DNA from: a bacterium
Lineage (GTDB): Bacteria; Patescibacteriota; Dojkabacteria; SC72
Assembly: GCA_021463465.1 (NCBI GenBank)
Contig: JAJTYH010000002.1
Location: 1,347-65,346 of the forward strand
Length of the DNA stretch: 64,000 nucleotides
Direction of reading: 5' to 3'
The notes below the pieces were generated by a model, which ran no database searches, was not told the origin of the DNA, and was given only the letters and a program-made list of their open reading frames with translations. A program made the position numbers and the translations under genes. How positions within the stretch are numbered: the first letter of the stretch is position 1; each line of letters opens with the position of its first letter. Of this stretch, positions 1 to 64,000 are shown in pieces.

Positions 1-1057
1 CGCTTTTAATTATTCCGCCACCAAGGCACTGATTACCATGGTAAACTACAAGGCTTTGTCCTGGTGCAACAGCCCAAGCTGGATCAAAAAAAGACACTCT
101 ATAAGAGCCATTTCTCTCTAACATCTCTAGCTGAATGCTGTAAAGAGACCCTCTATGTCTGACCTGCCCTGAGAGTTGGATTTTATTTGGAATAGGAGAG
201 ATTTGGTTAAAGTTTTCAATTAGAGCTGTATTTGCATACAGTTTGGGGTTATGAGATCCTTTGGCTACATATATAATATTTTGCCCAACATCCTTTCTGC
301 AAACAAAATATGGTTGATCGCTACCGCCAAGTTTTAACCCGTGTCGTTGTCCAATTGTAGTAAACCATACCCCATTATGTTCCCCAACTACCTTTTGGGT
401 GTCAATGTCTATAATCTCACCTTTTTTCTCCTTTAACTCTTTTTTCAAAAAGTCCTTGATATCAATTTTGCCAACAAAGCAGATCCCCTGACTGTCTTTG
501 CGTTTAGCATTAGGTAGTCCGACTTGATTTGCAATCTCTCTGACCTCATTTTTGAGTAAATTAGACAAAGGAAAAATTGAAGCCTCAAGTTGAGATTTGT
601 TTAATTGACTGAGAAAGTATGTTTGGTCTTTATTTTGGTCTTTGGCTCGGAATAGTTGTCCTCCAACTGTTTTACTGTAGTGGCCAGTCGCAATCAATTC
701 CGCACCTTCAGAAGCTGCTCTATTTAAGAACTTGCTAAACTTGATGTATTTATTGCATAGAATATCGGGATTAGGAGTGTTGCCAATAGAGTATTGGTAA
801 AAGAAATCCTCAATCACTGCTTCACGATATTCTTTTTCAAAGTTATAGACCTTGAGTGGAATTCCAAGGTGAGTCGCTACCATATTTGCCCATTCCAAAT
901 CTTCTTTCCAAGGGCACAAATCTTCTACCCCATACTCTTCGCCTGACCAATTCTTCATAAAAACTCCAGTAACATTGTATCCACCTTCAAGTAACAAATG
1001 GGCTGCAACGGCACTGTCTACACCTCCAGATAATCCTACAAATACTTTCTTTTTCAT
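1..1057 (-). CDS. mnmA: tRNA 2-thiouridylase MnmA; the C-terminal end runs off the window start
   Basis: Minus-strand translation begins MKKKVFVGLSGGVDSAVAAHLL (PP-loop SGGxDS) with the start codon at 1057. About 352 aa are visible and align along the MnmA family. No stop is seen before position 1. Confidence 0.85.
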   Translation of the reverse strand, partial: MKKKVFVGLSGGVDSAVAAHLLLEGGYNVTGVFMKNWSGEEYGVEDLCPWKEDLEWANMVATHLGIPLKVYNFEKEYREAVIEDFFYQYSIGNTPNPDILCNKYIKFSKFLNRAASEGAELIATGHYSKTVGGQLFRAKDQNKDQTYFLSQLNKSQLEASIFPLSNLLKNEVREIANQVGLPNAKRKDSQGICFVGKIDIKDFLKKELKEKKGEIIDIDTQKVVGEHNGVWFTTIGQRHGLKLGGSDQPYFVCRKDVGQNIIYVAKGSHNPKLYANTALIENFNQISPIPNKIQLSGQVRHRGSLYSIQLEMLERNGSYRVSFFDPAWAVAPGQSLVVYHGNQCLGGGIIKS

Positions 1058-1083
1058 ATCACTGAGTATATCATGGTCGAGAG

Positions 1084-1566
1084 ATGAGCAAAGCTCTGAA
1101 ATACATATTAATAGTTGTTTTTGTTTTAATTCCAGCTGTCTTTTGGGTAGTTTTGATAAATCCCTTCAAAACCACTGAAACACAGCTTTATGAGATTAAG
1201 GTAGGGGATCAAAAATTGATGGTAAACCTGGCCGAAACGGAGCAGGAACGTTCTAAAGGGCTTTCAGGTAGGGAACGTTTGGATGGCGAGGAAGGGTTAC
1301 TGTTTGTTTTCAGCCGGGATGTTCAGTCGCCTTTTTGGATGCGTGATATGAAATTTGCAATTGACATCATCTTCATTGATCAGAACTTTTTTGTAACTGG
1401 AATTAAAAACGATGCTCAACCGTGCGAGAGCATTTTAAAGTGTCCGTTAATAATTCCTAACGACAAGTACAGGTATGTACTAGAAGTAAACTCGGGATAC
1501 GCTAACTTGCATGGTATTAAAAAGGGTACTCAGCTTGATCTTACATCTGTGACATTACGAAAGTAA
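1084..1566 (+). CDS. DUF192 (COG1430) family protein with N-terminal signal/anchor
   Basis: A 160-aa ORF with an N-terminal transmembrane helix and a conserved DUF192-like core (GLSGRERLDGEEGLLFVF...MRDMKFAIDIIF). Confidence 0.65.
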   Translation: MSKALKYILIVVFVLIPAVFWVVLINPFKTTETQLYEIKVGDQKLMVNLAETEQERSKGLSGRERLDGEEGLLFVFSRDVQSPFWMRDMKFAIDIIFIDQNFFVTGIKNDAQPCESILKCPLIIPNDKYRYVLEVNSGYANLHGIKKGTQLDLTSVTLRK

Positions 1567-2140
1567 CTTTACGAGACCATTCTTTTGGAGTATGTGGATT
1601 GTATCTGGGAGCAATCTCAGCGGGTGTGTTTGCACCACCAGCATAATAGCCTGCCAAACCTCGTGATACTGTCATGATTGCCTCTTCCCAGCTTCGAAAT
1701 GTAAAGGCGGCTTCAGCTCCTCCCCATCCCCAGGCGTTGTACGGCCTGTAAGTATTCCTACCTCCGCTTGATTCAATAATCGAAATTGCTGCTACTAAAC
1801 GGTAATCAATTCGGTAATATTTGGCTGATTGTACAAGGAATTTAGCTTTGGAAGCTAAAGGTGCCCCACGATTTTTTAAATAGTTCTGAACCCGCTTCAC
1901 TTTCCATTCATCAACCTCAAGTGAACCAATTCTTTCAATTAAGGTTAAAGGGACACTTTCAAACTTAGCTAAATTTAAATTCAGGTTAAAGTTTTCAGTT
2001 TTTAGATTGCTATACGCATAAACTTCTCCAGTATAGAAGTATTGTGGTAGTAAAGTCAGGTAGCGTTCAAAGTAACCTGCAAGCAGCAGTAGTGGAATAA
2101 TTGCTAAAAGAATCTTACTTATATATGATGACTTATGCAT
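1541..2140 (-). CDS. membrane-anchored lysozyme-like / lytic-transglycosylase-like protein (paralog A)
   Basis: N-terminal transmembrane helix. C-terminal block DYRLVAAISIIESSGG...YNAWGWGG has an E-S motif reminiscent of GH23/SLT enzymes. Clear paralog of the ORF at 10355-11062 (shared NAWGW(G/R)G and SxxESxxG). Confidence 0.4.
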   Translation of the reverse strand: MHKSSYISKILLAIIPLLLLAGYFERYLTLLPQYFYTGEVYAYSNLKTENFNLNLNLAKFESVPLTLIERIGSLEVDEWKVKRVQNYLKNRGAPLASKAKFLVQSAKYYRIDYRLVAAISIIESSGGRNTYRPYNAWGWGGAEAAFTFRSWEEAIMTVSRGLAGYYAGGANTPAEIAPRYNPHTPKEWSRKVTFVMSQM

Positions 2141-2180
2141 AGTGGGGAATTATACCAACTAACCTATAATATATGAAGCA

Positions 2181-2798
2181 GTGGTAGAGAATATTGTGCT
2201 TTGGCTAACACATTTGATTGAACAGGCTGGTTATTTAGGTGTCGCCCTTTCAATGTTTATTGAGAGCTTCTTTGTACCAATACCTTCAGAACTGATAATG
2301 CCTTTTGCCGGATTTGTAGCAAGTGAAGGGCGACTTAATCTTGGATTACTTATTATTGTAGGTGGACTCTCAAGCTATTTAGGTTCATTGCCTTTTTATT
2401 TCATAGGTTATTGGGGAAACAAGTTGATTGTTGATAAGTTTTTAAAGCAGTATGGTAAATATCTGTTTTTAACTGAGAAAGATGTGCAAAAGGGCTTTGA
2501 GGTCTTTGAATCCAAAGGTAGTATAATTGTATTACTTGGGAGGATAATTCCGGTCATTCGTAGTGTGATATCTTTTCCAGCAGGAGTTGCAAAGATGCCG
2601 TTTATCTCGTTTTCAATCTTTACCATCGTTGGCTCACTACTTTGGACCGCAATATTAGCTATTTTAGGATATATACTTGGAGCGAATTGGGAAGTAGTAG
2701 GAGATTATGTCGCTAGATACGAGCATTTGGTCATTTATGCCCTGATTGCAATAGGAGTATTTTATATGGTCTCAAGACTCATACGAACTAAGCAGTGA
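2181..2798 (+). CDS. DedA/SNARE-associated (YqaA-type) membrane protein
   Basis: A 205-aa multi-pass membrane protein with the DedA signature (FIESFFVPIPSE...GRIIPVIRSVISFPAG). Confidence 0.8.
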   Translation: MVENIVLWLTHLIEQAGYLGVALSMFIESFFVPIPSELIMPFAGFVASEGRLNLGLLIIVGGLSSYLGSLPFYFIGYWGNKLIVDKFLKQYGKYLFLTEKDVQKGFEVFESKGSIIVLLGRIIPVIRSVISFPAGVAKMPFISFSIFTIVGSLLWTAILAILGYILGANWEVVGDYVARYEHLVIYALIAIGVFYMVSRLIRTKQ

Positions 2799-4316
2799 GT
2801 GTCCAGTCATTTCAGAAGGCGAGGGAATTCCCATTATATCAAGGATTGTAGGTGAGATATCTTTTAGGGCACCATAGGGTAATGTCCGACCAGTTAAGTT
2901 GGGATCCACAATCAATAGTGGCACAGGGTTGATTGAGTGCTCGGTATCAACCTTTCCTGTTGTTAAGTTCAATAACTCCTCTATGTTGCCGTGATCGGCT
3001 GTCAATATTACTGTTCCCCCTCGAGCAACAAATCTCTTGGTCAGTTCAGCTACACAGTAATCAACGACATTAACAGCCTTGATGCATGCTTCGAGATTTC
3101 CAGTATGACCAACCATATCTGTGTTAGCAAAATTTACAAGTACAAAATCGTAGATATCGGCATTAATACGATCTATAAGTAGTTTGGTCACCTCCATGGC
3201 GCTCATCTCTGGCTTTAAGTCGTAGGTAGCAACTGCTGGGGATGGGACTTCAATACGGTCCTCTCCTTGATATTTGATGTTAGTACCACCATTGAAAAAA
3301 TATGTAACATGTGGAAACTTCTCAGATTCAGCAATTCTTAACTGTCTTAAGTTTTGCTCAGCAACTACCTTTCCAAACGGTAGGCTAATATATTCTTTAG
3401 GAAAGATAACTTTGCTTGGTACACCTTTTCGATACTCCACCATACTGGCAAAAAATAAGTTCTGAAATTTAATTGTTTTAAAGTGTGAAAAGTCAGGATT
3501 TACAAATGCATTGGTAAGTTGGAGGGCACGATCTGCTCTAAAGTTCATAAAAAGTACGACATCATTCTCTTTAATACTTGGATTGAGATTATTGTTCATA
3601 ACTAGTGAGGGCAGGATGAACTCATCGGTCTTTCCAGAAGCATATGAAGCAGTCAGAGCATCACTCCAACCTGAATAAGTGATGCCCTCACCTTTGGTAA
3701 GTAAGTCGTATGCCTGCTTAGTTCTATCCCAAGACTGGTTTCGATCCATAGCAAAATATCTTCCTACTATTGCTCCAAACCGACCTAAACCACCAAGTTT
3801 TACAAATTCAGCCTCAATCTCTTTGAAAAATATGCCTGCCTTATCCCGCGGTGTATCACGGCCATCAGTGAAGGCGTGAACAATAAGATCGCCGGCAAAG
3901 TTTTGTTGAGCAAAAAACTCTAAGGTAGCTTTGAAGTGATTGATGTGAGCATGAACAGAACCGTCGCTAAAGCATCCCATTAGATGAACTTTGGATTTAA
4001 ACTTGATAGCGTGTTTTAGTGCTTCCCACAACGTATTATTTGACCGATAATTTCCTTTTTCAATAGCACGGTCAATACGAGGAAGATTCTGACTGACAAC
4101 ACGACCTGCTCCAATATTAAGATGGCCTACTTCACTATTACCTTTAACGCCTTTAGGAAGCCCAACAGCTTCTGAAGACGCTAGTAAGTAGGTGTGAGGA
4201 TAAGTATTCCAGTAGAGGCTTAGGTTCTTAGGGGAAGCAATTGATACGGCATTGCCCTCCGAATCTGGAGCCGCACCAAGTCCGTCCATTATGATTAACA
4301 TGACCTTTTTTTTCAT
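2772..4316 (-). CDS. gpmI: 2,3-bisphosphoglycerate-independent phosphoglycerate mutase
   Basis: A 514-aa ORF starting MKKKVMLIIMDGLGAAPDSEGNA, with conserved iPGM metal-binding blocks (VLVNFANTDMVGHTG; ILTADHGN). Confidence 0.9.
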   Translation of the reverse strand: MKKKVMLIIMDGLGAAPDSEGNAVSIASPKNLSLYWNTYPHTYLLASSEAVGLPKGVKGNSEVGHLNIGAGRVVSQNLPRIDRAIEKGNYRSNNTLWEALKHAIKFKSKVHLMGCFSDGSVHAHINHFKATLEFFAQQNFAGDLIVHAFTDGRDTPRDKAGIFFKEIEAEFVKLGGLGRFGAIVGRYFAMDRNQSWDRTKQAYDLLTKGEGITYSGWSDALTASYASGKTDEFILPSLVMNNNLNPSIKENDVVLFMNFRADRALQLTNAFVNPDFSHFKTIKFQNLFFASMVEYRKGVPSKVIFPKEYISLPFGKVVAEQNLRQLRIAESEKFPHVTYFFNGGTNIKYQGEDRIEVPSPAVATYDLKPEMSAMEVTKLLIDRINADIYDFVLVNFANTDMVGHTGNLEACIKAVNVVDYCVAELTKRFVARGGTVILTADHGNIEELLNLTTGKVDTEHSINPVPLLIVDPNLTGRTLPYGALKDISPTILDIMGIPSPSEMTGHSLLSSYES

Positions 4317-4422
4317 AGGCAGTTAAAAAATATCATACATGATGGATTATTTTTTTCATATACTATATAATCTCCAAGTCTTGTGTAAAGTTTTCCTTTT
4401 AATGTAAAATACACTCCCAGAG

Positions 4423-4878
4423 ATGGACAGACAGATTAAAGATAAAATCCAATTGAGCTTGCTGAAGAAAAGACCTGAAGTAAAGGTTGGAGATACTGTT
4501 AAACTTTCAATGAAGATTAAAGAAGGTGATAAATCTCGAACTCAAATGTTTGAAGGTGTGGTTATTCAGAAGCGTGGTTCGGGTATTGATAGTACGATTA
4601 CAGTTCGTAAAATTTCTTACGGAGTAGGGGTTGAAAAAATTGTACCAATGCACTCTCCGGCTTTAGGTAAGATCGAAGTAGTAAAGAGAGGTAAGGTACG
4701 AAAAAGTAAGTTATACTTTATGAAATCAAGAATAGGTAAGCGAGCTTTGAAGATTGAAGGTATTGAAGATGTTTATTTGACTGATGAGGCTGAGGAGGTA
4801 GTTCCTGCAGCGCAAACTGATTCTACGGAACATGCAACCGAGGCCGAAACTGAAGCTAAGACCGAAGAGAGTAAATAA
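4423..4878 (+). CDS. rplS: 50S ribosomal protein L19 with acidic C-terminal extension
   Basis: The L19 core (VKVGDTVKL...EGDKSRTQMFEGVVIQKRGSG...SPALGKIEVVKRGKVRKSKLYF) is followed by a roughly 35-aa T/E/A-rich tail. Confidence 0.9.
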   Translation: MDRQIKDKIQLSLLKKRPEVKVGDTVKLSMKIKEGDKSRTQMFEGVVIQKRGSGIDSTITVRKISYGVGVEKIVPMHSPALGKIEVVKRGKVRKSKLYFMKSRIGKRALKIEGIEDVYLTDEAEEVVPAAQTDSTEHATEAETEAKTEESK

Positions 4879-4952
4879 GCGGGAGTAGTTCAATTGGCTA
4901 GAATGTCTCCCTTCCAAGGAGAAGGTTGCGGGTTCGACCCCCGTCTCCCGCT
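4879..4952 (+). tRNA. tRNA-Gly (anticodon UCC)
   Basis: Hand-folded cloverleaf: acceptor GCGGGAG/CTCCCGC, anticodon stem TCTCC/GGAGA with loop CTTCCAA, T-loop TTCGACC. No encoded CCA. Starts immediately after the rplS stop codon. Confidence 0.85.
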
Positions 4953-5011
4953 GTTGTATTCATTATCCCAACGTATTGATTAAATGCCTGAATAATAATA
5001 AAATTACATAG

Positions 5012-5641
5012 ATGCCAACTATCAATTTAGGTGATGACAATCAGAAAACTCTTCCCCAGCCCCCGCCAGTACAAGATGACTGGGTTGATCCATGGAGTGG
5101 AAGCTTCGGTCCAAGCACACCACCGTCTGAATCAAAAAGCAAAAGAATGACTCCACAGGAGCGAGTGGGAATGATAGAAACCCTTTATACTGAAATTCTT
5201 GGACGAAAACCCGATACTCGTGATATTAACTACTACAAATACAGCACCCTTACAGAAGAAGAGATTCGTAAGCAGTTAATCGCTGGCAATGAGCATAAAC
5301 AGTTACTACTTGATGGCCGTGATTACAAAAAAATGAAGGAAAGAGCTCTTCAATCAGAAACAAGGGTAAGAGTATTAGAAGGTCAGATTAGGGATCAAGT
5401 TGAAGAGTTTAAGCAGTTAACAACCCTTTTAAAAGAAAAAAACCGCTATATCCAAGAGATTAGAGAGAAACTTAACGAACGTTTTGACACACATCCATTC
5501 AAACAGATTGACGAACAAACTTTTATTAGTGAATCGTCACAGCCAAACTCTACACATTTTGTTGAATCAGCTAAGCCCGAAGTTGAAAAAAGCGAGAGTT
5601 TATTAGATAAGATTCGTAAGGCTATTGAGGCTTTATCTTAA
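5012..5641 (+). CDS. hypothetical protein with a DUF4214-like motif and a coiled-coil C-terminal half
   Basis: LYTEILGRKPDTRDINYYK resembles the DUF4214 consensus. Downstream is a heptad-rich, K/E/Q-rich region. Confidence 0.4.
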   Translation: MPTINLGDDNQKTLPQPPPVQDDWVDPWSGSFGPSTPPSESKSKRMTPQERVGMIETLYTEILGRKPDTRDINYYKYSTLTEEEIRKQLIAGNEHKQLLLDGRDYKKMKERALQSETRVRVLEGQIRDQVEEFKQLTTLLKEKNRYIQEIREKLNERFDTHPFKQIDEQTFISESSQPNSTHFVESAKPEVEKSESLLDKIRKAIEALS

Positions 5642-5649
5642 AATAGGAT

Positions 5650-5958
5650 TTGAGAATGCAAGTAGTAATTGGAGAGAGATTGAGAAAGGTCAGGCAAGAA
5701 AGAGGGATTTCCCAAAAGAAACTGGGTCTGATGTTGGGTCTTTCTGATAAAGCCGTAAGTGCATATGAGAGTGGGCGCACATTTCCTCCTTTAGGCACTC
5801 TTTTTCGGATAGCTAAAGAACTTGGGTGCGATATAACGTACTTTTTTACTGCAGATCAAAGCGAAGCTAATGTGAATGATCAATTACTTAGAATTGAAAC
5901 ATTATTACAAACAGTGAACGGCGAAGTACAAAAATTGAAAAAGAGCATTTCTAAATAG
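5650..5958 (+). CDS. XRE-family helix-turn-helix transcriptional regulator
   Basis: LRKVRQERGISQKKLGLMLGLSDKAVSAYESGRTFP is a classic Cro/C1 HTH. 102 aa. Confidence 0.7.
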   Translation: MRMQVVIGERLRKVRQERGISQKKLGLMLGLSDKAVSAYESGRTFPPLGTLFRIAKELGCDITYFFTADQSEANVNDQLLRIETLLQTVNGEVQKLKKSISK

Positions 5959-6655
5959 GGGCGTTTATCTGTCTTTCTAATTCATCTACAGCCTTATTAT
6001 GTAGATTTATCAACTCATTTAAACGTCTTACTTTTTCGGAACTTGTGAGTTCGAAATAGTTGTTTAAAAAGTAGTTTAACTTCTTAGGGTATTGCGAGTC
6101 GTTTATAAATAAAATGATGCCTTCCACATTAAAACTTTGACAATCGTTGAGAGTTTTATTGTTAGAAATCTGTTTTATACAAGTGGTAAGATTCTTTACT
6201 TGGTAATAATAGTCAATTATTTTAATCCTACCATTTATTTTCAACGCATACTCTTTGATATGTGCTTGTTTGAGGTTGTCTTCTTCTAAGTAACTCTGTA
6301 CCAACATCGATTTTGAACGATATTTAGCTAATTGTGAAAGAAGTTCATCATGAGCTATTAATTCTTCAGTGATATTTAAAGCCTGTGAGGTATATCCATC
6401 GGCTTTTACTAAATTGCCTCTAAAGTCTGAGATATCTTTGTGTCTGCGATTAACAAATGATATAGCCAGCTCTTCATTTTGATTGAACTCATTAATTAGA
6501 GCAGAACGCTCCTGTTCCATCTGAAGAAATGAAGTATTCAATTTGGACAGAAGAGGCTTTAAATATACAACAAGAAAAATCGTGCTAACCACAAGAATAA
6601 TAAAGAGTGGAAGAAGAGGGGGAAATTTGGGATTTAATCTGGAAGGTTGAACCAT
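5951..6655 (-). CDS. hypothetical membrane-anchored protein
   Basis: N-terminal transmembrane helix (LLPLFIILVVSTIFLVVYL). The rest is K/N/E-rich with no recognisable domain. Its stop overlaps the XRE gene stop convergently. Confidence 0.4.
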   Translation of the reverse strand: MVQPSRLNPKFPPLLPLFIILVVSTIFLVVYLKPLLSKLNTSFLQMEQERSALINEFNQNEELAISFVNRRHKDISDFRGNLVKADGYTSQALNITEELIAHDELLSQLAKYRSKSMLVQSYLEEDNLKQAHIKEYALKINGRIKIIDYYYQVKNLTTCIKQISNNKTLNDCQSFNVEGIILFINDSQYPKKLNYFLNNYFELTSSEKVRRLNELINLHNKAVDELERQINAPI

Positions 6656-7218
6656 TTGTCAAATCTTTTCTTGGACTTAACGGCGTAAATATATCCTACA
6701 TAACCAGCAAGAGCAAGAAACCCAGTCACTACTACCCATTTCAATATCATTCCTGTTTTATAATTTTGCGAAACTGGATCAGTAAGCAAGTCGTCAGTAA
6801 AGTTGATTAGAACTGAGCCAGAGGAGGTGTAGTTAGTATTAAATTGCCAGGCTATCACATTGGCGGCAATATTGTATGAACCCGAAGCTTGAGGTTTGAT
6901 TAATGCTTTATACGTATAAGTCTGCCCTGCAATTACTCCAAAAAAACGAGGGTATTTAGGTATAATCTCAACTCCACTCGGAGCATCCCAATCTATCTCT
7001 ACCTTGTTTGAATCTATTGTTGCTGTAAATTCAACAAAGACAGGTACATTCTTATTCCAAGCAGACTGCGACTCTGTATAAACTCGGACTGTAAAATACT
7101 CAAAAGAGGGGTTCGTAGTTGCCCCTGGAACGACAGGAGTCTCCTGCGCAAAAGTTCTAAACGGTAATAGAGTGACTAAAAACAATAGCAATAAGAGTAA
7201 AATTTTCTTCATAATCAT
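6634..7218 (-). CDS. secreted hypothetical protein with C-terminal TM anchor
   Basis: Signal peptide (MIMKKILLLLLLFLVTLLPFRTFA) and a C-terminal hydrophobic segment followed by a basic tail (VVVTGFLALAGYVGYIYAVKSKKRF). Confidence 0.45.
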   Translation of the reverse strand: MIMKKILLLLLLFLVTLLPFRTFAQETPVVPGATTNPSFEYFTVRVYTESQSAWNKNVPVFVEFTATIDSNKVEIDWDAPSGVEIIPKYPRFFGVIAGQTYTYKALIKPQASGSYNIAANVIAWQFNTNYTSSGSVLINFTDDLLTDPVSQNYKTGMILKWVVVTGFLALAGYVGYIYAVKSKKRFDKWFNLPD

Positions 7219-7641
7219 TTATTTTAACAATTTTAAGATGACATCAGAATAGGTTTGAAAAGCATCCACAGCGTCATCGTTATTAATCTCAATGTTCTCG
7301 TGTACGATTTGGTTTCTTAATTTGTGATAAAACCAGATGTCATTATAGGATTTCTTAGATAAAAAGGGTTTTGATTTCTTAAGATTCTCACCGCATCCTA
7401 AACTATTTTTGTGCCTAAGTTGAAGGGCTTTAGACAAAATTGCATCAAGCCTAACAATACCGTCTCTATTTGTATAAGGATTACTCAAAGTCATTGTGTA
7501 TTTAATATCATCAAGCTGTTTGAGTAATTCACTTTTTTCTTTGAAGGGAATATCGCGTGTTTTAGCTAGTGCAAGCAAAAAAATAATTAGAAGACCTATG
7601 ACTAGACCTATTGTTAGCATTAACGCATAATCCTGAACCAT
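7219..7641 (-). CDS. hypothetical protein with N-terminal TM helix
   Basis: A 140-aa ORF with an N-terminal hydrophobic helix, directly abutting neighbours on the same strand. Confidence 0.4.
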   Translation of the reverse strand: MVQDYALMLTIGLVIGLLIIFLLALAKTRDIPFKEKSELLKQLDDIKYTMTLSNPYTNRDGIVRLDAILSKALQLRHKNSLGCGENLKKSKPFLSKKSYNDIWFYHKLRNQIVHENIEINNDDAVDAFQTYSDVILKLLK

Positions 7642-9335
7642 TTCTTGTTAATTCTAACATAAAATATGTTAAGCAAAAAAAGCAGAGCCAAGAAACCTAA
7701 AAAGAGTAATAGCTCCGAAAGTACTTGTGTTTTATCGCTTATTCCTGCAATTTGATTTTCAAAGTTCAGTACTTTCTTATCACCTAAAAGCGTAAATACC
7801 TCTAAAGAAGTTTGAGATGGAAAACTTCGTGTTTGCCCTGGGAGTATAAGTTCGTTGACAGTCCCCGCTTTAACAATGACAGGTACATTGCCGCGGTTTT
7901 CCATGGATCTGTCAAAAGACACTACATCAAAATTAGCATCTACTGTCGTAGCTACCGGTGTAATAACTAAATCATTTTTAGATAAAAAGGGTAGCTTAGG
8001 ATGGGTAGGGTTACTGCTTCTGATCAAAAGCTTGAGATAGTTAGGTGAATTCGGTTCAACCGCACCCTTGCTATGCATGTCTTCAAGTGAGGGATCTAGC
8101 AGAGTCCATTGTTTGGTGTCAAAGTTGTAATACTCAACCCATGAATGGTAGAAACCTTCTTGAGTATAAACTGAGGCTTTGGGAATATAACCGACCACCA
8201 TACGTGCAGGTATTGAGGCATTTCTTAAAAGTGCAATCAGTAAATCTACATAATCTTCAGGTACTGCAAAAACCTTCCGGCCTATCGCAACATCTGCGCC
8301 CCCACGGAGAGCGCTTTCAAAAGATGTATCTGCTGTGAGAGTACTCTTTGGGGCAAGAGAAAGCTTTTCTACCACATATGTATTTAAATCCTCAGGTTTA
8401 AACTCGGGCTTATTTTCTAGAAAACCCTTTACCCTGATAAGCTCAAATTCATTAGTTAAATTCCAGTAACCTTGCGTTAGTAAATCGCTTTCTTGATAAG
8501 TCTCGTCATTTGAAAGATCTTTCTTGATTATGTAGCCAGAAATATTCACAGCTTCCTGTCCCTTTGGATTAACAATAAACCCAAGTACAATGTTTTCATC
8601 ATTGTCTAAACGTTGAGTAATAGGTTGGGGAGAAATTGAGCTAATTACGAACTGCTGTTCACTGTCGGTAAATGGTAGTGTCAGTTCATGAATTACAGGT
8701 TCCTCGCTTTCATTTAGATAAATCTTGTTGAACTCGTACTTGTATGTAGGAGGAGTTCCAAATAAGATTGAGATCTCTTGACCAGTAATTCGAGTGAATT
8801 CGTAAGAATTGTACGAGTAGTTAGTTCTTTTGGTCTGTGCTCCCTCGCTCCAGGATACCGCAGGATCATCTGAAGGGTAGATTAATGTGACTTTTGTGAC
8901 ATCCAACCCTGGTATTTTGCCGATTACTTTTGCAAACCCTCCGCTCTTATCAAAGCCTGAAAGCGATTCAAAGGTGATGTCGAATTCAAAGTTATCTCTT
9001 GGAGGAATGACCTTAGTTCCGAAATTGATTATGAGTTCAGTACCATTACGTTGGAGATGACTTGTCAACTTTGCAGAAGTCGGTTGATTTTTGAGTTTGA
9101 GATTCTGAATACCTTGATAAGGAAGCAGTATCGTGTAGTAGTTAAGTACCGCTGGTTCTCTACTCTTATTCTTTAAATCTATTGTTAAAACCGTATTGAA
9201 ACGTCCTTTCTCGTAAGCATACTCAATTCTACCCGTGGAAGTGAGTTGTTCGGCGGCCAAAGCTCTATCAGAAAAAGCGAGAGGGAGATTAAATAGTAAT
9301 AGGGTCAGAAGAAAAAAGCCAAGTAAATTTTTCAT
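7620..9335 (-). CDS. secreted transglutaminase-like (TGase-core) domain protein lacking the catalytic Cys, with C-terminal TM anchor
   Basis: Signal peptide. The block VPEDYVDLLIALLRNASIPARMVVGY...FYHSWVEYYNFDTKQWTLLDPS matches the TGase-core consensus (GvCEDYA...GIPAR...HaWvEvy...D), but the catalytic Cys position is Pro and the 571-aa protein has no cysteine at all. C-terminal hydrophobic anchor plus basic tail. Confidence 0.6.
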   Translation of the reverse strand: MKNLLGFFLLTLLLFNLPLAFSDRALAAEQLTSTGRIEYAYEKGRFNTVLTIDLKNKSREPAVLNYYTILLPYQGIQNLKLKNQPTSAKLTSHLQRNGTELIINFGTKVIPPRDNFEFDITFESLSGFDKSGGFAKVIGKIPGLDVTKVTLIYPSDDPAVSWSEGAQTKRTNYSYNSYEFTRITGQEISILFGTPPTYKYEFNKIYLNESEEPVIHELTLPFTDSEQQFVISSISPQPITQRLDNDENIVLGFIVNPKGQEAVNISGYIIKKDLSNDETYQESDLLTQGYWNLTNEFELIRVKGFLENKPEFKPEDLNTYVVEKLSLAPKSTLTADTSFESALRGGADVAIGRKVFAVPEDYVDLLIALLRNASIPARMVVGYIPKASVYTQEGFYHSWVEYYNFDTKQWTLLDPSLEDMHSKGAVEPNSPNYLKLLIRSSNPTHPKLPFLSKNDLVITPVATTVDANFDVVSFDRSMENRGNVPVIVKAGTVNELILPGQTRSFPSQTSLEVFTLLGDKKVLNFENQIAGISDKTQVLSELLLFLGFLALLFLLNIFYVRINKKWFRIMR

Positions 9336-9591
9336 ACTTTCTTAGAATCTGTTTAATTAGAGGGGTTTTGCTGGTAATACCCTTCTGTGTAAGCGTTTTG
9401 TCCCAACTAATTTTCTTAGGTGTGTTCGCCAGCCTATATTCGGGGTTTCGAACAATCTCTTGCTTGGCGTTCTTACGAATAACATAATATGACATACCCC
9501 TCATGTCATCAAGTGAATCATGAATTTTGATCCCACTAAAAGAGTATTCGGCAATGATTAATGGTGTCGCTTTAGTATTTGCTAAGCACAT
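9289..9591 (-). CDS. hypothetical protein, translationally coupled to the upstream ORF
   Basis: The frame opens just after a TAA. An ATG (9591-9589) overlaps the upstream ORF's stop. The ORF table offers a TTG start at 9606. Confidence 0.35.
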   Translation of the reverse strand: MCLANTKATPLIIAEYSFSGIKIHDSLDDMRGMSYYVIRKNAKQEIVRNPEYRLANTPKKISWDKTLTQKGITSKTPLIKQILRKYEKFTWLFSSDPITI

Positions 9592-10019
9592 TTCAAAATT
9601 TGGCAAAACAATTGCCTTCTGACCCTTTTCAAGTTAGTGTAGTAAATATCACCCTCGAATTTCTGTCCGAAATCTTGCATCATAAGTACACCTCCACCGT
9701 ATACAACCTCAATCAATCGGGGGTAGCTTTCAACCATATTGGCACGAGTTTTGACGAATTCTATCCCTGCAAGGTTTGGCATAATTACATAGAAATTAAT
9801 CTCTAAATTCTTACTCTTATATATTCCATCTTGATCAAGGCATGTGTATTTGTCATAAAAAGTTTCCGGACATGTGACTTCGTTGTTTAGCAGTTGTTTA
9901 CGGATATCATCAAGGCCGATTCTTTGAATTTGCTGAAATTGTAAGCCTGAGGCCATTAACGTTTCATTTTCAAAATGAATAGGAAAACCAGAGGATTTTC
10001 TCAAATCGATCTTCGTCAT
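9582..10019 (-). CDS. hypothetical protein
   Basis: A 145-aa ORF with no recognisable motif. Its stop overlaps the ATG of the next small gene (ATGTGCTTAG junction). Confidence 0.4.
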   Translation of the reverse strand: MTKIDLRKSSGFPIHFENETLMASGLQFQQIQRIGLDDIRKQLLNNEVTCPETFYDKYTCLDQDGIYKSKNLEINFYVIMPNLAGIEFVKTRANMVESYPRLIEVVYGGGVLMMQDFGQKFEGDIYYTNLKRVRRQLFCQILKCA

Positions 10020-10041
10020 GGAGAAATTATACCACAGGGGT

Positions 10042-10332
10042 TTAATCGGTCGAAAAAGCCTTTACCATCTCAATTACTACATAACCAATGATGAGATAGA
10101 AGAAAAGTGCTACTACCGAAACAAGTTCTAGACGGAAGACATTTATCTGTAAGACTTCAAAATCGAGCACGCCTTTAAACGGCGAAACAAAGTATCCGCT
10201 CCACCTCAATATAGAATTGACAATACTGCCACCATCAGGAATATTGAAGAAAATAAGGCTAATTCTCAGGACAATTAATGCCTGTACAGAGACAGTTGCA
10301 ACGTAAAGTAATCTAGCAACAAGTTTAAACAT
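10042..10332 (-). CDS. YggT-family small integral membrane protein (putative)
   Basis: A 96-aa two-helix membrane protein with a central SPFKGVLDF-like segment, similar in size and topology to the YggT/Ycf19 family. Confidence 0.4.
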   Translation of the reverse strand: MFKLVARLLYVATVSVQALIVLRISLIFFNIPDGGSIVNSILRWSGYFVSPFKGVLDFEVLQINVFRLELVSVVALFFYLIIGYVVIEMVKAFSTD

Positions 10333-10354
10333 ATCTCCAAATTATAATAGCAAT

Positions 10355-11062
10355 TTAGATCTTTTCAAGATTCTCCAAATAGAAGTCTAATTCAAGCATG
10401 AATTTAGTTACGCCGTTAGCCCATGCATGAGCGGGATTGGCATAGCATGGTGGACAGTAGACTGGTTCAATCTGGAAAGGTGTGAGGCTAGTTCCGTAAC
10501 CGATTGCCAAACGCTGAGTTACAGTCTGGATACCTTCTTTCCAAGTAACAAACTCGCTGTAAGCCCCCCCTGGACCACCTCGCCACCCCCAGGCGTTGTG
10601 GGTACCGCTATGAGGAATAAGATTTCCAAAGGCTGACTCTACACCGGAAATTGATGCGACAAGCCTCCAATCTAATCCTGTGTCTTCTGCTTCAGTTACA
10701 AGCACATCTGAGTATGGGTACATTGGAGAGTTATAATCAAGTAAAAACTTTCGCATAGCTAAAATTCTTGGGTTACTTGTTTTGATTCCAGTCCCACCAT
10801 TAAGAAGAAGGGTTGAGGAGTCACCTATCAGATTTGAGCGAAGATCTAGTGATGAACCGTTTTTTCCGATTACTATTTCACTTAGATTTACCCCATTCCG
10901 ATAGGTTGATAATGTCATAGTTTCCACCCTGGAATTAATACCAGCAAATACAGGTTTCAATACGGTGAATCGTAAGAGGCCATATATGGAAAGTACAACC
11001 AGGATAGAGAGCATAATCCTAGAAAGTTTAGAAAAAAGTGTCTCTTTGCTAACATTTGTCAT
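10355..11062 (-). CDS. membrane-anchored lysozyme-like / lytic-transglycosylase-like protein (paralog B)
   Basis: N-terminal transmembrane helix. DWRLVASISGVESAFG...HNAWGWRGGPGG...FVTWKEGIQTVTQRLA parallels the ORF at 1541-2140. Confidence 0.4.
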   Translation of the reverse strand: MTNVSKETLFSKLSRIMLSILVVLSIYGLLRFTVLKPVFAGINSRVETMTLSTYRNGVNLSEIVIGKNGSSLDLRSNLIGDSSTLLLNGGTGIKTSNPRILAMRKFLLDYNSPMYPYSDVLVTEAEDTGLDWRLVASISGVESAFGNLIPHSGTHNAWGWRGGPGGAYSEFVTWKEGIQTVTQRLAIGYGTSLTPFQIEPVYCPPCYANPAHAWANGVTKFMLELDFYLENLEKI

Positions 11063-11117
11063 GATTGTTCAGTATAGCAGATTTACAAGTTTAACCTCTA
11101 ACATTAAAATGGGATAA

Positions 11118-14100
11118 ATGTTTACCCACTTACATGTTCATACAGAGTACTCACTACTTGATGGCGTTAATCGCATACCTAACCTGGTAGCTAAAGTTAA
11201 GGAGTTGGGTATGAAAGGCTGTGCCATAACGGATCATGGCAATCTGTATGGCGCTTTTAAATTTTATTCTGAGATGAAAGATAATGGTCTTAAACCTATT
11301 ATCGGTTGTGAATTGTACATTGCCCCTCGCTCAATGCATGAGAAAGAAATGGGTATTGATAACAAGTATTTCCATTTGACTGTGCTTGCTCAGAATTTAG
11401 TTGGGTACAAAAACCTTCTTAAGCTTGTTTCCCTGGGACATACCGAAGGATTTTATTTCAAACCCAGGGTCGATTGGGAAGCACTGAAGCAGCATTCGGA
11501 GGGACTCATTGTACTTTCGGGGTGTCTTTCAGGAGTGCTTAGCAAGCGTATTGTTAACGCTCAGATTGACCAAGCTAAAGCTGAGGCCGCTAAATACAAA
11601 GAGGTTTTCAAAGACCGTTTCTTTATTGAGATTCAGAAGCTAAAGATTGAGGAGCAAAATCCTGTAAACGAAAAACTAATGGAAATTGCTAAAGAATTCA
11701 ACATACAGACTGTTGCTACATACGATGTTCATTTTTTGGAAAAAGGTGACGAAACCGTGCAAGAAGTATTGTGGGCAATTGCTGATGGTAAGAGTTTAGA
11801 TGACCCAACTCGTAGAGTTGTGAATACAAACCAATGTTATTTTAAAACTGACGAGGAGATATCAGAAGATTTTAAGGGATACGAGGGGGCAGTTGCTAAC
11901 ACACAGAAAGTTTTTGATATGGTAGAAGAGTTTGATATCACTTTTGGGCGCGTTGAGCTGAGCTTTGGCGACCTTCCAAAAGGAATGTCGACCAAGGAGT
12001 TTGTAAGGCAGTTGGTGTATGAGGGAGCAGCAAGGAAATATCCAAAGGTTACGAATGAAGTCAAGCAGCGTATTGACTATGAATTGGATATAATTAGTGA
12101 CAAAGGCTACGACACATATTTTTTGGTGGTTGCAGATTTCATCAAGTTTTGCACGGATAATGACATTATGGTTAGTGCGAGAGGCTCCGCAGTGGGGTCA
12201 GTAGTGGCGTATTGCTTGGATATAGCAAGTATCGATCCTATTAAATGGGGACTATACTTTGAGAGGTTCTTAAACCCTGGGAGACCCAGTCCACCTGATA
12301 TTGATTTGGACTTGTCTGATGTTAGGCGGTTTGAAGTTATACAGTATGCTCAGCGCAAATACGGCAAGGATTGTGTTAAACAGATTATTACCTTCTCAAA
12401 ATTGCAGACACGATTAGCCATCAGGGATGTGGCAAGGGTTCTTGGAATTGACCTACTTACCGCCGACAAGCTTTCCAAGATGGTAAAGGTGGAATTTGGT
12501 AAGACTAAATCCTTTGATTACATGATGGATAATAATTCTGAGTTTGCAGAATTGATTAACAGTACTGAGAAAACACAAGAGTTAGGGAAGATAGTTCGTA
12601 AAATTGCAGGAATGGCCCGAGGGGTGTCGATGCATGCTAGCGGTATAGTCATAACCCCAACTGCAGTTGATAATTATGTGCCTGTACAGCCAGATTCAAA
12701 GACTGACGAGGTGGGAATGACTCAGTATGAAATGACTGACCTTGAAACCATTGGGATTTTAAAACTAGACTTTTTAGGACTTAGAAACCTAAGCATTATA
12801 GACAATGCTCTAAAAAAAATTGAAAGAAGCGAAGGGAAAAGAATCGACTTAGCCAAAGTTGATACCGAAGATGAACGGGTCTATAAATCATTAAAAGAAG
12901 GTAATACCACTGGTCTGTTCCAACTTGAAGGTGAGGGTATGACAAGAGCGCTTATTCAGATTGAACCTCGTACAGCCGAGGATATATGTTACCTGCTTGC
13001 GGCATATCGTCCAGGACCTATTCAATTTATTCCAGAATATGTAGCTGTTCAGAGAGGTCAAAAAAAACCTAGATACATCCTTCCTGAATTGGAACCAATT
13101 CTAGGTGTTACCAACGGCGTTATTTCCTATCAGGAACAAGTCATGAGAATTGCTGTTGATATTGCAGGGTATTCTCTAAGTGAAGCAGATAACATGCGTA
13201 AGGCGATGGGTAAGAAGAAAATGGACATCATGTTGGAAGAAGTCGATAAGTTTGTTGAAGGAGGGAAACGTAAGGGGTTTCCAGTGGATAAGCTAAAAGA
13301 ATTAGGAGACTTGCTTTTGAAGTTCGCTAACTACGGTTTTAATAAGTCTCATTCAGCAATGTACGCAATGGTAGCCTACTACACCGCCTATCTCAAAGTT
13401 CACTATCCTTTAGAATATATGGCAGCATTGCTTGAGGCTGATTTAGGTAGATTTGATGATATGATTAAAGATACACTGGAGTGTGAACGAATGGGTATTA
13501 AGATTTTACCGCCTAACGTCAATAAATCAGGCTTTTATTTCTCAGTCGAGCAGAGTGACCAACAAAGTATTCGTTTTGGACTTGGTTCGATTAAAAATGT
13601 CGGCCAGGATGTGGTGAAAAACATTGTAGAAAAGAGAAACGATGGAGGAAACTTTCTTTCGTTAGATGATTTTGTATTTCGTTTGATTGATCGTAAATTG
13701 CAACTTAGAACGGTTGAGTACCTAATAATGGCAGGGGGTATGGATGAGTTTGGTGATAGGCAAGCCATGATAGATGTACTCCCCAGCATTATTGAAAAAG
13801 CTAAGAAGTACAATCAGATAGCTAACTTAGGACAAATTGATCTTTTTAATGCTTCTCAAAGTGGAGATGTAAAAGTTAGTTTCCCTCAGACACCTTTATC
13901 GGCTTCCACAACCACAGCAATTCATCAGTTACTTCGTTGGGAGAAAGAATTACTTGGCCTATACTTTAGCAGCCACCCACTGGATAATCTGAAGGAGTTT
14001 TTTGTAGGTAAGAATGTCATGAGTATAAGAGAGGTTCGTGGTGGAAAACCTAACAGCTTAGTTATTTTAGGCTGTTTAATTTCCAATGTTCGCAGAATTA

Positions 14101-14519
14101 CGACAAAAAACAATGAACGGATGGCTGTCCTTACAGTTGAAGATAAGACAGGAAGCATTGATGTCGTTGTATTCCCTCGTGCTTACGAAGAAGTGAAAGA
14201 TATGTTTGAACCTAATAAACCTGTGTTAATTGCTGGTAAACTTAATTTCCGGGACGATACACCCTCAATCATTTTTGAAAAAGCCAAGTATATAGATGAA
14301 GGAAAGTTCAGCACTGATTTTAAGGGTGTCATTTTTAAAATCACAAATAAACATAAAAAAGCCGATATCGCGAAACTTAAGAAGTACATAGTTGATAATC
14401 CAGGTGATATGCCTGTTAAGGTCGTTATGCATGAGAACGGCAGTCCCAAAAAAATCGATTTGAGAAAAGGCATTGCCTTAACTGACGAAGGTAAGCAACT
14501 TCTTCAGATTTTCTCGTGA
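11118..14519 (+). CDS. dnaE: DNA polymerase III alpha subunit
   Basis: A 1133-aa ORF with the PHP domain start (MFTHLHVHTEYSLLDG), polymerase core and OB-fold regions conserved throughout. Confidence 0.95.
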   Translation: MFTHLHVHTEYSLLDGVNRIPNLVAKVKELGMKGCAITDHGNLYGAFKFYSEMKDNGLKPIIGCELYIAPRSMHEKEMGIDNKYFHLTVLAQNLVGYKNLLKLVSLGHTEGFYFKPRVDWEALKQHSEGLIVLSGCLSGVLSKRIVNAQIDQAKAEAAKYKEVFKDRFFIEIQKLKIEEQNPVNEKLMEIAKEFNIQTVATYDVHFLEKGDETVQEVLWAIADGKSLDDPTRRVVNTNQCYFKTDEEISEDFKGYEGAVANTQKVFDMVEEFDITFGRVELSFGDLPKGMSTKEFVRQLVYEGAARKYPKVTNEVKQRIDYELDIISDKGYDTYFLVVADFIKFCTDNDIMVSARGSAVGSVVAYCLDIASIDPIKWGLYFERFLNPGRPSPPDIDLDLSDVRRFEVIQYAQRKYGKDCVKQIITFSKLQTRLAIRDVARVLGIDLLTADKLSKMVKVEFGKTKSFDYMMDNNSEFAELINSTEKTQELGKIVRKIAGMARGVSMHASGIVITPTAVDNYVPVQPDSKTDEVGMTQYEMTDLETIGILKLDFLGLRNLSIIDNALKKIERSEGKRIDLAKVDTEDERVYKSLKEGNTTGLFQLEGEGMTRALIQIEPRTAEDICYLLAAYRPGPIQFIPEYVAVQRGQKKPRYILPELEPILGVTNGVISYQEQVMRIAVDIAGYSLSEADNMRKAMGKKKMDIMLEEVDKFVEGGKRKGFPVDKLKELGDLLLKFANYGFNKSHSAMYAMVAYYTAYLKVHYPLEYMAALLEADLGRFDDMIKDTLECERMGIKILPPNVNKSGFYFSVEQSDQQSIRFGLGSIKNVGQDVVKNIVEKRNDGGNFLSLDDFVFRLIDRKLQLRTVEYLIMAGGMDEFGDRQAMIDVLPSIIEKAKKYNQIANLGQIDLFNASQSGDVKVSFPQTPLSASTTTAIHQLLRWEKELLGLYFSSHPLDNLKEFFVGKNVMSIREVRGGKPNSLVILGCLISNVRRITTKNNERMAVLTVEDKTGSIDVVVFPRAYEEVKDMFEPNKPVLIAGKLNFRDDTPSIIFEKAKYIDEGKFSTDFKGVIFKITNKHKKADIAKLKKYIVDNPGDMPVKVVMHENGSPKKIDLRKGIALTDEGKQLLQIFS

Positions 14520-16012
14520 TAGAATATCTTGTGAATACACAACTCCAAGACAAGATCACCTTACTCCCTAGGTCGAGTGGCATTTATAAGTTTTTGAACC
14601 GTGAAGGTAAGGTTTTATATATTGGAAAAGCACATAACTTAAAGTCACGAGTTTCAAGCTATTTTTCAGATACCCATCTAGATCGTCCGCGAATTGTTGG
14701 GATGATTCCTCTTATAGCAGATATCAACTATGTTGAAACAGATAATGATATTGAGGCACTAGTATTGGAGTCTGCGTTAATAAAACGGGAGCAGCCTAAA
14801 TATAATACTGATGCAAAAGATGATAAATCGTACTCATACCTTTATATTAATATTAAACACGACTATCCGACGGTAAGGATTGTAAGACAGGTTTCCAAAG
14901 CTGAACTTAAAGAAGGGAAACTTTTTGGCCCGTACCCAAGCGGTGGTTCGGTTCGTAGAGTTTTTCATTATCTCCGAAGGATATTTCCTTTCTGTACAAG
15001 TAAAGATCCAACTAAACCTTGTTTTGATATGCATATCGGACTCTGTCCAGGTCCAATTCCCTCTCAGGAGTATCGTAAGAATATTAATGGAATAATTGAG
15101 TTCCTTAAGGGCAAAAGCAACCATCTTATTAAAAATGTGGTCGATGAAATGGAGTTAGCTTCAGATAATCAAGAATACGAAAGTGCGGCCATATTACGTG
15201 ACAAGGTTAATGACTTGCGTTACCTGACCTCAAAAATAAGAGTAGATAATATGGAAAATGAGCTTGAATATGTTCAAATCCGGAGACAGCGAGCTAAGAA
15301 AAGACTGCAAAGCTTAGCCAAAGAATTGAACATAAATCAGATTCATCGAGTTGAATGCTACGATATTTCCAATCTTCAAGGCAAGTTTGCTTATGGATCA
15401 ATGGCTGTTGCTATTGATGGTATTAATGATAACAGTCAGTATCGAATATTTAAGATTAGGGGTGTCGATATACCTAATGACCTAGCAATGTTATCAGAAG
15501 TCTTGAGGAGGAGGATTAAATATTTAAGAAACGAACTAGATGTAAGCCTAGGGCAAATTCCGACTATTATTCTGATTGATGGGGGTGGAAATCAACTACA
15601 AGCCGTAAATGACCTTGTTCCGAAAGATATCGTACTACTTGGCATTACTAAAGGTAGGAAATATCGGAGAAAAGGAGGTAGATTGCTTGATGAGTTCTGG
15701 AAGATAGAGAATAATGAGATAGTACAGTTGAAATTAAGAAATACACAGTCCTTATCACTACTGAGAGATGAAGCCCATCGATTTGCACTACTTCATCACC
15801 GCAAAGCCAAAGCTAAAGGTAACATCAAATCCTATCTGGATGAAATCCCACTTGTCGGACCAAAAACCAAAAAGCTTTTGAAGCAAGCATTTAGTTCTAA
15901 AGAACTGCTGCGTAGTACAAGCAGGGAAAAGCTTGTGGGGATTGTTAAAAACTCTAAAATTGCTGATGCAATTATTGAATACTTTAAGGCTGAACTGTCT
16001 CAACCTGGGTAA
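14516..16012 (+). CDS. uvrC: excinuclease ABC subunit C (compact form)
   Basis: GIY-YIG N-terminus (SGIYKFLNREGKVLYIGKAHNLKSRVSSYF), a UVR motif (AAILRDKVNDLRY), an RNase H-like endonuclease region and C-terminal HhH. The GTG start overlaps the dnaE TGA (GTGA). Confidence 0.85.
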   Translation: MIEYLVNTQLQDKITLLPRSSGIYKFLNREGKVLYIGKAHNLKSRVSSYFSDTHLDRPRIVGMIPLIADINYVETDNDIEALVLESALIKREQPKYNTDAKDDKSYSYLYINIKHDYPTVRIVRQVSKAELKEGKLFGPYPSGGSVRRVFHYLRRIFPFCTSKDPTKPCFDMHIGLCPGPIPSQEYRKNINGIIEFLKGKSNHLIKNVVDEMELASDNQEYESAAILRDKVNDLRYLTSKIRVDNMENELEYVQIRRQRAKKRLQSLAKELNINQIHRVECYDISNLQGKFAYGSMAVAIDGINDNSQYRIFKIRGVDIPNDLAMLSEVLRRRIKYLRNELDVSLGQIPTIILIDGGGNQLQAVNDLVPKDIVLLGITKGRKYRRKGGRLLDEFWKIENNEIVQLKLRNTQSLSLLRDEAHRFALLHHRKAKAKGNIKSYLDEIPLVGPKTKKLLKQAFSSKELLRSTSREKLVGIVKNSKIADAIIEYFKAELSQPG

Positions 16013-17063
16013 GGTTTTGCAGCATATAATTGAAGAAAGGTTCATTTTCTTCAAACGCAGCTATCACATAGATCAAAGTGTTAGAGTTGTTTTTTACTGC
16101 TACTATGGAGCCAAAATCTGAGCCTTTGTTAACTGTTGCACGGACCGCGTATTCTCCTCTAAACTCAGTTTCTACCGAATTAACTACCTGCCACTTACTT
16201 TTATGTTTTTTGTTGAAACTCGCAATGAAATTATCTATATAACCGTCATAAGTATTCCCGCCGTTATATCCGACTGGTTCTAAATAAATAATGCTATTAT
16301 CACCAAGCCTTTGAAATGAAACCCCTTGAAAAGATTTAATGCCAGTTGCGTAATACTTCGCGGTGTACTCTGTTGGGAAATTTAAACGCCAAGGAAAATC
16401 AGGAAGTAGATCTGCTTTTTCGGTGGTTAATAATAAAAGTTTCCTAGCAATTTCCTTTTTTACCTCATCCTCCAGTCCTGTTTGAGCTTGTTTTACAGTA
16501 ACTGTTTGATACCACACATCGTTTAATCTAGAATATATTCTCAGCCCTTTGTCACCTTTAACCCAATACTCCCCAAAAAGTCGATCTTCTGAAGTAATTG
16601 AAACTGAAAGCACATGCTGCCATTCTTTAGGCGGTAGTTGCTCAACATAAAATGAAAAAACATCGGCTATCTCAGCATCTTTGGGTAATCTGTAAACACT
16701 ATTTCCCAATGAAATGAAGTGCTTAACCGTTTCGTCATCTGTGTCATTACTAAAAATGAACTCGGAACCAGGGTAGGCGGGGATATCAAAACCGTAAACT
16801 TGTTCTGTCGATAAAACTGCTTCTTTTTCTGATCGCAAAGCGACAATATAGCGATAGGTCCAGAGTCCTAATAAAACAAGTAAGGCGATTGATAAAAGAA
16901 AAATTGCAAAAAGTAGAACTGTACCAACAAACTGTCGTTGAATTTGCTGTAAAACTCGTTTTTGCTGTTTGGATTTGGTCTTCAGAACTACGCCAATTCG
17001 GTTAACTTTTTTGATTCGTCCTTTTCGTACTTTAAAGATCACATTGTTTGGATGTTTTGGCAT
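15984..17063 (-). CDS. hypothetical membrane-anchored protein
   Basis: Basic N-terminus followed by one transmembrane helix (VLLFAIFLLSIALLVLLGLW), then a roughly 280-aa extracytoplasmic region with no recognisable motif. Its 3' end overlaps the uvrC 3' end convergently. Confidence 0.4.
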   Translation of the reverse strand: MPKHPNNVIFKVRKGRIKKVNRIGVVLKTKSKQQKRVLQQIQRQFVGTVLLFAIFLLSIALLVLLGLWTYRYIVALRSEKEAVLSTEQVYGFDIPAYPGSEFIFSNDTDDETVKHFISLGNSVYRLPKDAEIADVFSFYVEQLPPKEWQHVLSVSITSEDRLFGEYWVKGDKGLRIYSRLNDVWYQTVTVKQAQTGLEDEVKKEIARKLLLLTTEKADLLPDFPWRLNFPTEYTAKYYATGIKSFQGVSFQRLGDNSIIYLEPVGYNGGNTYDGYIDNFIASFNKKHKSKWQVVNSVETEFRGEYAVRATVNKGSDFGSIVAVKNNSNTLIYVIAAFEENEPFFNYMLQNLTQVETVQP

Positions 17064-17124
17064 ATTATTAATTTATACCAATGTTTTGTAATCTTCAAAT
17101 GCATAGTATAATCATTAGCTCTAA

Positions 17125-17195
17125 TGCGGGATCGTCTAATGGTAGGACAACGGCCTTTGAAGCCGTGTATCTTAGTTCGAATCTAAGTCCCGCAA
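17125..17195 (+). tRNA. tRNA-Gln (anticodon UUG)
   Basis: Hand-folded: acceptor TGCGGGA/TCCCGCA, anticodon stem ACGGC/GCCGT with loop CTTTGAA, T-arm CTTAG-TTCGAAT-CTAAG, short D-arm. No encoded CCA. Confidence 0.8.
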
Positions 17196-17207
17196 TTTCC
17201 TATTTGT

Positions 17208-18068
17208 GTGTTATATTTTAATGTTATGCGTATACCTTTGCCCAAGCATTACTACAAAATCGTTGATCTCAAATTTGAGAGCAAAAGAATCAGAACATAT
17301 AGGTTTGGAATCGGACCCAAAAAGATACTCTCACTACCTGGCTTTCCTCACTCCGGGCTGACTTACCTCTATTTTCTTCTTAAATATGACCTTAAAAAGG
17401 TTCAGTTCATTACTTTTGACTTACCAGGCTGGGTAGGCAATTCAGAGAATATTTTTGAAGAATTAGGATATAACGAGGAACAGTTGATCATTCTAGTAGA
17501 ATTGATTATTAACAAGTATGAACTTAATCATTTTAGTGTAATTGGATACTCGTTTGGTTCAAGTTTAGCAGCAAGACTTGTTGGCTTAAATAAATATCGA
17601 ATCGAAAAACTCGCTTTAATATCTCCTGTACTTGATGGTGATCAAATTACATATCGCAGATGGCTGTTAAATACGCTCCGACAATTTAAGATATACGACT
17701 ATCTTAAACTGCATATCTATAGGAAAATGAACATTTATAAAGCCCAGCTTATTAAACTTGGTTTAGACCCTTCACTGCTGGATGAATATCAGAAAATGTT
17801 CAAGAATTCAGACAGTAAAGTACTGCTTGAAAGCATAGATAAACTATTCACAAGTAACTACTCATCCTACCTAGACAATTTTGATGCCGACAAGATCTTA
17901 ATTGCCTCATCTAAGGATGAGTCGCCATATATTAAGGAGCAATCTACTCTGTTGCGTCGTAAATTAAAAGGGGAGAAAACCCTTTATTTGGAAGGTAATC
18001 ATGAAGATTTTATTCTTCATCCAGAAACAGAAATGGTGGTGAAAGTCATTGACTTCCTAATCAAATAA
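17208..18068 (+). CDS. alpha/beta-hydrolase fold protein
   Basis: GYSFG nucleophile elbow (GxSxG), with an Asp and a His downstream (NHEDFILHP) consistent with a catalytic triad. The true start may be a few codons in. Confidence 0.6.
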   Translation: MLYFNVMRIPLPKHYYKIVDLKFESKRIRTYRFGIGPKKILSLPGFPHSGLTYLYFLLKYDLKKVQFITFDLPGWVGNSENIFEELGYNEEQLIILVELIINKYELNHFSVIGYSFGSSLAARLVGLNKYRIEKLALISPVLDGDQITYRRWLLNTLRQFKIYDYLKLHIYRKMNIYKAQLIKLGLDPSLLDEYQKMFKNSDSKVLLESIDKLFTSNYSSYLDNFDADKILIASSKDESPYIKEQSTLLRRKLKGEKTLYLEGNHEDFILHPETEMVVKVIDFLIK

Positions 18069-18069
18069 T

Positions 18070-20052
18070 TCAGTTGAGTCGTAGTTTAAGCTCTTTGATT
18101 TCATCCCGTAATTTAGCGGCTTTCTCAAATTGTAAGTTATGTGCATAGAGATGCATTTGGTCCTCAAGGTTTTGAATTACTCTTTTAAGCTCTTTCCTGT
18201 TCGGTTTGTCAGTCTTGACCCACTGAGAGTAGCTGATTTGTGGCTGCTCATCATCTTGCACTAAACGCTCTCTAATAGCCTTAATTATACTTTTTGGAGT
18301 TATATTATACTTCTTATTATACTCTGACTGATATTTCCTGCGTCGATTAGTTTCGTCAATTGCGTATTTCATACTATCCGTTACTTTGTCTGCATACATA
18401 ATAACCCTACCTTCAACGTGTCGTGCAGCGCGTCCAATTGTTTGAACCAAGCTGGTTTTGGACCTAAGAAACCCTTCTTTGTCAGCATCAAGTATCAAAA
18501 CCAACGAAACCTCAGGTAGATCAATACCCTCTCTCAAGAGGTTAATACCTACCAATACATCGTATTCTCCCAATCTAAGGTCTCTTAATATATCAACACG
18601 CTCTACAGTATCTACATCAGAATGAAGATACTGAACCTTCAGTCCTGTGTCTTTAAGGTAGGTGGCAAGGTCCTCAGCCATCCGCTTGGTCAGTGTTGTA
18701 ATGAGAACGCGATGACCTTTATCGACAGCTCCTTGGGCTTCCCTAATCACATCGTCAATCTGGTTTTGTGTAGGTCGCACTGAAACCTCAGGATCTAATA
18801 AGCCAGTAGGTCTCACCAAAAGCTCAGCTACTTCGCCGTGGCTATCTTTAATCTCCCATTCACCCGGGGTAGCTGAAATATAAACAGTTGAGCCCATTTT
18901 GTCGTAGAATTCGTTAAAAGTAAGTGGACGGTTATCTCTAGCGGTTGGCAACCTAAACCCATATTCAATCAAATTATCCTTTCTAGCTTTATCACCATTA
19001 GACATTCCGCCTACCTGTGGGATTGTAATGTGTGATTCATCAACCAAAAGTAAATAATCATCGGAGAAATAATCAAGGAGCGTAAATGGAGGTTGCCCTT
19101 CTTTGCGACCGTCAAAATAGATTGAGTAGTTCTCCATACTCTTGCAAAAACCTACCTCTTTAATCATCTCGACGTCGTACATTGTTTTCTGGTACAAACG
19201 ATTCGCCTCAAGCTCTTTACCGAGATTCTTTAAGAAATCAGTTCGCTTCTTAAGATCTTCCTCAATTCTATGAATCGCACCTGCAAGTACTTCGGGTTCA
19301 TAAACCATTGAGGTAGCTGGGAAGACCTCAACTTCTTCTTTGACTTGAAGTTTGTGTCCAGTGATACTGTCAATATAAGAAAGCCTTTCAATTTCATCTC
19401 CGAAAAACTCAATCCGCAAAGGAAAATCATCGTACGTCATGAAAATATCTACCACATCACCCTTAATTCTAAATTTGCCTGAAACAAAGTCCTCACCTTG
19501 TCGAGTATATCTCATTAAAGTTAGCTTCCTGGAAAGGGTGGCAATACTTAACTTTTCTCCTACCTTAAGAGTTAGGGCTTGATTAGCGTAGTTTTTAGGA
19601 CTTCCGATATTATATATACATGAGACTGATGCAACAATTATAGTATCACTTCTGGTTACTGCGGCATTCATAGCTGAAAACCTTAAACGCTCAATCTGTT
19701 GGTTAGTTTCAGATTCTTTTTCTATATAAAGATCACGGTTAGGAAGGTAAGCTTCAGGCTGGTAGTAGTCATAATATGAAACAAAATATCGTACAGCATT
19801 ATCTGGAAAGAACTCTTTAAATTCTTCAAACAGTTGTGCCGCCAGAGTTTTGTTGTGTGAAAGCACTAATGCTGGTCTATTGGTTCTGTTAATCAAGTTT
19901 GCCATAGCAAACGTCTTACCTGAACCTGTTACTCCTAGAAGCACCTGCTTGTTTTTACCCCTATTAATGTTATCAACTAGCTTATCAACAACCTTAGACT
20001 GCTCAACTGAGGCATCAAAGGTTGATTTTAATTGAAAAGGTTTATGAATCAC
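18070..20052 (-). CDS. uvrB: excinuclease ABC subunit B
   Basis: A 660-aa ORF with Walker A (GVTGSGKT), helicase motifs, and the C-terminal UVR domain (AAKLRDEIKELK). Confidence 0.95.
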   Translation of the reverse strand: MIHKPFQLKSTFDASVEQSKVVDKLVDNINRGKNKQVLLGVTGSGKTFAMANLINRTNRPALVLSHNKTLAAQLFEEFKEFFPDNAVRYFVSYYDYYQPEAYLPNRDLYIEKESETNQQIERLRFSAMNAAVTRSDTIIVASVSCIYNIGSPKNYANQALTLKVGEKLSIATLSRKLTLMRYTRQGEDFVSGKFRIKGDVVDIFMTYDDFPLRIEFFGDEIERLSYIDSITGHKLQVKEEVEVFPATSMVYEPEVLAGAIHRIEEDLKKRTDFLKNLGKELEANRLYQKTMYDVEMIKEVGFCKSMENYSIYFDGRKEGQPPFTLLDYFSDDYLLLVDESHITIPQVGGMSNGDKARKDNLIEYGFRLPTARDNRPLTFNEFYDKMGSTVYISATPGEWEIKDSHGEVAELLVRPTGLLDPEVSVRPTQNQIDDVIREAQGAVDKGHRVLITTLTKRMAEDLATYLKDTGLKVQYLHSDVDTVERVDILRDLRLGEYDVLVGINLLREGIDLPEVSLVLILDADKEGFLRSKTSLVQTIGRAARHVEGRVIMYADKVTDSMKYAIDETNRRRKYQSEYNKKYNITPKSIIKAIRERLVQDDEQPQISYSQWVKTDKPNRKELKRVIQNLEDQMHLYAHNLQFEKAAKLRDEIKELKLRLN

Positions 20053-20103
20053 TTTGACTCGTATATAATGCTAACTGGTTATTATACAATTAATTAAGAA
20101 ACT

Positions 20104-21875
20104 ATGCCTGAACTTAAAAGGTTATCGGATGAGTTGATTAGTCAGATCGCGGCTGGAGAAGTGGTTGAACGACCTGCTTCTGTACTTAAAGAATTAATAG
20201 ATAATTCAATAGACGCTGGCGCTACTCAGATAAAGGTAAAGCTCAAAGATGGTGGTCTGAAATTGGTTGAGGTTTCTGACAACGGTAGCGGAATGCCCAA
20301 AGAAAATCTTTTGAAAGCTTTTGAACCGCATACGACAAGTAAGATTTCTAATCTGAAGGATCTTAGTGACATAAGGACGATGGGATTTAGAGGAGAAGCC
20401 TTAGCAACAATACTTTCGGTAGCTCAGGTAGAAGTCACATCAGGGCATGACAAGAGTGCGTATTCAATCGTGTTTTCTCAGGAACGCACACCGAAAAAGG
20501 CGGCTCGGAATATAGGTACGACAGTTTCTGTGGCTAACCTTTTCTTCAATACCCCAGCTAGACTAAAGTTTATGAAGACTGCAGAGACGGAATATCGTAA
20601 GATTTTGGAGGTATTTAATAGCTATGCCTTAGCTTATCCTAAAATTCACTTTATTCTTGAAAAGGATCAGAAAGAAGTCTTTAATCTTCCCTCCAGAAAT
20701 GAGGTGAATTTGGACAAAAACAGGGTATTTGAGGTTCTGAAAAAAGCTTTTGTGGAGCGAATGATTCCGATTAAGTCTGAAGGGGCAGGTATTAAAATTA
20801 TCGGACTGATAGGACATCCTTCGGATAGTGCTGTAAAGCAGAATGAACAGTATGTTTTTGTGAATAACCGTCCAATTTGGGATAACGGTATATCAAGAGC
20901 TATACACCAAGGTCTTTCCCGCTTTATTCCACATATGTTTAAGGTGCCGTTTATTATAAAGCTTTTTGTTAAAGCCGATTTAGTTGATGTAAATGTCCAT
21001 CCACGTAAGGAGGAAGTGAAATTTATCAATCCTTTCAGGGTTTATATAGCTATTGAGCAGGCGGTCAAACAAACCGTAGAGCAAGCGACCCAAATGGCAT
21101 ACACGCCACCATCTTCATTTAAGCAAAGTCAACCTACCAAAGGTTACTTATTTGACAACACTGAGATAACTTATACGAAACAAAACGACGTGAAGGAGGT
21201 GAGATTTGGTAAAAAAACTTCTGATTTTAATATTTCCAGAAGCATTGACTTTACCAAGCATATATTGAGAGCTGAAGATACTCAAACCTTTAAGTCTGAA
21301 CCTTTTAAAGCGGTTTACCAACTGTTTAATAAGTATATTGTCATAGAATTTGAAAGTGGGATTTGGCTGATTGATCAGCATGCGGCAGCAGAGAGAATTA
21401 CCTTTGAAAGGTTAGAGAAACAGTATCAAAGTAAGAAGAAAGAGATTCAAAAGCTTTTGGTTCCAACCACAATTGAGATTAGCGATGCTGAAAGTTCCTA
21501 TTTAAAGGAAAATCAGCAATTTTATGAGGATTTAGGCTTTGAACTTAAAATCAATGAGAATGTTTTAGAGATATATTCCATTCCTTCTTTCTTGATGGTA
21601 GGTGGAGTAGAAGAAGTTTTTAAATCGTTATTTGACATCAAAGACGGAGTTACCGATCTCAAGGATAATTACGAAAAAAAATGGGAGATATTTTTGCTGC
21701 TATTGCCTGCCACAGTAGTGTTAGAGCTGGTCAGGGGCTTTCTACACCTGAACTTATCAACATTTATCAAGAACTAGGTCAATGCCGAAATCCTTTTTCT
21801 TGTCCTCACGGCCGTCCTGCAGTGTGGAAGCTGCCATTGACTGAAATCGACAGTCATTTTTTACGGACATACTGA
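20104..21875 (+). pseudogene. mutL: DNA mismatch repair protein MutL, interrupted by a single-base indel in an A8 homopolymer (21674-21681)
   Basis: The N-terminal 20104-21777 piece carries the GHKL ATPase (ELIDNSIDAGA...SDNGSGM). The conserved MutL C-terminal endonuclease/dimerisation motifs (IAACHSSVRAGQ...CPHGRP) sit in a different frame (21681-21875). The switch coincides with the A8 run; adding one A (or removing two) restores ...DNYEKKMGDIFAAIACHSS. Confidence 0.7.
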
Positions 21876-22741
21876 TGAGATATCTAAAGCTACCTATCAA
21901 AGGTAATCTAAACATAACAGAGGGTTGGATTTATACTCAGGAAGAGCGCAAAATTCATCACAACTACTTTCATAAAGGGGTCGATTTCCAGACTTCGTAT
22001 CACCAGCCTATCTTTGCTAGTGCAGATGGGTTTGCAGTAGCCTCATACCATAGATTTCCACTTAACGATCCCTTAGGTATGCCTTTACTTTATATGAACA
22101 AACCACTCTCTAACGGTTTAGGATTATTTGTACAGATTTATCACCCACCAAAAGTTTACGGAGCGAATGAATGGAGAATTACGCAGTACGGGCATTTATC
22201 AGAGTTGAAAAACCATAAGTTACTTCGAAACACAGGCCCAATTGATTATGACTTGGAAGGCAAAATCATTAGAAGAAACAAGCGAAAACGAAAATACAAA
22301 CTCAGCGAAATAGAGCTTAACAAATTAATCTCAAAATTTAGAGTATTAAAAAAGAAGTTTTCTTGGATTAGTAACATTTATGGTTATAACTTTTTTGGCG
22401 ATATTTATACTAAGGAGTCATATATCTTAACCCCAGATGAGATATTGGTATTAGTAAAAGAGAATCATCCGAGTGTTTGTAAGGTAAAACAAGGTGAGCA
22501 GATTGGATATAGTGGTCAGTCGGCTGTATTTTATGGCAATCTTCCTTATAACGAAGATAATATTAAAAGTATTAATGAATTTGAAAATACATGGGACGAA
22601 ATTCATCTGCACTTCGAAGAAGCTACACGTAACTGGAAAAGTGGTGCAAAGATTGACCAGAAAGATGCATTTGGGATATATAAGAGCAAGAAATGGTACC
22701 AAGGAAAAGGTTTGATGCATTCAATGTTTGCTGACCTATAG
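21875..22741 (+). CDS. M23-family (LytM-like) metallopeptidase
   Basis: HKGVDF...PIFASADG (HxxxD motif) and a downstream HLHFE (HxH) motif, with a roughly 100-aa K-rich insertion. The ATG overlaps the mutL TGA. Confidence 0.55.
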   Translation: MRYLKLPIKGNLNITEGWIYTQEERKIHHNYFHKGVDFQTSYHQPIFASADGFAVASYHRFPLNDPLGMPLLYMNKPLSNGLGLFVQIYHPPKVYGANEWRITQYGHLSELKNHKLLRNTGPIDYDLEGKIIRRNKRKRKYKLSEIELNKLISKFRVLKKKFSWISNIYGYNFFGDIYTKESYILTPDEILVLVKENHPSVCKVKQGEQIGYSGQSAVFYGNLPYNEDNIKSINEFENTWDEIHLHFEEATRNWKSGAKIDQKDAFGIYKSKKWYQGKGLMHSMFADL

Positions 22742-22747
22742 ATACGA

Positions 22748-23431
22748 TTGATATACTCAGTCGTGATCAAGGTTAGAAATCTTCGGAAAATCTACAAGCC
22801 GAGTAAGAAAGTTCAAGTACATGCTGTGAATGATGTCTCTTTTGAGATTGATCATGGCAGTACTGTTACAATTGTTGGGCCTTCTGGTTCTGGTAAATCT
22901 ACAATCCTTAATATTTTAGGAGGACTAGACTCACAATACATGGGCGAGGTGATGGTGAATGATAAAGAAGTTCGTAAATACAATCCAAATTATTATCGAA
23001 GACATGTTCTTGGTACTATATTTCAACAGTTTTACCTAATTCCTTCATTAACTGTTGCTGAAAACATTCTTTTACCCATCAAATTTGGGAAACAGTTAAA
23101 CAAGGCTCAAACAATGGAGAGGTTAATGTATCTTTTAGAACGCGTAGATCTGAAGAATCGAGCCAATCACTTACCCAGCGAACTCTCTGGAGGCCAAGCA
23201 CAAAGAGTGGCAATAGCAAGAGCATTAATGGGAAAGCCTCAGATTTTGCTTGCTGATGAACCAACAGGGAATTTGGATTCTAAAACAGGGAGAGAGATTT
23301 CCAAATTACTTTTTGACTTGAATAAGGAAGAACAAACTACCCTTGTAATAGTAACACATGACAAGAAACTCTTTAAACAAGCGTCGGAGAGCATTTATTT
23401 AAGAGATGGTAAAACTGTAAAGTCACTTTAA
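22748..23431 (+). CDS. ABC transporter ATP-binding protein (MacB/LolD-like)
   Basis: Walker A GPSGSGKST, signature LSGGQAQRVAIARAL, Walker B ILLADEPTGNLD. TTG start. Confidence 0.85.
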   Translation: MIYSVVIKVRNLRKIYKPSKKVQVHAVNDVSFEIDHGSTVTIVGPSGSGKSTILNILGGLDSQYMGEVMVNDKEVRKYNPNYYRRHVLGTIFQQFYLIPSLTVAENILLPIKFGKQLNKAQTMERLMYLLERVDLKNRANHLPSELSGGQAQRVAIARALMGKPQILLADEPTGNLDSKTGREISKLLFDLNKEEQTTLVIVTHDKKLFKQASESIYLRDGKTVKSL

Positions 23432-24708
23432 TGTTTAAATACGCTTTACAAATCATATTCAGACGTAAACTCAGAACTTTTCTGACCAGTTTGGGAATTA
23501 CAATAGCCATCGTGCTTCTAGGTTTCATTATATTTGGAATGGGGGATTTACAGAAGCTTTTTGTGAACGAATTTAACTCACAGTTTCAGCCAAATCAGGT
23601 TATAGTATCCCGTTTTGGATTAAACTCGATTCTTCCATCAGCTGATGACTCAGAAAAAAATGAAGAAATAAAGAAGGCAATTTTCAATACTAAAGTAATT
23701 AACGAGATTAGGGCTCGTGATGACGTAAAAAGCCTGGAACCACAAGTTCTAGTATCTGGTATGCAGATGAGATTAAAAGGTAGCAAAAAGGTCTATGGTC
23801 AACCGTTCATTTCGGGCTGGGATGCAACCAGAGATAATCCGTACTTTGTAAGCGTAACTTCTGAGCAAGATAAGCCTGGCAAGGGTGAAGTTTTTGTTTC
23901 GACTTTCTTTTTAGATTTTTATAACAAATCTGTCGAAGAAGTTATAGGGAAGACAGTTTTTATTGAGTCTTCAAATGCGTCAATTTTTACAACTAGGTCA
24001 AAGAGTAATTTTAATAAAAGCTTTAAATACAAAATTACTGGTGTCTTCAATCCGGGACAGGATCGTAACGACGCAATGTTAAATACTAAAGAAGCCTTAA
24101 ATCTATTGGTAGATATTGGTGGCTATAAGAATAGTAGTGAGTATTTAAATGAAATAGGTTACGATCAGTTAATGATTACTGTAAATCAAGATGAAATAGA
24201 AAACTTTAAGACTGATTTTGAAAATAGGTACGGTTATAAACCGATTTCCTCTGATGAAATTCTAGGTTTTTTGGGTAATATTACTCAAGGTTTGACTGTT
24301 GCACTCGCGATGTTTGGGTTAGTTTCTGCTATTGTTGCTTCAATTGGAATTATCAATACTATGATTATGAGTATTTATGAACAGACAAAAGAGATTGGAA
24401 TTATCAAGGCCATTGGAGCATCAAACTTTCAGGTTTTAGTAATCTTCCTGATTCAATCAGCTTCAATCGGTTTAATTGGTGGTCTACTCGGACTAGGTAT
24501 TGTATACATTGGAATGAAAGTTGCAGATCCTTATATTGTTGCCGAGCTTGGCAAAGCTGGCTTTACTCTTACTCGATACTTCACTTTTGACCCTAAGATT
24601 GCATCAGTGATTATAGGATGTAGTATTTTTGTAGGTGTAGTTGCTGGCATATATCCTGCATCAAGAGCGGCAAGACTTGACCCTGTCAAAGCACTTAGGT
24701 ACGAGTAA
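23431..24708 (+). CDS. ABC transporter permease, FtsX/MacB-like
   Basis: N-terminal transmembrane helix, a large periplasmic domain, and the C-terminal FtsX 4-TM bundle. Its start overlaps the ATPase stop. Confidence 0.8.
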   Translation: MFKYALQIIFRRKLRTFLTSLGITIAIVLLGFIIFGMGDLQKLFVNEFNSQFQPNQVIVSRFGLNSILPSADDSEKNEEIKKAIFNTKVINEIRARDDVKSLEPQVLVSGMQMRLKGSKKVYGQPFISGWDATRDNPYFVSVTSEQDKPGKGEVFVSTFFLDFYNKSVEEVIGKTVFIESSNASIFTTRSKSNFNKSFKYKITGVFNPGQDRNDAMLNTKEALNLLVDIGGYKNSSEYLNEIGYDQLMITVNQDEIENFKTDFENRYGYKPISSDEILGFLGNITQGLTVALAMFGLVSAIVASIGIINTMIMSIYEQTKEIGIIKAIGASNFQVLVIFLIQSASIGLIGGLLGLGIVYIGMKVADPYIVAELGKAGFTLTRYFTFDPKIASVIIGCSIFVGVVAGIYPASRAARLDPVKALRYE

Positions 24709-24710
24709 AG

Positions 24711-25295
24711 TTACAAAGCTAGCCTCTTCTCAACTACATCCCAGTTAACTAACTGCCACCAATTTTCAACATAAGCACCTCTGTCGTTTTTGTAGTCTAG
24801 GTAATAGGCATGCTCCCAAACATCAATTGCCAGCAACACATTGTAAGTGTTGAGTCCTAGCAAATTGTGCTTCTCTAATTGGCCAATTAATAGATTTCCA
24901 TTATTATCAGAGTATAAAATCGCCCAACCAGAACCTTCAACAGTCTTTGCGGCTTCAGAAAACTCATTTTTAAAGGCATCATAAGAACCAAAGCTTGACT
25001 CTATTTTTTTCTTCAGAGAGTCTGAGGGTGCGTTACTTTCCTTTACAGCCCGCATATTCTCCCAAAATAACTCGTGCATTACATGGCCATTAACATTAAA
25101 GCTAAGATCTCTCATAATCGCCTTAACATTTACGAGGTCTCCTTTTCGACCTTTTTCAAGTAGTTCGAGCGCAGCATTAGCGCCATTTACATATGCCATA
25201 TGATGTTTATCGTAATGAAGTTGTACTATCTCTTTTGAAATAACAGGGGAAAGTGCGTCATATGCGTAAGGCAATGGCTTTAATTCGTATTTCAT
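24711..25295 (-). CDS. sod: Fe/Mn superoxide dismutase
   Basis: MKYELKPLPYAYDALSP...HHxxY and the C-terminal DVWEHAYYLDY metal-binding motif. The likely start is Met5 of the tabulated ORF. Confidence 0.9.
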   Translation of the reverse strand: MKYELKPLPYAYDALSPVISKEIVQLHYDKHHMAYVNGANAALELLEKGRKGDLVNVKAIMRDLSFNVNGHVMHELFWENMRAVKESNAPSDSLKKKIESSFGSYDAFKNEFSEAAKTVEGSGWAILYSDNNGNLLIGQLEKHNLLGLNTYNVLLAIDVWEHAYYLDYKNDRGAYVENWWQLVNWDVVEKRLAL

Positions 25296-25392
25296 ATTTA
25301 AAAGCAATTAACTTAACATTTTGATTTTAACGTTTTCTTTTCATACAATCTAGTTTAAAATTCAATAAGTAATTTGAGCAGGTTTAATTATT

Positions 25393-25683
25393 ATGAAAAT
25401 GAACTATTCTCTGGCGAGCAGATATTCACGAATTTTTAAACTGATGGGCAACCCTTATACATTAATAATCTTAGACCATCTATTTGAGAATCGTAAACCT
25501 ATGACACTGGAAGAGCTTGTCGTCGTGTCTAAAACTACTAAAGGAACAGTTCAATCAATCTGTGAGGAGCTTTATGACCTTACTATTGTCGATCGTGATT
25601 ATGCTGGCGAAACGACCACTTATACTGCACTAGATACAAGTTATGCCAACTACATTGAAAAGATGATTGAATATATCGATTAA
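25393..25683 (+). CDS. ArsR/SmtB-like winged-helix transcriptional regulator (putative)
   Basis: A 96-aa ORF. RIFKLMGNPYTLIILDHLFENRKPMTLEELVVVSKTTKGTVQSICEEL fits the ArsR HTH pattern. No metal-binding Cys pair is apparent. Confidence 0.45.
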   Translation: MKMNYSLASRYSRIFKLMGNPYTLIILDHLFENRKPMTLEELVVVSKTTKGTVQSICEELYDLTIVDRDYAGETTTYTALDTSYANYIEKMIEYID

Positions 25684-26639
25684 GCTTCTTGTAGGTATTT
25701 TTCTACCTCTAGTACAGCACTTACAGCCATCCCTGATGCCGTTGCGGCTTGCCTATACGTGTAATCCACACAATCTCCTGCAGCAAATACCCCTTTGATA
25801 TTTGTAGAGAATCTATAGGGAAGGGTGTAACCTGACTTTATCTGCTCTATGTTTTCATACATCACACGTTCCTTTGTATAGATATATCCTTTCTCATCAA
25901 GCTGTACTCCTGAATCCGCAAGAAAAGTAGTGGCTGGTATATGCCCAATGGCTAAAAACAGACCTTGAGTGCTTACCGTTTGTTCTTGGCCATTCGCTAT
26001 AACTTTCACGGCTTCAACCCTATCTTCTCCTATAACTTCTTTAACTGTAGTATTCCACAACACCTTAATTTGTGGATGATTTAAAACTCTTTCTTGCATG
26101 ATTTTTGAAGCTCTAAAAGTATCTCTGCGATGGACAACTATTACATTCTTAGCAAATTTAGTTAGATATAGAGCTTCTTCCATTGCGCTATCTCCGCCTC
26201 CTACAACCACAACATCCTTATCTTTAAAGAAAAAACCATCGCATGTTGCACATGCTGAGACTCCGTGGCCTCGTAGACGTTGTTCAGATTGTAAACCAAG
26301 CCATTTAGGCTCTGCTCCAGTCGCTATTAACAATGCCTCGGTCTCGTATTCCTCATCAGTTTCTGTCATTACTTTTATCACTGAGCTAGTTTTTACCTCT
26401 TTTATTTTCTGCGATACTATTCTGGTACCAAACCTTAAAGCTTGATTACGAAATTGCTGCATCAATATAGGTCCCAATATTGGATTCTCAAATCCTGGGT
26501 AATTTTCAACATCGGAGGTTAAACCTAGCTGTCCACCAGGAATACCTTCAAAAAGTATCGGATTAAGAAGTGCTCGTGAAGCATAAATAGCTCCTGCTAA
26601 ACCAGCAGATCCACCTCCAATAATAATCAGTTTCTCCAT
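25680..26639 (-). CDS. trxB: thioredoxin-disulfide reductase
   Basis: N-terminal FAD site GGGSAG, redox-active CATCDG, and NADPH site GGGDSAMEEALYL. Confidence 0.9.
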   Translation of the reverse strand: MEKLIIIGGGSAGLAGAIYASRALLNPILFEGIPGGQLGLTSDVENYPGFENPILGPILMQQFRNQALRFGTRIVSQKIKEVKTSSVIKVMTETDEEYETEALLIATGAEPKWLGLQSEQRLRGHGVSACATCDGFFFKDKDVVVVGGGDSAMEEALYLTKFAKNVIVVHRRDTFRASKIMQERVLNHPQIKVLWNTTVKEVIGEDRVEAVKVIANGQEQTVSTQGLFLAIGHIPATTFLADSGVQLDEKGYIYTKERVMYENIEQIKSGYTLPYRFSTNIKGVFAAGDCVDYTYRQAATASGMAVSAVLEVEKYLQEA

Positions 26640-26653
26640 AACTCTTAAGTATA

Positions 26654-27103
26654 CTAGTGTTTTATATATTTTTGAAATAGTGACTGGTACCTTTTAAAGG
26701 TATACAGAAAGCCTGAATGTAATGGTTTGGGTAATTTGTCTAATGAAAACCATGAAAAAGTTTCAAACTTATTTGGCTCGTTGTTTCTAACTTCTTTAGG
26801 GTCAACTAAAACAAAAAAGGGGATAGCAACCCAATGTGTTTTTTTCCCGTTCAACAAGCGAAAAATAGTATGTACTGGCACAGCCTCCTGAATAGTTATA
26901 TTCTTGCACCCATACTCTTCTTTTATTTCCCTGACAACATTTTGTTCAGGAGTTAGTCCTAATTCAAGTAGACCAGAGCCAGGATCCCACCTACCTTGTT
27001 CATCCCGAGCATTACGACTACGTTTACTTAACAGGAAAAGGCCATTGCCATCATTACAGTAAAATGGAGTACATATTCCGACGTAGTCTATACCTGGTTT
27101 CAT
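26654..27103 (-). CDS. NUDIX hydrolase
   Basis: Nudix box GSGLLELGLTPEQNVVREIKEEYG (GX5EX7REUXEEXGU). Confidence 0.75.
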   Translation of the reverse strand: MKPGIDYVGICTPFYCNDGNGLFLLSKRSRNARDEQGRWDPGSGLLELGLTPEQNVVREIKEEYGCKNITIQEAVPVHTIFRLLNGKKTHWVAIPFFVLVDPKEVRNNEPNKFETFSWFSLDKLPKPLHSGFLYTFKRYQSLFQKYIKH

Positions 27104-27112
27104 ATCGTTATA

Positions 27113-27186
27113 TCGGGGAGACAGGACTTGAACCTGCGACCTCTGCGTCCCAAACGCAGCATTCTAGCCAACTGAACTACTCCCCG
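27113..27186 (-). tRNA. tRNA-Pro (anticodon UGG)
   Basis: Reverse complement folds with acceptor CGGGGAG/CTCCCCG (C1:G72, typical of tRNA-Pro), anticodon stem CTGCG/CGCAG with loop TTTGGGA, and T-loop TTCAAGT. Confidence 0.85.
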
Positions 27187-27217
27187 AAAAGTACTCTTCC
27201 GAGTACTTAATTAAAAC

Positions 27218-27550
27218 TTAGTATTTGTTTACTAAATCCAAGGCAAATTTTGAAACGTTGGGGATATCCCATCGCTCTCCCTTGTATGCCTTCAGGGCAG
27301 CCATAATGGTTAAAATCAAACCAATAAGGTTAACAAAAGGCGCAATACAAACTACTAGGGACAACACTAAGAGCACAAGAGTGATTACTGAGAATTGCGC
27401 TGCATAGTATCTCACAAAAAGATCCTTCTTTTCAACTAAAAACACTACCACTGCTATCATAGGAATACACGCTACAACAGCCAGAAGCGCATTATCTTTG
27501 TTAAATTTAATATCATCTAACGTTACGACTCGTTTAGCCTCTGTTGCCAT
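27218..27550 (-). CDS. small membrane protein (DUF4870/Tic20-like, putative)
   Basis: A 110-aa ORF with 2-3 transmembrane helices. FVRYYAAQFSVITLVL resembles the DUF4870 core. Confidence 0.3.
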   Translation of the reverse strand: MATEAKRVVTLDDIKFNKDNALLAVVACIPMIAVVVFLVEKKDLFVRYYAAQFSVITLVLLVLSLVVCIAPFVNLIGLILTIMAALKAYKGERWDIPNVSKFALDLVNKY

Positions 27551-27661
27551 AAAAATATGTATAAAATTTAAAAACTGCAGTTAAGTATATTAATTCTCTT
27601 ATTAATAATCAAGGTATCAGTATTTAATTATATAAGCTGTTGTAAACTTAATTAGAGCCAG

Positions 27662-27676
27662 GTATACTACGTATAC
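27662..27676. promoter_or_regulatory. candidate LexA operator: GTATAC-N3-GTATAC, embedding the perfect 10-bp palindrome ACGTATACGT
   Basis: Palindromic half-sites 23 bp upstream of the lexA start codon. Only one copy was seen in the window, so the assignment is tentative. Confidence 0.25.
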
Positions 27677-27698
27677 GTTAAGTTAATTATGAAAGTTT

Positions 27699-28340
27699 AT
27701 GAACCCTTACGTAACCGAAAAGCAGGTGAAGGTCTTGACTATAATTAGGGATTTTTACCTAGAAAAAGGCTATGCACCATCGCTTTCAGAACTCCAACAG
27801 CTTTTAAAGATTAGCACTAAAAGGGGGGTTGTGAACCATCTAATTGCACTTGAAAAAAAGGGTTTTATTATACGAACGAGTGAAGCCAGGGGGATTCAGC
27901 TAGTAGAGGAAGGTGAGTATGAATATATGGTTGGAGTCCCTATATTAGGTTATGCAAACGCAGGTACTCCTCTTGCAATGGCTGAAGAAGCACGTTTGGG
28001 CGTTCTACATATAGATAAGGCTCTTCTTAAACACAAAAACGACCTTTTTGCCCTTATCATTAAAGGTGACTCTATGAATCAAAGAGTAATTAACGGCAAA
28101 AAACTTGAGGATGGTAGTTTTATTGTTGTATCAAAACAGAGCGAGATTCGATCCGGCGATGCAGTTGTAGCAATCTTGGACAATTCAGCTACAGTTAAAT
28201 CGATTAAATACGATGAAAATATGATTGTACTTTATCCTCAATCAGATAATGAAAGACATATGCCAATCTACTTAGATAAATATAGCAACTCACTAATCAA
28301 TGGCAAGGTTGTGATGGTATTGGATAATCCCAAGTATTAG
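27699..28340 (+). CDS. lexA: LexA repressor (S24 peptidase)
   Basis: N-terminal winged HTH (LTEKQVKVLTIIRDFYLEKGYAPSLSEL), an Ala-Gly cleavage region (ANAGTP), catalytic Ser in GDSM, and a downstream Lys. Confidence 0.85.
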   Translation: MNPYVTEKQVKVLTIIRDFYLEKGYAPSLSELQQLLKISTKRGVVNHLIALEKKGFIIRTSEARGIQLVEEGEYEYMVGVPILGYANAGTPLAMAEEARLGVLHIDKALLKHKNDLFALIIKGDSMNQRVINGKKLEDGSFIVVSKQSEIRSGDAVVAILDNSATVKSIKYDENMIVLYPQSDNERHMPIYLDKYSNSLINGKVVMVLDNPKY

Positions 28341-28403
28341 TTTTCTTGATAAAACCCTTTTCCCAGTGTAGGATATATCTTATCCTAACTTGATTTTTCT
28401 TTT

Positions 28404-29681
28404 ATGAGTAAGACAAAAGTTGCCGTCATCGGATTAGGTTATGTAGGCTTTCCATTGCTTTGCGCTATTGCTAAATCCGGTAAATATGAACCAATCGGTT
28501 TTGACCTTTCTAAGGAGAAGATAGATTTAATTAAAGAGTATAAGTCGCCTATCAAAGATGAGTTGGCAGAGAAATTAGTTAAAGAAATAAAATATGAAGC
28601 GAGTAACGAACCAGTAATTCTTAAGAACACCCAAATCTTTATTATTTGTGTTCCGACTCCAGTGGATGAGCAATTCGACCCAGATTATGGACCCATTATT
28701 TCAGCTGTTCAGACAGTCGCTCAATATATTATTAAAGGTTCCTACGTTGTCATTGAATCAACAGTTAACCCAGGTACTTGTGAAGAAATAGTTCTTCCAT
28801 TATTAGAAAAGCTAACAAAACTTAAAGCAGGGATTGATTTTGAGTTAGCCCATTGTCCTGAGCGTATCAATCCTGGAGATCCAAAGTGGAATGTACTCAA
28901 TATCCCTAGAAATATAGGTGCTTTGACAAGTAAAGGCACTAAATACCTGGCTGATTTTTATCGTTCATTTATTGATGCACCGATCAATGAAATGGAAACA
29001 ATTAAAGAAGCTGAGGCGACCAAAATCATCGAAAATACCTTTAGAGATATAAATATTGCCTATGTAAACGAACTGGCAAAGTCTTTTGATGTATTAGGTA
29101 TTGATTTAGTAAATGTTATAAAAGGTGCAAGTAATAAACCCTTTGCTTTTATGGCACATTATCCTAGTTGTGGTGTAGGAGGGCACTGTATTCCAGTTGA
29201 CCCATACTATCTGATTGAACGTGCCAAGAAGTCCGGATTTGACCATAAGTTTTTAAGATCGGCAAGGACAGTAAATAATAGTATGCCAGAGTATACCGTC
29301 AACAAACTTCTTATGGCGTTAAATGAGAGATCAAAAGCTATGAAAGGCTCTACAATTGCCTTACTCGGTCTTTCATACAAACGCGATATTGGTGATTTGC
29401 GTGAAAGTCCAGCTCTAATTATTAGGAAAATATTACAGAAGGATTATTTAGCTGACTTAAGAGTTTATGACCCATATAACCCAGAACAAAGTACTCATAA
29501 AACATTGGACGAAGTATTGAAAAATGTTGATGCAGTATTAATTGCAACTGATCACACTGAATTCAGAGAATATCCTAACGAAAAGTGGGCTAATGTGCCA
29601 ATAATCATTGATGGTAAAAATTGTTTAGATAAGAAGAAACTCCTATCATTAGGGCTAACTTACAGGGGGATTGGGCGATAA
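28404..29681 (+). CDS. nucleotide-sugar dehydrogenase (UDP-glucose/UDP-ManNAc dehydrogenase family)
   Basis: N-terminal Rossmann VAVIGLGYVGFPL, a catalytic Cys region (GVGGHCIPVDPYYL), and the C-terminal UDP-binding domain. Confidence 0.85.
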   Translation: MSKTKVAVIGLGYVGFPLLCAIAKSGKYEPIGFDLSKEKIDLIKEYKSPIKDELAEKLVKEIKYEASNEPVILKNTQIFIICVPTPVDEQFDPDYGPIISAVQTVAQYIIKGSYVVIESTVNPGTCEEIVLPLLEKLTKLKAGIDFELAHCPERINPGDPKWNVLNIPRNIGALTSKGTKYLADFYRSFIDAPINEMETIKEAEATKIIENTFRDINIAYVNELAKSFDVLGIDLVNVIKGASNKPFAFMAHYPSCGVGGHCIPVDPYYLIERAKKSGFDHKFLRSARTVNNSMPEYTVNKLLMALNERSKAMKGSTIALLGLSYKRDIGDLRESPALIIRKILQKDYLADLRVYDPYNPEQSTHKTLDEVLKNVDAVLIATDHTEFREYPNEKWANVPIIIDGKNCLDKKKLLSLGLTYRGIGR

Positions 29682-30398
29682 AGACCGTTTCTGCAATGAA
29701 ACTATTTGATCGGCAATCATACTTTTCAAATCATTAGAGGCTAAATTCTCCGGTTCAATTGGATTTCCAAAATATATCCTTGAAGTATCTAGGTTTTCCC
29801 ATTTTTCAGAACAGTCTATGAATACAGGTAAAATACTGACTTGAGCATGTTTAGCAATAAGACCTGTACTGGATTTAATTGAAATCTCTTTGCTGTAATC
29901 GTGCTCTCTTGATCTCCACACGCCTTCACCGAAAGTAAGTATGACGTTATTTGCACTGAGAACTTCCGAAGCGCTTGCTATCAACGAAGAGTTGTCTCTT
30001 CGCCCGCTCATTTTATTTGCAGAAATAGCATGAATGGATGAGAGTAAGCCTTGAGAAAACGAAGTAAACACATCACGAAAATGTTTAAATGCTGGTGATT
30101 GACCAAGTAATTCATCGTTTATACCTGCAATAATGAAAGGGCTTTTCTTACCTATCATCTCAATTGTCTTTGCAAGAAGAACCACATCAGGTGTTAACCC
30201 TGACTCAATATCGAATTTACCCAAAGATTCTATTGGTCCGATGTGGTTTGAAACAACAATAAAGGGTCTGTCCTTCATACTTTCTAATTGTTCAGCATTT
30301 TTAACGATAATTGATTGACCTTTGAGCTGAAATTCGCGAAAACGAAGCATTGGCTTTAAACTAACCTCCCCAAATGCTTTACCAAAATGCTTAAACAT
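29655..30398 (-). CDS. PlsC-like acyltransferase (putative)
   Basis: VVSNHIGPIES (NHxxxxD-like motif I) and FGEGVWRS (FPEGTR-like motif III). Confidence 0.4.
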   Translation of the reverse strand: MFKHFGKAFGEVSLKPMLRFREFQLKGQSIIVKNAEQLESMKDRPFIVVSNHIGPIESLGKFDIESGLTPDVVLLAKTIEMIGKKSPFIIAGINDELLGQSPAFKHFRDVFTSFSQGLLSSIHAISANKMSGRRDNSSLIASASEVLSANNVILTFGEGVWRSREHDYSKEISIKSSTGLIAKHAQVSILPVFIDCSEKWENLDTSRIYFGNPIEPENLASNDLKSMIADQIVSLQKRSLSPNPPVS

Positions 30399-30440
30399 TG
30401 TAGTATCAAAATATAGCTAATATTTTGATTATACCACATT

Positions 30441-31223
30441 TTGTATTCGTATTCGGTAGTCATTCCAACCTTAAATGAAGAAGACAAAATAGCAAAGCTA
30501 ATTGAAACTTTAAAGTCTCAAACATATCAGCCTAAAGAGATAATTTTGGCTGACATTTCTACCGATAAAACCCCGGAAATAGCTAAAAGAATGGGAGCCT
30601 TGGTTACGGAAGGAGCTGGGGATTTCTTTGTAGGAAGAGCACGTAATAACGGAGCCAAACTAGCGACTGGCGATGTGATTTTTTTCTTTGATGCCGACAA
30701 TCTACTTAATGACACCAAATATATTGAAACCTTTCTAAATGAGTTCGAAGAATTGAAATTAGATGCAGGTCATTCGATACTTGTTTCTCCTGTCAAGTCA
30801 TTTTTAACTGCTCTTTTATTTTCCTTTTATAACCTAGTACGTATGGTCGGTCCTACGTTACGAACTATATTTTCAGATGTCGGGTCGGGAATAGCTGTTA
30901 AACGGTCGGTATTTGAAGCTATTGGAGGCTTCCGAAATGACATTCGTAATTCAGAAGACATTATTTTCTTGGGCTCACTTATTAAGTCTGGATATAAATA
31001 CCGAATTCTTAGAACTAAATTGGAAACTAGTGATCGTAGAATTAGAAACAAATCGCCATTTTTACTTTTGATTTTATTTTTTCTCCTTCCAATTGACACT
31101 TTCCTGAAGAAACGCGGATACAACAGTAGTAATAAGATAGTTCACATAATAGAAAAGCTCTATCAAATGAAGAAACTAAACCTCAGCGATTTGAAAAAAA
31201 AGTATTCCTATGAAAACAATTAA
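30441..31223 (+). CDS. family 2 glycosyltransferase
   Basis: SVVIPTLNEEDKI...FFFDADN (DxD) is a GT-A fold start. TTG start. Confidence 0.7.
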   Translation: MYSYSVVIPTLNEEDKIAKLIETLKSQTYQPKEIILADISTDKTPEIAKRMGALVTEGAGDFFVGRARNNGAKLATGDVIFFFDADNLLNDTKYIETFLNEFEELKLDAGHSILVSPVKSFLTALLFSFYNLVRMVGPTLRTIFSDVGSGIAVKRSVFEAIGGFRNDIRNSEDIIFLGSLIKSGYKYRILRTKLETSDRRIRNKSPFLLLILFFLLPIDTFLKKRGYNSSNKIVHIIEKLYQMKKLNLSDLKKKYSYENN

Positions 31224-32108
31224 TTAAGGTTTACGCTTTACACCTTTTTTAAAGTTCAACCAAGCGAAAGTTACTATAGATGTAACTAGCCCTGCTACAG
31301 CTATCGCCCCTATAACTGGTTTTTTCACTTTTGACTTATAAAGCAACTTATACAAAGGTTCAATCCTATCCTCAACAATACTCTCCACTTGTAAATAGAA
31401 ACCTTTGATTTTGGAATACCTATACATTTGTAAAAACATTTTGTAGTAGGTCTTTAATGCCTCGGTTAAATGCTTTTTCTCAAACTGGGTAGTAATAAAA
31501 AGCTCTGGACAATATATAGTCCTAACCCTTAGCTCATTGCTCACATAATGCATATTCATGACTTGTTCTAAAAGATAACCTTCATTTTTTTCAAAAGGAA
31601 TTCTTTGAAACTCTTTCTTCCAAAATGCCCGTTCACCTCCATTAAAGCGCGAAGTCCATGATTGAGCCCATCCAATAGGAGAAGCCCTATCACCAGCACG
31701 GTCAAGTATTGTCATATCAAAGTCTTTGTTAAGTATGTAGTAGAGCATTTTATAAAGATACTCATACTTAAGTCCTACCAAGTCAGCATCAATCAAGCAG
31801 ATAATCTCACCTTTGCTAATTTGAATTCCAGAAATTACTGCGTTACTTTTACCTTTATTGTTTTTTATATCAACAACCTTTACCTTATTATTGCGCTGAG
31901 AATAGTAGTTCATCACAGACAATGTATTGTCTGATGAACCATCATTAATTAAAACAATTTCTGAAAAACTTGGGAAGCTAACAACCACATCAAGTACCTT
32001 ACTTATCCTTTTACCTTCATTAAAAGCTGGGATAACACATGAAATACCTACATGTTTACGGTTTAAAATCCTATTGACTTCAAAAGAATAATCTATCGAT
32101 TTGGACAT
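31224..32108 (-). CDS. family 2 glycosyltransferase, polyprenyl-phosphate (DPM1/GtrB-like) type with C-terminal TM helix (tandem copy 1)
   Basis: CVIPAFNEGKRI...LINDGSSDNT...LIDADL, then a C-terminal hydrophobic helix. Roughly 60% identical by eye to the adjacent ORF. Confidence 0.7.
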   Translation of the reverse strand: MSKSIDYSFEVNRILNRKHVGISCVIPAFNEGKRISKVLDVVVSFPSFSEIVLINDGSSDNTLSVMNYYSQRNNKVKVVDIKNNKGKSNAVISGIQISKGEIICLIDADLVGLKYEYLYKMLYYILNKDFDMTILDRAGDRASPIGWAQSWTSRFNGGERAFWKKEFQRIPFEKNEGYLLEQVMNMHYVSNELRVRTIYCPELFITTQFEKKHLTEALKTYYKMFLQMYRYSKIKGFYLQVESIVEDRIEPLYKLLYKSKVKKPVIGAIAVAGLVTSIVTFAWLNFKKGVKRKP

Positions 32109-32112
32109 GTTT

Positions 32113-32994
32113 TTAATTGTCTTTACTAAACTTCTTTCGCCTGAGATTTAACCATAAAAAAGTGCCGATGGAAACCACTAACCCCGTAGCTACAATTGCT
32201 CCAACAACAGGTTTCTTAACCTTACTATGCTTCAGAATCTTGTACAAAGGTTCGATTCGGTCTTCTACAATACTACCTACCTGGTAATAAAAATTTTGGG
32301 TGTGTGAATGTTTGTAGATTTCACGAGTAATCTTGGCATAGGATTCCAAGGCAGGTAACAAACCTTTCTTGTTCCACTGATATTCACCCTTTAAATCAGG
32401 GCAATAAATAGTACGGACACTTAAATCGTTCTCCATATAGTACAAATTAATTTCCTGTTCAATTGCATACCTTGATCCTTTCGCGAACTTAACTTTTTCA
32501 AAATCCTTTCGCCAAAAAGCCCGTTCACCACCAATAAATCGAACTACCCACGATGCAGCAATACCAAGCGGAGCCATCCTGTCCCCACCACGATCTAGGA
32601 TTGTCATATCAAATTCACCAGAAAGAACAAAATAAAGCATTTTGTAAAGGTAATCGTGGGATAACCCCTGAAGATCAGCATCCACAAGACTGATAAGTTC
32701 AGACTTTGATGACTCAATCCCTTTCTTTACAGCGTTAGTTTTACCTTGGTTAGGTTGGATATCAACAACCTTGATCTTGGAGTAAGTCCTTGCATAATAG
32801 TTCATAACATCCAAAGTATTGTCGGATGATCCATCATTAACAACTATAATCTCTGACAGAACAGGGAAGTTTACCAACACGTTTAATACTGTTGAAATTC
32901 TTTTACCTTCATTAAATGCAGGAATAATAAAAGCAATGCTTGTGCGTTTACGATTAAGTAACCGATGCACTTCAAACGAATAATCCAAATCCAA
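32113..32994 (-). CDS. family 2 glycosyltransferase, polyprenyl-phosphate type with C-terminal TM helix (tandem copy 2)
   Basis: FIIPAFNEGKRI...VVNDGSSDNT...LVDADL. Collinear paralog of 31224-32108. Confidence 0.7.
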   Translation of the reverse strand: MDLDYSFEVHRLLNRKRTSIAFIIPAFNEGKRISTVLNVLVNFPVLSEIIVVNDGSSDNTLDVMNYYARTYSKIKVVDIQPNQGKTNAVKKGIESSKSELISLVDADLQGLSHDYLYKMLYFVLSGEFDMTILDRGGDRMAPLGIAASWVVRFIGGERAFWRKDFEKVKFAKGSRYAIEQEINLYYMENDLSVRTIYCPDLKGEYQWNKKGLLPALESYAKITREIYKHSHTQNFYYQVGSIVEDRIEPLYKILKHSKVKKPVVGAIVATGLVVSIGTFLWLNLRRKKFSKDN

Positions 32995-33070
32995 GGTTAA
33001 TAAATTTAGATCGTCTGTTGGATAAGATACTATGGATTTTAAATCAAATCCAGTTAGTGCTCAAACATAA

Positions 33071-33508
33071 ATGAAAAGAAGTAATGGATTTGCAATACTG
33101 GGATATTTCATTAAAATGGAACAAAGAGCTAAACTCAGATTTAAACAAATGGAATTCTTTTTTAGAAAATTTTCACAGAGGATCGCAGGTTTTGTAGGTA
33201 ATCCAATAGCCTTTTTTATGGCAGTTGTAGTTATTGTTGCTTGGGCTATAACTGGACCTATGTTTGGGTTTTCGGATACATGGCAGTTAGTCATTAATAC
33301 TGGTACAACAATCATAACCTTTTTGATGGTTTTCTTGATTCAAAACACTCAGAATCGTGATAGTAAAGCGATTAACCTTAAGCTTGATGAGCTTATTGTT
33401 GCAGTAAAATCAGCTCACAACAACCTTGTTGAAGTAAATGAATTATCAGACATCCAGCTCGAGAAACTTGAGGAAAAATTTAAAAAAATGGCTCACAAAC
33501 GGAGCTAA
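33071..33508 (+). CDS. low-affinity iron permease-like small membrane protein (Pfam PF04120-like)
   Basis: Two transmembrane helices followed by QLVINTGTTIITFLMVFLIQNTQNRDSKAINLKLDELI, as in bacterial Fet4-like small proteins. Confidence 0.45.
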   Translation: MKRSNGFAILGYFIKMEQRAKLRFKQMEFFFRKFSQRIAGFVGNPIAFFMAVVVIVAWAITGPMFGFSDTWQLVINTGTTIITFLMVFLIQNTQNRDSKAINLKLDELIVAVKSAHNNLVEVNELSDIQLEKLEEKFKKMAHKRS

Positions 33509-33510
33509 GG

Positions 33511-34374
33511 TTACCAGCTTCTTGAGCTACCACCGCCGCCACTTGAACCACCACCAAAGCTAAATCCTCCACCACTACGACCAGAACCAGACCCTGGATG
33601 AAAGATTCCTCGTGAAGAGTACAAAGCTTTACCTATAGCAGTACGAGAAAGAATATAGTCAATTAGAAGGCCCAATAGTCCAGCTAGAATCGGCAAATAG
33701 AATAAGTTGTGTGCGTAACCGTAAACGCCCCCTAGAACAGCCCCTACAACCCCACCAAGCCACCAACTACGTGTTCCAGCTAGTACGTATCCAAAGAATA
33801 TCAAGGCGAAAATCAAAATTTCAAATAAATCATCATCAACTCCCTTCTTCGCATTAACCTGTGATACTACTGTAGGATCTTCTTTAATTAAACCTATTAA
33901 TGCGTTAATTCCATCCTGCATACCTTTATCATAATTACCTTCAATGAAACGTGGCACCATAAATTCGTCTTGTACTCTTCCAGTAAGTGCGTCAGGCAAG
34001 ACACCTTCCAATCCATACCCAACTTCAATCTTAGACTGTCGTTGTGCTGCTGAAACCGAAATCAAAAGTCCATTGTCGACATCTTCCTTTCCAATTTTCC
34101 ACTGCTCAAAAAGCTTTACTGCATAATCTTCTATGGTAGTACCCTGAAAATCGGCAACAGTTACAATCGCAATCTCAACCGTGCTTTCCTTTTCAAACTC
34201 TCCAAGTTGCTGCTCGAGCGTTTGATCATCACTTAAAATATTCTCAAAGTCACTGACAAATCCTTGATAATCAGGAAAAGCTAATGTGGGTTGAGCAAAA
34301 ACCGGCTGATTGTAAAAATACAGACCAAAAAGACTGCATAAAAACAGGCACAGAAGTAAAACTTTTTGCAACAT
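33511..34374 (-). CDS. TPM-domain (YgcG-like) protein with Gly-rich C-terminal tail
   Basis: Signal peptide. TPM core (FVSDFENILSDDQ...EIAIVTVADFQGTTIEDYAVKLFEQWKIG...NGLLISVSAAQRQSKIEVGYGLEG), a transmembrane segment, then a (GGS)n tail. Confidence 0.7.
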   Translation of the reverse strand: MLQKVLLLCLFLCSLFGLYFYNQPVFAQPTLAFPDYQGFVSDFENILSDDQTLEQQLGEFEKESTVEIAIVTVADFQGTTIEDYAVKLFEQWKIGKEDVDNGLLISVSAAQRQSKIEVGYGLEGVLPDALTGRVQDEFMVPRFIEGNYDKGMQDGINALIGLIKEDPTVVSQVNAKKGVDDDLFEILIFALIFFGYVLAGTRSWWLGGVVGAVLGGVYGYAHNLFYLPILAGLLGLLIDYILSRTAIGKALYSSRGIFHPGSGSGRSGGGFSFGGGSSGGGGSSRSW

Positions 34375-34977
34375 TTAGTTTTCTAAATCAACCACAGGAG
34401 CACTATCAGCACCTTGAGTAGCCTCAAATAATGGCTTAGCTTCAAAACCTAGCATTCCAGCTAAGATATTTGTAGGAAACAGCTTCACTCTCGTATTAAA
34501 GATTGTGACGCTGTCATTATATCTTTGTCTTTCAACAGCAATACGATTCTCTGATCCCGCAAGCTCTGTCATCAAATCCTTCACAGTTTGATCACTTTTC
34601 AGCTGAGGATAATTTTCTACAACAACTAAAAGTCTGCTCAAAGCAGATTCAAGCTCGTTAGCTGCATTGACCTTATCATTTGAACCAGCAGAAGCGTTTC
34701 CGTACTTAGTTCGTGCATTTGCAATGTCAGAGAACACTTTCTGTTCTTGTGCTAACACTCCTTTAGTTGAATTCACAAGGTTTGGGATTAAATCAAAACG
34801 TCTCTGAAGCACTACTTCGACTTGAGACTGCTTATTTGCAACATCCTGTTCAAGTGTGACCAAGCTGTTATACATCCCAACCAGATAAAGCACTGCAAGT
34901 ACGAGTACCCCACCTAAGATTAACAATATTTTGTTCATATTTGATTCACTTATATTATTTCGAATAGATTGTAGCAT
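34375..34977 (-). CDS. lemA: LemA family protein
   Basis: N-terminal transmembrane helix followed by the LemA core (GMYNSLVTLEQDVANKQSQVEVVLQRRFDLIPNLV...VVENYPQLKS). Confidence 0.85.
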   Translation of the reverse strand: MLQSIRNNISESNMNKILLILGGVLVLAVLYLVGMYNSLVTLEQDVANKQSQVEVVLQRRFDLIPNLVNSTKGVLAQEQKVFSDIANARTKYGNASAGSNDKVNAANELESALSRLLVVVENYPQLKSDQTVKDLMTELAGSENRIAVERQRYNDSVTIFNTRVKLFPTNILAGMLGFEAKPLFEATQGADSAPVVDLEN

Positions 34978-34987
34978 ATTTACTATT

Positions 34988-35434
34988 ATGATTTATAATA
35001 TGCATGTGAATTGGGAGAAAACATATACAATCTTTACGCGACTTTCTTTTTTCATTATTTACTTTTGGTTTGGATTATTAAAGGTTATAGACAAAAGTAG
35101 CGCTACCCCATTGGTAGAGGATCTTTTTGTTAAACTTTTTTCAACTGAACCTTCGTCCCTTTTCTTTGTTCTATTTGGTACTTTTGAAATGTATATTGGG
35201 ATTCTTTTCCTTATACCTAAGCTGACCGTTACAGCATTAGTACTGGTCTCGTTACACTTGTTAGCAACCTTTCTACCATTGTTTCTGCTTCCAAATCATA
35301 CATGGACAGATTTTGGGGCATTAGGGGTAGAAGGGCAATATATTTTAAAGAATATGTTCATCATATCTTCAGTAATCGGGCTTTGGATATCTTATACTAA
35401 AAAAGTAGATTCCAACAAAGACAGTATAATGTAG
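34988..35434 (+). CDS. hypothetical polytopic membrane protein
   Basis: Four predicted transmembrane helices. The start was moved to an internal Met to avoid overlapping lemA. No motif recognised. Confidence 0.3.
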   Translation: MIYNMHVNWEKTYTIFTRLSFFIIYFWFGLLKVIDKSSATPLVEDLFVKLFSTEPSSLFFVLFGTFEMYIGILFLIPKLTVTALVLVSLHLLATFLPLFLLPNHTWTDFGALGVEGQYILKNMFIISSVIGLWISYTKKVDSNKDSIM

Positions 35435-35645
35435 ATAAATGAATCAGAGCGAAGCTACATTCAAATATTTAAACAACCTACTTCAATATTACCGCTTCAA
35501 GTATAATCACTAAGGTTAAAGAGCTGAAAAGTATCTATTGCATTTGATTTTCTTGCCAACTTTACCAACAAAACAGACTATCAAATGTTGTTGGGATATG
35601 AAAAAGAGTACTTGGTAATCTCAAGCTGATTTACGCACAATAGCA

Positions 35646-36707
35646 TTACGGAGTTACACTCAGTTCGTTTAACCAGTTTTTCCATTTCTCACTTGCAGGC
35701 TTTTCGCTGCCATCATTGTATCTTATTCCTAAAGAATCAAACAAAGGCTGTTCTTTTGCACTTATTTGCTTATAATTCCTCAAGTCATTGAGATAAATAG
35801 TGTTAATAAACTCAATGTCTCTAAGCATTCCAGCTTTTTCTCTTAATAGTTCGTAATAACCAACCTGCTGAGATTCATTCCAGGCATACCCAGCATCGCT
35901 TAAGGCTTTGTTTTTTGCCGAGAACTTGGACTGTGTTGGCCATGCAGTTTCAGTTATAACGATGGGCTTGGAGATATATTTTGAAAGTTCAGTCAGATAC
36001 CCTTCAGGGATGTCATCAGGTGTTTTATATTCCATAAAAGGAAAGACAGTAAACCCAATTACATCTACATATGGTTCAATTTTATCAATAAGGTCCATCT
36101 GTGCCTTATTATCGCTTGCCTTACTCATTAAAAAGGCTTTACCCCTAAGTGAATCATAGTGAAATGTCACAAAAAACTTCACATCAGGATAAGTTTTTTT
36201 AATATACAAAGAGATATCCTTCAGCATAAAGATAAAGTACTGGAACTCATTTGGATACTTAGTTTTAAGTAGATTAATCTCATTCCCTATTGCTAAATAT
36301 TTAATATGCTTGTGCTTATTCAAAATTTGAGCAATGTTAACCTTTAATGCATCAATCTCACTGACCCATTCTTCAGGCCTTTGAAACCCTAGCACCAATT
36401 CCACCGGAAGTGAGGTCTGAGATGCAAGAGCGTCAATAGTGTCGATGCTTTTCCAGTCCACATGAATACCGTAGATTTGAGCGTATTCATCAAGCTCTTG
36501 CCAGTAATTAAAGGTTTCAGTAGGGGAGGGAGTCGGAAAGTGTGGCGGAACATATCCAGAAACTCCTAACAGATACGGCTGTATCACGTCGGTTGATTGG
36601 TTATTCAAAGTGGAATCTCTATTTTCAAGCTCCGACTTATTTTTAAACAAACCCACAACAACCAGGATAGTAAGTGCAATTAAGCTCCAAAAAATCAATC
36701 GCTTCAT
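35646..36707 (-). CDS. secreted clan GH-A (TIM-barrel) glycoside hydrolase
   Basis: Signal peptide. IGNEINL (acid/base Glu of an NE motif) and VITETAW (nucleophile Glu) are spaced as in GH5/GH26/GH113-type enzymes. Confidence 0.5.
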   Translation of the reverse strand: MKRLIFWSLIALTILVVVGLFKNKSELENRDSTLNNQSTDVIQPYLLGVSGYVPPHFPTPSPTETFNYWQELDEYAQIYGIHVDWKSIDTIDALASQTSLPVELVLGFQRPEEWVSEIDALKVNIAQILNKHKHIKYLAIGNEINLLKTKYPNEFQYFIFMLKDISLYIKKTYPDVKFFVTFHYDSLRGKAFLMSKASDNKAQMDLIDKIEPYVDVIGFTVFPFMEYKTPDDIPEGYLTELSKYISKPIVITETAWPTQSKFSAKNKALSDAGYAWNESQQVGYYELLREKAGMLRDIEFINTIYLNDLRNYKQISAKEQPLFDSLGIRYNDGSEKPASEKWKNWLNELSVTP

Positions 36708-36716
36708 GATATACTT

Positions 36717-37475
36717 ATGACACTATTACCTTCACTTTACAACCACCTACAAGACTTGGAAGAACAAATAGGTTTTACAACTGGAGTCCTCTTCAAATTT
36801 CCCCAATTTACTTTGAAGGAAAAGGTAAATCTTTTCTATGAGTGTGGTAGTACAGCAATTGAGGTGATGTATCATAATACTGAAGTAGGGGATAGATCTT
36901 TTGAAAATGAAGTAAGGGAGTTGGATTTAAATAAATTTCAATATAGATCCCTTCATTTACCCAAATTCCCTTTTGATATTAACGAACGTACTCGAGAAGT
37001 AATTAGTAATATTAAGGAATTTGATAGACATAATAATTTCCACGCTTTCATTATTCACCCTGATGAAGTTAGAAACTGGGATTCACTATCAGATATAAAA
37101 GATAAGCTGTTAGTGGAAAACATGGATCGCCGGAAACTTGATGGTAGAAGTGTAGAAGAAGTCAAGAAATATCTTGAAATTGGAGACTTCAATATGGTTT
37201 TAGATATCAATCACACATATTCTCATGACCCAAGTATGAATCTATTTAAAAAGTTTATTGAAAACTTTAAACCCAAAATCAAACAACTTCATATTAGCGG
37301 GTTTGACTCATACTTTGACCATGAGCTAATGTATAAAGTAAAACAGGATGTTATGAATGAACCGTTGAAACAATTTAAAGGCATCCCAAAAATAATTGAG
37401 AGCGTTGTCTGGGATAATATCGACTCAAAAGTAGCTTTAAAAAAAGAGCTCGCTTACTTCAAAGCATTCCTTTAA
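36717..37475 (+). CDS. hypothetical protein, possibly xylose-isomerase-like TIM barrel
   Basis: Weak resemblance only (FIIHPDE...LLVENMD...DINHTYSHD). Confidence 0.25.
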   Translation: MTLLPSLYNHLQDLEEQIGFTTGVLFKFPQFTLKEKVNLFYECGSTAIEVMYHNTEVGDRSFENEVRELDLNKFQYRSLHLPKFPFDINERTREVISNIKEFDRHNNFHAFIIHPDEVRNWDSLSDIKDKLLVENMDRRKLDGRSVEEVKKYLEIGDFNMVLDINHTYSHDPSMNLFKKFIENFKPKIKQLHISGFDSYFDHELMYKVKQDVMNEPLKQFKGIPKIIESVVWDNIDSKVALKKELAYFKAFL

Positions 37476-37540
37476 CTCACACATGCTGTGACTAAGCCAG
37501 CCATTGCAATGTCTAAAACCTAATCCATAATATCAATAAT

Positions 37541-37915
37541 TTAAAGTTCAGTTATTGGACTTGTCCCAGGATTCACCGTCAGATTAAGGCTTTTATAATA
37601 ATCTGCATAATCGGCATCTAACAGAATATCCCGATGGATATTATTACTCCCATTTACTGTGACTACATAGGTACAATCTCCATTATTAAATGAAATTGTT
37701 CCACTACCTGTGTAAGTAGTATTCTGAGCTATTTTCCGAAAAGCCTCTTCCTTACAAGAGTAGAGCTGCTGTTCTAAGAAAGTACTGGCAATAAAACCTA
37801 TTGTGGAAATCTTGTAATTAACGCTTAAAATCGAAAGTGCAATTCCTCCAGCCAATGAAATGGCCGTCATAGCAACTACTGTTATTAAGGCTATATTACC
37901 CTTATATTGTTTCAT
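37541..37915 (-). CDS. pilus-associated hypothetical protein with N-terminal TM helix
   Basis: A 124-aa ORF with an N-terminal hydrophobic helix, sitting at the distal end of the pilus operon. Confidence 0.3.
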   Translation of the reverse strand: MKQYKGNIALITVVAMTAISLAGGIALSILSVNYKISTIGFIASTFLEQQLYSCKEEAFRKIAQNTTYTGSGTISFNNGDCTYVVTVNGSNNIHRDILLDADYADYYKSLNLTVNPGTSPITEL

Positions 37916-38397
37916 TTGTCTTGTACTAAGAATTCAAAGGACTCTGTATATCCAACAACATTGCTATGACCTAAGGTAATTGATATCGTAACACCCACGG
38001 TGTTACTGTCGGTGTCCACATGTTTGGTTGCCCTAAACTTCTGAACTACTACCCCATCAGGAGTAAGAGTTATATCAGTTCCACGATTATAAATAATATC
38101 GCCACCACTCCGAGTGTATGAAACATCTCCATTTGAAGTCGTGAATACTACTCTTCCCGAATCACTATCATAGACTGACGAGCCATCATTAAACCCAGTT
38201 ATACTTCGTTCAACCTGCGTAAAGTGTTCCCGTACAAATATTACATTGCGGCTCAACTCAATTCTATTTCGCGCATCCACATTCTTATTCGAAACAAAGA
38301 CAAAAAACTGTACCATTGAAAGAATAATAACTGAAAACAAAGCAAGATATAAAATCAGCTCAACCAAAGTCATTGCCTGATAACGATTATTTCCCAT
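37912..38397 (-). CDS. type IV pilin-like protein (minor pilin/pseudopilin)
   Basis: Prepilin-like N-terminus QAMTLVELILYLALFSVIIL, matching G/A-x-T-L-V-E followed by a hydrophobic helix. Confidence 0.5.
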   Translation of the reverse strand: MGNNRYQAMTLVELILYLALFSVIILSMVQFFVFVSNKNVDARNRIELSRNVIFVREHFTQVERSITGFNDGSSVYDSDSGRVVFTTSNGDVSYTRSGGDIIYNRGTDITLTPDGVVVQKFRATKHVDTDSNTVGVTISITLGHSNVVGYTESFEFLVQDK

Positions 38398-40330
38398 AAT
38401 TTAGCGTCACTGATTTTAGTGTAGGCGTACTTATGCTGTCAGAAGTATAAAAAGCGCGATACTGAAAATACCTATTGTTACTAATTACACTTGGTAAAGC
38501 GCTACCACCTCCACTGGTAAAATATGTTCCCGGAGTGCCATCACTACCTACAAAGGTTCCAGTAAGGTTTGAAGTAGCACCGCTTCTAACTTGAAATCTT
38601 AATGTAGTATTGGCCGGCACTGTACTATCCCAAGAAAGCATATAAAAGTCTGTTAGCGCCGAGTTCGAATCAAAAACAGAAGATGTATAGTTTCCAGATA
38701 CCAAATACCCATATCCTGTTTCTCCTCCTCCTTCACCTGGACCACCACGCAAAATCTGAAAATCGTTGGTATTGTCATTAGTAACAATATACGAAAAAGA
38801 GTTCATATCAACATCTGTCACAGCATCTATATCATTAATCCCTGCATTATATTGCATACCACCACAGCGAGTAGGAGAGGCTTCATTAGTAATATTAAGT
38901 ACTTGATACTCTTCTCCACCTGAACCTACTAAAATTGCTCGGTCATCTGCCTCAACAATTGCAATGCCTTTAATGCTCGTACCGTTTGCTTCGTAACTGC
39001 CAATAATCGGTCTGGCACCCGATTTGCTCGAAGTGTTTATAATGAAAAACTCCCGTTCACTTGAGGAGCTTTCAGTACCAAAGTAAACGCGATTAGTGTC
39101 ATCACTCACATAAAGGTCGTGTGTCTGCTGATTATTAACGGAGGTTTGGGAAGTTATAATCATATCAGCAGGATTGCCAATATTGGTAATTACAAGCTCA
39201 TACCAATCATCATCAAGCGACGCATACATATAGTCACCCTTTATAACGATTTGACTAACACTTGCTGTTTGAAATAGGTTTTGGTTCAAAGAAATCTGCT
39301 CAATCCCAAGTTGCGCCCTTGAACCTGTTTTGGTGGTTAAATTAAAAGTAAAAACATAACGTCCTGCTGCTACATAACCTATATCTCCAACTACATAAAC
39401 TGAATTAGCATCTTCAGTCCTTGAAGTGTTAAAATATCCAACCTCAGTATAAGGGGTACTCGAGATATCTAGTATCACAACCTCTTTATTGTTTTGTGTC
39501 GTTGCTAAATATGCATAGTTACCACTAACAAAGATATTATTAGTAAGGTAGCCGTTGAAGGTACCATCGACGTTAATTGTAGGAGTCTCAACCCCTGAAA
39601 TACTAAGTTTTGTAAAAGCTACACCAGAAGAGTTGCCGCCCGTCCCAAGATAGGTATTACCTGGGAAAGAAAAGAGCGTCTTAGCGGTTGCACTTCCTGG
39701 AATATTGTACTGATTGATTGCCAACTCAGGCTCACACCAGTCAGGATAAAAGACTTGTTTTAAAACCACTTCACCTCCTGCAGTGTTAGTAGCAATAGTT
39801 TGAGCATAAGTTCCGGTATCAAATTCTGCTTGGCTTGTTTGTACCCAGGTCTTGGTACTCCAGTCATTCAGGAAAAGACTTGAAGAGTAAGTTTTTTCAC
39901 GACCTAATTTGTCTTCCCAAACAAAAGAAATCACTACCTCTTTAGTGTGTGGATCAACTGTCCCTGTAGGTACAATGTTGCCACTCCCATCACGTTGAAC
40001 GTTTGAGATAGTAAAGGAGTATGAAATGTCGCCAAAAGAATAGGTGCCGTCTTCAATTGTCACTGTACTACCACTCTGCTCAATGTACATAGGAGTGTTG
40101 GAAGTATTCTGGTCAATCTCCCCCCATGATCTCTCCTTAATTAGCTGTATTTCTTTAAAAATCTTCTCGCGGTATATATCTGCACTTACACGTCTCTGAT
40201 AATCATAAGATGAACTGAACAAATCAATTGAGATTAAAACAATGGGGGAGGCAATAAGTCCAAAAATCCCAATAGCGATAAGCATCTCGACTAAACTGTA
40301 TGCTTTGTATTTGAGTTTAGCGTTGAACAA
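38387..40330 (-). CDS. large type IV pilin-like protein (minor pilin / tip-associated)
   Basis: N-terminus KAYSLVEMLIAIGIFGLI (prepilin-like), then a roughly 600-aa beta-rich, S/T/G/N-rich region. Confidence 0.5.
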   Translation of the reverse strand: MFNAKLKYKAYSLVEMLIAIGIFGLIASPIVLISIDLFSSSYDYQRRVSADIYREKIFKEIQLIKERSWGEIDQNTSNTPMYIEQSGSTVTIEDGTYSFGDISYSFTISNVQRDGSGNIVPTGTVDPHTKEVVISFVWEDKLGREKTYSSSLFLNDWSTKTWVQTSQAEFDTGTYAQTIATNTAGGEVVLKQVFYPDWCEPELAINQYNIPGSATAKTLFSFPGNTYLGTGGNSSGVAFTKLSISGVETPTINVDGTFNGYLTNNIFVSGNYAYLATTQNNKEVVILDISSTPYTEVGYFNTSRTEDANSVYVVGDIGYVAAGRYVFTFNLTTKTGSRAQLGIEQISLNQNLFQTASVSQIVIKGDYMYASLDDDWYELVITNIGNPADMIITSQTSVNNQQTHDLYVSDDTNRVYFGTESSSSEREFFIINTSSKSGARPIIGSYEANGTSIKGIAIVEADDRAILVGSGGEEYQVLNITNEASPTRCGGMQYNAGINDIDAVTDVDMNSFSYIVTNDNTNDFQILRGGPGEGGGETGYGYLVSGNYTSSVFDSNSALTDFYMLSWDSTVPANTTLRFQVRSGATSNLTGTFVGSDGTPGTYFTSGGGSALPSVISNNRYFQYRAFYTSDSISTPTLKSVTLNYGK

Positions 40331-40757
40331 AGACTAAGCCCTCTGAATTTAGTTGAACCACTGAAGTAGAACTTCCAAACACGGCTGTAACTGAACCGCT
40401 GACATTAGGCCTCAAATCATTTTTTTCAAAGTGAATCTCAATCCCACCTCCTAGTGATGCACCTAAAACTACACCTTCGGTCAAAATCTGTTTAGTGGAA
40501 ATGTTTTGTGCATAAGAGTTACCTGTATACATGATGACACGGTCAGATTGGATCAAAAGACCGTATTCTGCATTTTCGTAGCCGTTAAAGGCATTCTGCT
40601 GCTGATTATAGATTGAGGACGCGACTATACTTGCCATTGCCTCTGCTTTTGAAGAGTAGATTTGCGAAATAGTAATCGGAATCAAAAAAGAACCCAACAA
40701 AGTGATAATTGCCACTACGACTATAATTTCAAGCAAAGTAAAGGCACTGTAGCGCAT
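40317..40757 (-). CDS. type IV pilin-like protein (pseudopilin)
   Basis: N-terminus SAFTLLEIIVVVAIITLLG is a canonical class III signal (FTLLE). Confidence 0.6.
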   Translation of the reverse strand: MRYSAFTLLEIIVVVAIITLLGSFLIPITISQIYSSKAEAMASIVASSIYNQQQNAFNGYENAEYGLLIQSDRVIMYTGNSYAQNISTKQILTEGVVLGASLGGGIEIHFEKNDLRPNVSGSVTAVFGSSTSVVQLNSEGLVFVQR

Positions 40758-40759
40758 GG

Positions 40760-41851
40760 TTAGTTAATGCTTCCTATCAACTGATAAATCGGTCCTACAA
40801 TTGTTATTGCCAAAACCCCAATCATCACGGCAACTAGAATCAACATAACTGGTTCAAGTAGTGTTGCTAGATTTTCGGTCAAGTCAGTAACCTCCTCAGT
40901 ATAGTAATCAGCTAAGAAAGCAAGGTTCTCTTCCAGAGTGCCAGTACCTTCAGAAATCTCCAGAATTTTGGTATATGTCTCAGGAAATAATTTGGGGTGC
41001 AGTGCTAATGCCGTAGCCAGGTTTTTACCACCTTTTACATCTTTTCTAACCTCTTCCAAGGCATTTATATACTCCGTGTTATTGACACTTTCTGCTGCAA
41101 CTTTAAGCGATTGCGAGAACGAGGTACCGCTTTCTAGCAAAATTCCCAACGTTCGAGAGAAGTTTGCTAAAAAACGAAAGCGATTTACCTTTCCAAGTAC
41201 AGGAAAGCGAAGTGAAATATAGTCAGAGATACGCCTTCCAATTTTGGTCTTAAGAAAGATATACCCAATCAGTCCAAGTGCCACTACTCCTAGCAAGATA
41301 TATAAACCATTAGTTCTCATGAATGCCGTAGCATCGAGAATCGCCTTAGTAAATGGTGGAATGTTCTTAAATGAGCTAAAAAGTGCTTCCATTCTGGGCA
41401 GAATGAAAAACACCATTCCCAACATTTCAACTCCTGTCAAAGAAAAAATGATAATAGGGTAGGTCATAGCTCCTTTAATCCGCTTATCAAATTCATACTT
41501 CTTTTTCAGATACTCCGCCAAAAAAAGCAGGTTCTTCTCTAATACCGCTGCCTCTTCACCCACAGTAACAAGTGAGACTACCATCTCAGAAAAAATCTTA
41601 GGATATTTAGACATAGATGAAGATAAGTTATTTCCTGCGGCCAAACTCGAATAAATCTCTTCGAAAGCTTTTCGTAAGCGTGCGTCCTCAGACTGTTTAC
41701 CAAGAACTTTAATACTCTCAGAAAGTGATAAACCGGATTTAAGCATCAGTGCAAGATGGCGAATTGCTAGTGCAACATGTAAATCAGACACTTTGCTTAA
41801 GTAGACTTCTGACGTAATACCAGGTTTTTTAACTTCTCTGGGTTTATTCAT
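40760..41851 (-). CDS. pilC: type IV pilus assembly platform protein PilC (GspF family)
   Basis: Two GspF repeats and three transmembrane segments. 363 aa. Confidence 0.85.
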   Translation of the reverse strand: MNKPREVKKPGITSEVYLSKVSDLHVALAIRHLALMLKSGLSLSESIKVLGKQSEDARLRKAFEEIYSSLAAGNNLSSSMSKYPKIFSEMVVSLVTVGEEAAVLEKNLLFLAEYLKKKYEFDKRIKGAMTYPIIIFSLTGVEMLGMVFFILPRMEALFSSFKNIPPFTKAILDATAFMRTNGLYILLGVVALGLIGYIFLKTKIGRRISDYISLRFPVLGKVNRFRFLANFSRTLGILLESGTSFSQSLKVAAESVNNTEYINALEEVRKDVKGGKNLATALALHPKLFPETYTKILEISEGTGTLEENLAFLADYYTEEVTDLTENLATLLEPVMLILVAVMIGVLAITIVGPIYQLIGSIN

Positions 41852-43196
41852 GCAAAGAGGTAACCTTAACTAATTCGTCTAAAGTAATCATTCCAGTTCT
41901 AAGTTTAATCATTCCGTCTTCCATAAGTAGTACTAGACCGTTTTTACGGGCAACAGATAGTAGCTGGTCAGCTGTAACATTCTTTGCAATAACCTCTCGT
42001 ACATCTTTTGTAACTTCAAGTAATTCATACAAGCCAATTCGGCCTTTATAACCTAAGTTGTTACATGCATTGCAACCTACAGAATCGTAGACTGAATCAC
42101 CTACTTTAAGTAATTTAACAATATCTGCCCTAATTTTAGACAGCTCGTCTAAGTCAGCTTTATTAACTTTCCTAGCTTTCTTACATTCCTGGCAAAGTCT
42201 TCTGGCAAGTCGCTGCGCAATCACTAAAGTCAGAGTAGAGGCAGCCAGATAACTCTCAATTCCCATGTCTGTTAAACGAGGAATAGTGGTAACCGCATCG
42301 TTCGTGTGTATTGTCGAAAGCACTAGATGGCCTGTCAAAGCAGCATTAATGGCAATACGTGCTGTCTCAGCATCACGAATCTCACCAATCATCATAATAT
42401 TTGGGTCTTGTCGTAAAAGAGCTCTAAGCCCAGTTGCAAAGGTCAAATCAGTTTTGGTATTCACCTGCACATGATTAACACCCTCAATGTCATACTCCAC
42501 TGGGTCTTCTACCGTAACAATATTCTTCTCACGGGTATTTATCCCCTTAAGTAATGTATAAAGAGTTGTAGTTTTGCCTGACCCAGTTGGACCTGCAGCA
42601 ATAATCATACCGAAAGGTTTCTTCTGATTCTTCTCTACAATCTCCAGGTCTTTGGCTGAAAACCCAAGGTCTGTAAGGGTAAAGTCGCGTCCAGTATCGG
42701 TTAAGAGTCTAAATACGACTTTTTCTCCCTTGGTAACGGGCAAAATGGAGATACGGACATTGAGCTTTGCACCATCAATCTTAAACTCCACACGGCCATC
42801 CTGGGGAATGAAGTGCTCATCTGTTTGCAGTCTCGAGATAACTTTAATCTTAAAAATCAACAGATGTTCCATCTCTTTAGGAATCTCTAACATATCGTGA
42901 AGGGAGCCGTCTATTCTGAAACGAATAATCATTGAAAGCTCACGAGGTTCCATATGAATATCGGAAGCACGATTAAGCAATGCCTCTTTCACTATACCTT
43001 CAAGCAATACCCCTACATCTTCGGAAATGTCATTTTTGAGGCAGAAGTCCACTTCAGGACTGGTTACAAAGCCTTCAGCCAATCGGCGAATATGTTTTAA
43101 TTCTTCTTTAGAGTCAACAGGTAGTGTAGCTTCAGTCTTCGACTCCTCTTTCGAAACCTTCTCCTCTTTTTCCTCCTTTAAATCTATCTTTTTCAT
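41844..43196 (-). CDS. pilB: type IV pilus assembly ATPase PilB (GspE family)
   Basis: Walker A GPTGSGKTTT, Asp/His boxes, and a tetracysteine region (CQEC...CNAC). Confidence 0.9.
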   Translation of the reverse strand: MKKIDLKEEKEEKVSKEESKTEATLPVDSKEELKHIRRLAEGFVTSPEVDFCLKNDISEDVGVLLEGIVKEALLNRASDIHMEPRELSMIIRFRIDGSLHDMLEIPKEMEHLLIFKIKVISRLQTDEHFIPQDGRVEFKIDGAKLNVRISILPVTKGEKVVFRLLTDTGRDFTLTDLGFSAKDLEIVEKNQKKPFGMIIAAGPTGSGKTTTLYTLLKGINTREKNIVTVEDPVEYDIEGVNHVQVNTKTDLTFATGLRALLRQDPNIMMIGEIRDAETARIAINAALTGHLVLSTIHTNDAVTTIPRLTDMGIESYLAASTLTLVIAQRLARRLCQECKKARKVNKADLDELSKIRADIVKLLKVGDSVYDSVGCNACNNLGYKGRIGLYELLEVTKDVREVIAKNVTADQLLSVARKNGLVLLMEDGMIKLRTGMITLDELVKVTSLHE

Positions 43197-43234
43197 TATG
43201 GGCAGTATAAACGAGTAATGCTAAAATATATCAG

Positions 43235-43263
43235 AAAAAAGAAGGGGTGTCATAGGACACCCC
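43235..43263 (-). terminator. Rho-independent terminator/attenuator after pilA
   Basis: On the minus-strand transcript, GGGGUGUC-CUAU-GACACCCC (8-bp GC-rich stem, 4-nt loop) is followed by UUCUUUUUU. It lies between the pilA stop and the pilB start. Confidence 0.55.
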
Positions 43264-43289
43264 TTTCAACTGCAATGAAGTTACTAACT

Positions 43290-43724
43290 TTACTGAGTTA
43301 CTGAAATCACCTTACCGTTTTCTGCGTTAGGTGCATTTACTTGGACACGGTTTGTAGCCGTAGTACAAATTGTATATCCAGTTACAGCATCAGTACCACC
43401 AGTTGGATCAGCAGGAATAGCAGGAATATAATCAGGAACCAAAGTAGTCCCGAGATTCAATCCAGCTGTACCAATAGAAGTTGGAGTCGCAGTACATGCT
43501 GCAATCGTACCAAGACTGGCAACAGTGTTGTTACCTGCAACATACTGGGATACTGCACTAAGTATTGCACTCACTTCAGATGCTCTCTCTGCATTTCGAG
43601 TATCTGCAAAGTTCTTATTTGGGTTAATAGCAACAATCGTTACAGTTGCCAAAATAGCAATCAATGCTACTACTACAAGGATTTCAATAAGGGTAAATCC
43701 TTGGAATTTACTTGCTCGCTTCAT
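43290..43724 (-). CDS. pilA: type IV major pilin
   Basis: MKRASKFQGFTLIEILVVVALIAILA is a canonical prepilin leader plus N-terminal helix. 144 aa, T/A/G-rich globular part. Confidence 0.8.
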   Translation of the reverse strand: MKRASKFQGFTLIEILVVVALIAILATVTIVAINPNKNFADTRNAERASEVSAILSAVSQYVAGNNTVASLGTIAACTATPTSIGTAGLNLGTTLVPDYIPAIPADPTGGTDAVTGYTICTTATNRVQVNAPNAENGKVISVTQ

Positions 43725-44028
43725 AAATTAGACAGTTTATTTTAAATCTTAACCATTCAGTATTGCATAGGCTAAATGTGTAGTCAAGCACAGTACAATA
43801 GTCTAAAGACTGCCATCTTTGCCGTTAGTAATCAATCGATAAGCGAGCCTGTAGAAAGCAAAAAAGGTACAAGAAAAGAATCAGACAGGCATTCCGAAAC
43901 CCCTTGATGTTTACACTGATGAAACTATTGATTAGTTATTGAACGTTGTCGACTTGGAAAATATAACTACAGCGAACCTTTGTCAACATTTAGCCTTGCT
44001 CATGCCTGAATTGAAAGATTGGTTTAAA

Positions 44029-45483
44029 CTAGCTAACCGATAAATTGCCATTACTCAGATTCAAAATCTTATCAATATTCAAATGTTCAACCGAATATAC
44101 ATCGTGGGATATTAACAGTACAGCACCCTTAAACTCATTTAAACACCGTTCAACAACTTCTTTCGTTTCTATATCTAGATGCTGAGCTGGCTCGTCTAAA
44201 ATAAGGAACTGGTACTGATCCCTCTCACTTCTTTCAGAAAAAAGCGAAAATTTAAGTCGTGCCTGTTGCCCTGGTGAGAGTATTTTAACTGGTTTAAGTA
44301 AATCGTCTTGGGTAAACATATACTTTTCTAAAATTTTGGGTAACTGATAATACGAATAATTAGTGTGTTTTTGATAATAATCAATCAGTTTTTCTGTTTC
44401 ATTCATAGGTTTTTGCTTTTGCTCAAAATATCCTACATTTACATTCTCTCCTAAATGAATCTGACCACTGTCAAAAGCTTCTAATCCTAATATACACTTA
44501 ATTAAAGTAGTCTTGCCTTGACCATTGGCACCTAACAACCAAAGTTTTTCATTACCACGTATCTCCAAACTAATATCATCCAACACTACCTTTTCACCAA
44601 ACGACTTCGACAGGTTGCTGACCCTTACCACTAGTTTAGAAGAGTGAACTTCACCTTGAATTGTTAATTGTGCATACTCTTTCTTCACATACTGCTTTAC
44701 TTCACGGTCAGAAACTTCACGTTCAATTCGCTTTTTCGCTGCTTCAGTTGCACTACCACTACGACTACGGATAATCCCAGCCTGTGCTTTAGCCAACAAA
44801 ACTTCTAATCTTTTCTTATGTTCAATAAACCGATTGAATTCTAATTCCTTACGCTCTACCCACCTACTTTTATGTGACAGATAGTCAGTATAATTACCTG
44901 GAAATTGAAGTAATGAAGCTTGATCAAGCTCCCATATTTGGTCGACAGTGCTATTTAACAAATCACGATCATGCGATATAACTAAGATTGCCCCTTTAAA
45001 AGATTTAAAGAAGGTTTTCAACCATGAGATACCTAAAATATCTAAATGGTTGGTAGGTTCATCCATTAGTAGTAGGGTAGGGTTTTCATAAAGTATCGCT
45101 GCCAATTTAAGTCGCATCTTTTCTCCACCTGATAGCGTATTAATTTCCTGATACTGATCTACTAAAAAGCCAAGCTGTCCTAGCACTTTCTCAACCGTCC
45201 AAATATCCCCATTCTTCTTACAGATATCTTCAATATACTCCCCAACCAACATTCCTTCGTTAAAATCAAACTCCTGGTCTAAATAACCGATACGTTCACC
45301 ATCTAGCAAGAGTTTTCCCGAAGTAGGACTATGCTGTCCCATAATGATTTTGAATAGTGTGGACTTCCCTGTACCGTTACGACCAATCAAGCCTATCTTT
45401 TCGCCATTTTTGATAGCAAAGTTCACCTCTTTAAACAAGGTGTGATTGTTAAAAGTTTGTGTCAAACCAATACCCTTAATCAT
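44029..45483 (-). CDS. ABC-F family ATPase (two tandem ABC domains, no TMD)
   Basis: Walker A GRNGTGKST and GANGQGKTT, with signatures LSGGEKMRL and LSPGQQARL. Confidence 0.8.
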   Translation of the reverse strand: MIKGIGLTQTFNNHTLFKEVNFAIKNGEKIGLIGRNGTGKSTLFKIIMGQHSPTSGKLLLDGERIGYLDQEFDFNEGMLVGEYIEDICKKNGDIWTVEKVLGQLGFLVDQYQEINTLSGGEKMRLKLAAILYENPTLLLMDEPTNHLDILGISWLKTFFKSFKGAILVISHDRDLLNSTVDQIWELDQASLLQFPGNYTDYLSHKSRWVERKELEFNRFIEHKKRLEVLLAKAQAGIIRSRSGSATEAAKKRIEREVSDREVKQYVKKEYAQLTIQGEVHSSKLVVRVSNLSKSFGEKVVLDDISLEIRGNEKLWLLGANGQGKTTLIKCILGLEAFDSGQIHLGENVNVGYFEQKQKPMNETEKLIDYYQKHTNYSYYQLPKILEKYMFTQDDLLKPVKILSPGQQARLKFSLFSERSERDQYQFLILDEPAQHLDIETKEVVERCLNEFKGAVLLISHDVYSVEHLNIDKILNLSNGNLSVS

Positions 45484-45522
45484 AAGGTTGATTTTAACAT
45501 GTTACACTAGTGGAGTAGAGGA

Positions 45523-46047
45523 CTAACGCTTTTTGGAAGCATTTCTTTCGAGTTCTTCTTCGTATCTGTCTTTCACTTTTAAGTACAAACCTAGAGAAAG
45601 TAGTAAGTAACAGAGAATCATAATCTGAAACCAGAGAAAACTTCCATAATCCACTTTTTGGAATGCGACTATATAAAGAGGTGAGGCGATAACATTTATC
45701 AATAAAGCAAAGGAATTAATTCTTAGAAACCTCTTTATTGCTTCAAACCCTAACACTCTTCTTATTACTGGCTCAGGCTTGGTATGCAAAATTACATCGT
45801 ATGCCTTACTCTCTTTATTTCCCCCAATTCCAATTTTTTTGAAAGCACTATTTGCTGACCAATCGAGGAAAAGGCCCGTAAAATAAAGAAAAGGAACAAC
45901 CAATATAAACAACAGGGGCGATCGAATCAAAAGCAAGTTATAAAACTTGTGGCCTTCGCAATAAAAAATCAGTGTTACAAGTGGGATACTCCATGCGCTC
46001 AGTCCTCCAATTATATATTCAATCATCATTGTAATCACAAAGTTCAT
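45523..46047 (-). CDS. hypothetical polytopic membrane protein
   Basis: A 174-aa ORF with 4-5 predicted transmembrane helices. Last gene of the kinase-containing operon. Confidence 0.4.
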   Translation of the reverse strand: MNFVITMMIEYIIGGLSAWSIPLVTLIFYCEGHKFYNLLLIRSPLLFILVVPFLYFTGLFLDWSANSAFKKIGIGGNKESKAYDVILHTKPEPVIRRVLGFEAIKRFLRINSFALLINVIASPLYIVAFQKVDYGSFLWFQIMILCYLLLSLGLYLKVKDRYEEELERNASKKR

Positions 46048-46067
46048 ATCCTTAAATAAGGTATTTA

Positions 46068-46754
46068 TTACTGCTCAAAAACAACTGATTCTACTTTTGC
46101 ACCTAGTTTTTTCACAATATCAATCAACTCGTGCTTCATTGCTTTGGGACCACAAATATAAAAGTTTGTATTAAAGTCACCTACATTCTTCATCAAGAAA
46201 CTTTCATTAATCCTCCCATATTCTAAAGTGTTTTTTTGTTCACGTGTCAATGTAAAAATAAGATCTTGTGGATTACGATCAAATATCTCAATTAGTTCTT
46301 CCCTAATTATTATGTCTTCCTCGGTTTTGTTAGAGTAAAAAAGCTTATTACCTTCAATTTCGTTCTTGCTTTTTAATTCTCTTAAGATAGCTATAAACGG
46401 TGTTATTCCAGCGCCTCCAGCGATAAAAATACCTTTTCCTTGATAATTGATTGTCCCCCAAGGTTCACCAATTAGAAGTTCGTCACCCTCATTTAGCGTA
46501 TATAGCTTTTCAGTCATTCCAGAATGATTAGGAAATTCAGAAACATTATAGCTTTTGATTGTAAATTCAAGATGATTGTCAGAGTTCAGGCATGTGAATG
46601 TAAATGGGTGTAGGTTTTCAACCCATCCTGACTGGTTTATTGCAACATCTGTAGCTTGACCTGGCGTGAATTTATACCCGTTTGGTTTTTCCGTGATATA
46701 TCTACGTACATCGTGTGTAATATTCTCAATTTTTATAATTTTAACTTTATCCAT
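46068..46754 (-). CDS. ferredoxin-NADP reductase-like FAD/NAD(P)-binding oxidoreductase
   Basis: An FAD-binding barrel with HPFTFT (RxYS-like), an NAD site IAGGAGITPFIAIL, and C-terminal YICGP. 228 aa, no Fe-S or transmembrane domain. Confidence 0.6.
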   Translation of the reverse strand: MDKVKIIKIENITHDVRRYITEKPNGYKFTPGQATDVAINQSGWVENLHPFTFTCLNSDNHLEFTIKSYNVSEFPNHSGMTEKLYTLNEGDELLIGEPWGTINYQGKGIFIAGGAGITPFIAILRELKSKNEIEGNKLFYSNKTEEDIIIREELIEIFDRNPQDLIFTLTREQKNTLEYGRINESFLMKNVGDFNTNFYICGPKAMKHELIDIVKKLGAKVESVVFEQ

Positions 46755-46770
46755 CTAAACTTTTATCAAT

Positions 46771-48045
46771 TTATTTGCCTCTAACTATATCACTTACTTC
46801 TTTTACAATCTTTGATGCACTATCAAAGTTGCCTTCTGATATTTTACCTTTGTGGAAGATTTCAAAAAAGAATTCATCTAACTTCTTAAGCGTAATTGAA
46901 TCTAAATTTGGATTGTATCTTCCAACTTTTCTCAAACTATCAGATCTATACATTGGGATTTTTGCAGTCTTATCTAATTCCTTTGATGAATGAGGAGACA
47001 CACCAGTGAAAGAGTAGTAAACAGTGGCAGCAAAGCTATACAAATCATCAAATTTAGTAGGAGAATTACCTAGTAGAATACTAGGTGACATATATTCAAA
47101 CGAAGAAACCGCGGCGGCTTCTTCAGGAGTTGTACTCTTAACTAGATCGACTGACTTAACAGATTCCATATCAATCATCTTTACTAAAGGTCTTGTATGT
47201 ACATCTTTTACATATTCTAACTGCCAATTACCTTTGCCACTGCTTGGAACAACAAATTGGCCGGGCTTAATATCTCTATGAACGGCATTGTTTGCGTGGA
47301 TATGATCAACAGCATTTGCACAATCACTTAACATCACTAAACGTGGTTCACTTTCTAAAAGAGTAACATCGATTCCTTCAAGAGAAGGTCCAGAAACATA
47401 TTCCATGACTAAAACTGGATGAAAAGCATCCCGAGAATTCGTTCCGTTACTCTCTTCTTTTCGAAGGAAAGTAGAATCATATATTTTAACAATGTTTGGA
47501 TGGTCAGGTACAGTATTAAAACCGAGCATTTCTTGCGTACTTTTAACAAATGCAGCATCAATCCCTTCAAAACTTGAATCAAATACTTTTATAGCAACTG
47601 GCCTTTCTAAACGTTCATCTTCTGCTAGCCAAACCTCTCCATAGCCTCCGTACTTACCTCCGCTTAAAAATCCAACGACATGGTATCTGCCGTCATTTTG
47701 TACTTCAAACGCTCGAAAGCTTCCAGTTGAACCCATCTTTACTATCGCAAAATCATGCTGTAAAACTTTAATCACATCATCGATATGCGGAAGCTTATCT
47801 TGTTCTAAGACTAACTGTTCACCAATTGTTGATACTTTGTCTCCCTCTTTAACTCCAATGGATGAGAATGAATCCGGTGCATTTATTTGAATATTCGGAG
47901 ATAGAACAACCTTACCATCTGAGAGTGGAGGACCAAGATTTGCCTTAAATTCTTTAACAGGAAACTCCATAACTATTGGCTCAAGGTTATCTGTTTTTGG
48001 ATTTCTTATTTGTCCGATTGTAGTTTTAAAGGTACCATCACCCAT
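46771..48045 (-). CDS. Hanks-type Ser/Thr protein kinase-like protein with degenerate DFG/APE motifs
   Basis: Gly-rich loop GGKYGGYGEVW, VAIKVF (beta3 Lys), HRDIKPGQ (catalytic loop, N replaced by Q), KMIDME in place of DFG, and YMSPS in place of APE. A roughly 130-aa N-terminal extension of unknown fold. Confidence 0.6.
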   Translation of the reverse strand: MGDGTFKTTIGQIRNPKTDNLEPIVMEFPVKEFKANLGPPLSDGKVVLSPNIQINAPDSFSSIGVKEGDKVSTIGEQLVLEQDKLPHIDDVIKVLQHDFAIVKMGSTGSFRAFEVQNDGRYHVVGFLSGGKYGGYGEVWLAEDERLERPVAIKVFDSSFEGIDAAFVKSTQEMLGFNTVPDHPNIVKIYDSTFLRKEESNGTNSRDAFHPVLVMEYVSGPSLEGIDVTLLESEPRLVMLSDCANAVDHIHANNAVHRDIKPGQFVVPSSGKGNWQLEYVKDVHTRPLVKMIDMESVKSVDLVKSTTPEEAAAVSSFEYMSPSILLGNSPTKFDDLYSFAATVYYSFTGVSPHSSKELDKTAKIPMYRSDSLRKVGRYNPNLDSITLKKLDEFFFEIFHKGKISEGNFDSASKIVKEVSDIVRGK

Positions 48046-48089
48046 ACATGAGTATATTCATATCTTTAGAAGTAAATCAAACGAGATGG

Positions 48090-49862
48090 CTATAATTGGG
48101 ATTCAGCAAGCAAACGATAAGTAACAGCCTGTACAAACAAATATAAGTCATATTTAGAGGCTTTGGAAAGGTTTTCTAGAAATCGATTCAAATCAGGATG
48201 TGCTTGAGTCATAGTCGCAATAGCCTGCATATAACCTTTTTGTGACTTTATACTAGCAAGTAACCTGCGAGCGTAAGTAAGGTTTTCCTCTAAATTTGGA
48301 ATCGTTTCCCAATGATTGATATTGCCATTACTAAGATCTAATACGAAGTCTATTTTTTTCAATGGCTTCGAATCATTTGTTTTTGACCTATAAGAAACAA
48401 TAAACTGAGTTTTCTGATCACTAAAAGATGAGAAGCCTGTGAGATTAAAAGGGGTTTTACGTCTTAATTCAACTGAATCAGGAATATCAGTAGAAGGTGG
48501 TAAATCCAGAGCTTTTATATTGGTGATTCGTACTACAAAATCATTAGGTGAACGTGAATAGTCTTGGTTAGGAATGTTTATGATAATTTGAATATTGCCA
48601 TCTGCACTTACGAATTTCTTAATTAAACACGCTTTCCCCATTAAATTGTCTGGTGAATCAGCTATTTCAACCTCAAAATCACCTAGATTTACGGTCCCAC
48701 TTTCATACCATTCACCATTAAGCAGTTTAAGTACATCTTCATTATCCGAGACGCTTTCTAGTGATTCAACTCCTACGATGTTTAACTGAGAACTAAAAAG
48801 TAAACTAAGATATTTCGCAATTTCATTTTTAGTTTGGTCAGGGATGAACTTGGCATTTTTTTCACTTTCATAAAATATTCTTTTTAATGGTTTTTTATCT
48901 GTTTTCACGACTGCTTGAGGGATGAGTTTAATCGGTTTAACTAAGCCACTAAACTCAGCAATAAGGTCGGGAAGGGGAGTAGGGTGCTCTGGTGCAGGCT
49001 GACGGGTAATTGTATAGTTGATTGCAGATTGGTCTGAAAGCTCTTGGCTTAAATAATCAGTCAGGGTAGAAACAAATGCAATATTACATTGTGATAAATC
49101 TTTTTTTCTTAAATCTCGATGTTCCTTAAGAAATTTCACCAAATCTAACTGTTTTAAGTCAAAGTCTAAATTATATTTTTCAGCTAAAATAATACCATCA
49201 AGGATTCTATTTAATATATGGATTTCCGGACTTTGTTCATTCAGAGCTTTGGTTCTAGCTGTAATCTTTTCAATCAAATCATACACTGATACATCATCAT
49301 CTTGGCTCCGATCACTCTCGGTTAATATATTTACCACATCATCCGAGATTTCAATTTCATCAATTAATCCAGGAGTTAATCCTTTAGAGCCGTTATTCTT
49401 AATGAGTGTATCTTTACTACTAATTTGGAGGCTCTCCAAATATTCTCGTTCAAAAGTATCCCTTACATGCCTATACGCAACAATTTCATCTGCTGTTAAA
49501 GGTATGCTCTCAAAATCATTTAACTCGTAGTTAAAGTCAGTCAAAGTGTTATCTAACTCAGTACCTTTCAATGGAACCTGACCTGCCTCAATCTTTTTCT
49601 TTTTAACATCTTCCTTCATTGTTCCTATAAGTTGGAGATACGATGCAAGTGCAGAACCCCTTTGGTCCTGATTTAAATTTTCTGAGCTATAAATCAGTTC
49701 CGAGTTTAAATCCTTTAGCTCAGGGTAAAAAGATACACATTGAGACCTCAGGGCAAGAAGTGTTTCCTTTTCAAACGGGTGTAATTCAAATCGAACAGGT
49801 TGCGTTTTGACATCCTCAGTTGCAGCGATTTCGACTGAAATTTGTTTCCCATCTCTTAACAT
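48090..49862 (-). CDS. large hypothetical cytoplasmic protein (590 aa)
   Basis: No transmembrane segment and no motif I recognise. Acidic, D/E/L/N-rich. Confidence 0.4.
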   Translation of the reverse strand: MLRDGKQISVEIAATEDVKTQPVRFELHPFEKETLLALRSQCVSFYPELKDLNSELIYSSENLNQDQRGSALASYLQLIGTMKEDVKKKKIEAGQVPLKGTELDNTLTDFNYELNDFESIPLTADEIVAYRHVRDTFEREYLESLQISSKDTLIKNNGSKGLTPGLIDEIEISDDVVNILTESDRSQDDDVSVYDLIEKITARTKALNEQSPEIHILNRILDGIILAEKYNLDFDLKQLDLVKFLKEHRDLRKKDLSQCNIAFVSTLTDYLSQELSDQSAINYTITRQPAPEHPTPLPDLIAEFSGLVKPIKLIPQAVVKTDKKPLKRIFYESEKNAKFIPDQTKNEIAKYLSLLFSSQLNIVGVESLESVSDNEDVLKLLNGEWYESGTVNLGDFEVEIADSPDNLMGKACLIKKFVSADGNIQIIINIPNQDYSRSPNDFVVRITNIKALDLPPSTDIPDSVELRRKTPFNLTGFSSFSDQKTQFIVSYRSKTNDSKPLKKIDFVLDLSNGNINHWETIPNLEENLTYARRLLASIKSQKGYMQAIATMTQAHPDLNRFLENLSKASKYDLYLFVQAVTYRLLAESQL

Positions 49863-49892
49863 TTCTTAAAGTTTGACAGGTTATTAATTAGT

Positions 49893-50552
49893 TTAAAGCC
49901 ATTTATTTAAATTTAGGGTGCTTTGGCCACTTTCATCTGTAACCATAGGCTGTTCTTTAGCCCAGTTTAAGAGATTCACTCTTTTGACTAAATTTGTCCA
50001 TTGACCATTTTCTCCAATAATCATTGAGTAGTCATCCGTTCCAAGGTTCTTAGCTAACACTTTAGATTTCATATTGGGATTTTTTGACTGCAACAACATC
50101 AATGCTATATACGCCATTTTTTTGTCAAAAGGATCGGAACTATCTGTGTAATCTCTATAAAGACATACTGTTATTTGACCATAGCCAGGTTCCATATCAA
50201 AACCACTTAAATCAGCCAAAATTACTTCACAAATATGTGGGTCAGTTAGTGGTTTAGAATCAGGCCCTCTTTTGTTATCAATTACACGTGCAAAAGAGTT
50301 AGAAATACCATCTGAAATCAACTCAACATTGTAAGGTGAATTTGAAAGTTCAAAGTCGGCCATAAAATATCCCACATCTGGCCCAATTGTTGGACATGCC
50401 ATTGTCTGAAATTGATATTGCCGTTGATTAACTGCTTCGTCTATGCCAATACCGGATAAATATTGCTCACTTTTTCCTCTAATGTATTTCACTTTTGCCT
50501 CACCCACAGTCATAGGAAGCTTATCCCTTACTGCTGTTTGTCTAGTAAACAT
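49893..50552 (-). CDS. hypothetical protein (219 aa)
   Basis: No recognisable motif. First gene of the operon. Confidence 0.4.
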   Translation of the reverse strand: MFTRQTAVRDKLPMTVGEAKVKYIRGKSEQYLSGIGIDEAVNQRQYQFQTMACPTIGPDVGYFMADFELSNSPYNVELISDGISNSFARVIDNKRGPDSKPLTDPHICEVILADLSGFDMEPGYGQITVCLYRDYTDSSDPFDKKMAYIALMLLQSKNPNMKSKVLAKNLGTDDYSMIIGENGQWTNLVKRVNLLNWAKEQPMVTDESGQSTLNLNKWL

Positions 50553-50665
50553 ATTTATAAGTATTGACTTAATAGAAAATTAAATCATAACTCCATATGT
50601 TTTACAATTATGATTAAGAGCGAACCGAAGTATTGTCAAGGATAATTGAATCAAAAAGGTTGATG

Positions 50666-53266
50666 CTATTCTTCTTTTTTCTCTTTTATATACTTGTATG
50701 TCCCAGCAATGAGTAATAAGAAAAGAATAATAAGCCACCAAAACTCAAATACATTTGCTCTTATTTGCTTTTCAAGCTCTTTATCCTGTTGTGTATTCTC
50801 AGTTTGAGAGGGTGTAGAAGGCGCAGTTGGAGTTGAGATAGGGGATTCAACCTCATTTTCATCGCCATCATCACTTTTTTCTTCGGTATTGTTTATATCA
50901 TTTGAAGCAGTGTAAACAACATCTGGTTCAGATTCACTATTACTATTACTATTACTATTACCATTTCCCTCATTTTCTTCTTCGTTTTCATCGTCTACAG
51001 GCGGTTCTTGAACTGTTGTTACTCCAAGCACACCCTCCGCAGATGTATCTGAAACTTTGTAATAATCGGTACCGGAAATATTAACAACACTTAAACCGAA
51101 ATCTCCTTCGTTCAATGGGATGTTTCCAGTACAGTCACTAGTAATTTCCGATAAGGAATCAACCTCAGGACATATAACCACCCCAGTATTACCAGTCTTT
51201 TTTACAACATAAAGATCGTATACTTCAGATACACCTGGTGCATCAGAAGGGTTGAGACCTTGAATCATTGTTTTTGATTCTGAAGGTAAGGAAATGGGGT
51301 TAACTTCACTCCAATCTCTGTCATCTGATAAATCTACATCAAAATCAGCTACAAGATAGTCACCAAAACTCATCTTAGATTGAATCGAATCAAGACCAGG
51401 AGTAGAAGGATCATAAAATTTAGTGACTAAACTTTCCTCTGTATCAACATTTACGACATCTGAACTAGGTGTTAGATTAAGTATTCTCACGCCCTCAGCA
51501 ATCATATGCACTCTACTACTATTATCATCAGCAACAAGTAAGAAATTTCCAATTGGGTGATATGTAATACCAGAGGGGTTATTAAACTGTGTAATTCCAG
51601 TTCCAAAATCTCCGAATGATTCTATAAAATTCCCTGTACTATCATATTTATGAACTTTATTGCCAAACATATCGACGACAAAAAAGTTGCCGTCAATATC
51701 TTGCGTTATACCACCTAATCTTACTGAACGATTTGTACTACCAGAATCAAAATCTTCAATATATACACCTGTTGAACTAAACTTTTGAATTCTTCCAGTT
51801 TCTGCTCCATCAACTCCTTCATAGTTATCAACCACATAAATATTATCAGCTCCATCTACATATATACTCTCAGGAATCATGAACTCACCATTTCCAGTTC
51901 CTAGTTGACCAAATTGTGAAATATAATTACCGCTTGAATCAAATATCTGCACTCGAGCATTAAAATAATCTGATACAACGATGTTACCATTAGATAATAT
52001 TCCTAGCCCTCGAGCTTCGGCAAACTCTCCATTACCTGTACCACTTGCCCCAAATGAAAAATCTAACGTACCGTCGGAATTAAAAACTTTAACACCACTT
52101 ATGTGACTGATGTAAATCTTATCGGCGTCATCAACTTTCATATGGTAAGCCGCGATTTCTCCAATATCAGAAAAATCTAGAAGTGTGCTTACATAAACTC
52201 CACTTGAGTTATACTTGTTAACTTCGGGTGCAAAAGGTCCATTATAAAGGACTAGGATATCTCCGTTGCTATCTACAGCAACACTAGTAGGAATTGTTAA
52301 CAACCCGTTCTCTGTTCCACTATTTCGATACCCCCATTGAAAGATGCCTAGTGAGTTGAATTTCAAAATTGAATTTAGATTCCAATCAGAAACGTAAATA
52401 TTGTCATCATCGTCAACAGTTAAATACTGTGGAGCCATAAATTCATCTTCACCTGTACCATTTGTACCAAACGAAGAAATCCAAGTTCCATCACTTTCAA
52501 ATCTATGAATTTTAGGGTCATTTTGATCAGTAACTAATAGCTGGCCATTACTAAGTATGGCAATATCTTTTACAGCATTAAAATTACTACCAGAAGCAGT
52601 AGCATCAAAATTAAACATGAAAACCCCGTTTGAATCAAAAACCACAACTCTATGGTTCGAACCATCAGTAACGTAAACATTTCCAGTAGAATCAGTTGTC
52701 AAACCTCCAGGCTCATTTAATTCTCCATTTCCACTTCCAAATGTCCCAAAAGAAGAGATATAAGTACCATCTTTTTCGAAATGTTGAACATTATGCTTGT
52801 TATAATTCGAGATAAAAATTGTATCACTAAACGAGTCCCATACAATCCCTTTTGGGGTGGTAAACTTTTCCTCTTCGGCTCCACAATCACCCCAAGATGA
52901 TAGGTAACCACCGTTTGAGTCTAATATATATACTTTGCAGTCTGATAACACATACAACTTTCCACTACTATCAACTGTCAGACCGATAATTTGACTAGCA
53001 AATTCGCCTTCATTACTCCCACTTCTTCCAACTGTCCTTAGAATCTCTTTAGATTGGTTGATTTTAACCAATCTATTACCAGCATAATCCACATACCAAA
53101 TATTTCCATCGGGAAGAACCGTCAAATCAAAAGGAACCCCAATATTTGTATAAGAGTTGGGAATATTTTGATACGTGTTATAACCAGCGAATGACGTTGA
53201 AACAAGTGTTAGGAATAAAAAGATTGTCCAAAATGTTATTTTTTTAATCACTCCTGATACTACCAA
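50666..53266 (-). CDS. secreted NHL-repeat (beta-propeller) surface protein with C-terminal TM anchor
   Basis: Signal peptide, then at least 12 NHL-like repeats (YVTDxxNHRVxxFDxxG), an acidic (NS)n/E-rich linker, and a C-terminal transmembrane helix plus KEKKEE tail. Confidence 0.7.
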   Translation of the reverse strand: MVVSGVIKKITFWTIFLFLTLVSTSFAGYNTYQNIPNSYTNIGVPFDLTVLPDGNIWYVDYAGNRLVKINQSKEILRTVGRSGSNEGEFASQIIGLTVDSSGKLYVLSDCKVYILDSNGGYLSSWGDCGAEEEKFTTPKGIVWDSFSDTIFISNYNKHNVQHFEKDGTYISSFGTFGSGNGELNEPGGLTTDSTGNVYVTDGSNHRVVVFDSNGVFMFNFDATASGSNFNAVKDIAILSNGQLLVTDQNDPKIHRFESDGTWISSFGTNGTGEDEFMAPQYLTVDDDDNIYVSDWNLNSILKFNSLGIFQWGYRNSGTENGLLTIPTSVAVDSNGDILVLYNGPFAPEVNKYNSSGVYVSTLLDFSDIGEIAAYHMKVDDADKIYISHISGVKVFNSDGTLDFSFGASGTGNGEFAEARGLGILSNGNIVVSDYFNARVQIFDSSGNYISQFGQLGTGNGEFMIPESIYVDGADNIYVVDNYEGVDGAETGRIQKFSSTGVYIEDFDSGSTNRSVRLGGITQDIDGNFFVVDMFGNKVHKYDSTGNFIESFGDFGTGITQFNNPSGITYHPIGNFLLVADDNSSRVHMIAEGVRILNLTPSSDVVNVDTEESLVTKFYDPSTPGLDSIQSKMSFGDYLVADFDVDLSDDRDWSEVNPISLPSESKTMIQGLNPSDAPGVSEVYDLYVVKKTGNTGVVICPEVDSLSEITSDCTGNIPLNEGDFGLSVVNISGTDYYKVSDTSAEGVLGVTTVQEPPVDDENEEENEGNGNSNSNSNSESEPDVVYTASNDINNTEEKSDDGDENEVESPISTPTAPSTPSQTENTQQDKELEKQIRANVFEFWWLIILFLLLIAGTYKYIKEKKEE
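50936..50965. repeat. hexanucleotide tandem repeat (ACTATT)x4 plus one degenerate unit, inside the NHL gene
   Basis: Direct reading of the sequence. On the coding (minus) strand it encodes NSNSNSNS. Confidence 0.7.
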
Positions 53267-53409
53267 AATTATTTAAAAACATCTAATGGCTAGAGTTATT
53301 TTTTATAGGGACAAAGCTTTCGCAGCTTTGCTTAAAAAAGTAAGTCAATCCTATATCTTGTGATATAATAGCCATTTGTAATTTCACACTATGTCTAATC
53401 TTAAAAAGC

Positions 53410-54372
53410 ATGGATGGACCATTTGACAGTATTTTAATAGGAGACTCAATCTATATTGTTGGCCATAAACATCCAGACGTTGATTCAATCGTCTCTGCAT
53501 TTGCATATCAAATATATAGGCACTCAAAAGGAGATTTTAACTATAAAGCAATTAGGTGCGATGAAACAAATGACCTAACCAAATGGCTTTTTAAAAAGTT
53601 TAATACAGAAATCCCTCCATTGATTACTAATATTTCGAATCAACAAGTTGTACTTGTTGATCATACGGATCCGCAACAACGGGCAGATGGTTGGGAATCA
53701 GCAGATATAATTGAAGTCTTAGATCATCACAAACTTAATCTTGAAACTAGTATCCCACCTAAAATCACTATACGTCCTTATGGTTCAACTTCAACATTAA
53801 TTGCACAAAAGTTTCTCGAAACAAGTACAAATATCAAAATGGAGTTGGCTGGACTTATGCTCGGTGCAATTCTTGATGACACCCTCGCACTTAGATCTCC
53901 GATTACTACCGAGACCGATAAAGTATGCGCAGGGAAACTAAGTTCAATTTCAGGTCTAAATGATGTATCAAGCTTTGCAAGAGAGCTATTTTCGGAAAAA
54001 GATAAATGGAAGAAAATGAAGGCCGAGGATATTATTGATTCGGATACAAAATCTTATCTTATTAATGGCGTTTCAGTACAAATTTCACAGGTTGAGACAA
54101 TGGATAATCAACTTTTAGCCAATTCAAAAGGCGAGAAAATTCACGAGATTCTTGAACTTCAAAACAATAAAGATAAAAAGGATTTACGCATTGTGATGCT
54201 AACAGACTTAATACGCAATGATTGCATACTCTATGCAGTAGGGGAAAAGAAGGAATTAATCGAAAAGATTTTCAATGTTAAGCCCAGTAATGAAATGTAT
54301 TTTATTCTTCCTGGTGTTTTATCAAGAAAAAGGCAAGTCGAGGCTCCACTTATACAATATTTATCAAAGTAA
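53410..54372 (+). CDS. ppaC: family II (DHH/DHHA2) manganese-dependent inorganic pyrophosphatase
   Basis: HKHPDVDS, VLVDHTD, DHHK and GAILDDT motifs. 320 aa. Confidence 0.8.
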   Translation: MDGPFDSILIGDSIYIVGHKHPDVDSIVSAFAYQIYRHSKGDFNYKAIRCDETNDLTKWLFKKFNTEIPPLITNISNQQVVLVDHTDPQQRADGWESADIIEVLDHHKLNLETSIPPKITIRPYGSTSTLIAQKFLETSTNIKMELAGLMLGAILDDTLALRSPITTETDKVCAGKLSSISGLNDVSSFARELFSEKDKWKKMKAEDIIDSDTKSYLINGVSVQISQVETMDNQLLANSKGEKIHEILELQNNKDKKDLRIVMLTDLIRNDCILYAVGEKKELIEKIFNVKPSNEMYFILPGVLSRKRQVEAPLIQYLSK

Positions 54373-54398
54373 CTTCTGTTTCCCTGTCTAACAACTTA

Positions 54399-55262
54399 TT
54401 ATTGTAATATTTCCCGCAGAATACTTTCACGATTACGAACATAATCATAAAACCCTCCAACGAAGTTATACTTACTTTTAATAAATATCATCCACTTTTT
54501 AATAAAAAGTTTCTTTGCTGTTTCATACAAAAAAGAATCATACATATTTACGCTTGTTAACAGTCTTAAGTTGTTAGTGCTAAGCTCAATACTTTCAGAG
54601 TTTTGACCAATTACCATTTGTCTCTCCTCTTGAATTGGCAGGCTTACTCCAATAATATTCCCGAGAAGAATCAATGATTCTTCATGTAATTCGCATATTC
54701 CAAAGAAATTAAGTGTCAAAAGTTTTATTAGTATGCCTATATGTATCAACGATGAACTTCCACTTGTAACTTTTGTCAAAGATAAATCTTGACCACAATA
54801 GTAGGATTCACTACTAGCAAGGTTTAAAATGTATTTTGATGGTTCAAACTTTGAGAGTAAGTATCTGGTTTGCACGTTGTAAAATCTATGTGCAATCTCT
54901 GGTTTTAAAAGATTCTGGACTAAATTTGAATCCAAATGAAAACTTGTATCAAACCATCCATTATCAATTGGATACTTATGTGTATGTTTTAACTGCGAAA
55001 TTGTTCTGTATAAAGGGTTTCGGAACATAGAAAAAACGAACCGACCTTTCGTTATTTTAGGATTATTCCCAAAATGCCCAACTATAAAACGAAATTTGCT
55101 ATTGTAAAGATCATTGATTGCCCTTTCTTTGTCATTACTCAAACTGATTTGTTGCCAATTAAGATATGGATTATATTCACTTTCCTTAAATATACTCCTT
55201 ATAGAAGTATACGTTGATGTACCAGATGTTTTTGGGATATGTAAAAAATAAATCTTTTGCAT
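54399..55262 (-). CDS. sulfotransferase-like protein (putative)
   Basis: The N-terminal FLHIPKTSGTS resembles the PAPS 5'-phosphosulfate-binding motif of carbohydrate sulfotransferases (HIxKTGGT). Confidence 0.35.
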   Translation of the reverse strand: MQKIYFLHIPKTSGTSTYTSIRSIFKESEYNPYLNWQQISLSNDKERAINDLYNSKFRFIVGHFGNNPKITKGRFVFSMFRNPLYRTISQLKHTHKYPIDNGWFDTSFHLDSNLVQNLLKPEIAHRFYNVQTRYLLSKFEPSKYILNLASSESYYCGQDLSLTKVTSGSSSLIHIGILIKLLTLNFFGICELHEESLILLGNIIGVSLPIQEERQMVIGQNSESIELSTNNLRLLTSVNMYDSFLYETAKKLFIKKWMIFIKSKYNFVGGFYDYVRNRESILREILQ

Positions 55263-56028
55263 TTTACATAGTTCTAATTAAAAGTTAGTCCTAACGAATT
55301 TTACAATACAATAACTTGTTTTAAAAAAGCTATTCATTTTTCACGGAACTACATTCTCAAATAATAACTAAACTCATAATTAATAATTCAGATTGAAAGA
55401 ATCCTTTTGAAAAGTATGATAAAAGAAGCCTAATTGTTCATTTAAGTGTTTCTTAAAGTTGCAGTTAGCTTCTGTCTGGAAAAGGAGTTAAAACTCGTAA
55501 ACCATTGTTATCACAAAATTCTTTTGCAAACGGTAGTATTTGTTCTGATGCAGGTTCATGATGCAGATAACTAAAGGTATAGGTAAATCCAGATTGTGTG
55601 TAAAGATTTAAGCTTGTTACCTTAACATCAGCTATCTGCGACTGAAGGCAACATGGGTGTGAGCTAAAACCAACTATACCTAAAGGAATATGTCATTGCA
55701 TTGATGTTCTTAACTCAGATACAGATGTGAAGGCTCCTAGATACTCATGACCTCCATACATGTTTAGTTTATCGCCTACTAACTTTTCGTAGTATTCAAG
55801 ATTGTGGATATTCGTTTCAATAGTCATAGAGGGCCATTTTATCACAAACACTTATTTGAAAACCATTTATCTCAAATGATTTTTACGTATTTTCAATACA
55901 TCATTACTGCTTAATTTAGCCTAATTATCAAACGTTCATTTTTTAAAAATTAAATTTGATTTTTAATGATGTATTGCATAAATTGAACGAATACAGGAAC
56001 CAATTAGTTTTAAATTACGCTATTTGAA

Positions 56029-57174
56029 ATGACAGATAAAACTCAAAAAGCACTAAATATTTGTATTGATAGTCTTAGAAAATGTTACGAACATAAAGGA
56101 ATTTTAGCAGGAAGGCATCATTTTACTGATTTTTGGGCCAGAGATGCTTTTTTTGCTGCAATGGGTTCACTTAGTATTGGTGATTTTGAAATTGTTAGCA
56201 ATCAAGTTGAAATGTTTTTTTCTTTCCAACGAAATGATGGAATGATTCCATATCGTATTATGCGCAGTCAGTTCTCAGTGAGTAAATATTTAGGGATGAG
56301 TCACAAACTATTTACAAACCCAAAACCGACATACCGTCTAAGATCGATTGGTCCTTATGTGTTGGATGGAACAACTTTAAGCATTTTATTTTGGGCGCTT
56401 TTAATACAGAAAAACCGTATTAATCTAAATTTAGAGAAAAAAGTAAAGAAAGCATTGGAGTTTCTTAAAACTCGAGAACGATATGGGTTACTCTGGGAAG
56501 GCGTTATGACTGAATGGAACGATACTGCTTGGAAACACGGCAACCTACTATATTCCAACATTATTTATTGGAAAATGTATAAAGAGCTTTACAGTGCTTC
56601 AGAGAAGTTCAAACTTCTTAAAGTTGAAGATCTCAAGAACAAAAAAGAATCAATTGAACGGGCTTTAAGAGCTAGATTGTGGAATGGGCAGTATTTTAAC
56701 GACTGGAACGGTTACTTCAAGCATGATTACTTTTATTCCTTTGGTAATTCATTAGCAATTGCCTGGGGCTTAACAACTGATAGCGAAACAGACTCAATTT
56801 TAAGCAAGGCAAAGTCAGCAGTATTTGATTTCACATTGGAATCTAACACCCCGAAATACCCCTGGTGGAGAATTGATATTATTAACCATCTAACTGGAAC
56901 ATCAGACTATCAGAATCAAGGCATACTCTGGATGGCCCCTGCCGCCGCTTATATTATGGCTTTAACAAAGGCAAAGAAGTTCAGGAATCTTTCAATGTTT
57001 ATTGAAAGATTATCAAACAAAATTATTAAGGATGGAACAATTTTTGAAGTGTATGAGAGAAACGGTTTACCTGTTAACAGACTTTTTTACAAATCTGAAA
57101 ATCCTTTTGCTTGGGCCTCCGGGCTTTTAACTGCAGCATTTAATGGTTTTAAACGTCTTGAAGAAGAATCTTAG
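56029..57174 (+). CDS. (alpha/alpha)6-barrel glycoside hydrolase (GH15/GH63/GH100-like, debranching-enzyme-like)
   Basis: HFTDFWARDAFFA, WEGVMTEWNDTAW and W-rich toroid repeats. Confidence 0.5.
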   Translation: MTDKTQKALNICIDSLRKCYEHKGILAGRHHFTDFWARDAFFAAMGSLSIGDFEIVSNQVEMFFSFQRNDGMIPYRIMRSQFSVSKYLGMSHKLFTNPKPTYRLRSIGPYVLDGTTLSILFWALLIQKNRINLNLEKKVKKALEFLKTRERYGLLWEGVMTEWNDTAWKHGNLLYSNIIYWKMYKELYSASEKFKLLKVEDLKNKKESIERALRARLWNGQYFNDWNGYFKHDYFYSFGNSLAIAWGLTTDSETDSILSKAKSAVFDFTLESNTPKYPWWRIDIINHLTGTSDYQNQGILWMAPAAAYIMALTKAKKFRNLSMFIERLSNKIIKDGTIFEVYERNGLPVNRLFYKSENPFAWASGLLTAAFNGFKRLEEES

Positions 57175-57218
57175 TTATCCTATTGTGAGTAAGCATTTAA
57201 TTTATTAAATTTAACATT

Positions 57219-57722
57219 ATGAGTAGGTTAATTACTTGTCTCTGGTTTATAAATAATAATGGAGAGGAAGCAGTCAATTACTATGTTGAAGCTTTTAATT
57301 CTGCACCTGGCAATCATGTCGCAAAACTAGGAGACATTACAATGGCCCCGAAGGCGTCTGAAGAGGTATCTGGCATTGCCGAAGGGTCTATTATGACAGC
57401 TGAATGCGAACTTGATGGAACAAACTTTATGTTCCTTAACGGAGGTCAAGTTGAACAGTTCAAATTGAATGGTTCAACATCCTTTATTATTGAATGTGAG
57501 ACACAAGATGAAATCGATTTTTTCTGGGAGAAGCTTTCTGCTGCTCCCGAGGCTGAGCAATGTGGTTGGTGTACAGATAAATTCGGCGTAACGTGGCAAA
57601 TTGTTCCAAGAATTCTGGACGAAATGATGAGAGACCCTAAAAAAGCTGATGCTGTAACTGCAGCATTTATGCCTATGAAGAAAATCGACCTCGAGACGAT
57701 TAGGGTTGCGGGTAAGACGTAA
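57219..57722 (+). CDS. PhnB-like VOC-superfamily protein (3-demethylubiquinone-9 3-methyltransferase domain)
   Basis: ITCLWFINNNGEEAVNYYVEAF...FFW...FGVTWQIVP matches the PhnB/YjdN family. Confidence 0.7.
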   Translation: MSRLITCLWFINNNGEEAVNYYVEAFNSAPGNHVAKLGDITMAPKASEEVSGIAEGSIMTAECELDGTNFMFLNGGQVEQFKLNGSTSFIIECETQDEIDFFWEKLSAAPEAEQCGWCTDKFGVTWQIVPRILDEMMRDPKKADAVTAAFMPMKKIDLETIRVAGKT

Positions 57723-57955
57723 GGAAGGACTCCATAAAGTCTTCTTCATACTCACCTGAACATTAATTAATTGATTAAAATGCACCTGATTGCATAGTTG
57801 GTTATGGATGTAGTTTTACTCTTGCTAAAGATCTTCCACATTAAAAGACGCAAGTGCAACTCTTTGATTTATCTGCTTAAGTGAAAACATAAACAAATAA
57901 TCGTTTTTTGGTATCATCCTTGTAGTGATAAGTTCAATATCGGCTCTATTTTATT

Positions 57956-58504
57956 ATGACAGCAGAAACAACATTTGAAGTAAGTGGCCAGCAATTTGAA
58001 TTAGGACTTCTTGAATTAAAGGATGTAGAAGATTTAGTTGAAGTCGCCAGACAGTGGGTAAGAAATAGACATACAGGACAAGTAGAAGAAGTGGAACTTG
58101 CCGAAATTAAAAGCAGAATGCTATCAAGTTTACAATCTCAAGAATACAGATACTTTGTAATACGAGATAATGAAAGCAAAGCAATAGGTTGTTGTGCAAT
58201 AAGAGAACCAGAAGAAGCAATGCAACAATACAAATCATCGCCTGATAGAAAAACCTCTGAATTTGTAAATGTGTTTCTAGACAGCAAACACAGAGGTTTA
58301 GGACTAGGGTATAGACTTATGAACTATATGTTTGAAAAAGCGAAAGAGTTGGGTCAAGAAGAAGTTATATGGAATAGTGGACCAAGATACAAAAATAGTG
58401 CTTGGGACTTTTATAACAAATTAGCTGGTGAACCTATTTTTGTTGCAAAAGAATTTTACGGTAAAGATGGGGATGCTCCAATTTGGAAAAAAGTAATTTC
58501 TTAA
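57956..58504 (+). CDS. GNAT family N-acetyltransferase
   Basis: HRGLGLGYRLMNYMFEKAKELG is the GNAT motif A (R-x-x-G-x-G). Confidence 0.7.
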   Translation: MTAETTFEVSGQQFELGLLELKDVEDLVEVARQWVRNRHTGQVEEVELAEIKSRMLSSLQSQEYRYFVIRDNESKAIGCCAIREPEEAMQQYKSSPDRKTSEFVNVFLDSKHRGLGLGYRLMNYMFEKAKELGQEEVIWNSGPRYKNSAWDFYNKLAGEPIFVAKEFYGKDGDAPIWKKVIS

Positions 58505-58894
58505 AATAGCGCTACTATTACAGATTTTTCAACAAAGACAGACGAATATCAATTAAGTGCATTTTCCTTTCCAGAAGTATCAGAGATTAGAAGTTTTGCT
58601 ATTGAGTTAGCACTAAAGTCGGGTCTTTTTAACCCAAAAACTGATGTATGGTTAGAAAGAATACAAACAAGGTATTTAGATACTGGCCAAAGATTGGGAG
58701 AGACAACTGGAGGTGATGCTCTTTTATCACTTATTAAGAGAGCAACCTTTCTACGGAATAGGAGAGTTGTGTGTTTAGTAACAAGTTTATCTGCAGTAAT
58801 TGATACTGAGAAACTACTTACGTTTTACCTTAAGAATGGATTTAGCCTCAGTGAAATAGAAGGTGTTACTTTCGCATATTTAGATATTCAATAG
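58505..58894 (+). other. open frame in phase with the upstream GNAT (separated only by TAA) encoding a second GNAT-like C-terminal segment with no canonical start for 63 codons
   Basis: Hand translation of the frame shared with 57956: ...RLGETTGGDALLSLIKRATFLRNRRVVCLVTSLSAVIDTEKLLTFYLKNGFSL is GNAT motif A/B-like. The first ATG/GTG/TTG in this frame is at 58694. Confidence 0.3.
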
Positions 58895-59099
58895 CTAAAT
58901 GATTGGTTTTGTTATACTTGTAGGATATTTTACATTAAACTTCATGACAAACTTCAGTTTCAAAAAAAATATGTTGATTGATTTCGTTATACAAGTGATA
59001 GATGAATAACTGAGCTGGAATTATAATTATTTATCGTTTTGAAAAAGAAAGTAGAACACAACAGAGAATGTATTGGCAAACTAAGCGAATAATTCAAAT

Positions 59100-60059
59100 A
59101 TGAAAACTGTTTTAACAAAATCCGGAAAAGAGCTCTCTCCGATAGGAATAGGCACATATGGGATTGGCGGGAGAGGGCATCGTGATGTAAAGCTAAAAGA
59201 TAAGAAGGACGAATCAATATATGTACCGGCAATAATCACTCAATTACAAACAGGCTATAACTTTTCGGAGATATCTCTGGGGTATGGCCACGGAAAATCT
59301 GCTGAATATTTTGCACGTGCAAGACGAGAGAGTGGAATTGAAAGGGACGAGCTTTTCCTTACCAATTCAATATACCCAAGAGATATTTTGGATTTAAAAG
59401 TGTTAAAAGAAGATGTAGAGAAAATGTATGAAATATTCGAAACAGACTACTTCGATTCAACACTTGTGACACAATCATTAATTGTTAAATTTGGGTATGA
59501 GCAGGTGATAAAGATGCTTTGGGATCTTCTAAAGAAGAACAGAACCAGATATGTTACTCTTTCAAACTCAAATAAGAAACTAATCAAACAATTCCACGAT
59601 GAATTTAAGGGAAGTTTCTTTGCTCATGAAACTCACATCAGCTATGAAATTAGACTATGTCAAGATGAAGGTATCTTTGACCTCTCAAACAAACTCGGTC
59701 TACAAACCATTATTTGGAGACCCTTGCGACAAGGTTTGACAGCACAACACAACTGGGAGCTTCTACTTAAACTCTCTGAAAAGTATGGTAAAACTCAAAA
59801 TCAAATTGTACTCAACTGGATGATGTCACTCGGTTTTAAGCCAGAAGTATTTTCAACATCGATTACTCATATAAAAGAGAATTGGGAAGCAATGCAATTT
59901 GAACTTACAAAAGATGATTATGACGCGATAACAAGGCACCGAATACCAAACTACTCTCCACCAAAGATTAACTGGGATAATATGGGAAATGGGGATAGTA
60001 TCGTCCTGCCTGTTATGAATTTTGAAGAGGATTACAAGAAACCTACTCAGAATCAATAG
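59100..60059 (+). CDS. aldo/keto reductase family oxidoreductase
   Basis: IGIGTYGIGG and an overall 319-aa AKR (TIM-barrel) pattern. Confidence 0.7.
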   Translation: MKTVLTKSGKELSPIGIGTYGIGGRGHRDVKLKDKKDESIYVPAIITQLQTGYNFSEISLGYGHGKSAEYFARARRESGIERDELFLTNSIYPRDILDLKVLKEDVEKMYEIFETDYFDSTLVTQSLIVKFGYEQVIKMLWDLLKKNRTRYVTLSNSNKKLIKQFHDEFKGSFFAHETHISYEIRLCQDEGIFDLSNKLGLQTIIWRPLRQGLTAQHNWELLLKLSEKYGKTQNQIVLNWMMSLGFKPEVFSTSITHIKENWEAMQFELTKDDYDAITRHRIPNYSPPKINWDNMGNGDSIVLPVMNFEEDYKKPTQNQ

Positions 60060-60130
60060 GAAAAGCCTTAAATATCCGACGGATCTGTTTGATTAATCAA
60101 ACTTTATAGTATAGAATCCAGCACTTTCAC

Positions 60131-60370
60131 AAGGAGGTTGTGATGAAAACAAAGAAGAGAGAGCAAGAAAAGAAGACGGGAAAGGGAGGAGGAAGGCAGA
60201 AACAAACGAGAGAAAAGAAAAGGAGGAAAGGCTGGATAAATCGTAAGTAATCACGAAATCTAAAAAGAAAGGAGGTGAGGGAGTTGGCCCAAACCAAAAA
60301 AGAGAAGAAAAAAAAGGAAAAGGGGAAGCAGAAACCGACCGCTAAAACCAACGGCAAGAAAGGACACTAG
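60131..60370 (+). other. 240-bp polypurine (AG-rich) tract with repeated AAGGAGG motifs and two tiny Lys/Arg-rich ORFs
   Basis: The + strand is almost entirely A/G. AAGGAGG-N5-ATG (60143) opens a 35-codon ORF, MKTKKREQEKKTGKGGGRQKQTREKKRRKGWINRK. AAGGAGG-N8-TTG (60284) opens a 28-codon ORF, (M)AQTKKEKKKKEKGKQKPTAKTNGKKGH. Confidence 0.4.
60143..60250 (+). CDS. candidate 35-aa highly basic micro-protein with a canonical SD
   Basis: A perfect AAGGAGG is placed 5 nt upstream of the ATG, and the 35 codons end at TAA. The composition could instead just reflect the purine tract. Confidence 0.25.
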   Translation: MKTKKREQEKKTGKGGGRQKQTREKKRRKGWINRK

Positions 60371-60550
60371 TCCCATTCTGCCTCCAAAAGTGGGCTTATT
60401 CAGATTCAACATCACATGAGTAAGCCCACTTGCAACATTTTTCACACTCTCAACCGTTAAGAAAAATTTTGTTTTCGACCAAAATACTACTATAATACTG
60501 CCACTTCGAACATTTTTGTTGACTCAAATAATTGGAAATCTACTAACCAG

Positions 60551-62317
60551 ATGAGAAATATCTTTAAAATTATAAAGCTAAGCAAACCACTACACGGTTT
60601 GATGCTCTTAATTATTGTAATTGTAATACTTGGAACCCTTTTTGAAATTGTCACACCACTTCTTTCTGGAAAAATCCTAGACGAGGTAATTAGGCAATCA
60701 ACAAACCAAACGAAAGAATTTAGTAAACTCTTCACTCTTTTGGCACTTTCACTTTCATCAATTATCATCTACTTAGCGCTAAGGTCACTAGGGCAAAGAT
60801 TAGGCGACCATCTATCTGGGAAAATAAGAAAATTCCTCACAGAAATATTCTATGATAAAGCATTGAAGATCTCACAATCGTATTATGATTCAGAAATTTC
60901 AGGAAAATTAGTCAACCAGTTAAATAGAGGAATTGCTTCAATACAAGAATTTGCGAATGCCTCAACCAACTTTATCATCCCAACCTTTCTACAATCTTTT
61001 ATTGTTATAGGAATCCTAATGTACTTCAACCTATACTTAGGAATCTTAATGATTTCAATCCTTCCTATCTATCTATGGATTACATCTATCTCAACAAAAA
61101 GATGGGGGCTCAAGGAGGAAGGTAAAAATAAGATTGAAGATTTAACAAGAGGAAGGATTCAGGAGGTGATATCCAATATTAAACTTGTTAAAGGATTTAC
61201 GTCTGAGAAGAGAGAATTTAAGCTGCTTTCAACAAACTTAGACCAAATAAACGCAATATATAAACAGCAAAGTACAGAATTTCACCTTTTTGATTTTTTA
61301 AGAGAGTTAATTCTTAATGTAATCCTTTTTGGAACCGCTTAGATTATCTACAACAATACTTTAAATGGTCTTATTACCGTTGGGTCAGTCATTGTTTTAA
61401 TACAGCTTGTTGACAGAGCAAGATCATCCCTTTTTGGAATGTCATACATCTTAGGACAAATACAAGCAATCGATTCGGGCTCCAAAGAGTTTTTTGAAGT
61501 TTTAAATATTGAGACTACAGAAGATTACAACAAGAAACAAAAGTTTGAAAAAATTAAAAACCCAAAAATTGAGTTCCAAGATGTTACTTTCCAATATGAC
61601 AGTAATAAAACTGTACTAGAAAATGTTTCTTTTGATTTAAGTAAAAATGAAATGGTAGCACTTGTTGGCCCAAGTGGAGCAGGGAAGTCTACAATAGTTA
61701 ATCTGCTTCTCAAGTTCTATAACCCTACCTCAGGAGCCATTACATTTAATGGGAAAAAGTATTCAAAACTCTCACATAACCAAGTTAGGAATAATATAGC
61801 ATTAGTATTTCAAGAGAATGAACTCTTCTCACTATCTATCAAAGAGAATGTTGCATATGGAAGCGATATTGATGATAAGAAAGTCATATCTTCGCTTAAA
61901 AAAGCTAATGCCTGGGAATTTGTAAGTAACTTAGAAAAAGGAATAGATACCTAAGTAGGGGAAAGAGGAATTAAGCTTTCTGGCGGTCAGCGGCAGAGGA
62001 TTCAAATTGCTAGAGCCATATACAAAGATGCACCTATACTAGTACTTGATGAAGCAACATCAAGTTTGGATGCTAAATCCGAAAGTGATGTTTCAGAAGC
62101 TATTGAAAATCTTGTTAAAAATAGGCTAGTTATCGTCATTGCACACAGATTCTCAACAATTCAAAATGCGACAAAGATTATAGTTTTAAATAATAAAAAG
62201 GTAGAAGCAATTGGTGCACCACATATTTTAGCAAAAAAACCAGGTATTTACTCTGAACTTCTTAAGTATCAGATAAAGGGGAATAAGAAACTGCTCAAAA
62301 AGTTTGAGTTGTATTAA
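60551..62317 (+). pseudogene. MsbA/Sav1866-type ABC exporter (TMD-NBD fusion) interrupted by two in-frame stop codons (TAG 61340-61342, TAA 61952-61954)
   Basis: The ORF-table pieces 60551-61342, 61439-61954 and 62066-62317 all lie in one frame. Hand translation across the stops is continuous and conserved: ...LFGTA*IIYNNTLNGLITVG... (TM helix 6) and ...NLEKGIDT*VGERGIKLSGGQRQRIQIARA...VLDEATSSLD... (Walker A GPSGAGKST; signature and Walker B lie beyond the second stop). Confidence 0.75.
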
Positions 62318-62326
62318 CCTTTTGTA

Positions 62327-62818
62327 ATGGATAAAAAAATTTTAAGGGAATTACTTTACGAGTCTGATTCCTCTATTTATGATATTTGTCAAAGTCCAGA
62401 AGAGCTAATTGAAGTACCTTGGGGTAAGATAATTCACGACCAAAGATTACTACCATTACTTGAGCTAATTCTCCCTCAGCTTGATTATGGTTTTAATCTT
62501 AAATTGGAACTCATAGATTGCTCAATTGCACTTGGAGTTATCGAGGCACAAAAACAGCATGGAAGTTATAAAAGGGAGGTGCCTTCAGAGAATCTAGTAG
62601 ATCTCAACTTTACTCGAATTTATATCCCAATTTCTGGTTCAATGCTTTTTTCAATTAATAACGAAAATATAAGTATCGACCCAAAAGAGCTATTGATAGT
62701 ATCAAATCATGTGACCTGCAATTTTATTTCTTTAGAACAAAGACAAACAAAGTTCTTAATTATTGATTTTCCGCCGTTTGAACCTGCGTTTGACACGTAT
62801 TTATCGAGTAATAATTAG
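62327..62818 (+). CDS. hypothetical protein
   Basis: A 163-aa ORF with no recognisable motif. Confidence 0.3.
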   Translation: MDKKILRELLYESDSSIYDICQSPEELIEVPWGKIIHDQRLLPLLELILPQLDYGFNLKLELIDCSIALGVIEAQKQHGSYKREVPSENLVDLNFTRIYIPISGSMLFSINNENISIDPKELLIVSNHVTCNFISLEQRQTKFLIIDFPPFEPAFDTYLSSNN

Positions 62819-62956
62819 CAAGCAACTTCAAGCTGTAATTTCAAAGTTATATAGAGGTCGATACCGTCGGATTTCTACGGAAACATTGTGCTGTGTGTAA
62901 AAGCCCATTAAAAATGGTATCGTATCTTGGACAGACCCAATTTAAAAAGGTACAAA

Positions 62957-64000
62957 ATGAAAAAACTCTTGGTAACTATGCTAACTCCTATCCTGATTAG
63001 CTTAATATACCTAGTGCAAACTCCCCAAAACATATCCGCTTCATTAAATACTTGGCTACAAACAGATTGGAGCGGAGGAAATGGACAAACTTCTTGGAGT
63101 GACGACACTAAGTACAACGTATCAAGCAATGTCGTGGCAAATGATTCAATCAGCCTAACAAATAGTAACAATTGGAACGACAGTAACTGGTTATATAGGA
63201 AAAAAATTACCTTTAATAATTCAGCGCAAGCAGAAAACCTTGATAATTTCATCGCAATGGTCAATTTGACCTCAGATAATTTTGATTTCACTAAGACAAA
63301 AGCAAATGGTGAAGATATTCGTTTTTTTGATGAAAACGGTTCAACTGCTTTAGAATATGATATTGAGGAATTTAATCAAAGCGCACAGGAGGCAATTATC
63401 TGGGTAAAAGTACCCAGAATTGATGCATCATCATCAACTGATAACATCATTATGTATTACGGAAATACATCTGCTAATGACTCACAAAACCCAACTTCAG
63501 TGTGGTCATCATACGAGCTCGTTTATCAAATGAATCAAGATCCATCAGGCTCAGCTCCACAAATTCTGGATAGCACAAACAATAATAGAGATGGAACTAC
63601 TTTTGGCTCTATGGCAAGTAATCAGTTGTTAACTGGTAAAATCGGTTCGGGTATTAACTTTGATGGGGTCAATGACTATATTAATGTAGGAAATATGAAC
63701 CCACATACATATGGAAGCGCAACCTTTTCGGCTTGGTATAAGTCATCTATCAATACATCAACTGATGATCAATATATCCTCCTTTATCTAGGTGGAGATA
63801 GACTTGTATTTGGTTTAACTGATGATTCAGGGAAAGTAGATCGAGCTAGGTTCTGTCTTAAGGAAAGCTGTTTCTTTGGTACTACCGATGTTGTAGACCA
63901 ACAATGGCACCATATTGTTGTTGTTAGAGATTATAATTCTACCCACAAACTATTTGTTGATGGCAATCTACAATCAAGTACCGCAGCACCGTTTCTTGGA
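62957..64000 (+). CDS. DUF2341 plus LamG/concanavalin-like domain surface protein; the C-terminal end runs off the window
   Basis: Missing from the ORF table because it has no stop. ATG at 62957 with a signal/anchor (LLVTMLTPILISLIYLV). NWLYRKKITFNN...GEDIRFFDENGSTALEYDIEEFN...IIWVKVPRI matches DUF2341. Then GINFDGVNDYINVG...W...LFVDGN is LamG-like. In frame through position 64000. Confidence 0.6.
   Translation, partial: MKKLLVTMLTPILISLIYLVQTPQNISASLNTWLQTDWSGGNGQTSWSDDTKYNVSSNVVANDSISLTNSNNWNDSNWLYRKKITFNNSAQAENLDNFIAMVNLTSDNFDFTKTKANGEDIRFFDENGSTALEYDIEEFNQSAQEAIIWVKVPRIDASSSTDNIIMYYGNTSANDSQNPTSVWSSYELVYQMNQDPSGSAPQILDSTNNNRDGTTFGSMASNQLLTGKIGSGINFDGVNDYINVGNMNPHTYGSATFSAWYKSSINTSTDDQYILLYLGGDRLVFGLTDDSGKVDRARFCLKESCFFGTTDVVDQQWHHIVVVRDYNSTHKLFVDGNLQSSTAAPFLG

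Follow-up and report, generated by a model that had tools for sequence, protein, structure and literature searches.

Genes and features of the locus

The window, by which we mean the whole 64-kb stretch of DNA that was analysed, encodes a single copy of a transglutaminase (TGase)-like protein family, ORF 7620-9335, whose product is identical to a record annotated at NCBI as 'transglutaminase domain-containing protein [bacterium]' (P0001). The gene lies within a co-directional unit that begins at the intergenic region of the divergently oriented dnaE gene and extends from position 11062 down to 5951. The features of this unit and of the TGase-like protein are listed in Table 1.

Table 1. Coordinates, in the window, of the TGase-like gene, its protein features and the neighboring genes.
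Feature	Position	Strand	Description	Basis
Whole ORF	7620-9335	(-)	Cys-less TGase-like ectoprotein, 571 aa, ATG to TAA
Signal peptide	9255-9335	(-)	Residues 1-27 (K2, hydrophobic 3-21, A25-L26-A27/A28)	Hydropathy, AF2
N-terminal beta-sandwich regions	8526-9245	(-)	Two regions, residues 31-270	AF2 model, fold comparison
TGase / papain-like alpha-beta core	8001-8492	(-)	Residues 282-445	Pfam, profile, AF2
PF01841 match	8091-8411	(-)	Residues 309-415	Pfam
Pro359	8259-8261	(-)	Codon CCT, nucleophile (Cys) position, starts core helix	Alignments, AF2
His397	8145-8147	(-)	Codon CAT, triad His kept	Alignments
Asp414	8094-8096	(-)	Codon GAT, triad Asp kept, D-P motif	Alignments
C-terminal beta-sandwich	7764-7970	(-)	Residues 456-524, with N480-x-G482-N483 motif	AF2, alignment
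C-terminal TM helix and tail	7623-7733	(-)	Helix ~535/539-563; basic cytoplasmic tail RINKKWFRIMR	Hydropathy, AF2
g235	10355-11062	(-)	First cluster gene; membrane-anchored lysozyme-like cell-wall hydrolase homologue
YggT-like protein	10042-10332	(-)	96-aa integral membrane protein
Cupin-type glucose-6-phosphate isomerase	9289-10019	(-)	Cytoplasmic; directly upstream, overlaps TGase-like start by 47 nt
g140	7219-7641	(-)	N-terminal TM helix and HEPN four-helix bundle, invariant R109-x4-H114	Single-sequence model
g194	6634-7218	(-)	Signal peptide, then an ectodomain of beta-sandwich type with a weak match to BatD, and a C-terminal TM	Pfam, hydropathy
g234	5951-6655	(-)	Last, variable cluster gene; N-terminal TM helix
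XRE-type HTH gene	5650-5958	(+)	Convergent with cluster, overlaps its 3' end

The sequence-only reading of this DNA placed the TGase-like gene in a block of secreted or anchored hypothetical proteins behind an XRE regulator, and both parts of that description need correction. The XRE-type gene is convergent with the cluster, and its position therefore does not make it an upstream regulator of these genes. The neighbors include the homologue of a hydrolase (g235), a cytoplasmic isomerase upstream, and g140, a TM-anchored protein with a HEPN domain predicted to lie in the cytoplasm. The isomerase gene is frameshifted in the window at a run of A residues at ~9625 (A4 vs A5). Downstream, g140 overlaps the stop codon of the TGase-like gene by 22 nt and is itself abutted by g194, in which the tail W[LF]x[PL]P is conserved.

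The single-sequence model of g140 has the four-helix up-down bundle and the Rx4-6H motif by which HEPN domains are recognized. A membrane-anchored HEPN protein with the Rx4H motif intact was not expected at this locus. A profile of g140 had no match among PDB sequences. The link between HEPN domains and transglutaminases in a HEPN survey concerns intracellular defence fusions, and is irrelevant here. The only Pfam match above threshold among the neighbors was the HTH of the XRE-type protein; g140 and g235 had no match at all, g234 had none that passed the threshold, and g194 and g209 had weak matches to BatD and DUF4214, respectively. No NCBIfam model matched the TGase-like protein or its neighbors. 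A scan for promoters and terminators was uninformative: it returned 19 promoter-like sites, where 17.6 were expected, and within the cluster the minus strand showed no site resembling a terminator. The neighborhood is conserved in the lineage, but gene order is shared lineage-wide over the whole region, dnaE, uvrC and rplS included, so that synteny by itself is no proof that these genes are linked in function.

A transglutaminase fold with proline at the nucleophile position

The protein has two hydrophobic segments (residues 1-23 and 535-563), and its N-terminus forms a helix in the AF2 model (residues 2-21), followed by a low-pLDDT linker (residues 23-25), with signal-peptide cleavage inferred after A27. 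The signal peptide and the C-terminal transmembrane (TM) anchor with a basic tail, both proposed from the sequence alone, thus fit hydropathy and the predicted structure. Together they would place the TGase-like domain extracellularly, which is consistent with, rather than proof of, a type-I membrane-anchored protein displaying its core outside the cell. The cytoplasmic tail is short and not conserved.

The identity of the core is well supported. PF01841 (Transglut_core) matches the protein with E=1.7e-10 and 41.6 bits (gathering cutoff 23), and the peptides cited in the sequence-only reading map to residues 358-383 and 397-416. A single-sequence search of PDB gave a marginal match to TgpA (chain 6g49, E=0.67), in which Y246 pairs with Y362 of the query. 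The family profile has TgpA as its best PDB sequence-profile match (E=1.4e-11), with C243 of 'CAHY' in the nucleophile column, and in 3isr it places the Cys of 'GVCRDFA' in the same column. The register is further confirmed by full-length Cys-bearing relatives: in 82 of the 155 members of the family alignment, the residue opposite P359 is Cys.

In the predicted structure P359 opens the core helix (residues 359-372), H397 lies on a strand (395-404) and D414 directly follows the next (409-413), so that in this model the layout of the three positions is canonical papain-like. The second N-terminal beta-sandwich is predicted to pack on the core in the arrangement seen in 3isr, and overall the N-terminal beta regions resemble the N-domain of OST1 and M1-aminopeptidases. 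The protein therefore has the papain-like alpha/beta core fold and the His and Asp of the triad, the retention of which had been claimed, on consecutive beta-strands, while the N-terminus of the core helix carries Pro359 instead of the nucleophilic Cys. This makes it a fold homologue of the transglutaminase-like superfamily and not a catalytic member. Since the CCT codon is two substitutions away from TGY, Pro359 is not the product of a single-base error.

The sequence-only reading also stressed that the whole protein lacks cysteine. The count of zero is correct, but it is weak evidence: among the 40 ORFs in the window that reach 200 aa, 11 are likewise free of Cys, and at the window frequency of 0.52% the probability of finding none in 571 aa is ~0.05. 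Other orthologues with a Cys-less nucleophile position have 3-4 Cys elsewhere.

Cys-bearing relatives and the Cys-less clade

Searches with the full-length profile recovered 581 cluster representatives that match end-to-end at E<=1e-30, and the family comprises ~1,900 hits in all. The Cys-bearing form, an ecto-TGase-like protein of ~600 aa, is widespread in Microgenomates-group CPR bacteria and shares with the Cys-less form its signal peptide, two beta domains, core, beta-sandwich and TM helix. Proteins of the Microgenomates-group family resemble the query in this architecture, at ~20% identity, and to some extent in lying near uvrA/uvrC. Unlike the query, all 82 that were sampled have Cys at the nucleophile position within a tightly conserved active-site shell, and their genes are directly flanked by uvrA and uvrC, with no g140 or g194 nearby. 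The gene order uvrA-TGase-uvrC is found in three Cys-bearing loci, and one further locus (L029) has the order uvrC-dnaE-cluster-uvrA; in the window, uvrC lies ~5 kb from the TGase-like gene and uvrA is absent. This residual synteny suggests that the query is probably the orthologue of the Cys-bearing Microgenomates protein. Loci were retrieved with a seed pattern, [FY]H[SY]W... (alignment A1), which cannot match the LHxW consensus of Cys-bearing proteins, and the scan is therefore uninformative on Cys-bearing paralogues in the same genomes. A role in nucleotide-excision repair, which the adjacency of uvrA/uvrC and the precedent of Rad4/XPC might bring to mind, was rejected because the predicted signal peptide and anchor place the domain outside the cell.

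The Cys-less proteins group as one deep branch of Candidatus Dojkabacteria in an NJ tree, which is rough and midpoint-rooted. The loss of the nucleophile is ancient and clade-wide, and in this tree it maps essentially to one branch. The nucleophile column of the clade is hypervariable, with 11 residue types (P, A, V, S, T, Q, D and others) among which Pro and Ala are dominant, and Ser or Thr is found in a minority of members. The position of His397 is retained in 91% of the clade (lost in 5 of 57), and that of Asp414 in 100%. The shell of active-site residues that is conserved in Cys-bearing relatives has mostly decayed, the position of W417 included, while R344, D361, D364, R378, E401 and R439 are still conserved. 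For most of these retained positions, conservation is just as high in Cys-bearing proteins, so that they probably belong to the fold or the cleft. P72, R439 and the N-x-G-N motif at 480-483 are fixed in the Cys-less clade only. Mean pairwise identity is lower in the Cys-less sample than in the Cys-bearing one (24% vs 31%), so part of the apparent decay of the shell reflects general divergence.

Members of the Cys-less clade are intact full-length ORFs with 22-43% identity to the query, and dN/dS is ~0.06-0.08, with dS near saturation. These values indicate that the gene, including its dead core, is maintained under strong purifying selection. An incomplete triad is thus combined with evolutionary maintenance, the two properties by which pseudoenzymes of the TGase fold are recognized, and the suggestion that this is probably one is supported by the clade-wide loss of Cys, the decayed shell and the low dN/dS.

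Proposed role and comparison with known systems

The explanation that we consider likely, and the best for the observations as a whole, is that the Dojkabacteria TGase-like protein is a pseudoenzyme kept for a non-catalytic role, probably binding or scaffolding at the cell envelope. Its ancestor would have been an ecto-TGase-like protein of ~600 aa with a Cys-His-Asp triad, and the Cys would have been lost at the root of Dojkabacteria. Without this Cys, thiol-based transamidation or proteolysis is impossible, and most of the surrounding active-site residues have drifted since the loss. The former substrate cleft and the beta-sandwich domains may now bind a peptide or protein ligand without turnover, and the protein may act as a scaffold or receptor with the translationally coupled g140 (TM-HEPN) and g194 (ectoprotein), in a cluster headed by the peptidoglycan-hydrolase homologue g235. 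The ligand is pure conjecture in this proposal, and so is any physical contact of the protein with g140 or g194.

A more specific and rather unlikely version is that the protein is a receptor converted from a surface transglutaminase or protease which, together with g194, gates g140 as a membrane-anchored HEPN ribonuclease. By analogy with Ire1/RNase L or abortive infection, the ectodomains would sense an external ligand, for instance something on the surface of a phage or host cell or a piece of envelope, and control dimerisation or activation of the HEPN domain in the cytoplasm. Such a bacterial module, a 'dead-enzyme sensor to RNase' acting across the membrane, would belong to the core genome of a CPR lineage. 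However, the cytoplasmic tail is short and not conserved, the cluster lies in a housekeeping region that is collinear across the lineage rather than in a defence island, and HEPN domains may be non-catalytic, the g140 model being moreover derived from a single sequence.

The sequence-only reading suggested an adhesin or a peptide- or glycan-binding module, and in one form of this suggestion the dead surface domain would bind a peptide or glycan of a host cell during attachment. The predicted surface topology, the several beta-sandwich domains with a retained cleft and the affiliation of the lineage with CPR bacteria, which are often episymbionts, agree with this suggestion, but we regard it as unlikely. 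Host-range adhesins usually vary fast, and a dN/dS of 0.06-0.08 as well as a single copy in the window at a conserved housekeeping position are atypical for them; strong conservation and syntenic position thus argue against a classical fast-evolving adhesin. In addition, the Cys-bearing orthologue is very common in related lineages, which suggests a core envelope role, and neither Pfam nor NCBIfam detected a lectin or adhesin domain.

It is very unlikely that the protein has kept an enzymatic activity that works without a thiol, for example through water activated by His397/Asp414 or, in some members, a Ser or Thr nucleophile. Non-canonical triads do occur in the transglutaminase-like superfamily (PMC10318531), and the near-complete retention of His and Asp, the six other conserved charged residues and the minority with Ser or Thr would be in line with such a mechanism. 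However, the 11 residue types of the nucleophile column are dominated by Pro and Ala, which are unable to act as nucleophiles, the query reads V-P-E at this site and lacks Ser, Thr and Cys in its vicinity, most of the shell has decayed, the His itself is lost in some members, and most of what is retained is equally conserved in Cys-bearing proteins. Finally, that the gene is merely decaying without function, as the loss of the catalytic residue and most of the shell might indicate, is almost certainly wrong, since ORFs are intact across the clade, new clade-specific residues have become fixed and the dN/dS effectively refutes it.

If the protein is a maintained pseudoenzyme, the label 'transglutaminase domain-containing protein' implies an activity that the Cys-less clade cannot have. 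Almost no CPR surface proteins have known roles, and this strongly conserved surface protein and the tightly linked membrane HEPN protein are candidates for a part in organising the envelope or in signalling in these bacteria. The literature on Dojkabacteria, Microgenomates and Patescibacteria in combination with transglutaminase yielded nothing on the ~600-aa CPR ectoprotein family, and our search found no bacterial, extracellular, lineage-wide example of an inactive TGase fold.

Among proteins of known structure, 3isr, a putative TGase-like cysteine protease of Cytophaga hutchinsonii from structural genomics, is 16% identical to the query and functionally uncharacterised; it has kept its Cys, and three parts of the query have no counterpart in it, namely the TM anchor, the C-terminal beta-sandwich and the extra one at the N-terminus. 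TgpA (PA2873) of Pseudomonas aeruginosa is, like the query, membrane-anchored with an extracytoplasmic PF01841 domain; it has TGase activity in vitro, and an essential role linked to the cell wall was proposed by its authors (PMC3507681). The pseudomurein endoisopeptidases PeiW/PeiP and the LapG-type BTLCP proteases are active Cys enzymes in another domain context and are not orthologous to it.

Pseudoenzymes are common, and inactive TGase-fold proteins are well documented in eukaryotes, where they include band 4.2 (EPB42), Cyk3, Rad4/XPC, FBXO21 and DRC7. The query is as distant from these families as from active enzymes or more so, and the losses are therefore independent. The eukaryotic proteins are intracellular, whereas the query is bacterial and predicted to be extracellular, and its loss is lineage-wide with a probable, Cys-bearing orthologue identifiable in sister lineages. 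With the loss on one branch and a shell whose decay can be followed column by column, the family would offer a natural experiment in the conversion of an enzyme into a binding protein.

Catalytic register and topology of the query

The 571-residue query protein matches the Pfam-A model PF01841 (Transglut_core) over residues 309-415 (E=1.7e-10; 41.6 bits, curated cutoff 23), and NCBI holds an identical protein labelled 'transglutaminase domain-containing protein [bacterium]'. Three independent lines of evidence confirm that Pro359 occupies the position of the catalytic nucleophile. The family profile places its nucleophile column on C243 in the C-A-H-Y motif of Pseudomonas aeruginosa TgpA (E=1.4e-11) and, in 3isr, on the GVCRDFA Cys, and a pairwise HMMER alignment pairs Y246 of TgpA (chain 6g49) with Y362 of the query. 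For the periplasmic PF01841 domain of TgpA, transglutaminase activity has been measured and the triad is conserved (PMC3507681). In the MAFFT alignment, the P359 column is Cys in 82 of 155 full-length family members and lacks it in those nearest the query. Finally, in the AlphaFold2 model (150-sequence alignment as input; mean pLDDT 92.7, pTM 0.86), P359 opens the core helix 359-372, the retained triad residue H397 lies on strand 395-404, and the retained D414 directly follows strand 409-413, a modelled layout of canonical papain-like geometry. The replacement of the catalytic Cys by Pro with His and Asp kept, as proposed by the sequence-only reading, is thus borne out by profile register, orthologue survey and model alike. 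Pro359 is encoded by CCT, which differs from a Cys codon by two substitutions.

By hydropathy, the segments 1-23 and 535-563 are hydrophobic, and the C-terminal sequence is RINKKWFRIMR. In the model, an N-terminal helix (2-21) leads through a linker of low confidence into beta-rich domains (31-270), after which come an alpha/beta core (282-440), a beta-sandwich (456-524) and, at the end, a long helix (535-570). Such an arrangement agrees with cleavage of a signal peptide and with anchoring as a type-I membrane protein, most of which is predicted to be extracellular; we infer cleavage between A27 and A28 in A25-L26-A27-A28. The reported count of zero cysteines in all 571 residues is correct but carries little weight, because 11 of the 40 ORFs of at least 200 aa in the window are also Cys-free and the chance of such an absence is about 0.05, with Cys making up 0.52% of long ORFs in the window. 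Some orthologues that lack the nucleophile Cys have 3-4 Cys at other sites.

Cysteine loss and decay of the active-site shell

The window encodes a single member of this family. A word-indexed search returned eight homologues (28-43% identity); their nucleophile column is P, A or T, never Cys, and the triad His and Asp do not vary among them. Of the 1.84 billion cluster representatives covered by an exhaustive profile search, 1,880 reached E<=1e-3 and 581 reached E<=1e-30, and nearly all of the top 150 matches are about 600 aa long and match end to end. The members nearest the query have P (26), A (15), V (8), S (8), T, Q and D (3 each) and others at the nucleophile column, and all 82 Cys-bearing proteins in the 155-member triad tabulation are more distant from the query. 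Neighbor-joining places the Cys-less sequences in a single clade of 57, including the query, and an adjacent group of 8, with four singletons isolated within the Cys-bearing group. These singletons (P0074, P0118, P0120 and P0130) have T, S, N and A at the nucleophile column, which points either to repeated independent losses or to errors in sequencing; it also hints at a possibly important non-catalytic role of the family even in members that keep the Cys. The Fitch minimum comes to 5 changes. Since the remaining superfamily has Cys, the simplest history is a single ancient loss with subsequent radiation and a few independent losses later on. Where genomes with the Cys-less form are named, they belong to Candidatus Dojkabacteria (formerly WS6) or carry a generic CPR MAG label. 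Starting from the Cys-bearing member P0080, a search at E<=1e-20 brought up at least 3,313 proteins, with Candidatus Shapirobacteria, Blackburnbacteria, Microgenomates and 'Patescibacteria group' as named sources.

Comparison of the two groups shows Cys loss to be ancient and clade-wide, with decay of most of the catalytic surroundings. The shell residues Y327, L396, T416, W417, T420, D424, Y425, F426, D430, H433 and G440 are each 84-100% conserved in Cys-bearing members. In the Cys-less clade the commonest residue at these columns reaches only 23-42% at eight positions; at L417 and H433 it stands at 72%. In the query these columns include L327, S416, L417 and Y433. Counting positions conserved at 90% or more, the core has 28 in Cys-bearing and 14 in Cys-less members and the adjoining beta domain 15 and 6, respectively; the C-terminal sandwich shows no drop (3 and 5). 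The Cys-less sample is more divergent overall (mean pairwise identity 24% vs 31%), but the shell drop at most positions goes far beyond the general one. The fold core, with R344, D364, G382, W399, W410, D414 and P415, is fixed in both groups; a fixed N-x-G-N motif at 480-483 in the C-terminal sandwich, P72 and R439 are gains of the Cys-less clade.

Judged from its sequence, the query would be incapable of thiol-based transamidation or proteolysis. A thiol-independent enzyme is unlikely as well, as the nucleophile column is hypervariable (eleven residue types in Cys-less members, mainly Pro and Ala), no replacement nucleophile has been recruited in that column or its variable neighbors in the Cys-less alignment, the active-site shell has decayed, and His397 is lost in 5 of the 57 clade members.

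The gene itself is not decaying. Intact ORFs of 560-680 aa occur in every related locus of sufficient length, and three Cys-less pairs at 69-80% amino-acid identity have dN/dS of 0.06-0.08, values that are approximate because dS is near saturation; in the same pairs the core is constrained no less than the flanking domains. These comparisons show the whole protein to be still maintained by selection in the Cys-less clade. Together with clade-wide Cys loss and shell decay, they support the initial proposal of a likely pseudoenzyme.

Conserved gene order and partner genes

Every related locus of sufficient length has the same order: uvrC and dnaE on one strand; then, on the other, g235, a YggT-like gene, cupin-type glucose-6-phosphate isomerase (GPI), the TGase gene, g140, g194 and a variable gene; and finally XRE, g209 and rplS facing the cluster. 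Junctions are tight: the TGase gene shares 47 nt at its start with GPI and 22 nt at its stop with g140, and g140 and g194 abut directly. No terminator-like site was found on the cluster strand inside the cluster, in a scan that was uninformative overall. The XRE gene had been described as a regulator preceding the block; it is instead on the opposite strand, convergent, at the cluster 3' end, which is not an upstream-regulator position. Most related loci lack the variable last gene g234, and there the HTH gene converges on g194. Synteny alone is no proof of a functional link, because collinearity extends to the housekeeping genes on either side.

Features of the window and of three Cys-bearing loci (L026-L028)
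Feature	Location	Strand	Remarks
g235 paralogue	1541-2140	minus	membrane-anchored like g235
XRE-type HTH gene	5650-5958	plus	convergent with last gene; 3' ends overlap 8 nt
Last gene	5951-6655	minus	
g194	6634-7218	minus	signal peptide, beta-sandwich ectodomain, C-terminal TM helix
TGase ORF	7620-9335	minus	571 codons, ATG to TAA
Cupin-type GPI	9289-10019	minus	two frames in window; A4 vs A5 homopolymer at about 9625
g235	10355-11062	minus	ortholog profile vs phage cell-wall hydrolase 8yxk, E=1.6e-5
Large ORF, 359 aa, Cys-free	15984-17063	minus	no Pfam match at E<=1e-5
Large ORF, 647 aa	38387-40330	minus	no Pfam match at E<=1e-5
Type II/IV secretion ATPase (T2SSE)	41844-43196	minus	
Ser/Thr protein kinase	46771-48045	minus	
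Large ORF, 590 aa	48090-49862	minus	no Pfam match at E<=1e-5
NHL-repeat beta-propeller protein, 866 aa	50666-53266	minus	
Cys-bearing TGase, L026	7001-8857		uvrA-TGase-uvrC
Cys-bearing TGase, L027	7001-8869		uvrA-TGase-uvrC
Cys-bearing TGase, L028	7001-8926		uvrA-TGase-uvrC

Cys-bearing relatives occupy a different and strikingly constant slot, between uvrA and uvrC, in three independent contigs of Microgenomates-group bacteria (gaps to uvrA of 10-18 nt, overlaps with uvrC of 4-41 nt). In L029, the locus of P0067 from a deep second Cys-less clade, the whole cluster lies between uvrC-dnaE and uvrA, and this residual synteny supports probable positional orthology of the Cys-less and Cys-bearing genes. 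For a protein predicted to be extracellular the uvrA/uvrC slot is odd, and it is curious beside the inactive TGase fold of eukaryotic Rad4/XPC; the arrangement is probably lineage synteny. Downstream of uvrC in L028 (10567-15926), a 7TM_transglut (PF14402) gene, several ATP-grasp genes and a MATCAP-like gene form what looks like a peptide-modification cluster.

The 8yxk match of the g235 profile spans the E-S-x-x-G ... N-N-x-W-G-W region, and g235 and its paralogue have in common the motifs GLDWRLVASISGVESAFGN...NNAWGW and YCPPC..NP.H.WANGV; both are probably lysozyme-like peptidoglycan hydrolases outside Pfam coverage. The g140 sequence R109-N-x-[IV]-V-H114, invariant across ten orthologues and L029, is the HEPN Rx4-6H motif; basic residues after the g140 TM helix predict a cytoplasmic HEPN domain. 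Among g194 orthologues the motif W..DTNYT is conserved, as is the W[LF]x[PL]P tail at the extreme C-terminus; this tail could be a docking motif. The neighbors had been read as four further secreted or anchored hypotheticals, a reading in need of correction for the cell-wall-hydrolase homologue g235 and for the predicted cytoplasmic HEPN domain of g140. No g140 or g194 homologue lies within 7 kb of the Cys-bearing genes, and a word-indexed search of limited reach found no g140 homologue outside the Dojkabacteria lineage. The GPI protein is 243 aa in L001-L004 and all orthologous loci; its split into two frames in the window is caused by the A4 versus A5 difference from NCBI JADYZE010000008.1, probably an assembly error or strain variant. 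Elsewhere in the window, the 359-aa ORF adjoins uvrC and is conserved in related loci reaching that far, while the secretion ATPase, kinase and NHL-repeat protein are candidates for further surface or signaling components of this CPR genome.

Proposed role and comparison with known systems

In the best explanation the protein would work at the cell envelope as a module for binding or scaffolding, without catalysis; it may use its former cleft and beta-sandwich domains, probably together with g140 and g194. The envelope theme is suggested by the presence of a cell-wall hydrolase homologue and a YggT-like gene in the same co-directional cluster. A classical host adhesin is less likely, given that the gene evolves slowly and belongs to the core genome. 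That the ectoprotein serves as a sensor for g140 is a long shot. Among the leads, the most promising one is this linked HEPN protein with its membrane anchor.

By homology and fold, the query belongs to the transglutaminase-like superfamily; the name 'transglutaminase' is unfit for it, since the defining nucleophile Cys is absent. Its actual family is an uncharacterized group of ~600-aa ectoproteins of Microgenomates-group CPR bacteria, and we found no paper on this family or on a bacterial Cys-less TGase clade. Inactive TGase-fold proteins are established in eukaryotes, namely band 4.2, Cyk3, Rad4/XPC, FBXO21 and DRC7 (PMC10318531; PMC3386208). The query resembles them as a functional class but has no specific relationship to them, which argues that its loss was independent. 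It would represent a bacterial case of an already known phenomenon, the catalytically dead TGase fold.

Follow-up and report, generated by a model that had tools for sequence, protein, structure and literature searches.

Does the mutL gene of this uncultured member of the Dojkabacteria carry a genuine frameshift, or does the break belong to the one record in which it is found? In the window, by which we mean the whole 64-kb stretch of DNA analysed here, the coding region of mutL is interrupted within a run of eight A residues. The first-pass annotation, made from the sequence alone, presented this as a possible mutator allele and named a sequencing error as the alternative. Comparison with independent assemblies of the same species favours the alternative: each of the 6 samples in which the site is covered has nine A residues, and eight are found in the window's record only. 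The structural reading of the locus given earlier is upheld here, but its headline, a mutator allele, becomes the less likely interpretation.

Structure of the interrupted mutL locus

Direct reading of the sequence gives eight A residues at 21674-21681, and a single-base break of frame in this run divides mutL into ORFs of 557 and 64 amino acids, just as had been described (Table 1). The 557-aa ORF corresponds to authentic MutL from residue 1 to residue 526, the last of these, K526, being encoded by the codon at 21679-21681; it then continues for 31 out-of-frame residues (W and 30 more) before reaching a stop. Residues 1-526 cover the GHKL ATPase, the transducer domain and the linker, along with the greater part of the C-terminal domain, in agreement with the earlier description of the upstream frame. 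This part retains DQHAAAERITFE at residues 424-435, together with a stretch resembling a clamp motif, QKLLVP, at 449-454. The first-pass annotation had placed the remaining C-terminal motifs in another frame, opened by an ATG within the A run, and this too was confirmed. The start codon of the 64-aa ORF uses the final A of the run, and the ORF carries the ACHSS zinc-ligand motif (C536/H537 at 21708-21713), CPHGRP at 21801-21818 and then the C-terminal FLRTY. This region has matches to MutL endonuclease domains of solved structure, namely 3ncv, 3gab/3kdk and 5b42.

Table 1. Coordinates of the mutL features, the T7 run and the sites at which the window differs from all other assemblies
Feature	Position	Strand	Remarks
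mutL as it stands in the window	20104..21777	+	557 aa; assigned from the ORF list, Pfam, TIGR00585 (461 bits) and alignment
A8 homopolymer, site of the frame break	21674..21681	+	nine A residues in all independent assemblies of the species
64-aa ORF, -1 frame relative to upstream mutL	21681..21875	+	MutL residues 527-590
Second private one-base deletion	9626..9629	-	+ strand T4, gene strand A4; 5 elsewhere
Private T>A, TTG to TAG, L264*	61341	+	in 467-aa ABC transporter, 60551..61954
Four private missense sites	34058, 42128, 49013, 49939		L106S, P357A, S284T, K205T
T7 run	63322..63328	+	in DUF2341/Laminin_G_3 gene; ORF begins at 62957 and runs off the window

Both repairs that had been proposed restore the frame. 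Addition of one A to the run yields a continuous 590-aa MutL, reading ...DNYEKKMGDIFAAIACHSS..., and removal of two A residues does so with one Lys fewer. The 590-aa protein obtained with nine A residues is letter-for-letter the protein found in public assemblies (P0121, Logan). The run itself is unremarkable for the composition of the window, which has a GC content of 36.9% and contains six A8 runs, one T8 run and no homopolymer that is longer.

A further suggestion, that the C-terminal fragment might still be made separately from the internal ATG, found no support. The nearest sequence resembling a Shine-Dalgarno element, AAGGA, ends 16 nt upstream of this ATG, and the 64-aa fragment alone could not form the metal site, because the DQHAX2EX4E helix is absent from it.

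Identity of MutL and consequences of the break

The two-frame arrangement is not a chance pattern of ORFs, since the repaired protein matches four MutL Pfam domains as well as the NCBIfam equivalog TIGR00585 (460.9 bits, cut-off 180). The Pfam matches are HATPase_c_3 (PF13589, 4.5e-15), HATPase_c (PF02518, 7.5e-11), DNA_mis_repair (PF01119, 3.9e-25) and MutL_C (PF08676). The last of these extends over residues 405-544, or profile positions 2-140 of 142; with the window's own 557-aa ORF, the MutL_C match stops at profile position 109. The N-terminal domain aligns with solved MutL N-terminal domains (E ~1e-60), and the C-terminal domain matches structures 3ncv and 3gab/3kdk. By family, domain and motif criteria the gene is a predicted MutH-independent bacterial MutL endonuclease. 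Database searches place it closest to MutL proteins from Candidatus Dojkabacteria (candidate division WS6), with the nearest non-identical sequence at 56% identity. Among the GTDB representative genomes no close relative was found, the best match having 50% identity.

In an alignment of 19 sequences, DQHAAAERITFE (D424-E435), C536/H537, CPHGRP (C567-P572), F586 and R588 are all invariant. The DQHAX2EX4E motif, an ACR-type Cys and CPHGRP build a two-zinc active site, and in T. thermophilus the arginine of CPHGRP is needed both for nicking and for mismatch repair (MMR) in vivo (PMC10366529). The frame break separates the upstream DQHAX2EX4E motif from the ACH and CPHGRP motifs. Because C536/H537 and CPHGRP are cut off, the 557-aa product, if present in cells, should be endonuclease-dead.

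Run length in independent assemblies of the species

An intact mutL with nine A residues occurs in 6/6 independent samples, drawn from three accession series, that cover the site (SRR17318674/79, SRR30163052/55 and ERR10655368/72; contigs L006-L009, L011, L012, L015 and L037-L040). Apart from the run, two of these contigs do not differ from the window (100% identity across 7.7 and 11.8 kb), and two are from strains that show 15 and 48 substitutions per ~8 kb (0.2-0.6% diverged). Since nine A residues are universal outside the window's record, including in the more diverged strains, A9 is the ancestral and maintained state. The A8 of the window, seen in its own record only, is thus a derived one-base deletion. 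The protein collections point the same way: the 557-aa product appears on no contig other than that of the window's NCBI record (332,333 nt), and the 64-aa product has no record anywhere in the public protein collection that was searched.

Several other sources were searched for this locus. No copy of it was found among JGI metagenome contigs by using the flanks with any run length from 6 to 12 nt (N{6,12}). Contigs of SRR26868053, the only run with the same allele as the window at the T7 run described below, were sought for coverage of mutL through the adjacent M23 peptidase gene, and none was found. A full-text literature search on the run and assembly accessions returned no paper, and a search for Dojkabacteria together with Nanopore returned none that could be linked to the window's record. 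In the other NCBI MAG of the species, GCA_020853275.1 (L010/L042), an assembly gap spans the mutL A-run, with contig 8 ending at window position 21611 and contig 12 beginning at 21825; a Logan contig from SRR30163053 (L041) begins at 21755. The gap around the run could reflect coincidence, low coverage or heterogeneity among reads at the run.

Relatives of mutL and the possibility of programmed recoding

The comparison of run length among strains and relatives that the first-pass annotation had called for was extended from conspecific samples to 58 relatives with a recognisable motif. In every one of these 58, mutL is a single ORF. The A-run at the homologous site ranges from 2 to 8 nt, mostly 3-4, and in none is it 9 nt or longer. 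These short runs and the absence of breaks rule out a conserved contingency tract. Nor do independent samples of the species show both an ON and an OFF length, as a contingency locus would: all six have A9, and A8 is confined to the window. A Lys-rich E-K-x-K patch is common to the window and its closest Dojkabacteria relatives, and with the codon usage of an AT-rich genome such a patch gives rise to a long A-run as a by-product.

Productive shifts of frame on A-runs are known from dnaX of E. coli (A_AAA_AAG) and T. thermophilus (A9), and from the poly(A) frameshift rescue of insect endosymbionts. The mutL run resembles the dnaX type in that the zero frame forms a slippery heptamer in the right phase, GA A_AAA_AAA TGG, on which a -1 shift would give ...EKKMGD... 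and the same full-length product as A9; 10 nt 5' of this heptamer there is an AAGGA sequence. If the gene were meant to be out of frame in the DNA, -1 ribosomal frameshifting or slippage of RNA polymerase would supply the complete protein. We regard this as highly improbable. Unlike the dnaX type, mutL is in frame in all 6 other conspecific samples, and the two-frame layout is conserved in none of the 58 relatives. Moreover, there is no stimulatory RNA structure downstream, RNA in the 90 nt past the run being less stable than shuffled controls (z = +1.33 and +0.58). Programmed frameshifting is essentially refuted by the in-frame A9 of the conspecific assemblies.

A length polymorphism in a predicted surface protein gene

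Slippage at a homopolymer is a real source of variation within this species, at a different site of the window. The T7 run at 63322 lies within a gene whose product is matched by DUF2341 (Pfam, 3.8e-18, residues 117-186) and Laminin_G_3. With seven T residues, as in the window and in Logan run SRR26868053, the gene is one long intact ORF with a signal peptide. With eight, as in SRR17318674/75/76/79, GCA_020853275.1 and ERR10655368, it is split into ORFs of 117/124 and 665 aa. The DUF2341 domain spans the run; it reads GEDIRFFDENGSTALEYDIEE...IWVKVP with T7 and is broken by T8. Unlike the mutL run, this run occurs at both lengths in independent samples, and it is a genuine length polymorphism. 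Since the T7 of the window is independently corroborated by SRR26868053, slippage variation does exist in the species, and the window's record is correct at this site.

The predicted secreted DUF2341/Laminin_G_3 protein looks like a phase-variable surface protein, the OFF state being the commoner among the assemblies. Whichever way the status of mutL is settled, the T7/T8 run offers a better starting point than mutL for work on phase variation in CPR bacteria.

Other changes private to the window's record

All 64 kb of the window were compared with independent contigs, which were found via anchor proteins. Private changes were counted only at sites covered by at least two other samples. On this count the window has seven, two one-base deletions and five substitutions, and apart from the T7/T8 run no further indels were found in the 64 kb. 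Three of the private differences break genes: mutL, a GPI-family gene and an ABC transporter.

The second private deletion splits the 243-aa GPI-family (PF06560) gene at 9289..10019 into ORFs of 145 aa (9582..10019) and 105 aa (9289..9606). The intact 243-aa protein occurs without a single difference on 12 contigs, 9/9 samples covering the site have the longer run, and the 145-aa product is found on the window's own contig only. The nonsense change L264* cuts the ABC transporter, a fusion of membrane and ATPase domains, to 263 aa; position 61341 is T in all 5 other samples, and the 263-aa product is again restricted to the window's own contig. The missense changes affect a TPM-domain protein (L106S), a T2SSE-type ATPase (P357A) and two unannotated proteins (S284T and K205T), and three of these four are transversions. 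At three of the four sites the other assemblies have a short homopolymer, which is interrupted by the base of the window. Every product private to the window, including the four missense variants, is found on the window's own contig only, with the alternative alleles represented on several independent contigs.

All five private substitutions alter a protein, and they comprise 1 transition and 4 transversions. Among the other assemblies we counted 104 polymorphic substitution sites (67 transitions and 37 transversions) and one indel. Indels are thus over-represented in the private set (2/7 versus 1/105; Fisher p=0.0098, on small numbers). Over ~56 kb no private changes were seen in the closest sister genotype (SRR173186xx), compared with 7 for the window. 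A long, indel-rich private branch of this kind fits a flawed consensus and a hypermutator lineage alike, and the spectrum of substitutions should discriminate better between the two than does the length of the branch. Loss of mismatch repair leads mainly to transitions and to indels in homopolymers (PMC8875331). If 90-95% of substitutions are assumed to be transitions, the probability of at most one transition in five is 3e-5 to 5e-4. With only 1 transition among the 5, it appears that a defect of mismatch repair did not produce the private substitutions.

The homopolymers of the record were also compared with those of the independent contigs. No differences were seen at 7 eight-mers, 33 seven-mers and 87 six-mers. 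This agreement at all other runs of at least 6 nt excludes a general homopolymer problem in the record. The error rate does not rise with homopolymer length, the two private deletions being in a 9-mer and a 5-mer.

Origin of the A8 run

We favour the reading that the consensus undercalls A9 as A8 and that the flaw is confined to this one record, and consider it probably, but by no means certainly, correct. The organism's mutL would then be an ordinary, intact gene for a 590-aa, MutH-independent MutL endonuclease, in which the codons GAA AAA AAA ATG, for Glu-Lys-Lys-Met, make up a run of nine A residues. In a single deposited assembly this run would have been called one base short, shifting the frame past K526 and splitting off the ACH and CPHGRP motifs on paper only. 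This reading is preferred because A8 is confined to the record, A9 is universal elsewhere, the record contains other private lesions and the repaired protein has an exact match in public assemblies. Since unsupported changes occur in the record at ~1e-4 per base, another one-base deletion among them, the A8 run is most simply taken as one more of these, located where errors are likeliest. We infer that the cause lies in consensus or sequencing error rather than in a mutation in cells.

It is well known that the consensus of long-read MAGs can contain erroneous homopolymer indels by which gene calls are fragmented (PMC9262707). The mutL break is like the errors described there in that a one-base change in the length of an A/T run splits a gene into two ORFs, in one assembly that carries more private lesions and is contradicted by near-identical independent ones. 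It is unlike the Nanopore errors of that study (PMC9262707) in that the window's record has no clear dependence on homopolymer length and its substitutions are rich in transversions. The correctness of the record at its other 6-8-nt runs, together with a deletion in a 5-mer, makes a poor fit to length-dependent Nanopore errors, and for this reason our confidence in an undercall is no higher. It is further held down by the T7 of the window, an intact and corroborated allele, and by the position of A9 as the longest run of the region, which makes a real A9>A8 event plausible.

Such an event would mean that slippage from A9 to A8 gave rise to a real loss-of-function allele, the majority variant of the assembled population, with mismatch repair dead or nearly so. 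We hold this to be possible and yet doubtful. The truncation would amount to a null allele, given that in T. thermophilus mismatch repair in vivo requires the arginine of CPHGRP (PMC10366529). Revertible by +1 slippage at the same run, the allele would be a mutator that might remain leaky through transcriptional slippage or -1 ribosomal slippage on A_AAA_AAA. Once corrected to A9, the run exceeds every other homopolymer of the 64 kb in length and hence would be its most mutable site, the genuine T7/T8 polymorphism attests to slippage in the species, and the record shows no error at any of its other 6-8-nt runs. The seven private changes, with their excess of indels, are also what a mutator would give. 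Their transversions are not: 4 of the 5 private substitutions are of this type, which has a probability of P<=5e-4 under an MMR-deficient spectrum. The A8 allele was seen in 0/6 independent samples, and its truncated products are on no other contig. In addition, three dead genes in ~60 would be an implausible load for the abundant population of a reduced-genome organism (332-kb contig), and one of the three, the GPI-family sugar-phosphate isomerase, is identical in 9 other samples. The intact A9 of all six samples, the other private lesions of the record and the substitution spectrum all argue against the mutator allele that the first-pass annotation had put forward.

In human MSI tumours, MSH3 and MSH6 are known to acquire frameshifts at mononucleotide runs in their coding sequence. 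If the A8 run is real, mutL would resemble such MMR mutators in possessing a slippage-prone coding repeat at which a -1 change loses the catalytic motifs and a +1 change reverts. It would differ from them in that the OFF length was seen once, the run is neither conserved nor long in relatives, and there is no transition-dominated footprint. Reversible mutators have been described in which a prophage lies between mutS and mutL (S. pyogenes) or a mobile element in mutS (V. splendidus) (PMC8875331). The strongest form of the mutator reading, which we think quite unlikely, is that A8 is real and the mutL run serves as a self-reverting mutator switch in this uncultured Dojkabacteria (CPR) population. 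Slippage would then be raised at homopolymers genome-wide, affecting the T7/T8 run as well as reversion to A9.

The two outcomes have different implications. If the A8 run is an artefact, as we favour, the organism would be falsely annotated in this record as being without functional MutL, GPI-family isomerase and ABC transporter, and it would be a false conclusion to read "MMR loss in a CPR bacterium" from the record. If it is true, it would represent a natural mutator allele at a reversible hot spot in an uncultured bacterium with a reduced genome, a known kind of phenomenon, although to our knowledge no such natural allele has been documented in this bacterial group.

Gene neighbourhood and other features of the window

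The mutL gene belongs to a cluster of DNA-maintenance genes at 11118-28340. This includes dnaE (11118..14519), uvrC (14516..16012), uvrB (18070..20052, on the - strand) and mutL (from 20104), followed by superoxide dismutase, a NUDIX hydrolase and lexA (about 27699..28340). No mutS was found within the 64-kb window.

A purine-rich stretch at 60130-60420 contains two tiny, very basic ORFs, each with a strong Shine-Dalgarno sequence upstream. The first begins with ATG at 60144 and reads MKTKKREQEKKTGKGGGRQKQTREKKRRKGWINRK; the second begins with TTG near 60284, reads LAQTKKEKKKKEKGKQKPTAKTNGKKGH and includes the A8 run at 60308. A search of the stretch against Rfam gave no match. A hairpin, GTGGGCTTA...TAAGCCCAC, lies 3' of the two ORFs, and the whole stretch is identical in independent contigs.

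Follow-up and report, generated by a model that had tools for sequence, protein, structure and literature searches.

Five adjacent genes on the minus strand of a bacterial chromosome raised the question of whether they make up one dedicated system. They lie in a 64,000-nucleotide stretch of DNA, which was analyzed as a whole and is referred to here as the window. In order, they encode a 219-aa protein (49893–50552), a 590-aa protein (48090–49862), a 424-aa kinase (46771–48045), a 228-aa FNR flavoprotein (46068–46754), and a 174-aa membrane protein (45523–46047). A gene for a 484-aa ABC-F ATPase (44029–45483, minus strand) follows. The five minus-strand ORFs of the original prediction agreed exactly with the ORF listing in coordinates and lengths. 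A chance origin is implausible, as the ORFs are too long for 35% GC DNA. All five were intact in seven near-identical strain contigs, and the gene order was the same in 7/7. The minus strand carries all genes from 37541 to 53266. We infer that the host belongs to the CPR/Patescibacteria.

The gaps between the 219-aa, 590-aa, kinase, FNR, and membrane-protein genes were 30, 44, 16, and 20 bp, respectively, and the membrane-protein gene was 39 bp from the ABC-F gene. This tight spacing had been read as a sign of an operon. However, 20 of the 35 adjacent co-directional gene pairs in the window were equally close (≤50 bp), with a median gap of 39 bp. Short gaps are normal for this genome and carry no special signal. 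A promoter-like site (50610–50639, minus strand; TTGACA, an 18-nt spacer, and AATCAT), a consensus match only, lies within the 113-bp gap that precedes the 219-aa ORF. It was the joint-best match (10/12) in a consensus scan of 43000–54000, a region in which 37 such sites were found versus 39.5 expected from shuffling, so there was no excess. It is a candidate start of the transcription unit. No terminator-like site was found by the consensus scan in any gap of the string, including the 39-bp gap before the ABC-F gene, and no strong promoter-like site was found in that gap. The ABC-F gene is separated from the next gene (pilin) by 304 bp. Judged from gene spacing and the consensus scans, the five genes probably share a transcript, and the ABC-F gene is probably the last on it. 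The extension of the unit into the ABC-F gene, which had been suggested as possible, is thus likely.

The 484-aa protein is an ABC-F ATPase, of the type that acts in translation or ribosome protection. It matched NF000355 (383.3 bits, cut-off 380) and contained two ABC_tran domains; the match to the ABC_tran_Xtn linker was weak (17.6 bits, cut-off 25.9). The two ABC domains and the passed NF000355 cut-off are features of ABC-F translation factors (EttA, Uup, ARE-type). The gene is of housekeeping type, lies outside the quintet, and probably just shares its transcript. A transcript in common with a housekeeping translation factor would fit the mixed-function operons of compact genomes. The contig with a 72%-identical ABC-F starts inside the ABC-F gene.

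The 424-aa protein had been called an atypical Hanks-type kinase, and both parts of this call held. It matched Pkinase (PF00069) at residues 133–367 with 68.1 bits (cut-off 31.7, E = 1e-18). The kinase domain spans residues ~119–390, and residues 1 to ~115 form an N-terminal region of unrecognized type, for which no PDB match was found. The best PDB matches were PknB and PknA of M. tuberculosis (E = 2e-16), with ~260 residues aligned (PDB 1o6y, E = 2.4e-16). The ATP site is kept, with the Gly-rich loop (G133-G-Y-G-E-V138) and V150-A-I-K153; the Lys153 equivalent was Lys in 119/119 aligned homologues. The catalytic loop (H256-R-D-I-K-P-G-Q263) contains HRD and the Lys residue, and the catalytic base Asp258 is kept. 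Gln263 departs from the HRDxKxxN pattern, with the Mg-binding Asn at that position in all 119 homologues. The position aligned to the PknB DFG reads D292-M-E, in which Asp is kept, Phe is replaced by Met, and Gly by Glu. The APE position reads S320-P-S322, with Ser322 where 79/79 aligned homologues have Glu. The kinase is truly atypical: at three positions that hardly vary in other kinases, the usual residue is gone (Gln263 for Asn, Glu for the DFG Gly, and Ser322 for the APE Glu).

The Gly-rich loop, the VAIK Lys153, HRD, and the DFG Asp are shared with PknB and PknA. Differences are that this kinase has no TM segment (hydropathy scan), no PASTA or other sensor domain, a unique N-terminal region of ~115 aa, and 16 extra residues ahead of the DFG position, in addition to Gln263, DME, and Ser322. 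The protein would be a soluble kinase whose metal binding and activation-segment geometry are unusual, or else a weakly active scaffold. In a database of 5.8 billion clusters, the best non-self match was 30% identical, and the matches listed were at most 32% and typically ~30% identical. Three of the closest relatives (~30% identity, the top match among them) are located in unrelated neighborhoods.

The kinase domain also resembled those of PD-T4-6, MADS MAD6, and BREX PglW, whose PADLOC and NCBIfam profiles it matched. This could point to an anti-phage defense or accessory island of the PD-T4-6, Stk2, MADS, or BREX-PglW type, with the two hypothetical proteins as sensor and effector. The PADLOC matches were PD-T4-6 (4e-27, 93.6 bits) and mad6 (1.9e-26) for the kinase, and mad3 (4e-45) for the ABC-F protein. 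However, the kinase scores reflect generic kinase-domain similarity, because they were about equal to that of the housekeeping PknB model (90 bits), and the mad3 match came from a bona fide ABC-F that passed the NF000355 cut-off. As a candidate MAD6 or PglW, the kinase was rejected: it scored 55 bits with NF047741 (MAD6, cut-off 460) and 23.6 bits with PglW (cut-off 990). Pfam, NCBIfam, and PADLOC searches of the five genes turned up no methyltransferase, nuclease, PglX/PglZ, or other system partner, in contrast to PD-T4-6, MADS, and BREX, and PADLOC gave no match below E = 0.03 for the four non-kinase genes. Two adjacent ORFans would suit the rapid evolution typical of defense genes. The few strain differences in three of the genes were all non-synonymous (0 synonymous versus 2 in the 219-aa gene, 2 in the 590-aa gene, and 1 in the kinase gene), counts that are far too small to test. 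On the other side, the composition of the block is native: each of the five genes deviated by no more than 2 sd from the window average in GC, GC3, and synonymous codon usage. No integrase, tRNA gene, or flanking repeat was found at the block. Apart from a generic kinase match, searches for phage-family and viral-contig relatives gave nothing. The block was present in every strain contig reaching the region, in the core chromosome. We consider a defense role highly improbable.

The 228-aa protein had been proposed to be an FNR-type flavoprotein, and its FAD- and NAD(P)H-binding profile matches agreed: NAD_binding_1 (60 bits, cut-off 22), FAD_binding_8 (27.4 bits, cut-off 22), NAD_binding_6 (25.4 bits, cut-off 22.2), and FAD_binding_6 (22.8 bits, cut-off 21.1) were all above the curated cut-offs. 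PDB sequence matches included cytochrome b5 reductase (E = 3.6e-12) and, over the full length, the SpNOX DH domain 8qq1/8qq5 (E = 1.9e-10) (PMC11031084). The protein belongs to the FNR superfamily of flavoproteins and represents a stand-alone, NOX/ferric-reductase-type dehydrogenase module. Its NCBI name is "flavodoxin reductase". It was not assigned to a named enzyme (equivalog), as the best NCBIfam match was BenC with 63 bits (cut-off 430), and 24/24 NCBIfam matches were far below their cut-offs. The cofactor motifs are all intact: H49-P-F-T for FAD, G113-G-A-G-I-T-P119 for the nicotinamide nucleotide, and C201-G-P203. Among 11 family members, F51, T52, G114, G116, T118, P119, and C201-G-P203 were invariant, and G113 and A115 were nearly so. 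The PFTFT core of [R/H]PFTFT and T118-P-F of GGAGITPF were also invariant or nearly invariant in these members.

Relatives of the flavoprotein turned up in 18 genomes from unrelated phyla (Saccharibacteria, WWE3, Woesearchaeota, Pseudomonadales, Bacteroidales, and Ignavibacteria). They were 48–66% identical and form a tightly conserved family of ~225 aa. The two-domain FAD/NAD(P)H architecture and the [R/H]PFT, GGxGxxP, and CGP motifs are shared with E. coli Fre, the SpNOX DH domain (8qq5), and cytochrome b5 reductase; Fre-like enzymes also have the same size (~225 aa). Unlike these proteins, the family is a conserved clade of its own, patchy across phyla. Its neighbors varied by genome and included VTT/DedA, an RND pump, MsrB, SOD, cupin, NpmA, photolyase, pterin dehydratase, a response regulator, a hemerythrin-PAS-DUF1858 protein, and NnrS/COX1-like proteins. 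The flavoprotein would work alone, as an NAD(P)H-dependent reductase of flavin, quinone, or a small acceptor.

The 174-aa protein is basic (pI 9.4). It had been described as a polytopic membrane protein, consistent with the four TM segments that the hydropathy scan predicted near residues 12–30, 38–56, 110–128, and 132–150. It had no Pfam, PADLOC, or PHROGs family, no PDB match, and one stray NCBIfam match (E = 0.033). No relative was found in a JGI metagenome scan, and none was found outside the species. In one strain, the stop codon of this gene is changed from TAG to TGG, and the protein is lengthened to 181 aa.

The 20-bp gap between the FNR and membrane-protein genes, together with the ferric-reductase-type FAD_binding_8 and NAD_binding_6 matches, the full-length SpNOX DH match, and the HPFT motif, might suggest a split NOX-like or Fre-MsrQ-like pair. 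The 174-aa protein would then be the docking site of the DH-type flavoprotein, and electrons would cross the membrane. FRD and DH are widely found as separate proteins in prokaryotes, with MsrQ and Fre as an example (PMC11031084). However, the 174-aa protein matched neither Ferric_reduct nor any other Pfam family, and it has four predicted TM helices rather than six. It contains only two His residues: H33 lies just past the first TM segment, and H88 is in the long loop that joins the second segment to the third. Because both lie outside the predicted TM segments, the protein cannot supply the paired intramembrane His heme ligands of an FRD. Unlike in Fre or SpNOX systems, an FRD/MsrQ-type partner does not adjoin the flavoprotein gene. 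Membrane neighbors of the FNR relatives were unrelated to the 174-aa protein and to one another, and they were no commoner than expected at random. Such a pair is therefore given very little credence.

The kinase and the flavoprotein might instead form a redox-sensing or redox-regulated unit. In such a unit, the kinase would either be informed of NAD(P)H or oxidant status by the flavoprotein or regulate the flavoprotein by phosphorylating it; the membrane protein would serve as an anchor or accept electrons, and the hypothetical proteins would be substrates or adaptors. The kinase-FNR and FNR-membrane gene gaps of 16 and 20 bp are free of terminator-like sites, but such spacing is the norm for this genome. 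FNR relatives are often near oxidative or nitrosative (NO) stress genes in other genomes, and one of their loci adjoins the response regulator and another the hemerythrin-PAS protein. The unusual catalytic residues of the kinase could mean a specialized role. In contrast, a kinase was a neighbor in 0/18 FNR relatives, and an FNR gene was a neighbor in 0/3 of the kinase relatives looked at. The kinase contains a single Cys, and no redox-sensing domain (PAS, GAF, rubredoxin, or thioredoxin) was recognized in it. These results make a redox-signaling unit unlikely.

The other two proteins are soluble and acidic, with pI values of 5.1 (219 aa) and 5.0 (590 aa). They had been reported to lack assignable motifs, and neither had a Pfam or NCBIfam match at E ≤ 0.1, a PHROGs match, or a significant PDB sequence match. 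Each had one stray PADLOC match, PbeC (E = 0.043) for the 219-aa protein and one with E = 0.033 for the 590-aa protein. For the 219-aa protein, only its own cluster was returned from 5.8 billion clusters, and no viral relative was found. It appears to be species-restricted; the codon usage of its gene is native. A word-index search with the 590-aa protein returned only itself. An exhaustive HMMER search over 1.84 billion representatives returned itself and P0123, a 777-aa protein (E = 1.6e-12), which was 27% identical across residues 341–589 only, the C-terminal ~250 aa. The P0123 gene lies among translation genes, flanked by rsmD-thrS-infC-rplT-pheST on one side and a convergent gene on the other.

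In the core chromosome, the block is flanked on one side by a complete type IV pilus cluster (pilin/PilB/PilC) and on the other by an 866-aa NHL-repeat surface protein that has hydrophobic segments at its termini, all on one strand. This setting, and the confinement of the ORFans to one species, could indicate a host-interaction locus of a putative episymbiont. The fast-evolving ORFans, possibly together with the kinase, would serve as effectors or surface-associated factors alongside the type IV pilus and the NHL-repeat adhesin. However, a hydropathy scan showed no hydrophobic N-terminal or TM segment in the kinase or in the 219- and 590-aa proteins. No secretion-associated domain was detected with Pfam, NCBIfam, or PADLOC. 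We regard this reading as unlikely.

Co-conservation was judged from the relatives of the flavoprotein, the kinase, and the 590-aa protein, since no relatives of the 219-aa and membrane proteins were found. At the 18 FNR loci, no homologue of the other four genes was found in flanks of up to 8 kb per side where the contig allowed. The P0123 locus contained no homologue of the partner genes of the 590-aa protein, and the three kinase-relative loci contained none of the partner genes. The five genes were therefore not supported as a co-conserved unit, and the step from adjacency to a redox-signaling or defense system, as first proposed, was not supported either. This absence is weak evidence here, because detectable orthologues of the 219-aa, membrane, and 590-aa proteins are all but absent (one distant relative, for the 590-aa protein) and the kinase relatives are only ~30% identical. 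With so few orthologues, a young lineage-specific system would look just the same.

We assign a probability of about 0.6 to the reading that the block is a string of six functionally unlinked genes, with the ABC-F gene counted, that is restricted to this lineage and probably co-transcribed. The string would be a packing unit rather than a dedicated multi-component system, and the bacterium that carries it in its core chromosome is small, gene-dense, and low in GC. The 219-aa, 590-aa, and 4-TM proteins would be fast-evolving, species- or genus-restricted products. A young lineage-restricted module, in which the re-wired kinase and the 219- and 590-aa proteins control or respond to a NOX-type flavin reductase and its 4-TM partner, is very unlikely. 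If it were true, it would represent a kinase-flavoprotein coupling not described so far, and the C-terminal domain of the 590-aa protein, known from two proteins only, would be a new regulatory fold.

Single-sequence AlphaFold models of the 219-aa and 590-aa proteins had pLDDT values of 34.2 and 34.7, respectively, and were unusable. In the low-confidence model of the 590-aa protein, the N-terminal ~340 aa are predicted to be helical, and the C-terminal ~250 aa to be β-rich and then helical.

The five minus-strand ORFs of the original prediction matched the ORF listing exactly. In order of transcription, they encode a 219-aa protein (49893-50552), a 590-aa protein (48090-49862), a 424-aa Hanks-type kinase (46771-48045), a 228-aa FNR-superfamily FAD/NAD(P) flavoprotein (46068-46754; hereafter FNR) and a 174-aa membrane protein (45523-46047). 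An ABC-F gene (44029-45483, minus strand) begins 39 bp downstream of the membrane protein gene. The gaps within the five-gene block were 30, 44, 16 and 20 bp, in order from the 219-aa gene. For the window as a whole, 20 of the 35 adjacent co-directional pairs were separated by ≤50 bp, the median gap was 39 bp, and all genes between 37541 and 53266 were on the minus strand. The tight gaps are the general packing of this genome, not the mark of a module. In small, gene-dense genomes, many species-restricted hypothetical genes are packed beside conserved ones. The block is a case showing that tight spacing in such genomes cannot be taken for functional linkage.

The proposal of a novel five-gene system was accurate in its observation and right in its annotations. 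Its step to a system has adjacency as its one support, in a genome where adjacent position says little. Our preferred reading (confidence about 0.6) is that of a gene string specific to the lineage and probably co-transcribed. It would join a widespread stand-alone flavin reductase (FNR) and a strongly diverged soluble Hanks-type kinase with three species-restricted proteins and a housekeeping ABC-F.

A sigma-70-like promoter match (10/12) was found just upstream of the 219-aa ORF (50639-50610, minus strand) and was the joint-best in the 43-54 kb scan. The hairpin scan detected no terminator-like hairpins in any gap of the string. This promoter-like site and the gaps free of terminator-like hairpins make it plausible that one transcript spans the 219-aa gene through ABC-F. 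No Shine-Dalgarno-like purine-rich motif could be seen in the 45 nt upstream of eight start codons (43290-53311, minus strand), which suggests Shine-Dalgarno-independent initiation in the source organism.

The FNR matched NAD_binding_1, FAD_binding_8, NAD_binding_6 and FAD_binding_6, each over its cut-off. It aligned with cytochrome b5 reductases, and over its full length with PDB entries 8qq1 and 8qq5, the dehydrogenase domain of Streptococcus pneumoniae NADPH oxidase (NOX) (PMC11031084). Its cofactor motifs were complete (H49-P-F-T, G113-GAGITP119 and C201-G-P). The profiles and intact motifs bear out its earlier call as an FNR-like oxidoreductase. It came near no cut-off among NCBIfam equivalogs, and its NCBI name is 'flavodoxin reductase'. 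Eighteen relatives (48-66% identity) were from Saccharibacteria, WWE3, Woesearchaeota, Pseudomonadales, Bacteroidales, Ignavibacteria and Melioribacter. In the flanking DNA covered for these relatives, ≤8 kb on each side, no homologue of the kinase, 590-aa, 219-aa or membrane protein was found. Their neighbours varied, with no constant partner and a mild oxidative/NO-stress flavour: VTT/DedA, RND pump, MsrB, SOD, cupin, NpmA, photolyase, pterin dehydratase, response regulator, hemerythrin-PAS-DUF1858 and NnrS/COX1-like proteins. Proteins of 615-648 aa beside the FNR genes of two WWE3 genomes were considered as relatives of the 590-aa protein and rejected; phmmer returned nothing at E ≤ 1, and they contain TM segments.

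The FNR family is compact (~225 aa), with PFTFT, GGAG-type and CGP motifs invariant or nearly so. It looks to be a stress-related reductase that moves by horizontal transfer, and no enzyme assignment was found for it. As a NOX-type flavin reductase family that is patchy over distant bacterial and archaeal phyla and often lies by oxidative or NO-stress genes, such as those for SOD, MsrB, hemerythrin-PAS-DUF1858 and NnrS/COX1-like proteins, it is of modest value.

Bacteria are known to carry dehydrogenase and ferric-reductase domains as separate proteins (PMC11031084), and the FNR is of the NOX dehydrogenase type, so we considered a split NOX or Fre-MsrQ pair with the 174-aa protein as membrane partner. 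The 174-aa protein has four predicted TM segments, in keeping with its description as a polytopic membrane protein, whereas the Fre-MsrQ/NOX partner has six helices. The 174-aa protein has no Ferric_reduct match, and of its His residues, two in all, neither falls within a predicted TM segment. It does not fit the role of the partner, whose defining feature it lacks. The small membrane proteins beside some FNR relatives are related neither to the 174-aa protein nor to one another, and they were about as frequent as expected for random neighbours.

The kinase scored 68.1 bits against the Pkinase profile (cut-off 31.7), and its best solved relatives among PDB sequences were Mycobacterium tuberculosis PknB and PknA (E ~2e-16). 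It was aligned with 119 database homologues and PknB. The Gly-rich loop, Lys153, H256-R-D258 and Asp292 were kept. Gln263 replaces the catalytic-loop Asn (Asn in 119/119 homologues), D-M-E stands at the DFG position, and Ser322 replaces the APE Glu (Glu in 79/79 homologues). Relative to PknB, a 16-residue insertion (the PSSGKGNWQLEYVKDVHTRP region) comes after the catalytic loop and before the position equivalent to DFG (residues 264-290). The label 'atypical Hanks-type kinase' is correct, because a Pkinase match is combined with altered catalytic residues. A hydropathy scan found no TM segment, and residues 1-~115 had no match in Pfam or PDB sequences. With Lys, HRD and the DFG Asp in place but no Asn in the catalytic loop, no Gly in DFG and no Glu in APE, the protein is a natural test of which residues are dispensable in bacterial kinases. 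At the loci of three kinase relatives (~30% identity, top match included), no partner genes of the block were nearby; the neighbours were FHA/PilZ genes, an ECF sigma factor or an FGE-sulfatase gene.

A defence role was weighed on the PADLOC matches. The kinase matched PD-T4-6 (93.6 bits) and mad6 (91 bits), and the housekeeping PknB model gave 90 bits. In NCBIfam, its MAD6 and PglW scores fell far short of the respective cut-offs. The PD-T4-6 and mad6 scores were in practice no stronger than that of the PknB model and give no specific sign of a defence kinase. The PADLOC 'mad3' match was the genuine ABC-F. An origin from a phage or mobile element was rejected: PHROGs gave the block a single match, to a generic kinase family; neither the 219-aa, the 590-aa nor the kinase protein had a relative in IMG/VR; and the block had neither flanking repeats nor an adjacent tRNA. 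GC, GC3 and codon usage of the five genes were ≤2 sd from the window mean.

No motif had been assigned to the 219-aa and 590-aa proteins, and the family libraries were indeed blank: searches of Pfam, NCBIfam, PADLOC, PHROGs and PDB sequences gave nothing significant for either. Against 5.8 billion clusters, the 219-aa protein found its own cluster only. A word-index search with the 590-aa protein returned only itself. Exhaustive HMMER against 1.84 billion representatives gave one relative, P0123 (777 aa; locus L026, 8141-10474; Logan SRR32414321), at E 1.6e-12, with 27% identity confined to residues 341-589. The C-terminal ~250 aa (~341-590; 48090-49112, minus strand) is thus a domain with one other member among the 1.84 billion. 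P0123 contains no Pfam domain, and a two-sequence profile of it and the 590-aa protein found nothing among PDB sequences (best E 0.088). P0123 has ~190 extra N-terminal residues; that these are a homologue of the 219-aa protein in fused form was rejected (best E 1.6). The P0123 gene sits by translation genes, flanked on one side by the divergent string rsmD-thrS-infC-rplT-pheST and on the other by a convergent gene, without the other genes of the block. As the 219-aa and 590-aa proteins had no homologues for an alignment, AlphaFold2 models were built from single sequences; mean pLDDT was 34.2 and 34.7, respectively, too low for a fold match to carry meaning.

The 174-aa protein had no family match, no PDB match and no relative in the JGI metagenome scan. 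Its stop codon is polymorphic (45523-45525, minus strand): the window has TAG where one strain contig (L003, 7187-7732) reads TGG, which lengthens the protein from 174 to 181 aa. The three hypothetical ORFs look like real genes, being long ORFs in AT-rich DNA with native codon preferences and intact in seven strain contigs. Within the window, none of the five proteins had a paralogue, and no domain was common to any two.

The 219-aa protein was encoded on seven contigs, 99.6-99.96% identical to the window with unchanged gene order. These are one species, with too few substitutions for dN/dS. Co-conservation could be tested for the FNR, the 590-aa protein and the kinase, the 219-aa and membrane genes offering no relatives. 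The co-conservation in relatives on which the original prediction was to be checked failed at the loci of all three. The JGI metagenome scan with ABC-F gave one closer relative, at 72% identity; its contig starts partway through ABC-F and therefore lacks the upstream side. Within the paper collection searched, none cited the assembly accession and none brought together a Hanks-type kinase, ferredoxin-NADP and an operon. A young lineage-specific signalling module is very unlikely; it keeps a slim chance, as orthologues could not be detected for most of the genes and structure prediction gave no usable models. As it stands, the finding matters little, with the kinase and the FNR family as two by-products of modest value.

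The window is core chromosome (GC ~35-40%), carrying DnaE, UvrC, UvrB, MutL and iPGM. In the window, Rfam matched three tRNAs and nothing else; all lie away from the block, and no regulatory RNA was found beside it. ABC-F narrowly passed the NCBIfam 'ribosomal protection-like ABC-F' model (383.3 bits, cut-off 380) and reached 279-280 bits with the models for CplR, Vga and EttA. Directly downstream and on the same strand, a type IV pilus cluster (37541-43724, minus strand) starts 304 bp from ABC-F. It includes an N_methyl pilin (43290-43724), PilB/T2SSE (41844-43196), PilC/T2SSF (40760-41851) and a 647-aa pseudopilin with N_methyl and LVIVD-repeat matches (38387-40330), all on the minus strand. 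Upstream of the block, 113 bp away, is the gene for an 866-aa NHL-repeat beta-propeller protein (50666-53266, minus strand) that has hydrophobic segments at both termini and a tail that is acidic and rich in Asn/Ser. No gene of the neighbourhood varied more among the strain contigs, which differ in it by 14 synonymous changes, 6 non-synonymous changes and 6 indel columns. Divergent from the NHL-repeat gene is a DHH/DHHA2 protein gene (53410-54372, plus strand), a candidate for either a family II pyrophosphatase or an enzyme of the nanoRNase-like kind.

Follow-up and report, generated by a model that had tools for sequence, protein, structure and literature searches.

Positions 46771..48045 of the 64-kb window (the whole stretch of DNA analysed here) hold, on the minus strand, one intact open reading frame (ORF) of 424 amino acids plus stop with an ATG start, listed by NCBI as MCC7290307.1, 'protein kinase [bacterium]'. 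The host is an uncultured member of the Dojkabacteria: the named homologues of the window's UvrB, at 65–73% identity, all come from Candidatus Dojkabacteria or candidate division WS6, a CPR/Patescibacteria lineage. At the nucleotide level the kinase gene does not vary between contigs from at least five independent samples, and all copies are the same save one G68R variant. In one diverged strain contig, the 3.5-kb block that covers the kinase is identical and its flanks are 3–4% diverged, a mosaic-like pattern. GC content (0.365 for the gene and 0.369 for the window) can be taken as equal, and the gene as native. Because the sequence recurs unchanged in independent samples, and because the codon of Q263, an unusual residue discussed below, is CAA and lies two substitutions from either Asn codon (AAY), the kinase sequence is not an artefact. 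A separate, real pseudogene in the same window has in-frame stops, whereas the kinase ORF is intact. The product is best read as a Hanks-type Ser/Thr protein kinase that is probably soluble and cytoplasmic and is encoded by a native chromosomal gene.

The kinase gene sits in a co-directional row (Table 1) that lies between an NHL-repeat surface protein and a type IV pilus cluster, and the gene order around the kinase is the same in all contigs that carry it. The two upstream ORFans are possible operon partners. No match to the neighbouring ORFans was found in Pfam, NCBIfam, PADLOC, PHROGs or the PDB, and a single-sequence AlphaFold2 prediction of the 590-aa protein gave an unusable model (pLDDT 34.7). 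A promoter-like site, which we treat as weak evidence, lies upstream of the 219-aa gene. Downstream, after a gap of 16 bp, comes a 228-aa ferredoxin-reductase-like (FNR-like) FAD/NAD oxidoreductase, followed by a 174-aa predicted membrane ORFan and then an ABC-F ATPase. Pfam annotation of the 62 ORFs in the window that reach 120 aa, three overlapping and probably spurious ones set aside, revealed no PP2C phosphatase, FHA protein, second kinase, integrase or transposase.

Table 1. Features of the kinase gene and its immediate neighbours, in window positions
Feature	Residues	Positions	Strand	Remarks
Two upstream ORFans, co-directional	590 aa and 219 aa	48090..50552	-	gaps of 44 and 30 bp
N-terminal extension	1-117	47695..48045	-	no known family
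Hanks-type protein kinase domain	118-424	46774..47694	-	Pfam PF00069, PknB match, AlphaFold2, Foldseek
Gly-rich loop, LSGGKYGGYGEV	127-138	47632..47667	-	first Gly to S128; GGK 129-131 inserted; Met to Y135
VAIK motif	beta3 Lys K153	47587..47598	-	Lys kept; K in 100/100 homologues
alpha-C segment, K168-S169-T-Q-E172	168-172	47530..47544	-	Glu kept; bacterial 'RF' to K-S
Catalytic loop, HRDIKPGQ	256-263	47257..47280	-	H, R, D and K kept; metal-binding Asn to Q263
16-residue insertion, GNWQLEYVKDVHTRPL, between catalytic loop and DME	272-287 (G272-L287)	47185..47232	-	common to P0121
DME in place of DFG	292-294	47164..47172	-	Asp kept; Phe to Met, still hydrophobic; Gly to Glu
Activation loop	295-319	47089..47163	-	'TTPEEAAAV'; P+1 'GT' to S314-S315
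SPS in place of APE/SPE	320-322	47080..47088	-	Glu lost
Subdomain-XI Arg position	N406	46828..46830	-	R in 96/100 homologues; N in P0121 too
Three downstream genes, co-directional		44029..46754	-	FAD/NAD oxidoreductase, membrane ORFan, ABC-F ATPase

A Hanks-type kinase domain related to PknB

The Hanks-type identity of the protein is far above chance. It passes the Pfam gathering threshold for Pkinase (PF00069; E=1e-18, 68.1 bits against a cut-off of 31.7, residues 133–367), and its best solved relatives by HMMER are PknB and PknA of M. tuberculosis (PDB 1O6Y/5U94; E=2.4e-16). The AlphaFold2 model (mean pLDDT 76.9, with 80–98 in the kinase core) adopts the bilobal kinase fold, and the top Foldseek match is again PknB (5u94; E=1.8e-15, TM 0.85 normalised to the target). 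Against the family of Stk1/PknB PASTA kinases (NF033483) the score was 90.3 bits for a cut-off of 450, covering profile positions 6–210 of 563. The kinase domain runs to the end of the protein, and there is no C-terminal extension. At the other end, what had been described as an N-terminal domain of roughly 130 aa is an extension of about 117 aa that had no match in Pfam or NCBIfam; its pLDDT lies mostly between 31 and 62, and mostly below 60, which does not support a folded domain.

The original prediction held that VAIKVF (150–155), HRDIKPGQ (256–263), KMIDME (289–294) and YMSPS (318–322) occur in canonical order and spacing, with DME, SPS and Gln standing where DFG, APE and the catalytic-loop Asn are expected. 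All four motifs are present in that order, but the spacing is not fully canonical, given the 16-residue insertion relative to PknB and the extra GGK in the Gly-rich loop. In the HMMER alignment to PknB, HRDIKPGQ falls on HRDVKPAN, KMIDME on KVMDFG and YMSPS on YLSPE. A MAFFT alignment with 100 bacterial homologues and the AlphaFold2/Foldseek superposition put the motifs in the same places, and since these three independent placements agree, the assignment is correct: the variant motifs sit on the canonical columns. No alternative DFG or APE, the finding on which the assignment would have foundered, emerged from these alignments anywhere in the protein. The sequence 'TPE' at 306–308 was considered as an APE and rejected, as it lies just 14 residues past D292 and the alignments do not place it on APE.

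Motif departures grouped in one module

Conservation is given below per column of the MAFFT alignment of 100 bacterial homologues, supplemented by a wider set of 376 kinase domains. The phosphotransfer core is retained in full. K153, E172, H256-R257-D258, K260, P261, D292 and D334 are all kept, as is the gatekeeper M214; the spine positions are hydrophobic and a Gly-rich loop is present. The columns of K153, E172, D258 and D292 are 99–100% conserved among the homologues. By sequence, a pseudokinase is recognized by loss of the VAIK Lys, the HRD Asp or the DFG Asp (bSTK Atlas preprint, 10.1101/2025.01.12.632604; a related review agrees). As all three residues are present, the protein is not a pseudokinase under that definition.

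Among the 31 columns conserved at 90% or more, the protein keeps 25 and departs at S128, Q263, E294, S314, S322 and N406. One of these departures lies in the Gly-rich loop, one is the metal-binding Asn and the remaining four belong to the activation segment and its anchor. This grouping in one module argues for targeted remodelling and not general decay. The catalytic-loop Asn is present in all 100 homologues and in 367 of the 376 domains of the wider set, where Gln occurs in one other case only. The DFG columns hold Asp throughout (100/100), Phe, Leu or Met in the second position (87, 9 and 4, respectively) and Gly in 99 of 100, where this protein has E294. The Glu of APE (98/100) is S322 here, and the Arg of subdomain XI, the salt-bridge partner of that Glu, has been lost jointly with it (N406).

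The loop between these motifs is equally altered. PknB's phosphorylation sites T171 and T173 align, in the HMMER alignment, to P307 and E309; column 307 is Thr or Ser in 90 of the 100 homologues, so that P307 leaves no canonical phospho-acceptor at this position. The P+1 Gly, conserved in 98/100, is S314. The prediction of the structure, suggested at the outset as a way to judge whether the activation segment is ordered, returned an ordered segment with pLDDT 78–86. In alpha-C, the Glu is nearly invariant (99/100) and is kept, and the Arg (89/100) and Phe (87/100) are replaced. The Met of the Gly-rich loop, found in 81 of 100 homologues, is Y135. The losses thus form one coherent set, made up of the activation segment, its subdomain-XI anchor and the alpha-C RF motif, which the original prediction had not recognized. 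The combination of substitutions is rare as well as internally coherent.

One distant relative

An HMMER scan of 1.84 billion protein cluster representatives recovered 116,998 kinases at E≤1e-3, yet at E≤1e-30 the query stood alone. Its nearest relative, which we call P0121, is a 405-aa metagenomic protein (Logan SRR22452305; E=4e-30, 29–31% identity) and a reciprocal best hit, with a score of 130 bits where the runners-up reach 110 and 78. P0121 has the same layout of N-terminal extension and kinase domain, the same 16-aa insertion, with the common pattern K[GD]NW..[DE]Y....RP, and weak similarity to the first ~20 and last ~25 residues of the extension. It shares five of the six departures: DFG is DLA, APE is SPD, and the subdomain-XI Arg, the P+1 Gly and the first Gly of the Gly-rich loop are missing. 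As these changes are common to both proteins, the remodelling of the activation segment predates their split.

P0121 keeps the catalytic-loop Asn (HRDFKPSN), so the change to Gln is specific to the line of the query, and it keeps the core of K, E, HRD, K, P, D and D. That the core was kept across a loss of about 70% of the sequence, the regulatory motifs having gone earlier, argues that selection still acts on catalysis, or at least on the handling of nucleotides. The Gly-rich loop of P0121 is degenerate and almost free of Gly, a hint that nucleotide binding may have been relaxed in this lineage. The gene upstream of P0121 is a divergent peptide deformylase gene and differs from the neighbour of the query; the gene context is therefore not known to be conserved.

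Other candidates for the lineage fell away. P0181 (DNA for DFG, SKD for APE and no subdomain-XI Arg) was dropped as a third member because it was not a reciprocal best hit, and P0002 and P0011 are canonical tandem kinases. A word-indexed search and a profile search built on the query, P0121 and P0181 added only generic kinases. A scan of genome contigs was swamped by generic matches to HRDIKP, its sole match in Patescibacteria (L031) being fully canonical. A metagenome scan with the lineage-specific segment returned canonical, high-GC kinases only, and a viral scan for further members returned nothing. The query therefore represents a nearly orphan, fast-diverged kinase lineage, with P0121 the one true relative found.

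Comparison with known kinases

Kinases of the PknB/PknA type, the closest known kinases in both sequence and structure, provide the main reference. PknB and the query have in common the bilobal fold, the VAIK Lys, the alpha-C Glu, HRDxK, the DFG Asp, the gatekeeper Met and the alpha-F Asp. In contrast to PknB, the query has no catalytic-loop Asn, DFG Gly, Thr171/173, P+1 Gly-Thr, APE Glu, subdomain-XI Arg, alpha-C RF or Gly-rich-loop Met, and it adds the N-terminal extension and the insertion before DME. It also appears to lack the transmembrane segment and PASTA domains of PknB. CK1 is an active kinase family that, in the Hanks and Hunter classification, naturally lacks the APE Glu (it has a SIN motif) and the subdomain-XI Arg. 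The DFG Gly and the catalytic-loop Asn, lost in the query, are both present in CK1; CK1 delta was among the weak PDB matches (residues 209–341, E about 5e-5), which indicates no specific relationship.

An acidic residue at the position of the DFG Gly has precedents. Mnk1 and Mnk2 carry DFD, an example of this change in active or ATP-binding kinases (PMC3326643), and in the DYD kinases and in POMK, which has DLD, the partner of the acidic residue is a basic one in beta3 or in the Gly-rich loop (PMC12599244). Like the query, all of these keep the DFG Asp, and E294 together with the extra Gly-rich-loop Lys, K131, can be compared with the acidic–basic pair of DYD kinases and POMK. These lineages are unrelated to the query, and Mnk keeps both the Asn and APE. 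The DYD kinases are membrane-associated and lack the beta3 Lys and alpha-C Glu that the query retains. Membership of two families described in the same work (PMC12599244) was considered and rejected. The DYD family has a beta3 Lys-to-Arg change, no alpha-C Glu and a DYD motif, whereas the query has K153, E172, DME and no C-terminal extension; the CP1 family consists of cyanobacterial and proteobacterial fusions to a COG3899 ATPase, whereas the query has only a Pkinase domain and its host is one of the Dojkabacteria.

Tribbles proteins (SLE) combine a Glu at the DFG-Gly position with replacement of the catalytic-loop Asn and have at best weak, cation-independent activity; TRIB2/3 and CASK use ATP weakly and independently of cations. 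These proteins may serve as a working model for N263Q plus G294E, by analogy and not by homology. TRIB lacks the DFG Asp and the alpha-C Glu and its Gly-rich loop is acidic and degraded, whereas the query keeps both residues and has a Gly-rich loop; CASK likewise lacks the DFG Asp that the query keeps.

Discussion

We favour, at about even chances, the reading that this protein is an atypical kinase that would still be catalytic, though slow, and that would probably act independently of phosphorylation. We infer its catalytic competence, its phosphorylation independence and its altered use of metal from the sequence and the structural model. The alpha-C Arg of bacterial kinases contacts the phospho-threonines of the activation loop (bSTK Atlas, 10.1101/2025.01.12.632604). 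The protein lacks the elements through which ordinary bacterial kinases are switched on by activation-loop phosphorylation, namely the hinge Gly of DFG, the phospho-Thr of the loop, the P+1 Gly-Thr, the APE-Glu/XI-Arg clamp and the alpha-C Arg-Phe. Because the alpha-C Arg, the threonines, the Gly hinge and the clamp are all replaced, and because glutamates occupy the region of the phospho-sites, the activation segment may be held in one conformation without phosphorylation. The acidic E308 and E309 would lie at the sites of the phospho-threonines, and E294 could form a salt bridge with K168, K131 or K153, by analogy with DYD kinases and POMK.

The catalytic loop raises a separate question. Asn171 and Asp184, in PKA numbering, bind the two cations (PMC4718504), and N263Q is for this reason expected to perturb the second metal site, which could result in slow turnover, an unusual cation dependence, or both. 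Gln is one methylene longer than Asn and may not be able to substitute for it. The unusual metal or ATP geometry that the original prediction offered as one of two options is plausible, given the part that Asn171 and Asp184 play in binding cations.

The motif losses are real, rare and correctly placed. The other option, a pseudokinase scaffold, does not fit the sequence definition used in the field: the three defining residues are kept, and so are the Glu of alpha-C, the Arg of HRD, the Lys of the catalytic loop and a Gly-rich loop. It is possible, if doubtful, that the protein is a functional pseudokinase, non-catalytic or barely catalytic, perhaps an ATP-binding scaffold or a conformational switch that would retain its kinase fold for contacts with other proteins, the adjacent ORFans perhaps among them. 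Several observations that count against a catalytic reading would fit this one: an Asn that is invariant in the 100 homologues, and nearly so in the wider set, is lost along with the DFG Gly, APE Glu and subdomain-XI Arg; the same pairing of Glu for Gly with loss of Asn is seen in Tribbles; the Gly-rich loop of P0121 is degenerate; and no phosphatase, FHA partner or second kinase is encoded in the 64 kb. The activation loop, too, is without a phospho-acceptor at the canonical position, and nucleotide binding is not reliably predictable from sequence (PMC4718504). Yet the catalytic-core residues are conserved without exception between the query and P0121 at ~30% identity, the Gly-rich loop of the query itself is rich in Gly, Gln keeps the amide group of Asn, and the Asn that P0121 retains suggests that the lineage was constrained at this site.

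Simple decay would be another way to account for the losses. That the gene is an effectively neutral remnant of a kinase, no longer kept for any function in a genome that is reduced and evolving fast, strikes us as quite unlikely, even though the 1.84 billion representatives yielded one relative, at E=4e-30, which makes the protein a near-orphan, many hallmark residues have gone, the genome contains pseudogenes and the copies show no population variation that could reveal purifying selection. The ORF is intact across all 424 codons, its departures cluster within a single structural module instead of being spread out, the catalytic residues and the lineage-specific 16-aa insertion are conserved with P0121, the kinase core is modelled with confidence by AlphaFold2, and the tight co-directional gene row is kept in all contigs.

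A role in anti-phage defence, or an origin from phage, in the manner of PD-T4-6, mad6 of MADS or an Stk2-like kinase, seems very improbable to us. The matches that raise the idea (PADLOC PD-T4-6 at E=4e-27 and mad6 at E=2e-26, PHROG 2361 at E=3e-24, and a partial match to NCBIfam MADS6) score 55–94 bits, on a par with the generic 90-bit similarity to PknB, and they fall far below the NCBIfam cut-offs (55 bits against 460 for MADS6 and 24 against 990 for BREX PglW). Neighbouring genes had no match to defence or phage families, save the generic similarity of the ABC-F protein, in its ATPase domain, to several PADLOC models (best match mad3, E=4e-45). Searches of phages by tblastn gave 25–27% identity only and the viral scan was empty; the GC content of the gene is native, and no integrase or transposase turned up in the window.

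The atypical but catalytic kinase that we favour can be developed into a bolder picture, which we consider rather unlikely. The query and P0121 would constitute a small, undescribed CPR lineage of phosphorylation-independent kinases whose activation segment is permanently locked, with E294 paired to a Lys of alpha-C, the Gly-rich loop or beta3 and with E308 and E309 replacing the phospho-threonines. In the query, Q263, E294 and D292 would form a rebuilt second cation site that allows cation-independent or unusual-metal phosphotransfer, by analogy with CASK or TRIB2 except that the catalytic triad is intact. The host would be an episymbiont without the usual phosphatase/FHA circuitry, in which the kinase could act constitutively on the adjacent ORFans.

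A well-known enzyme family thus has here a divergent member that is nearly an orphan and that already carries the generic annotation of protein kinase; no new mechanism is demonstrated. As it is one near-orphan protein, its wider significance is limited. To our knowledge, almost nothing is known of phospho-signalling in CPR bacteria, and our literature search found no paper on CPR-encoded Hanks kinases; the protein adds one data point to this subject. If it is active, it would be a natural Hanks kinase with Gln for the metal-binding Asn and without the DFG Gly hinge or the APE/Arg clamp, and would help to separate those 'invariant' residues that are needed for catalysis from those needed for regulation. 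If it is inactive, the three-residue sequence definition would be missing some bacterial pseudokinases.

Strain variation and neighbourhood of the kinase gene

The gene for the divergent Hanks-type Ser/Thr kinase, in which Gln replaces the catalytic-loop Asn, is also carried by L004, a contig of a diverged related strain (SRR35280563), which we compared with the window across positions 41375-50978. The two differ by 2-4% in the genes for the pilus ATPase and the ABC-F protein and in both ORFans that lie upstream of the kinase, whereas they are 100% identical over ~45.0-48.5 kb, a block spanning a predicted membrane ORFan (174 aa), the FNR-like oxidoreductase gene and the kinase itself. On sequence comparison, such an identical block between diverged flanks points to recombination within the population or to a mosaic assembly.

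Pfam, NCBIfam, PADLOC, PHROGs and PDB gave no match to any of the three ORFans that flank the kinase (590, 219 and 174 aa); the counterpart of the 219-aa protein in the related strain is 261 aa long. The co-directional row that includes the kinase ends with the ABC-F gene, whose NCBIfam score of 383.3 is barely above the cut-off of 380. Adjoining this row, and close to a type IV pilus cluster, is the gene for an NHL-repeat protein with a hydrophobic segment at its N-terminus, a hydrophobic anchor at its C-terminus and an acidic low-complexity stretch that begins NEEENEGNGNSNSNSNSESE. The protein may be located at the cell surface or take part in contact with a host.

Features of the window, by position
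Feature	Position	Strand	Remark
LexA repressor gene	27699-28340	+	
PilC-like	40760-41851		type IV pilus cluster
PilB-like	41844-43196		type IV pilus cluster
Pilin	43290-43724		type IV pilus cluster
ABC-F ATPase	44029-45483	-	NCBIfam 'ribosomal protection-like ABC-F'
ORFan, 174 aa	45523-46047	-	flanks kinase
Two ORFans, 590 and 219 aa	48090-50552	-	upstream of kinase
NHL/beta-propeller repeat protein, 866 aa	50666-53266	-	adjoins kinase row
ABC exporter gene (TMD + NBD)	60551-62317	+	588 codons, single gene

A second kinase domain with the Gln substitution

Among 376 kinase domains compared at the catalytic-loop Asn position, the sole other Gln occurs in P0220, a 1119-aa protein from the search of protein representatives that contains two kinase-like stretches. 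Its Gln-bearing domain (residues 82-269) has the catalytic loop HRD.K..Q, followed by DF-.

Other genes in the window

The ABC exporter gene is interrupted by a TAG stop at 61340 and a TAA stop at 61952, both in frame. Homology is continuous across the two, the gene contains no frameshift, and its Walker A and B motifs and LSGGQ signature are all kept; from its sequence, it looks like a nonsense-mutated pseudogene. Besides LexA, the window encodes DnaE, UvrC, UvrB and MutL (11118-21777), together a fairly complete SOS/repair set for a reduced CPR genome.
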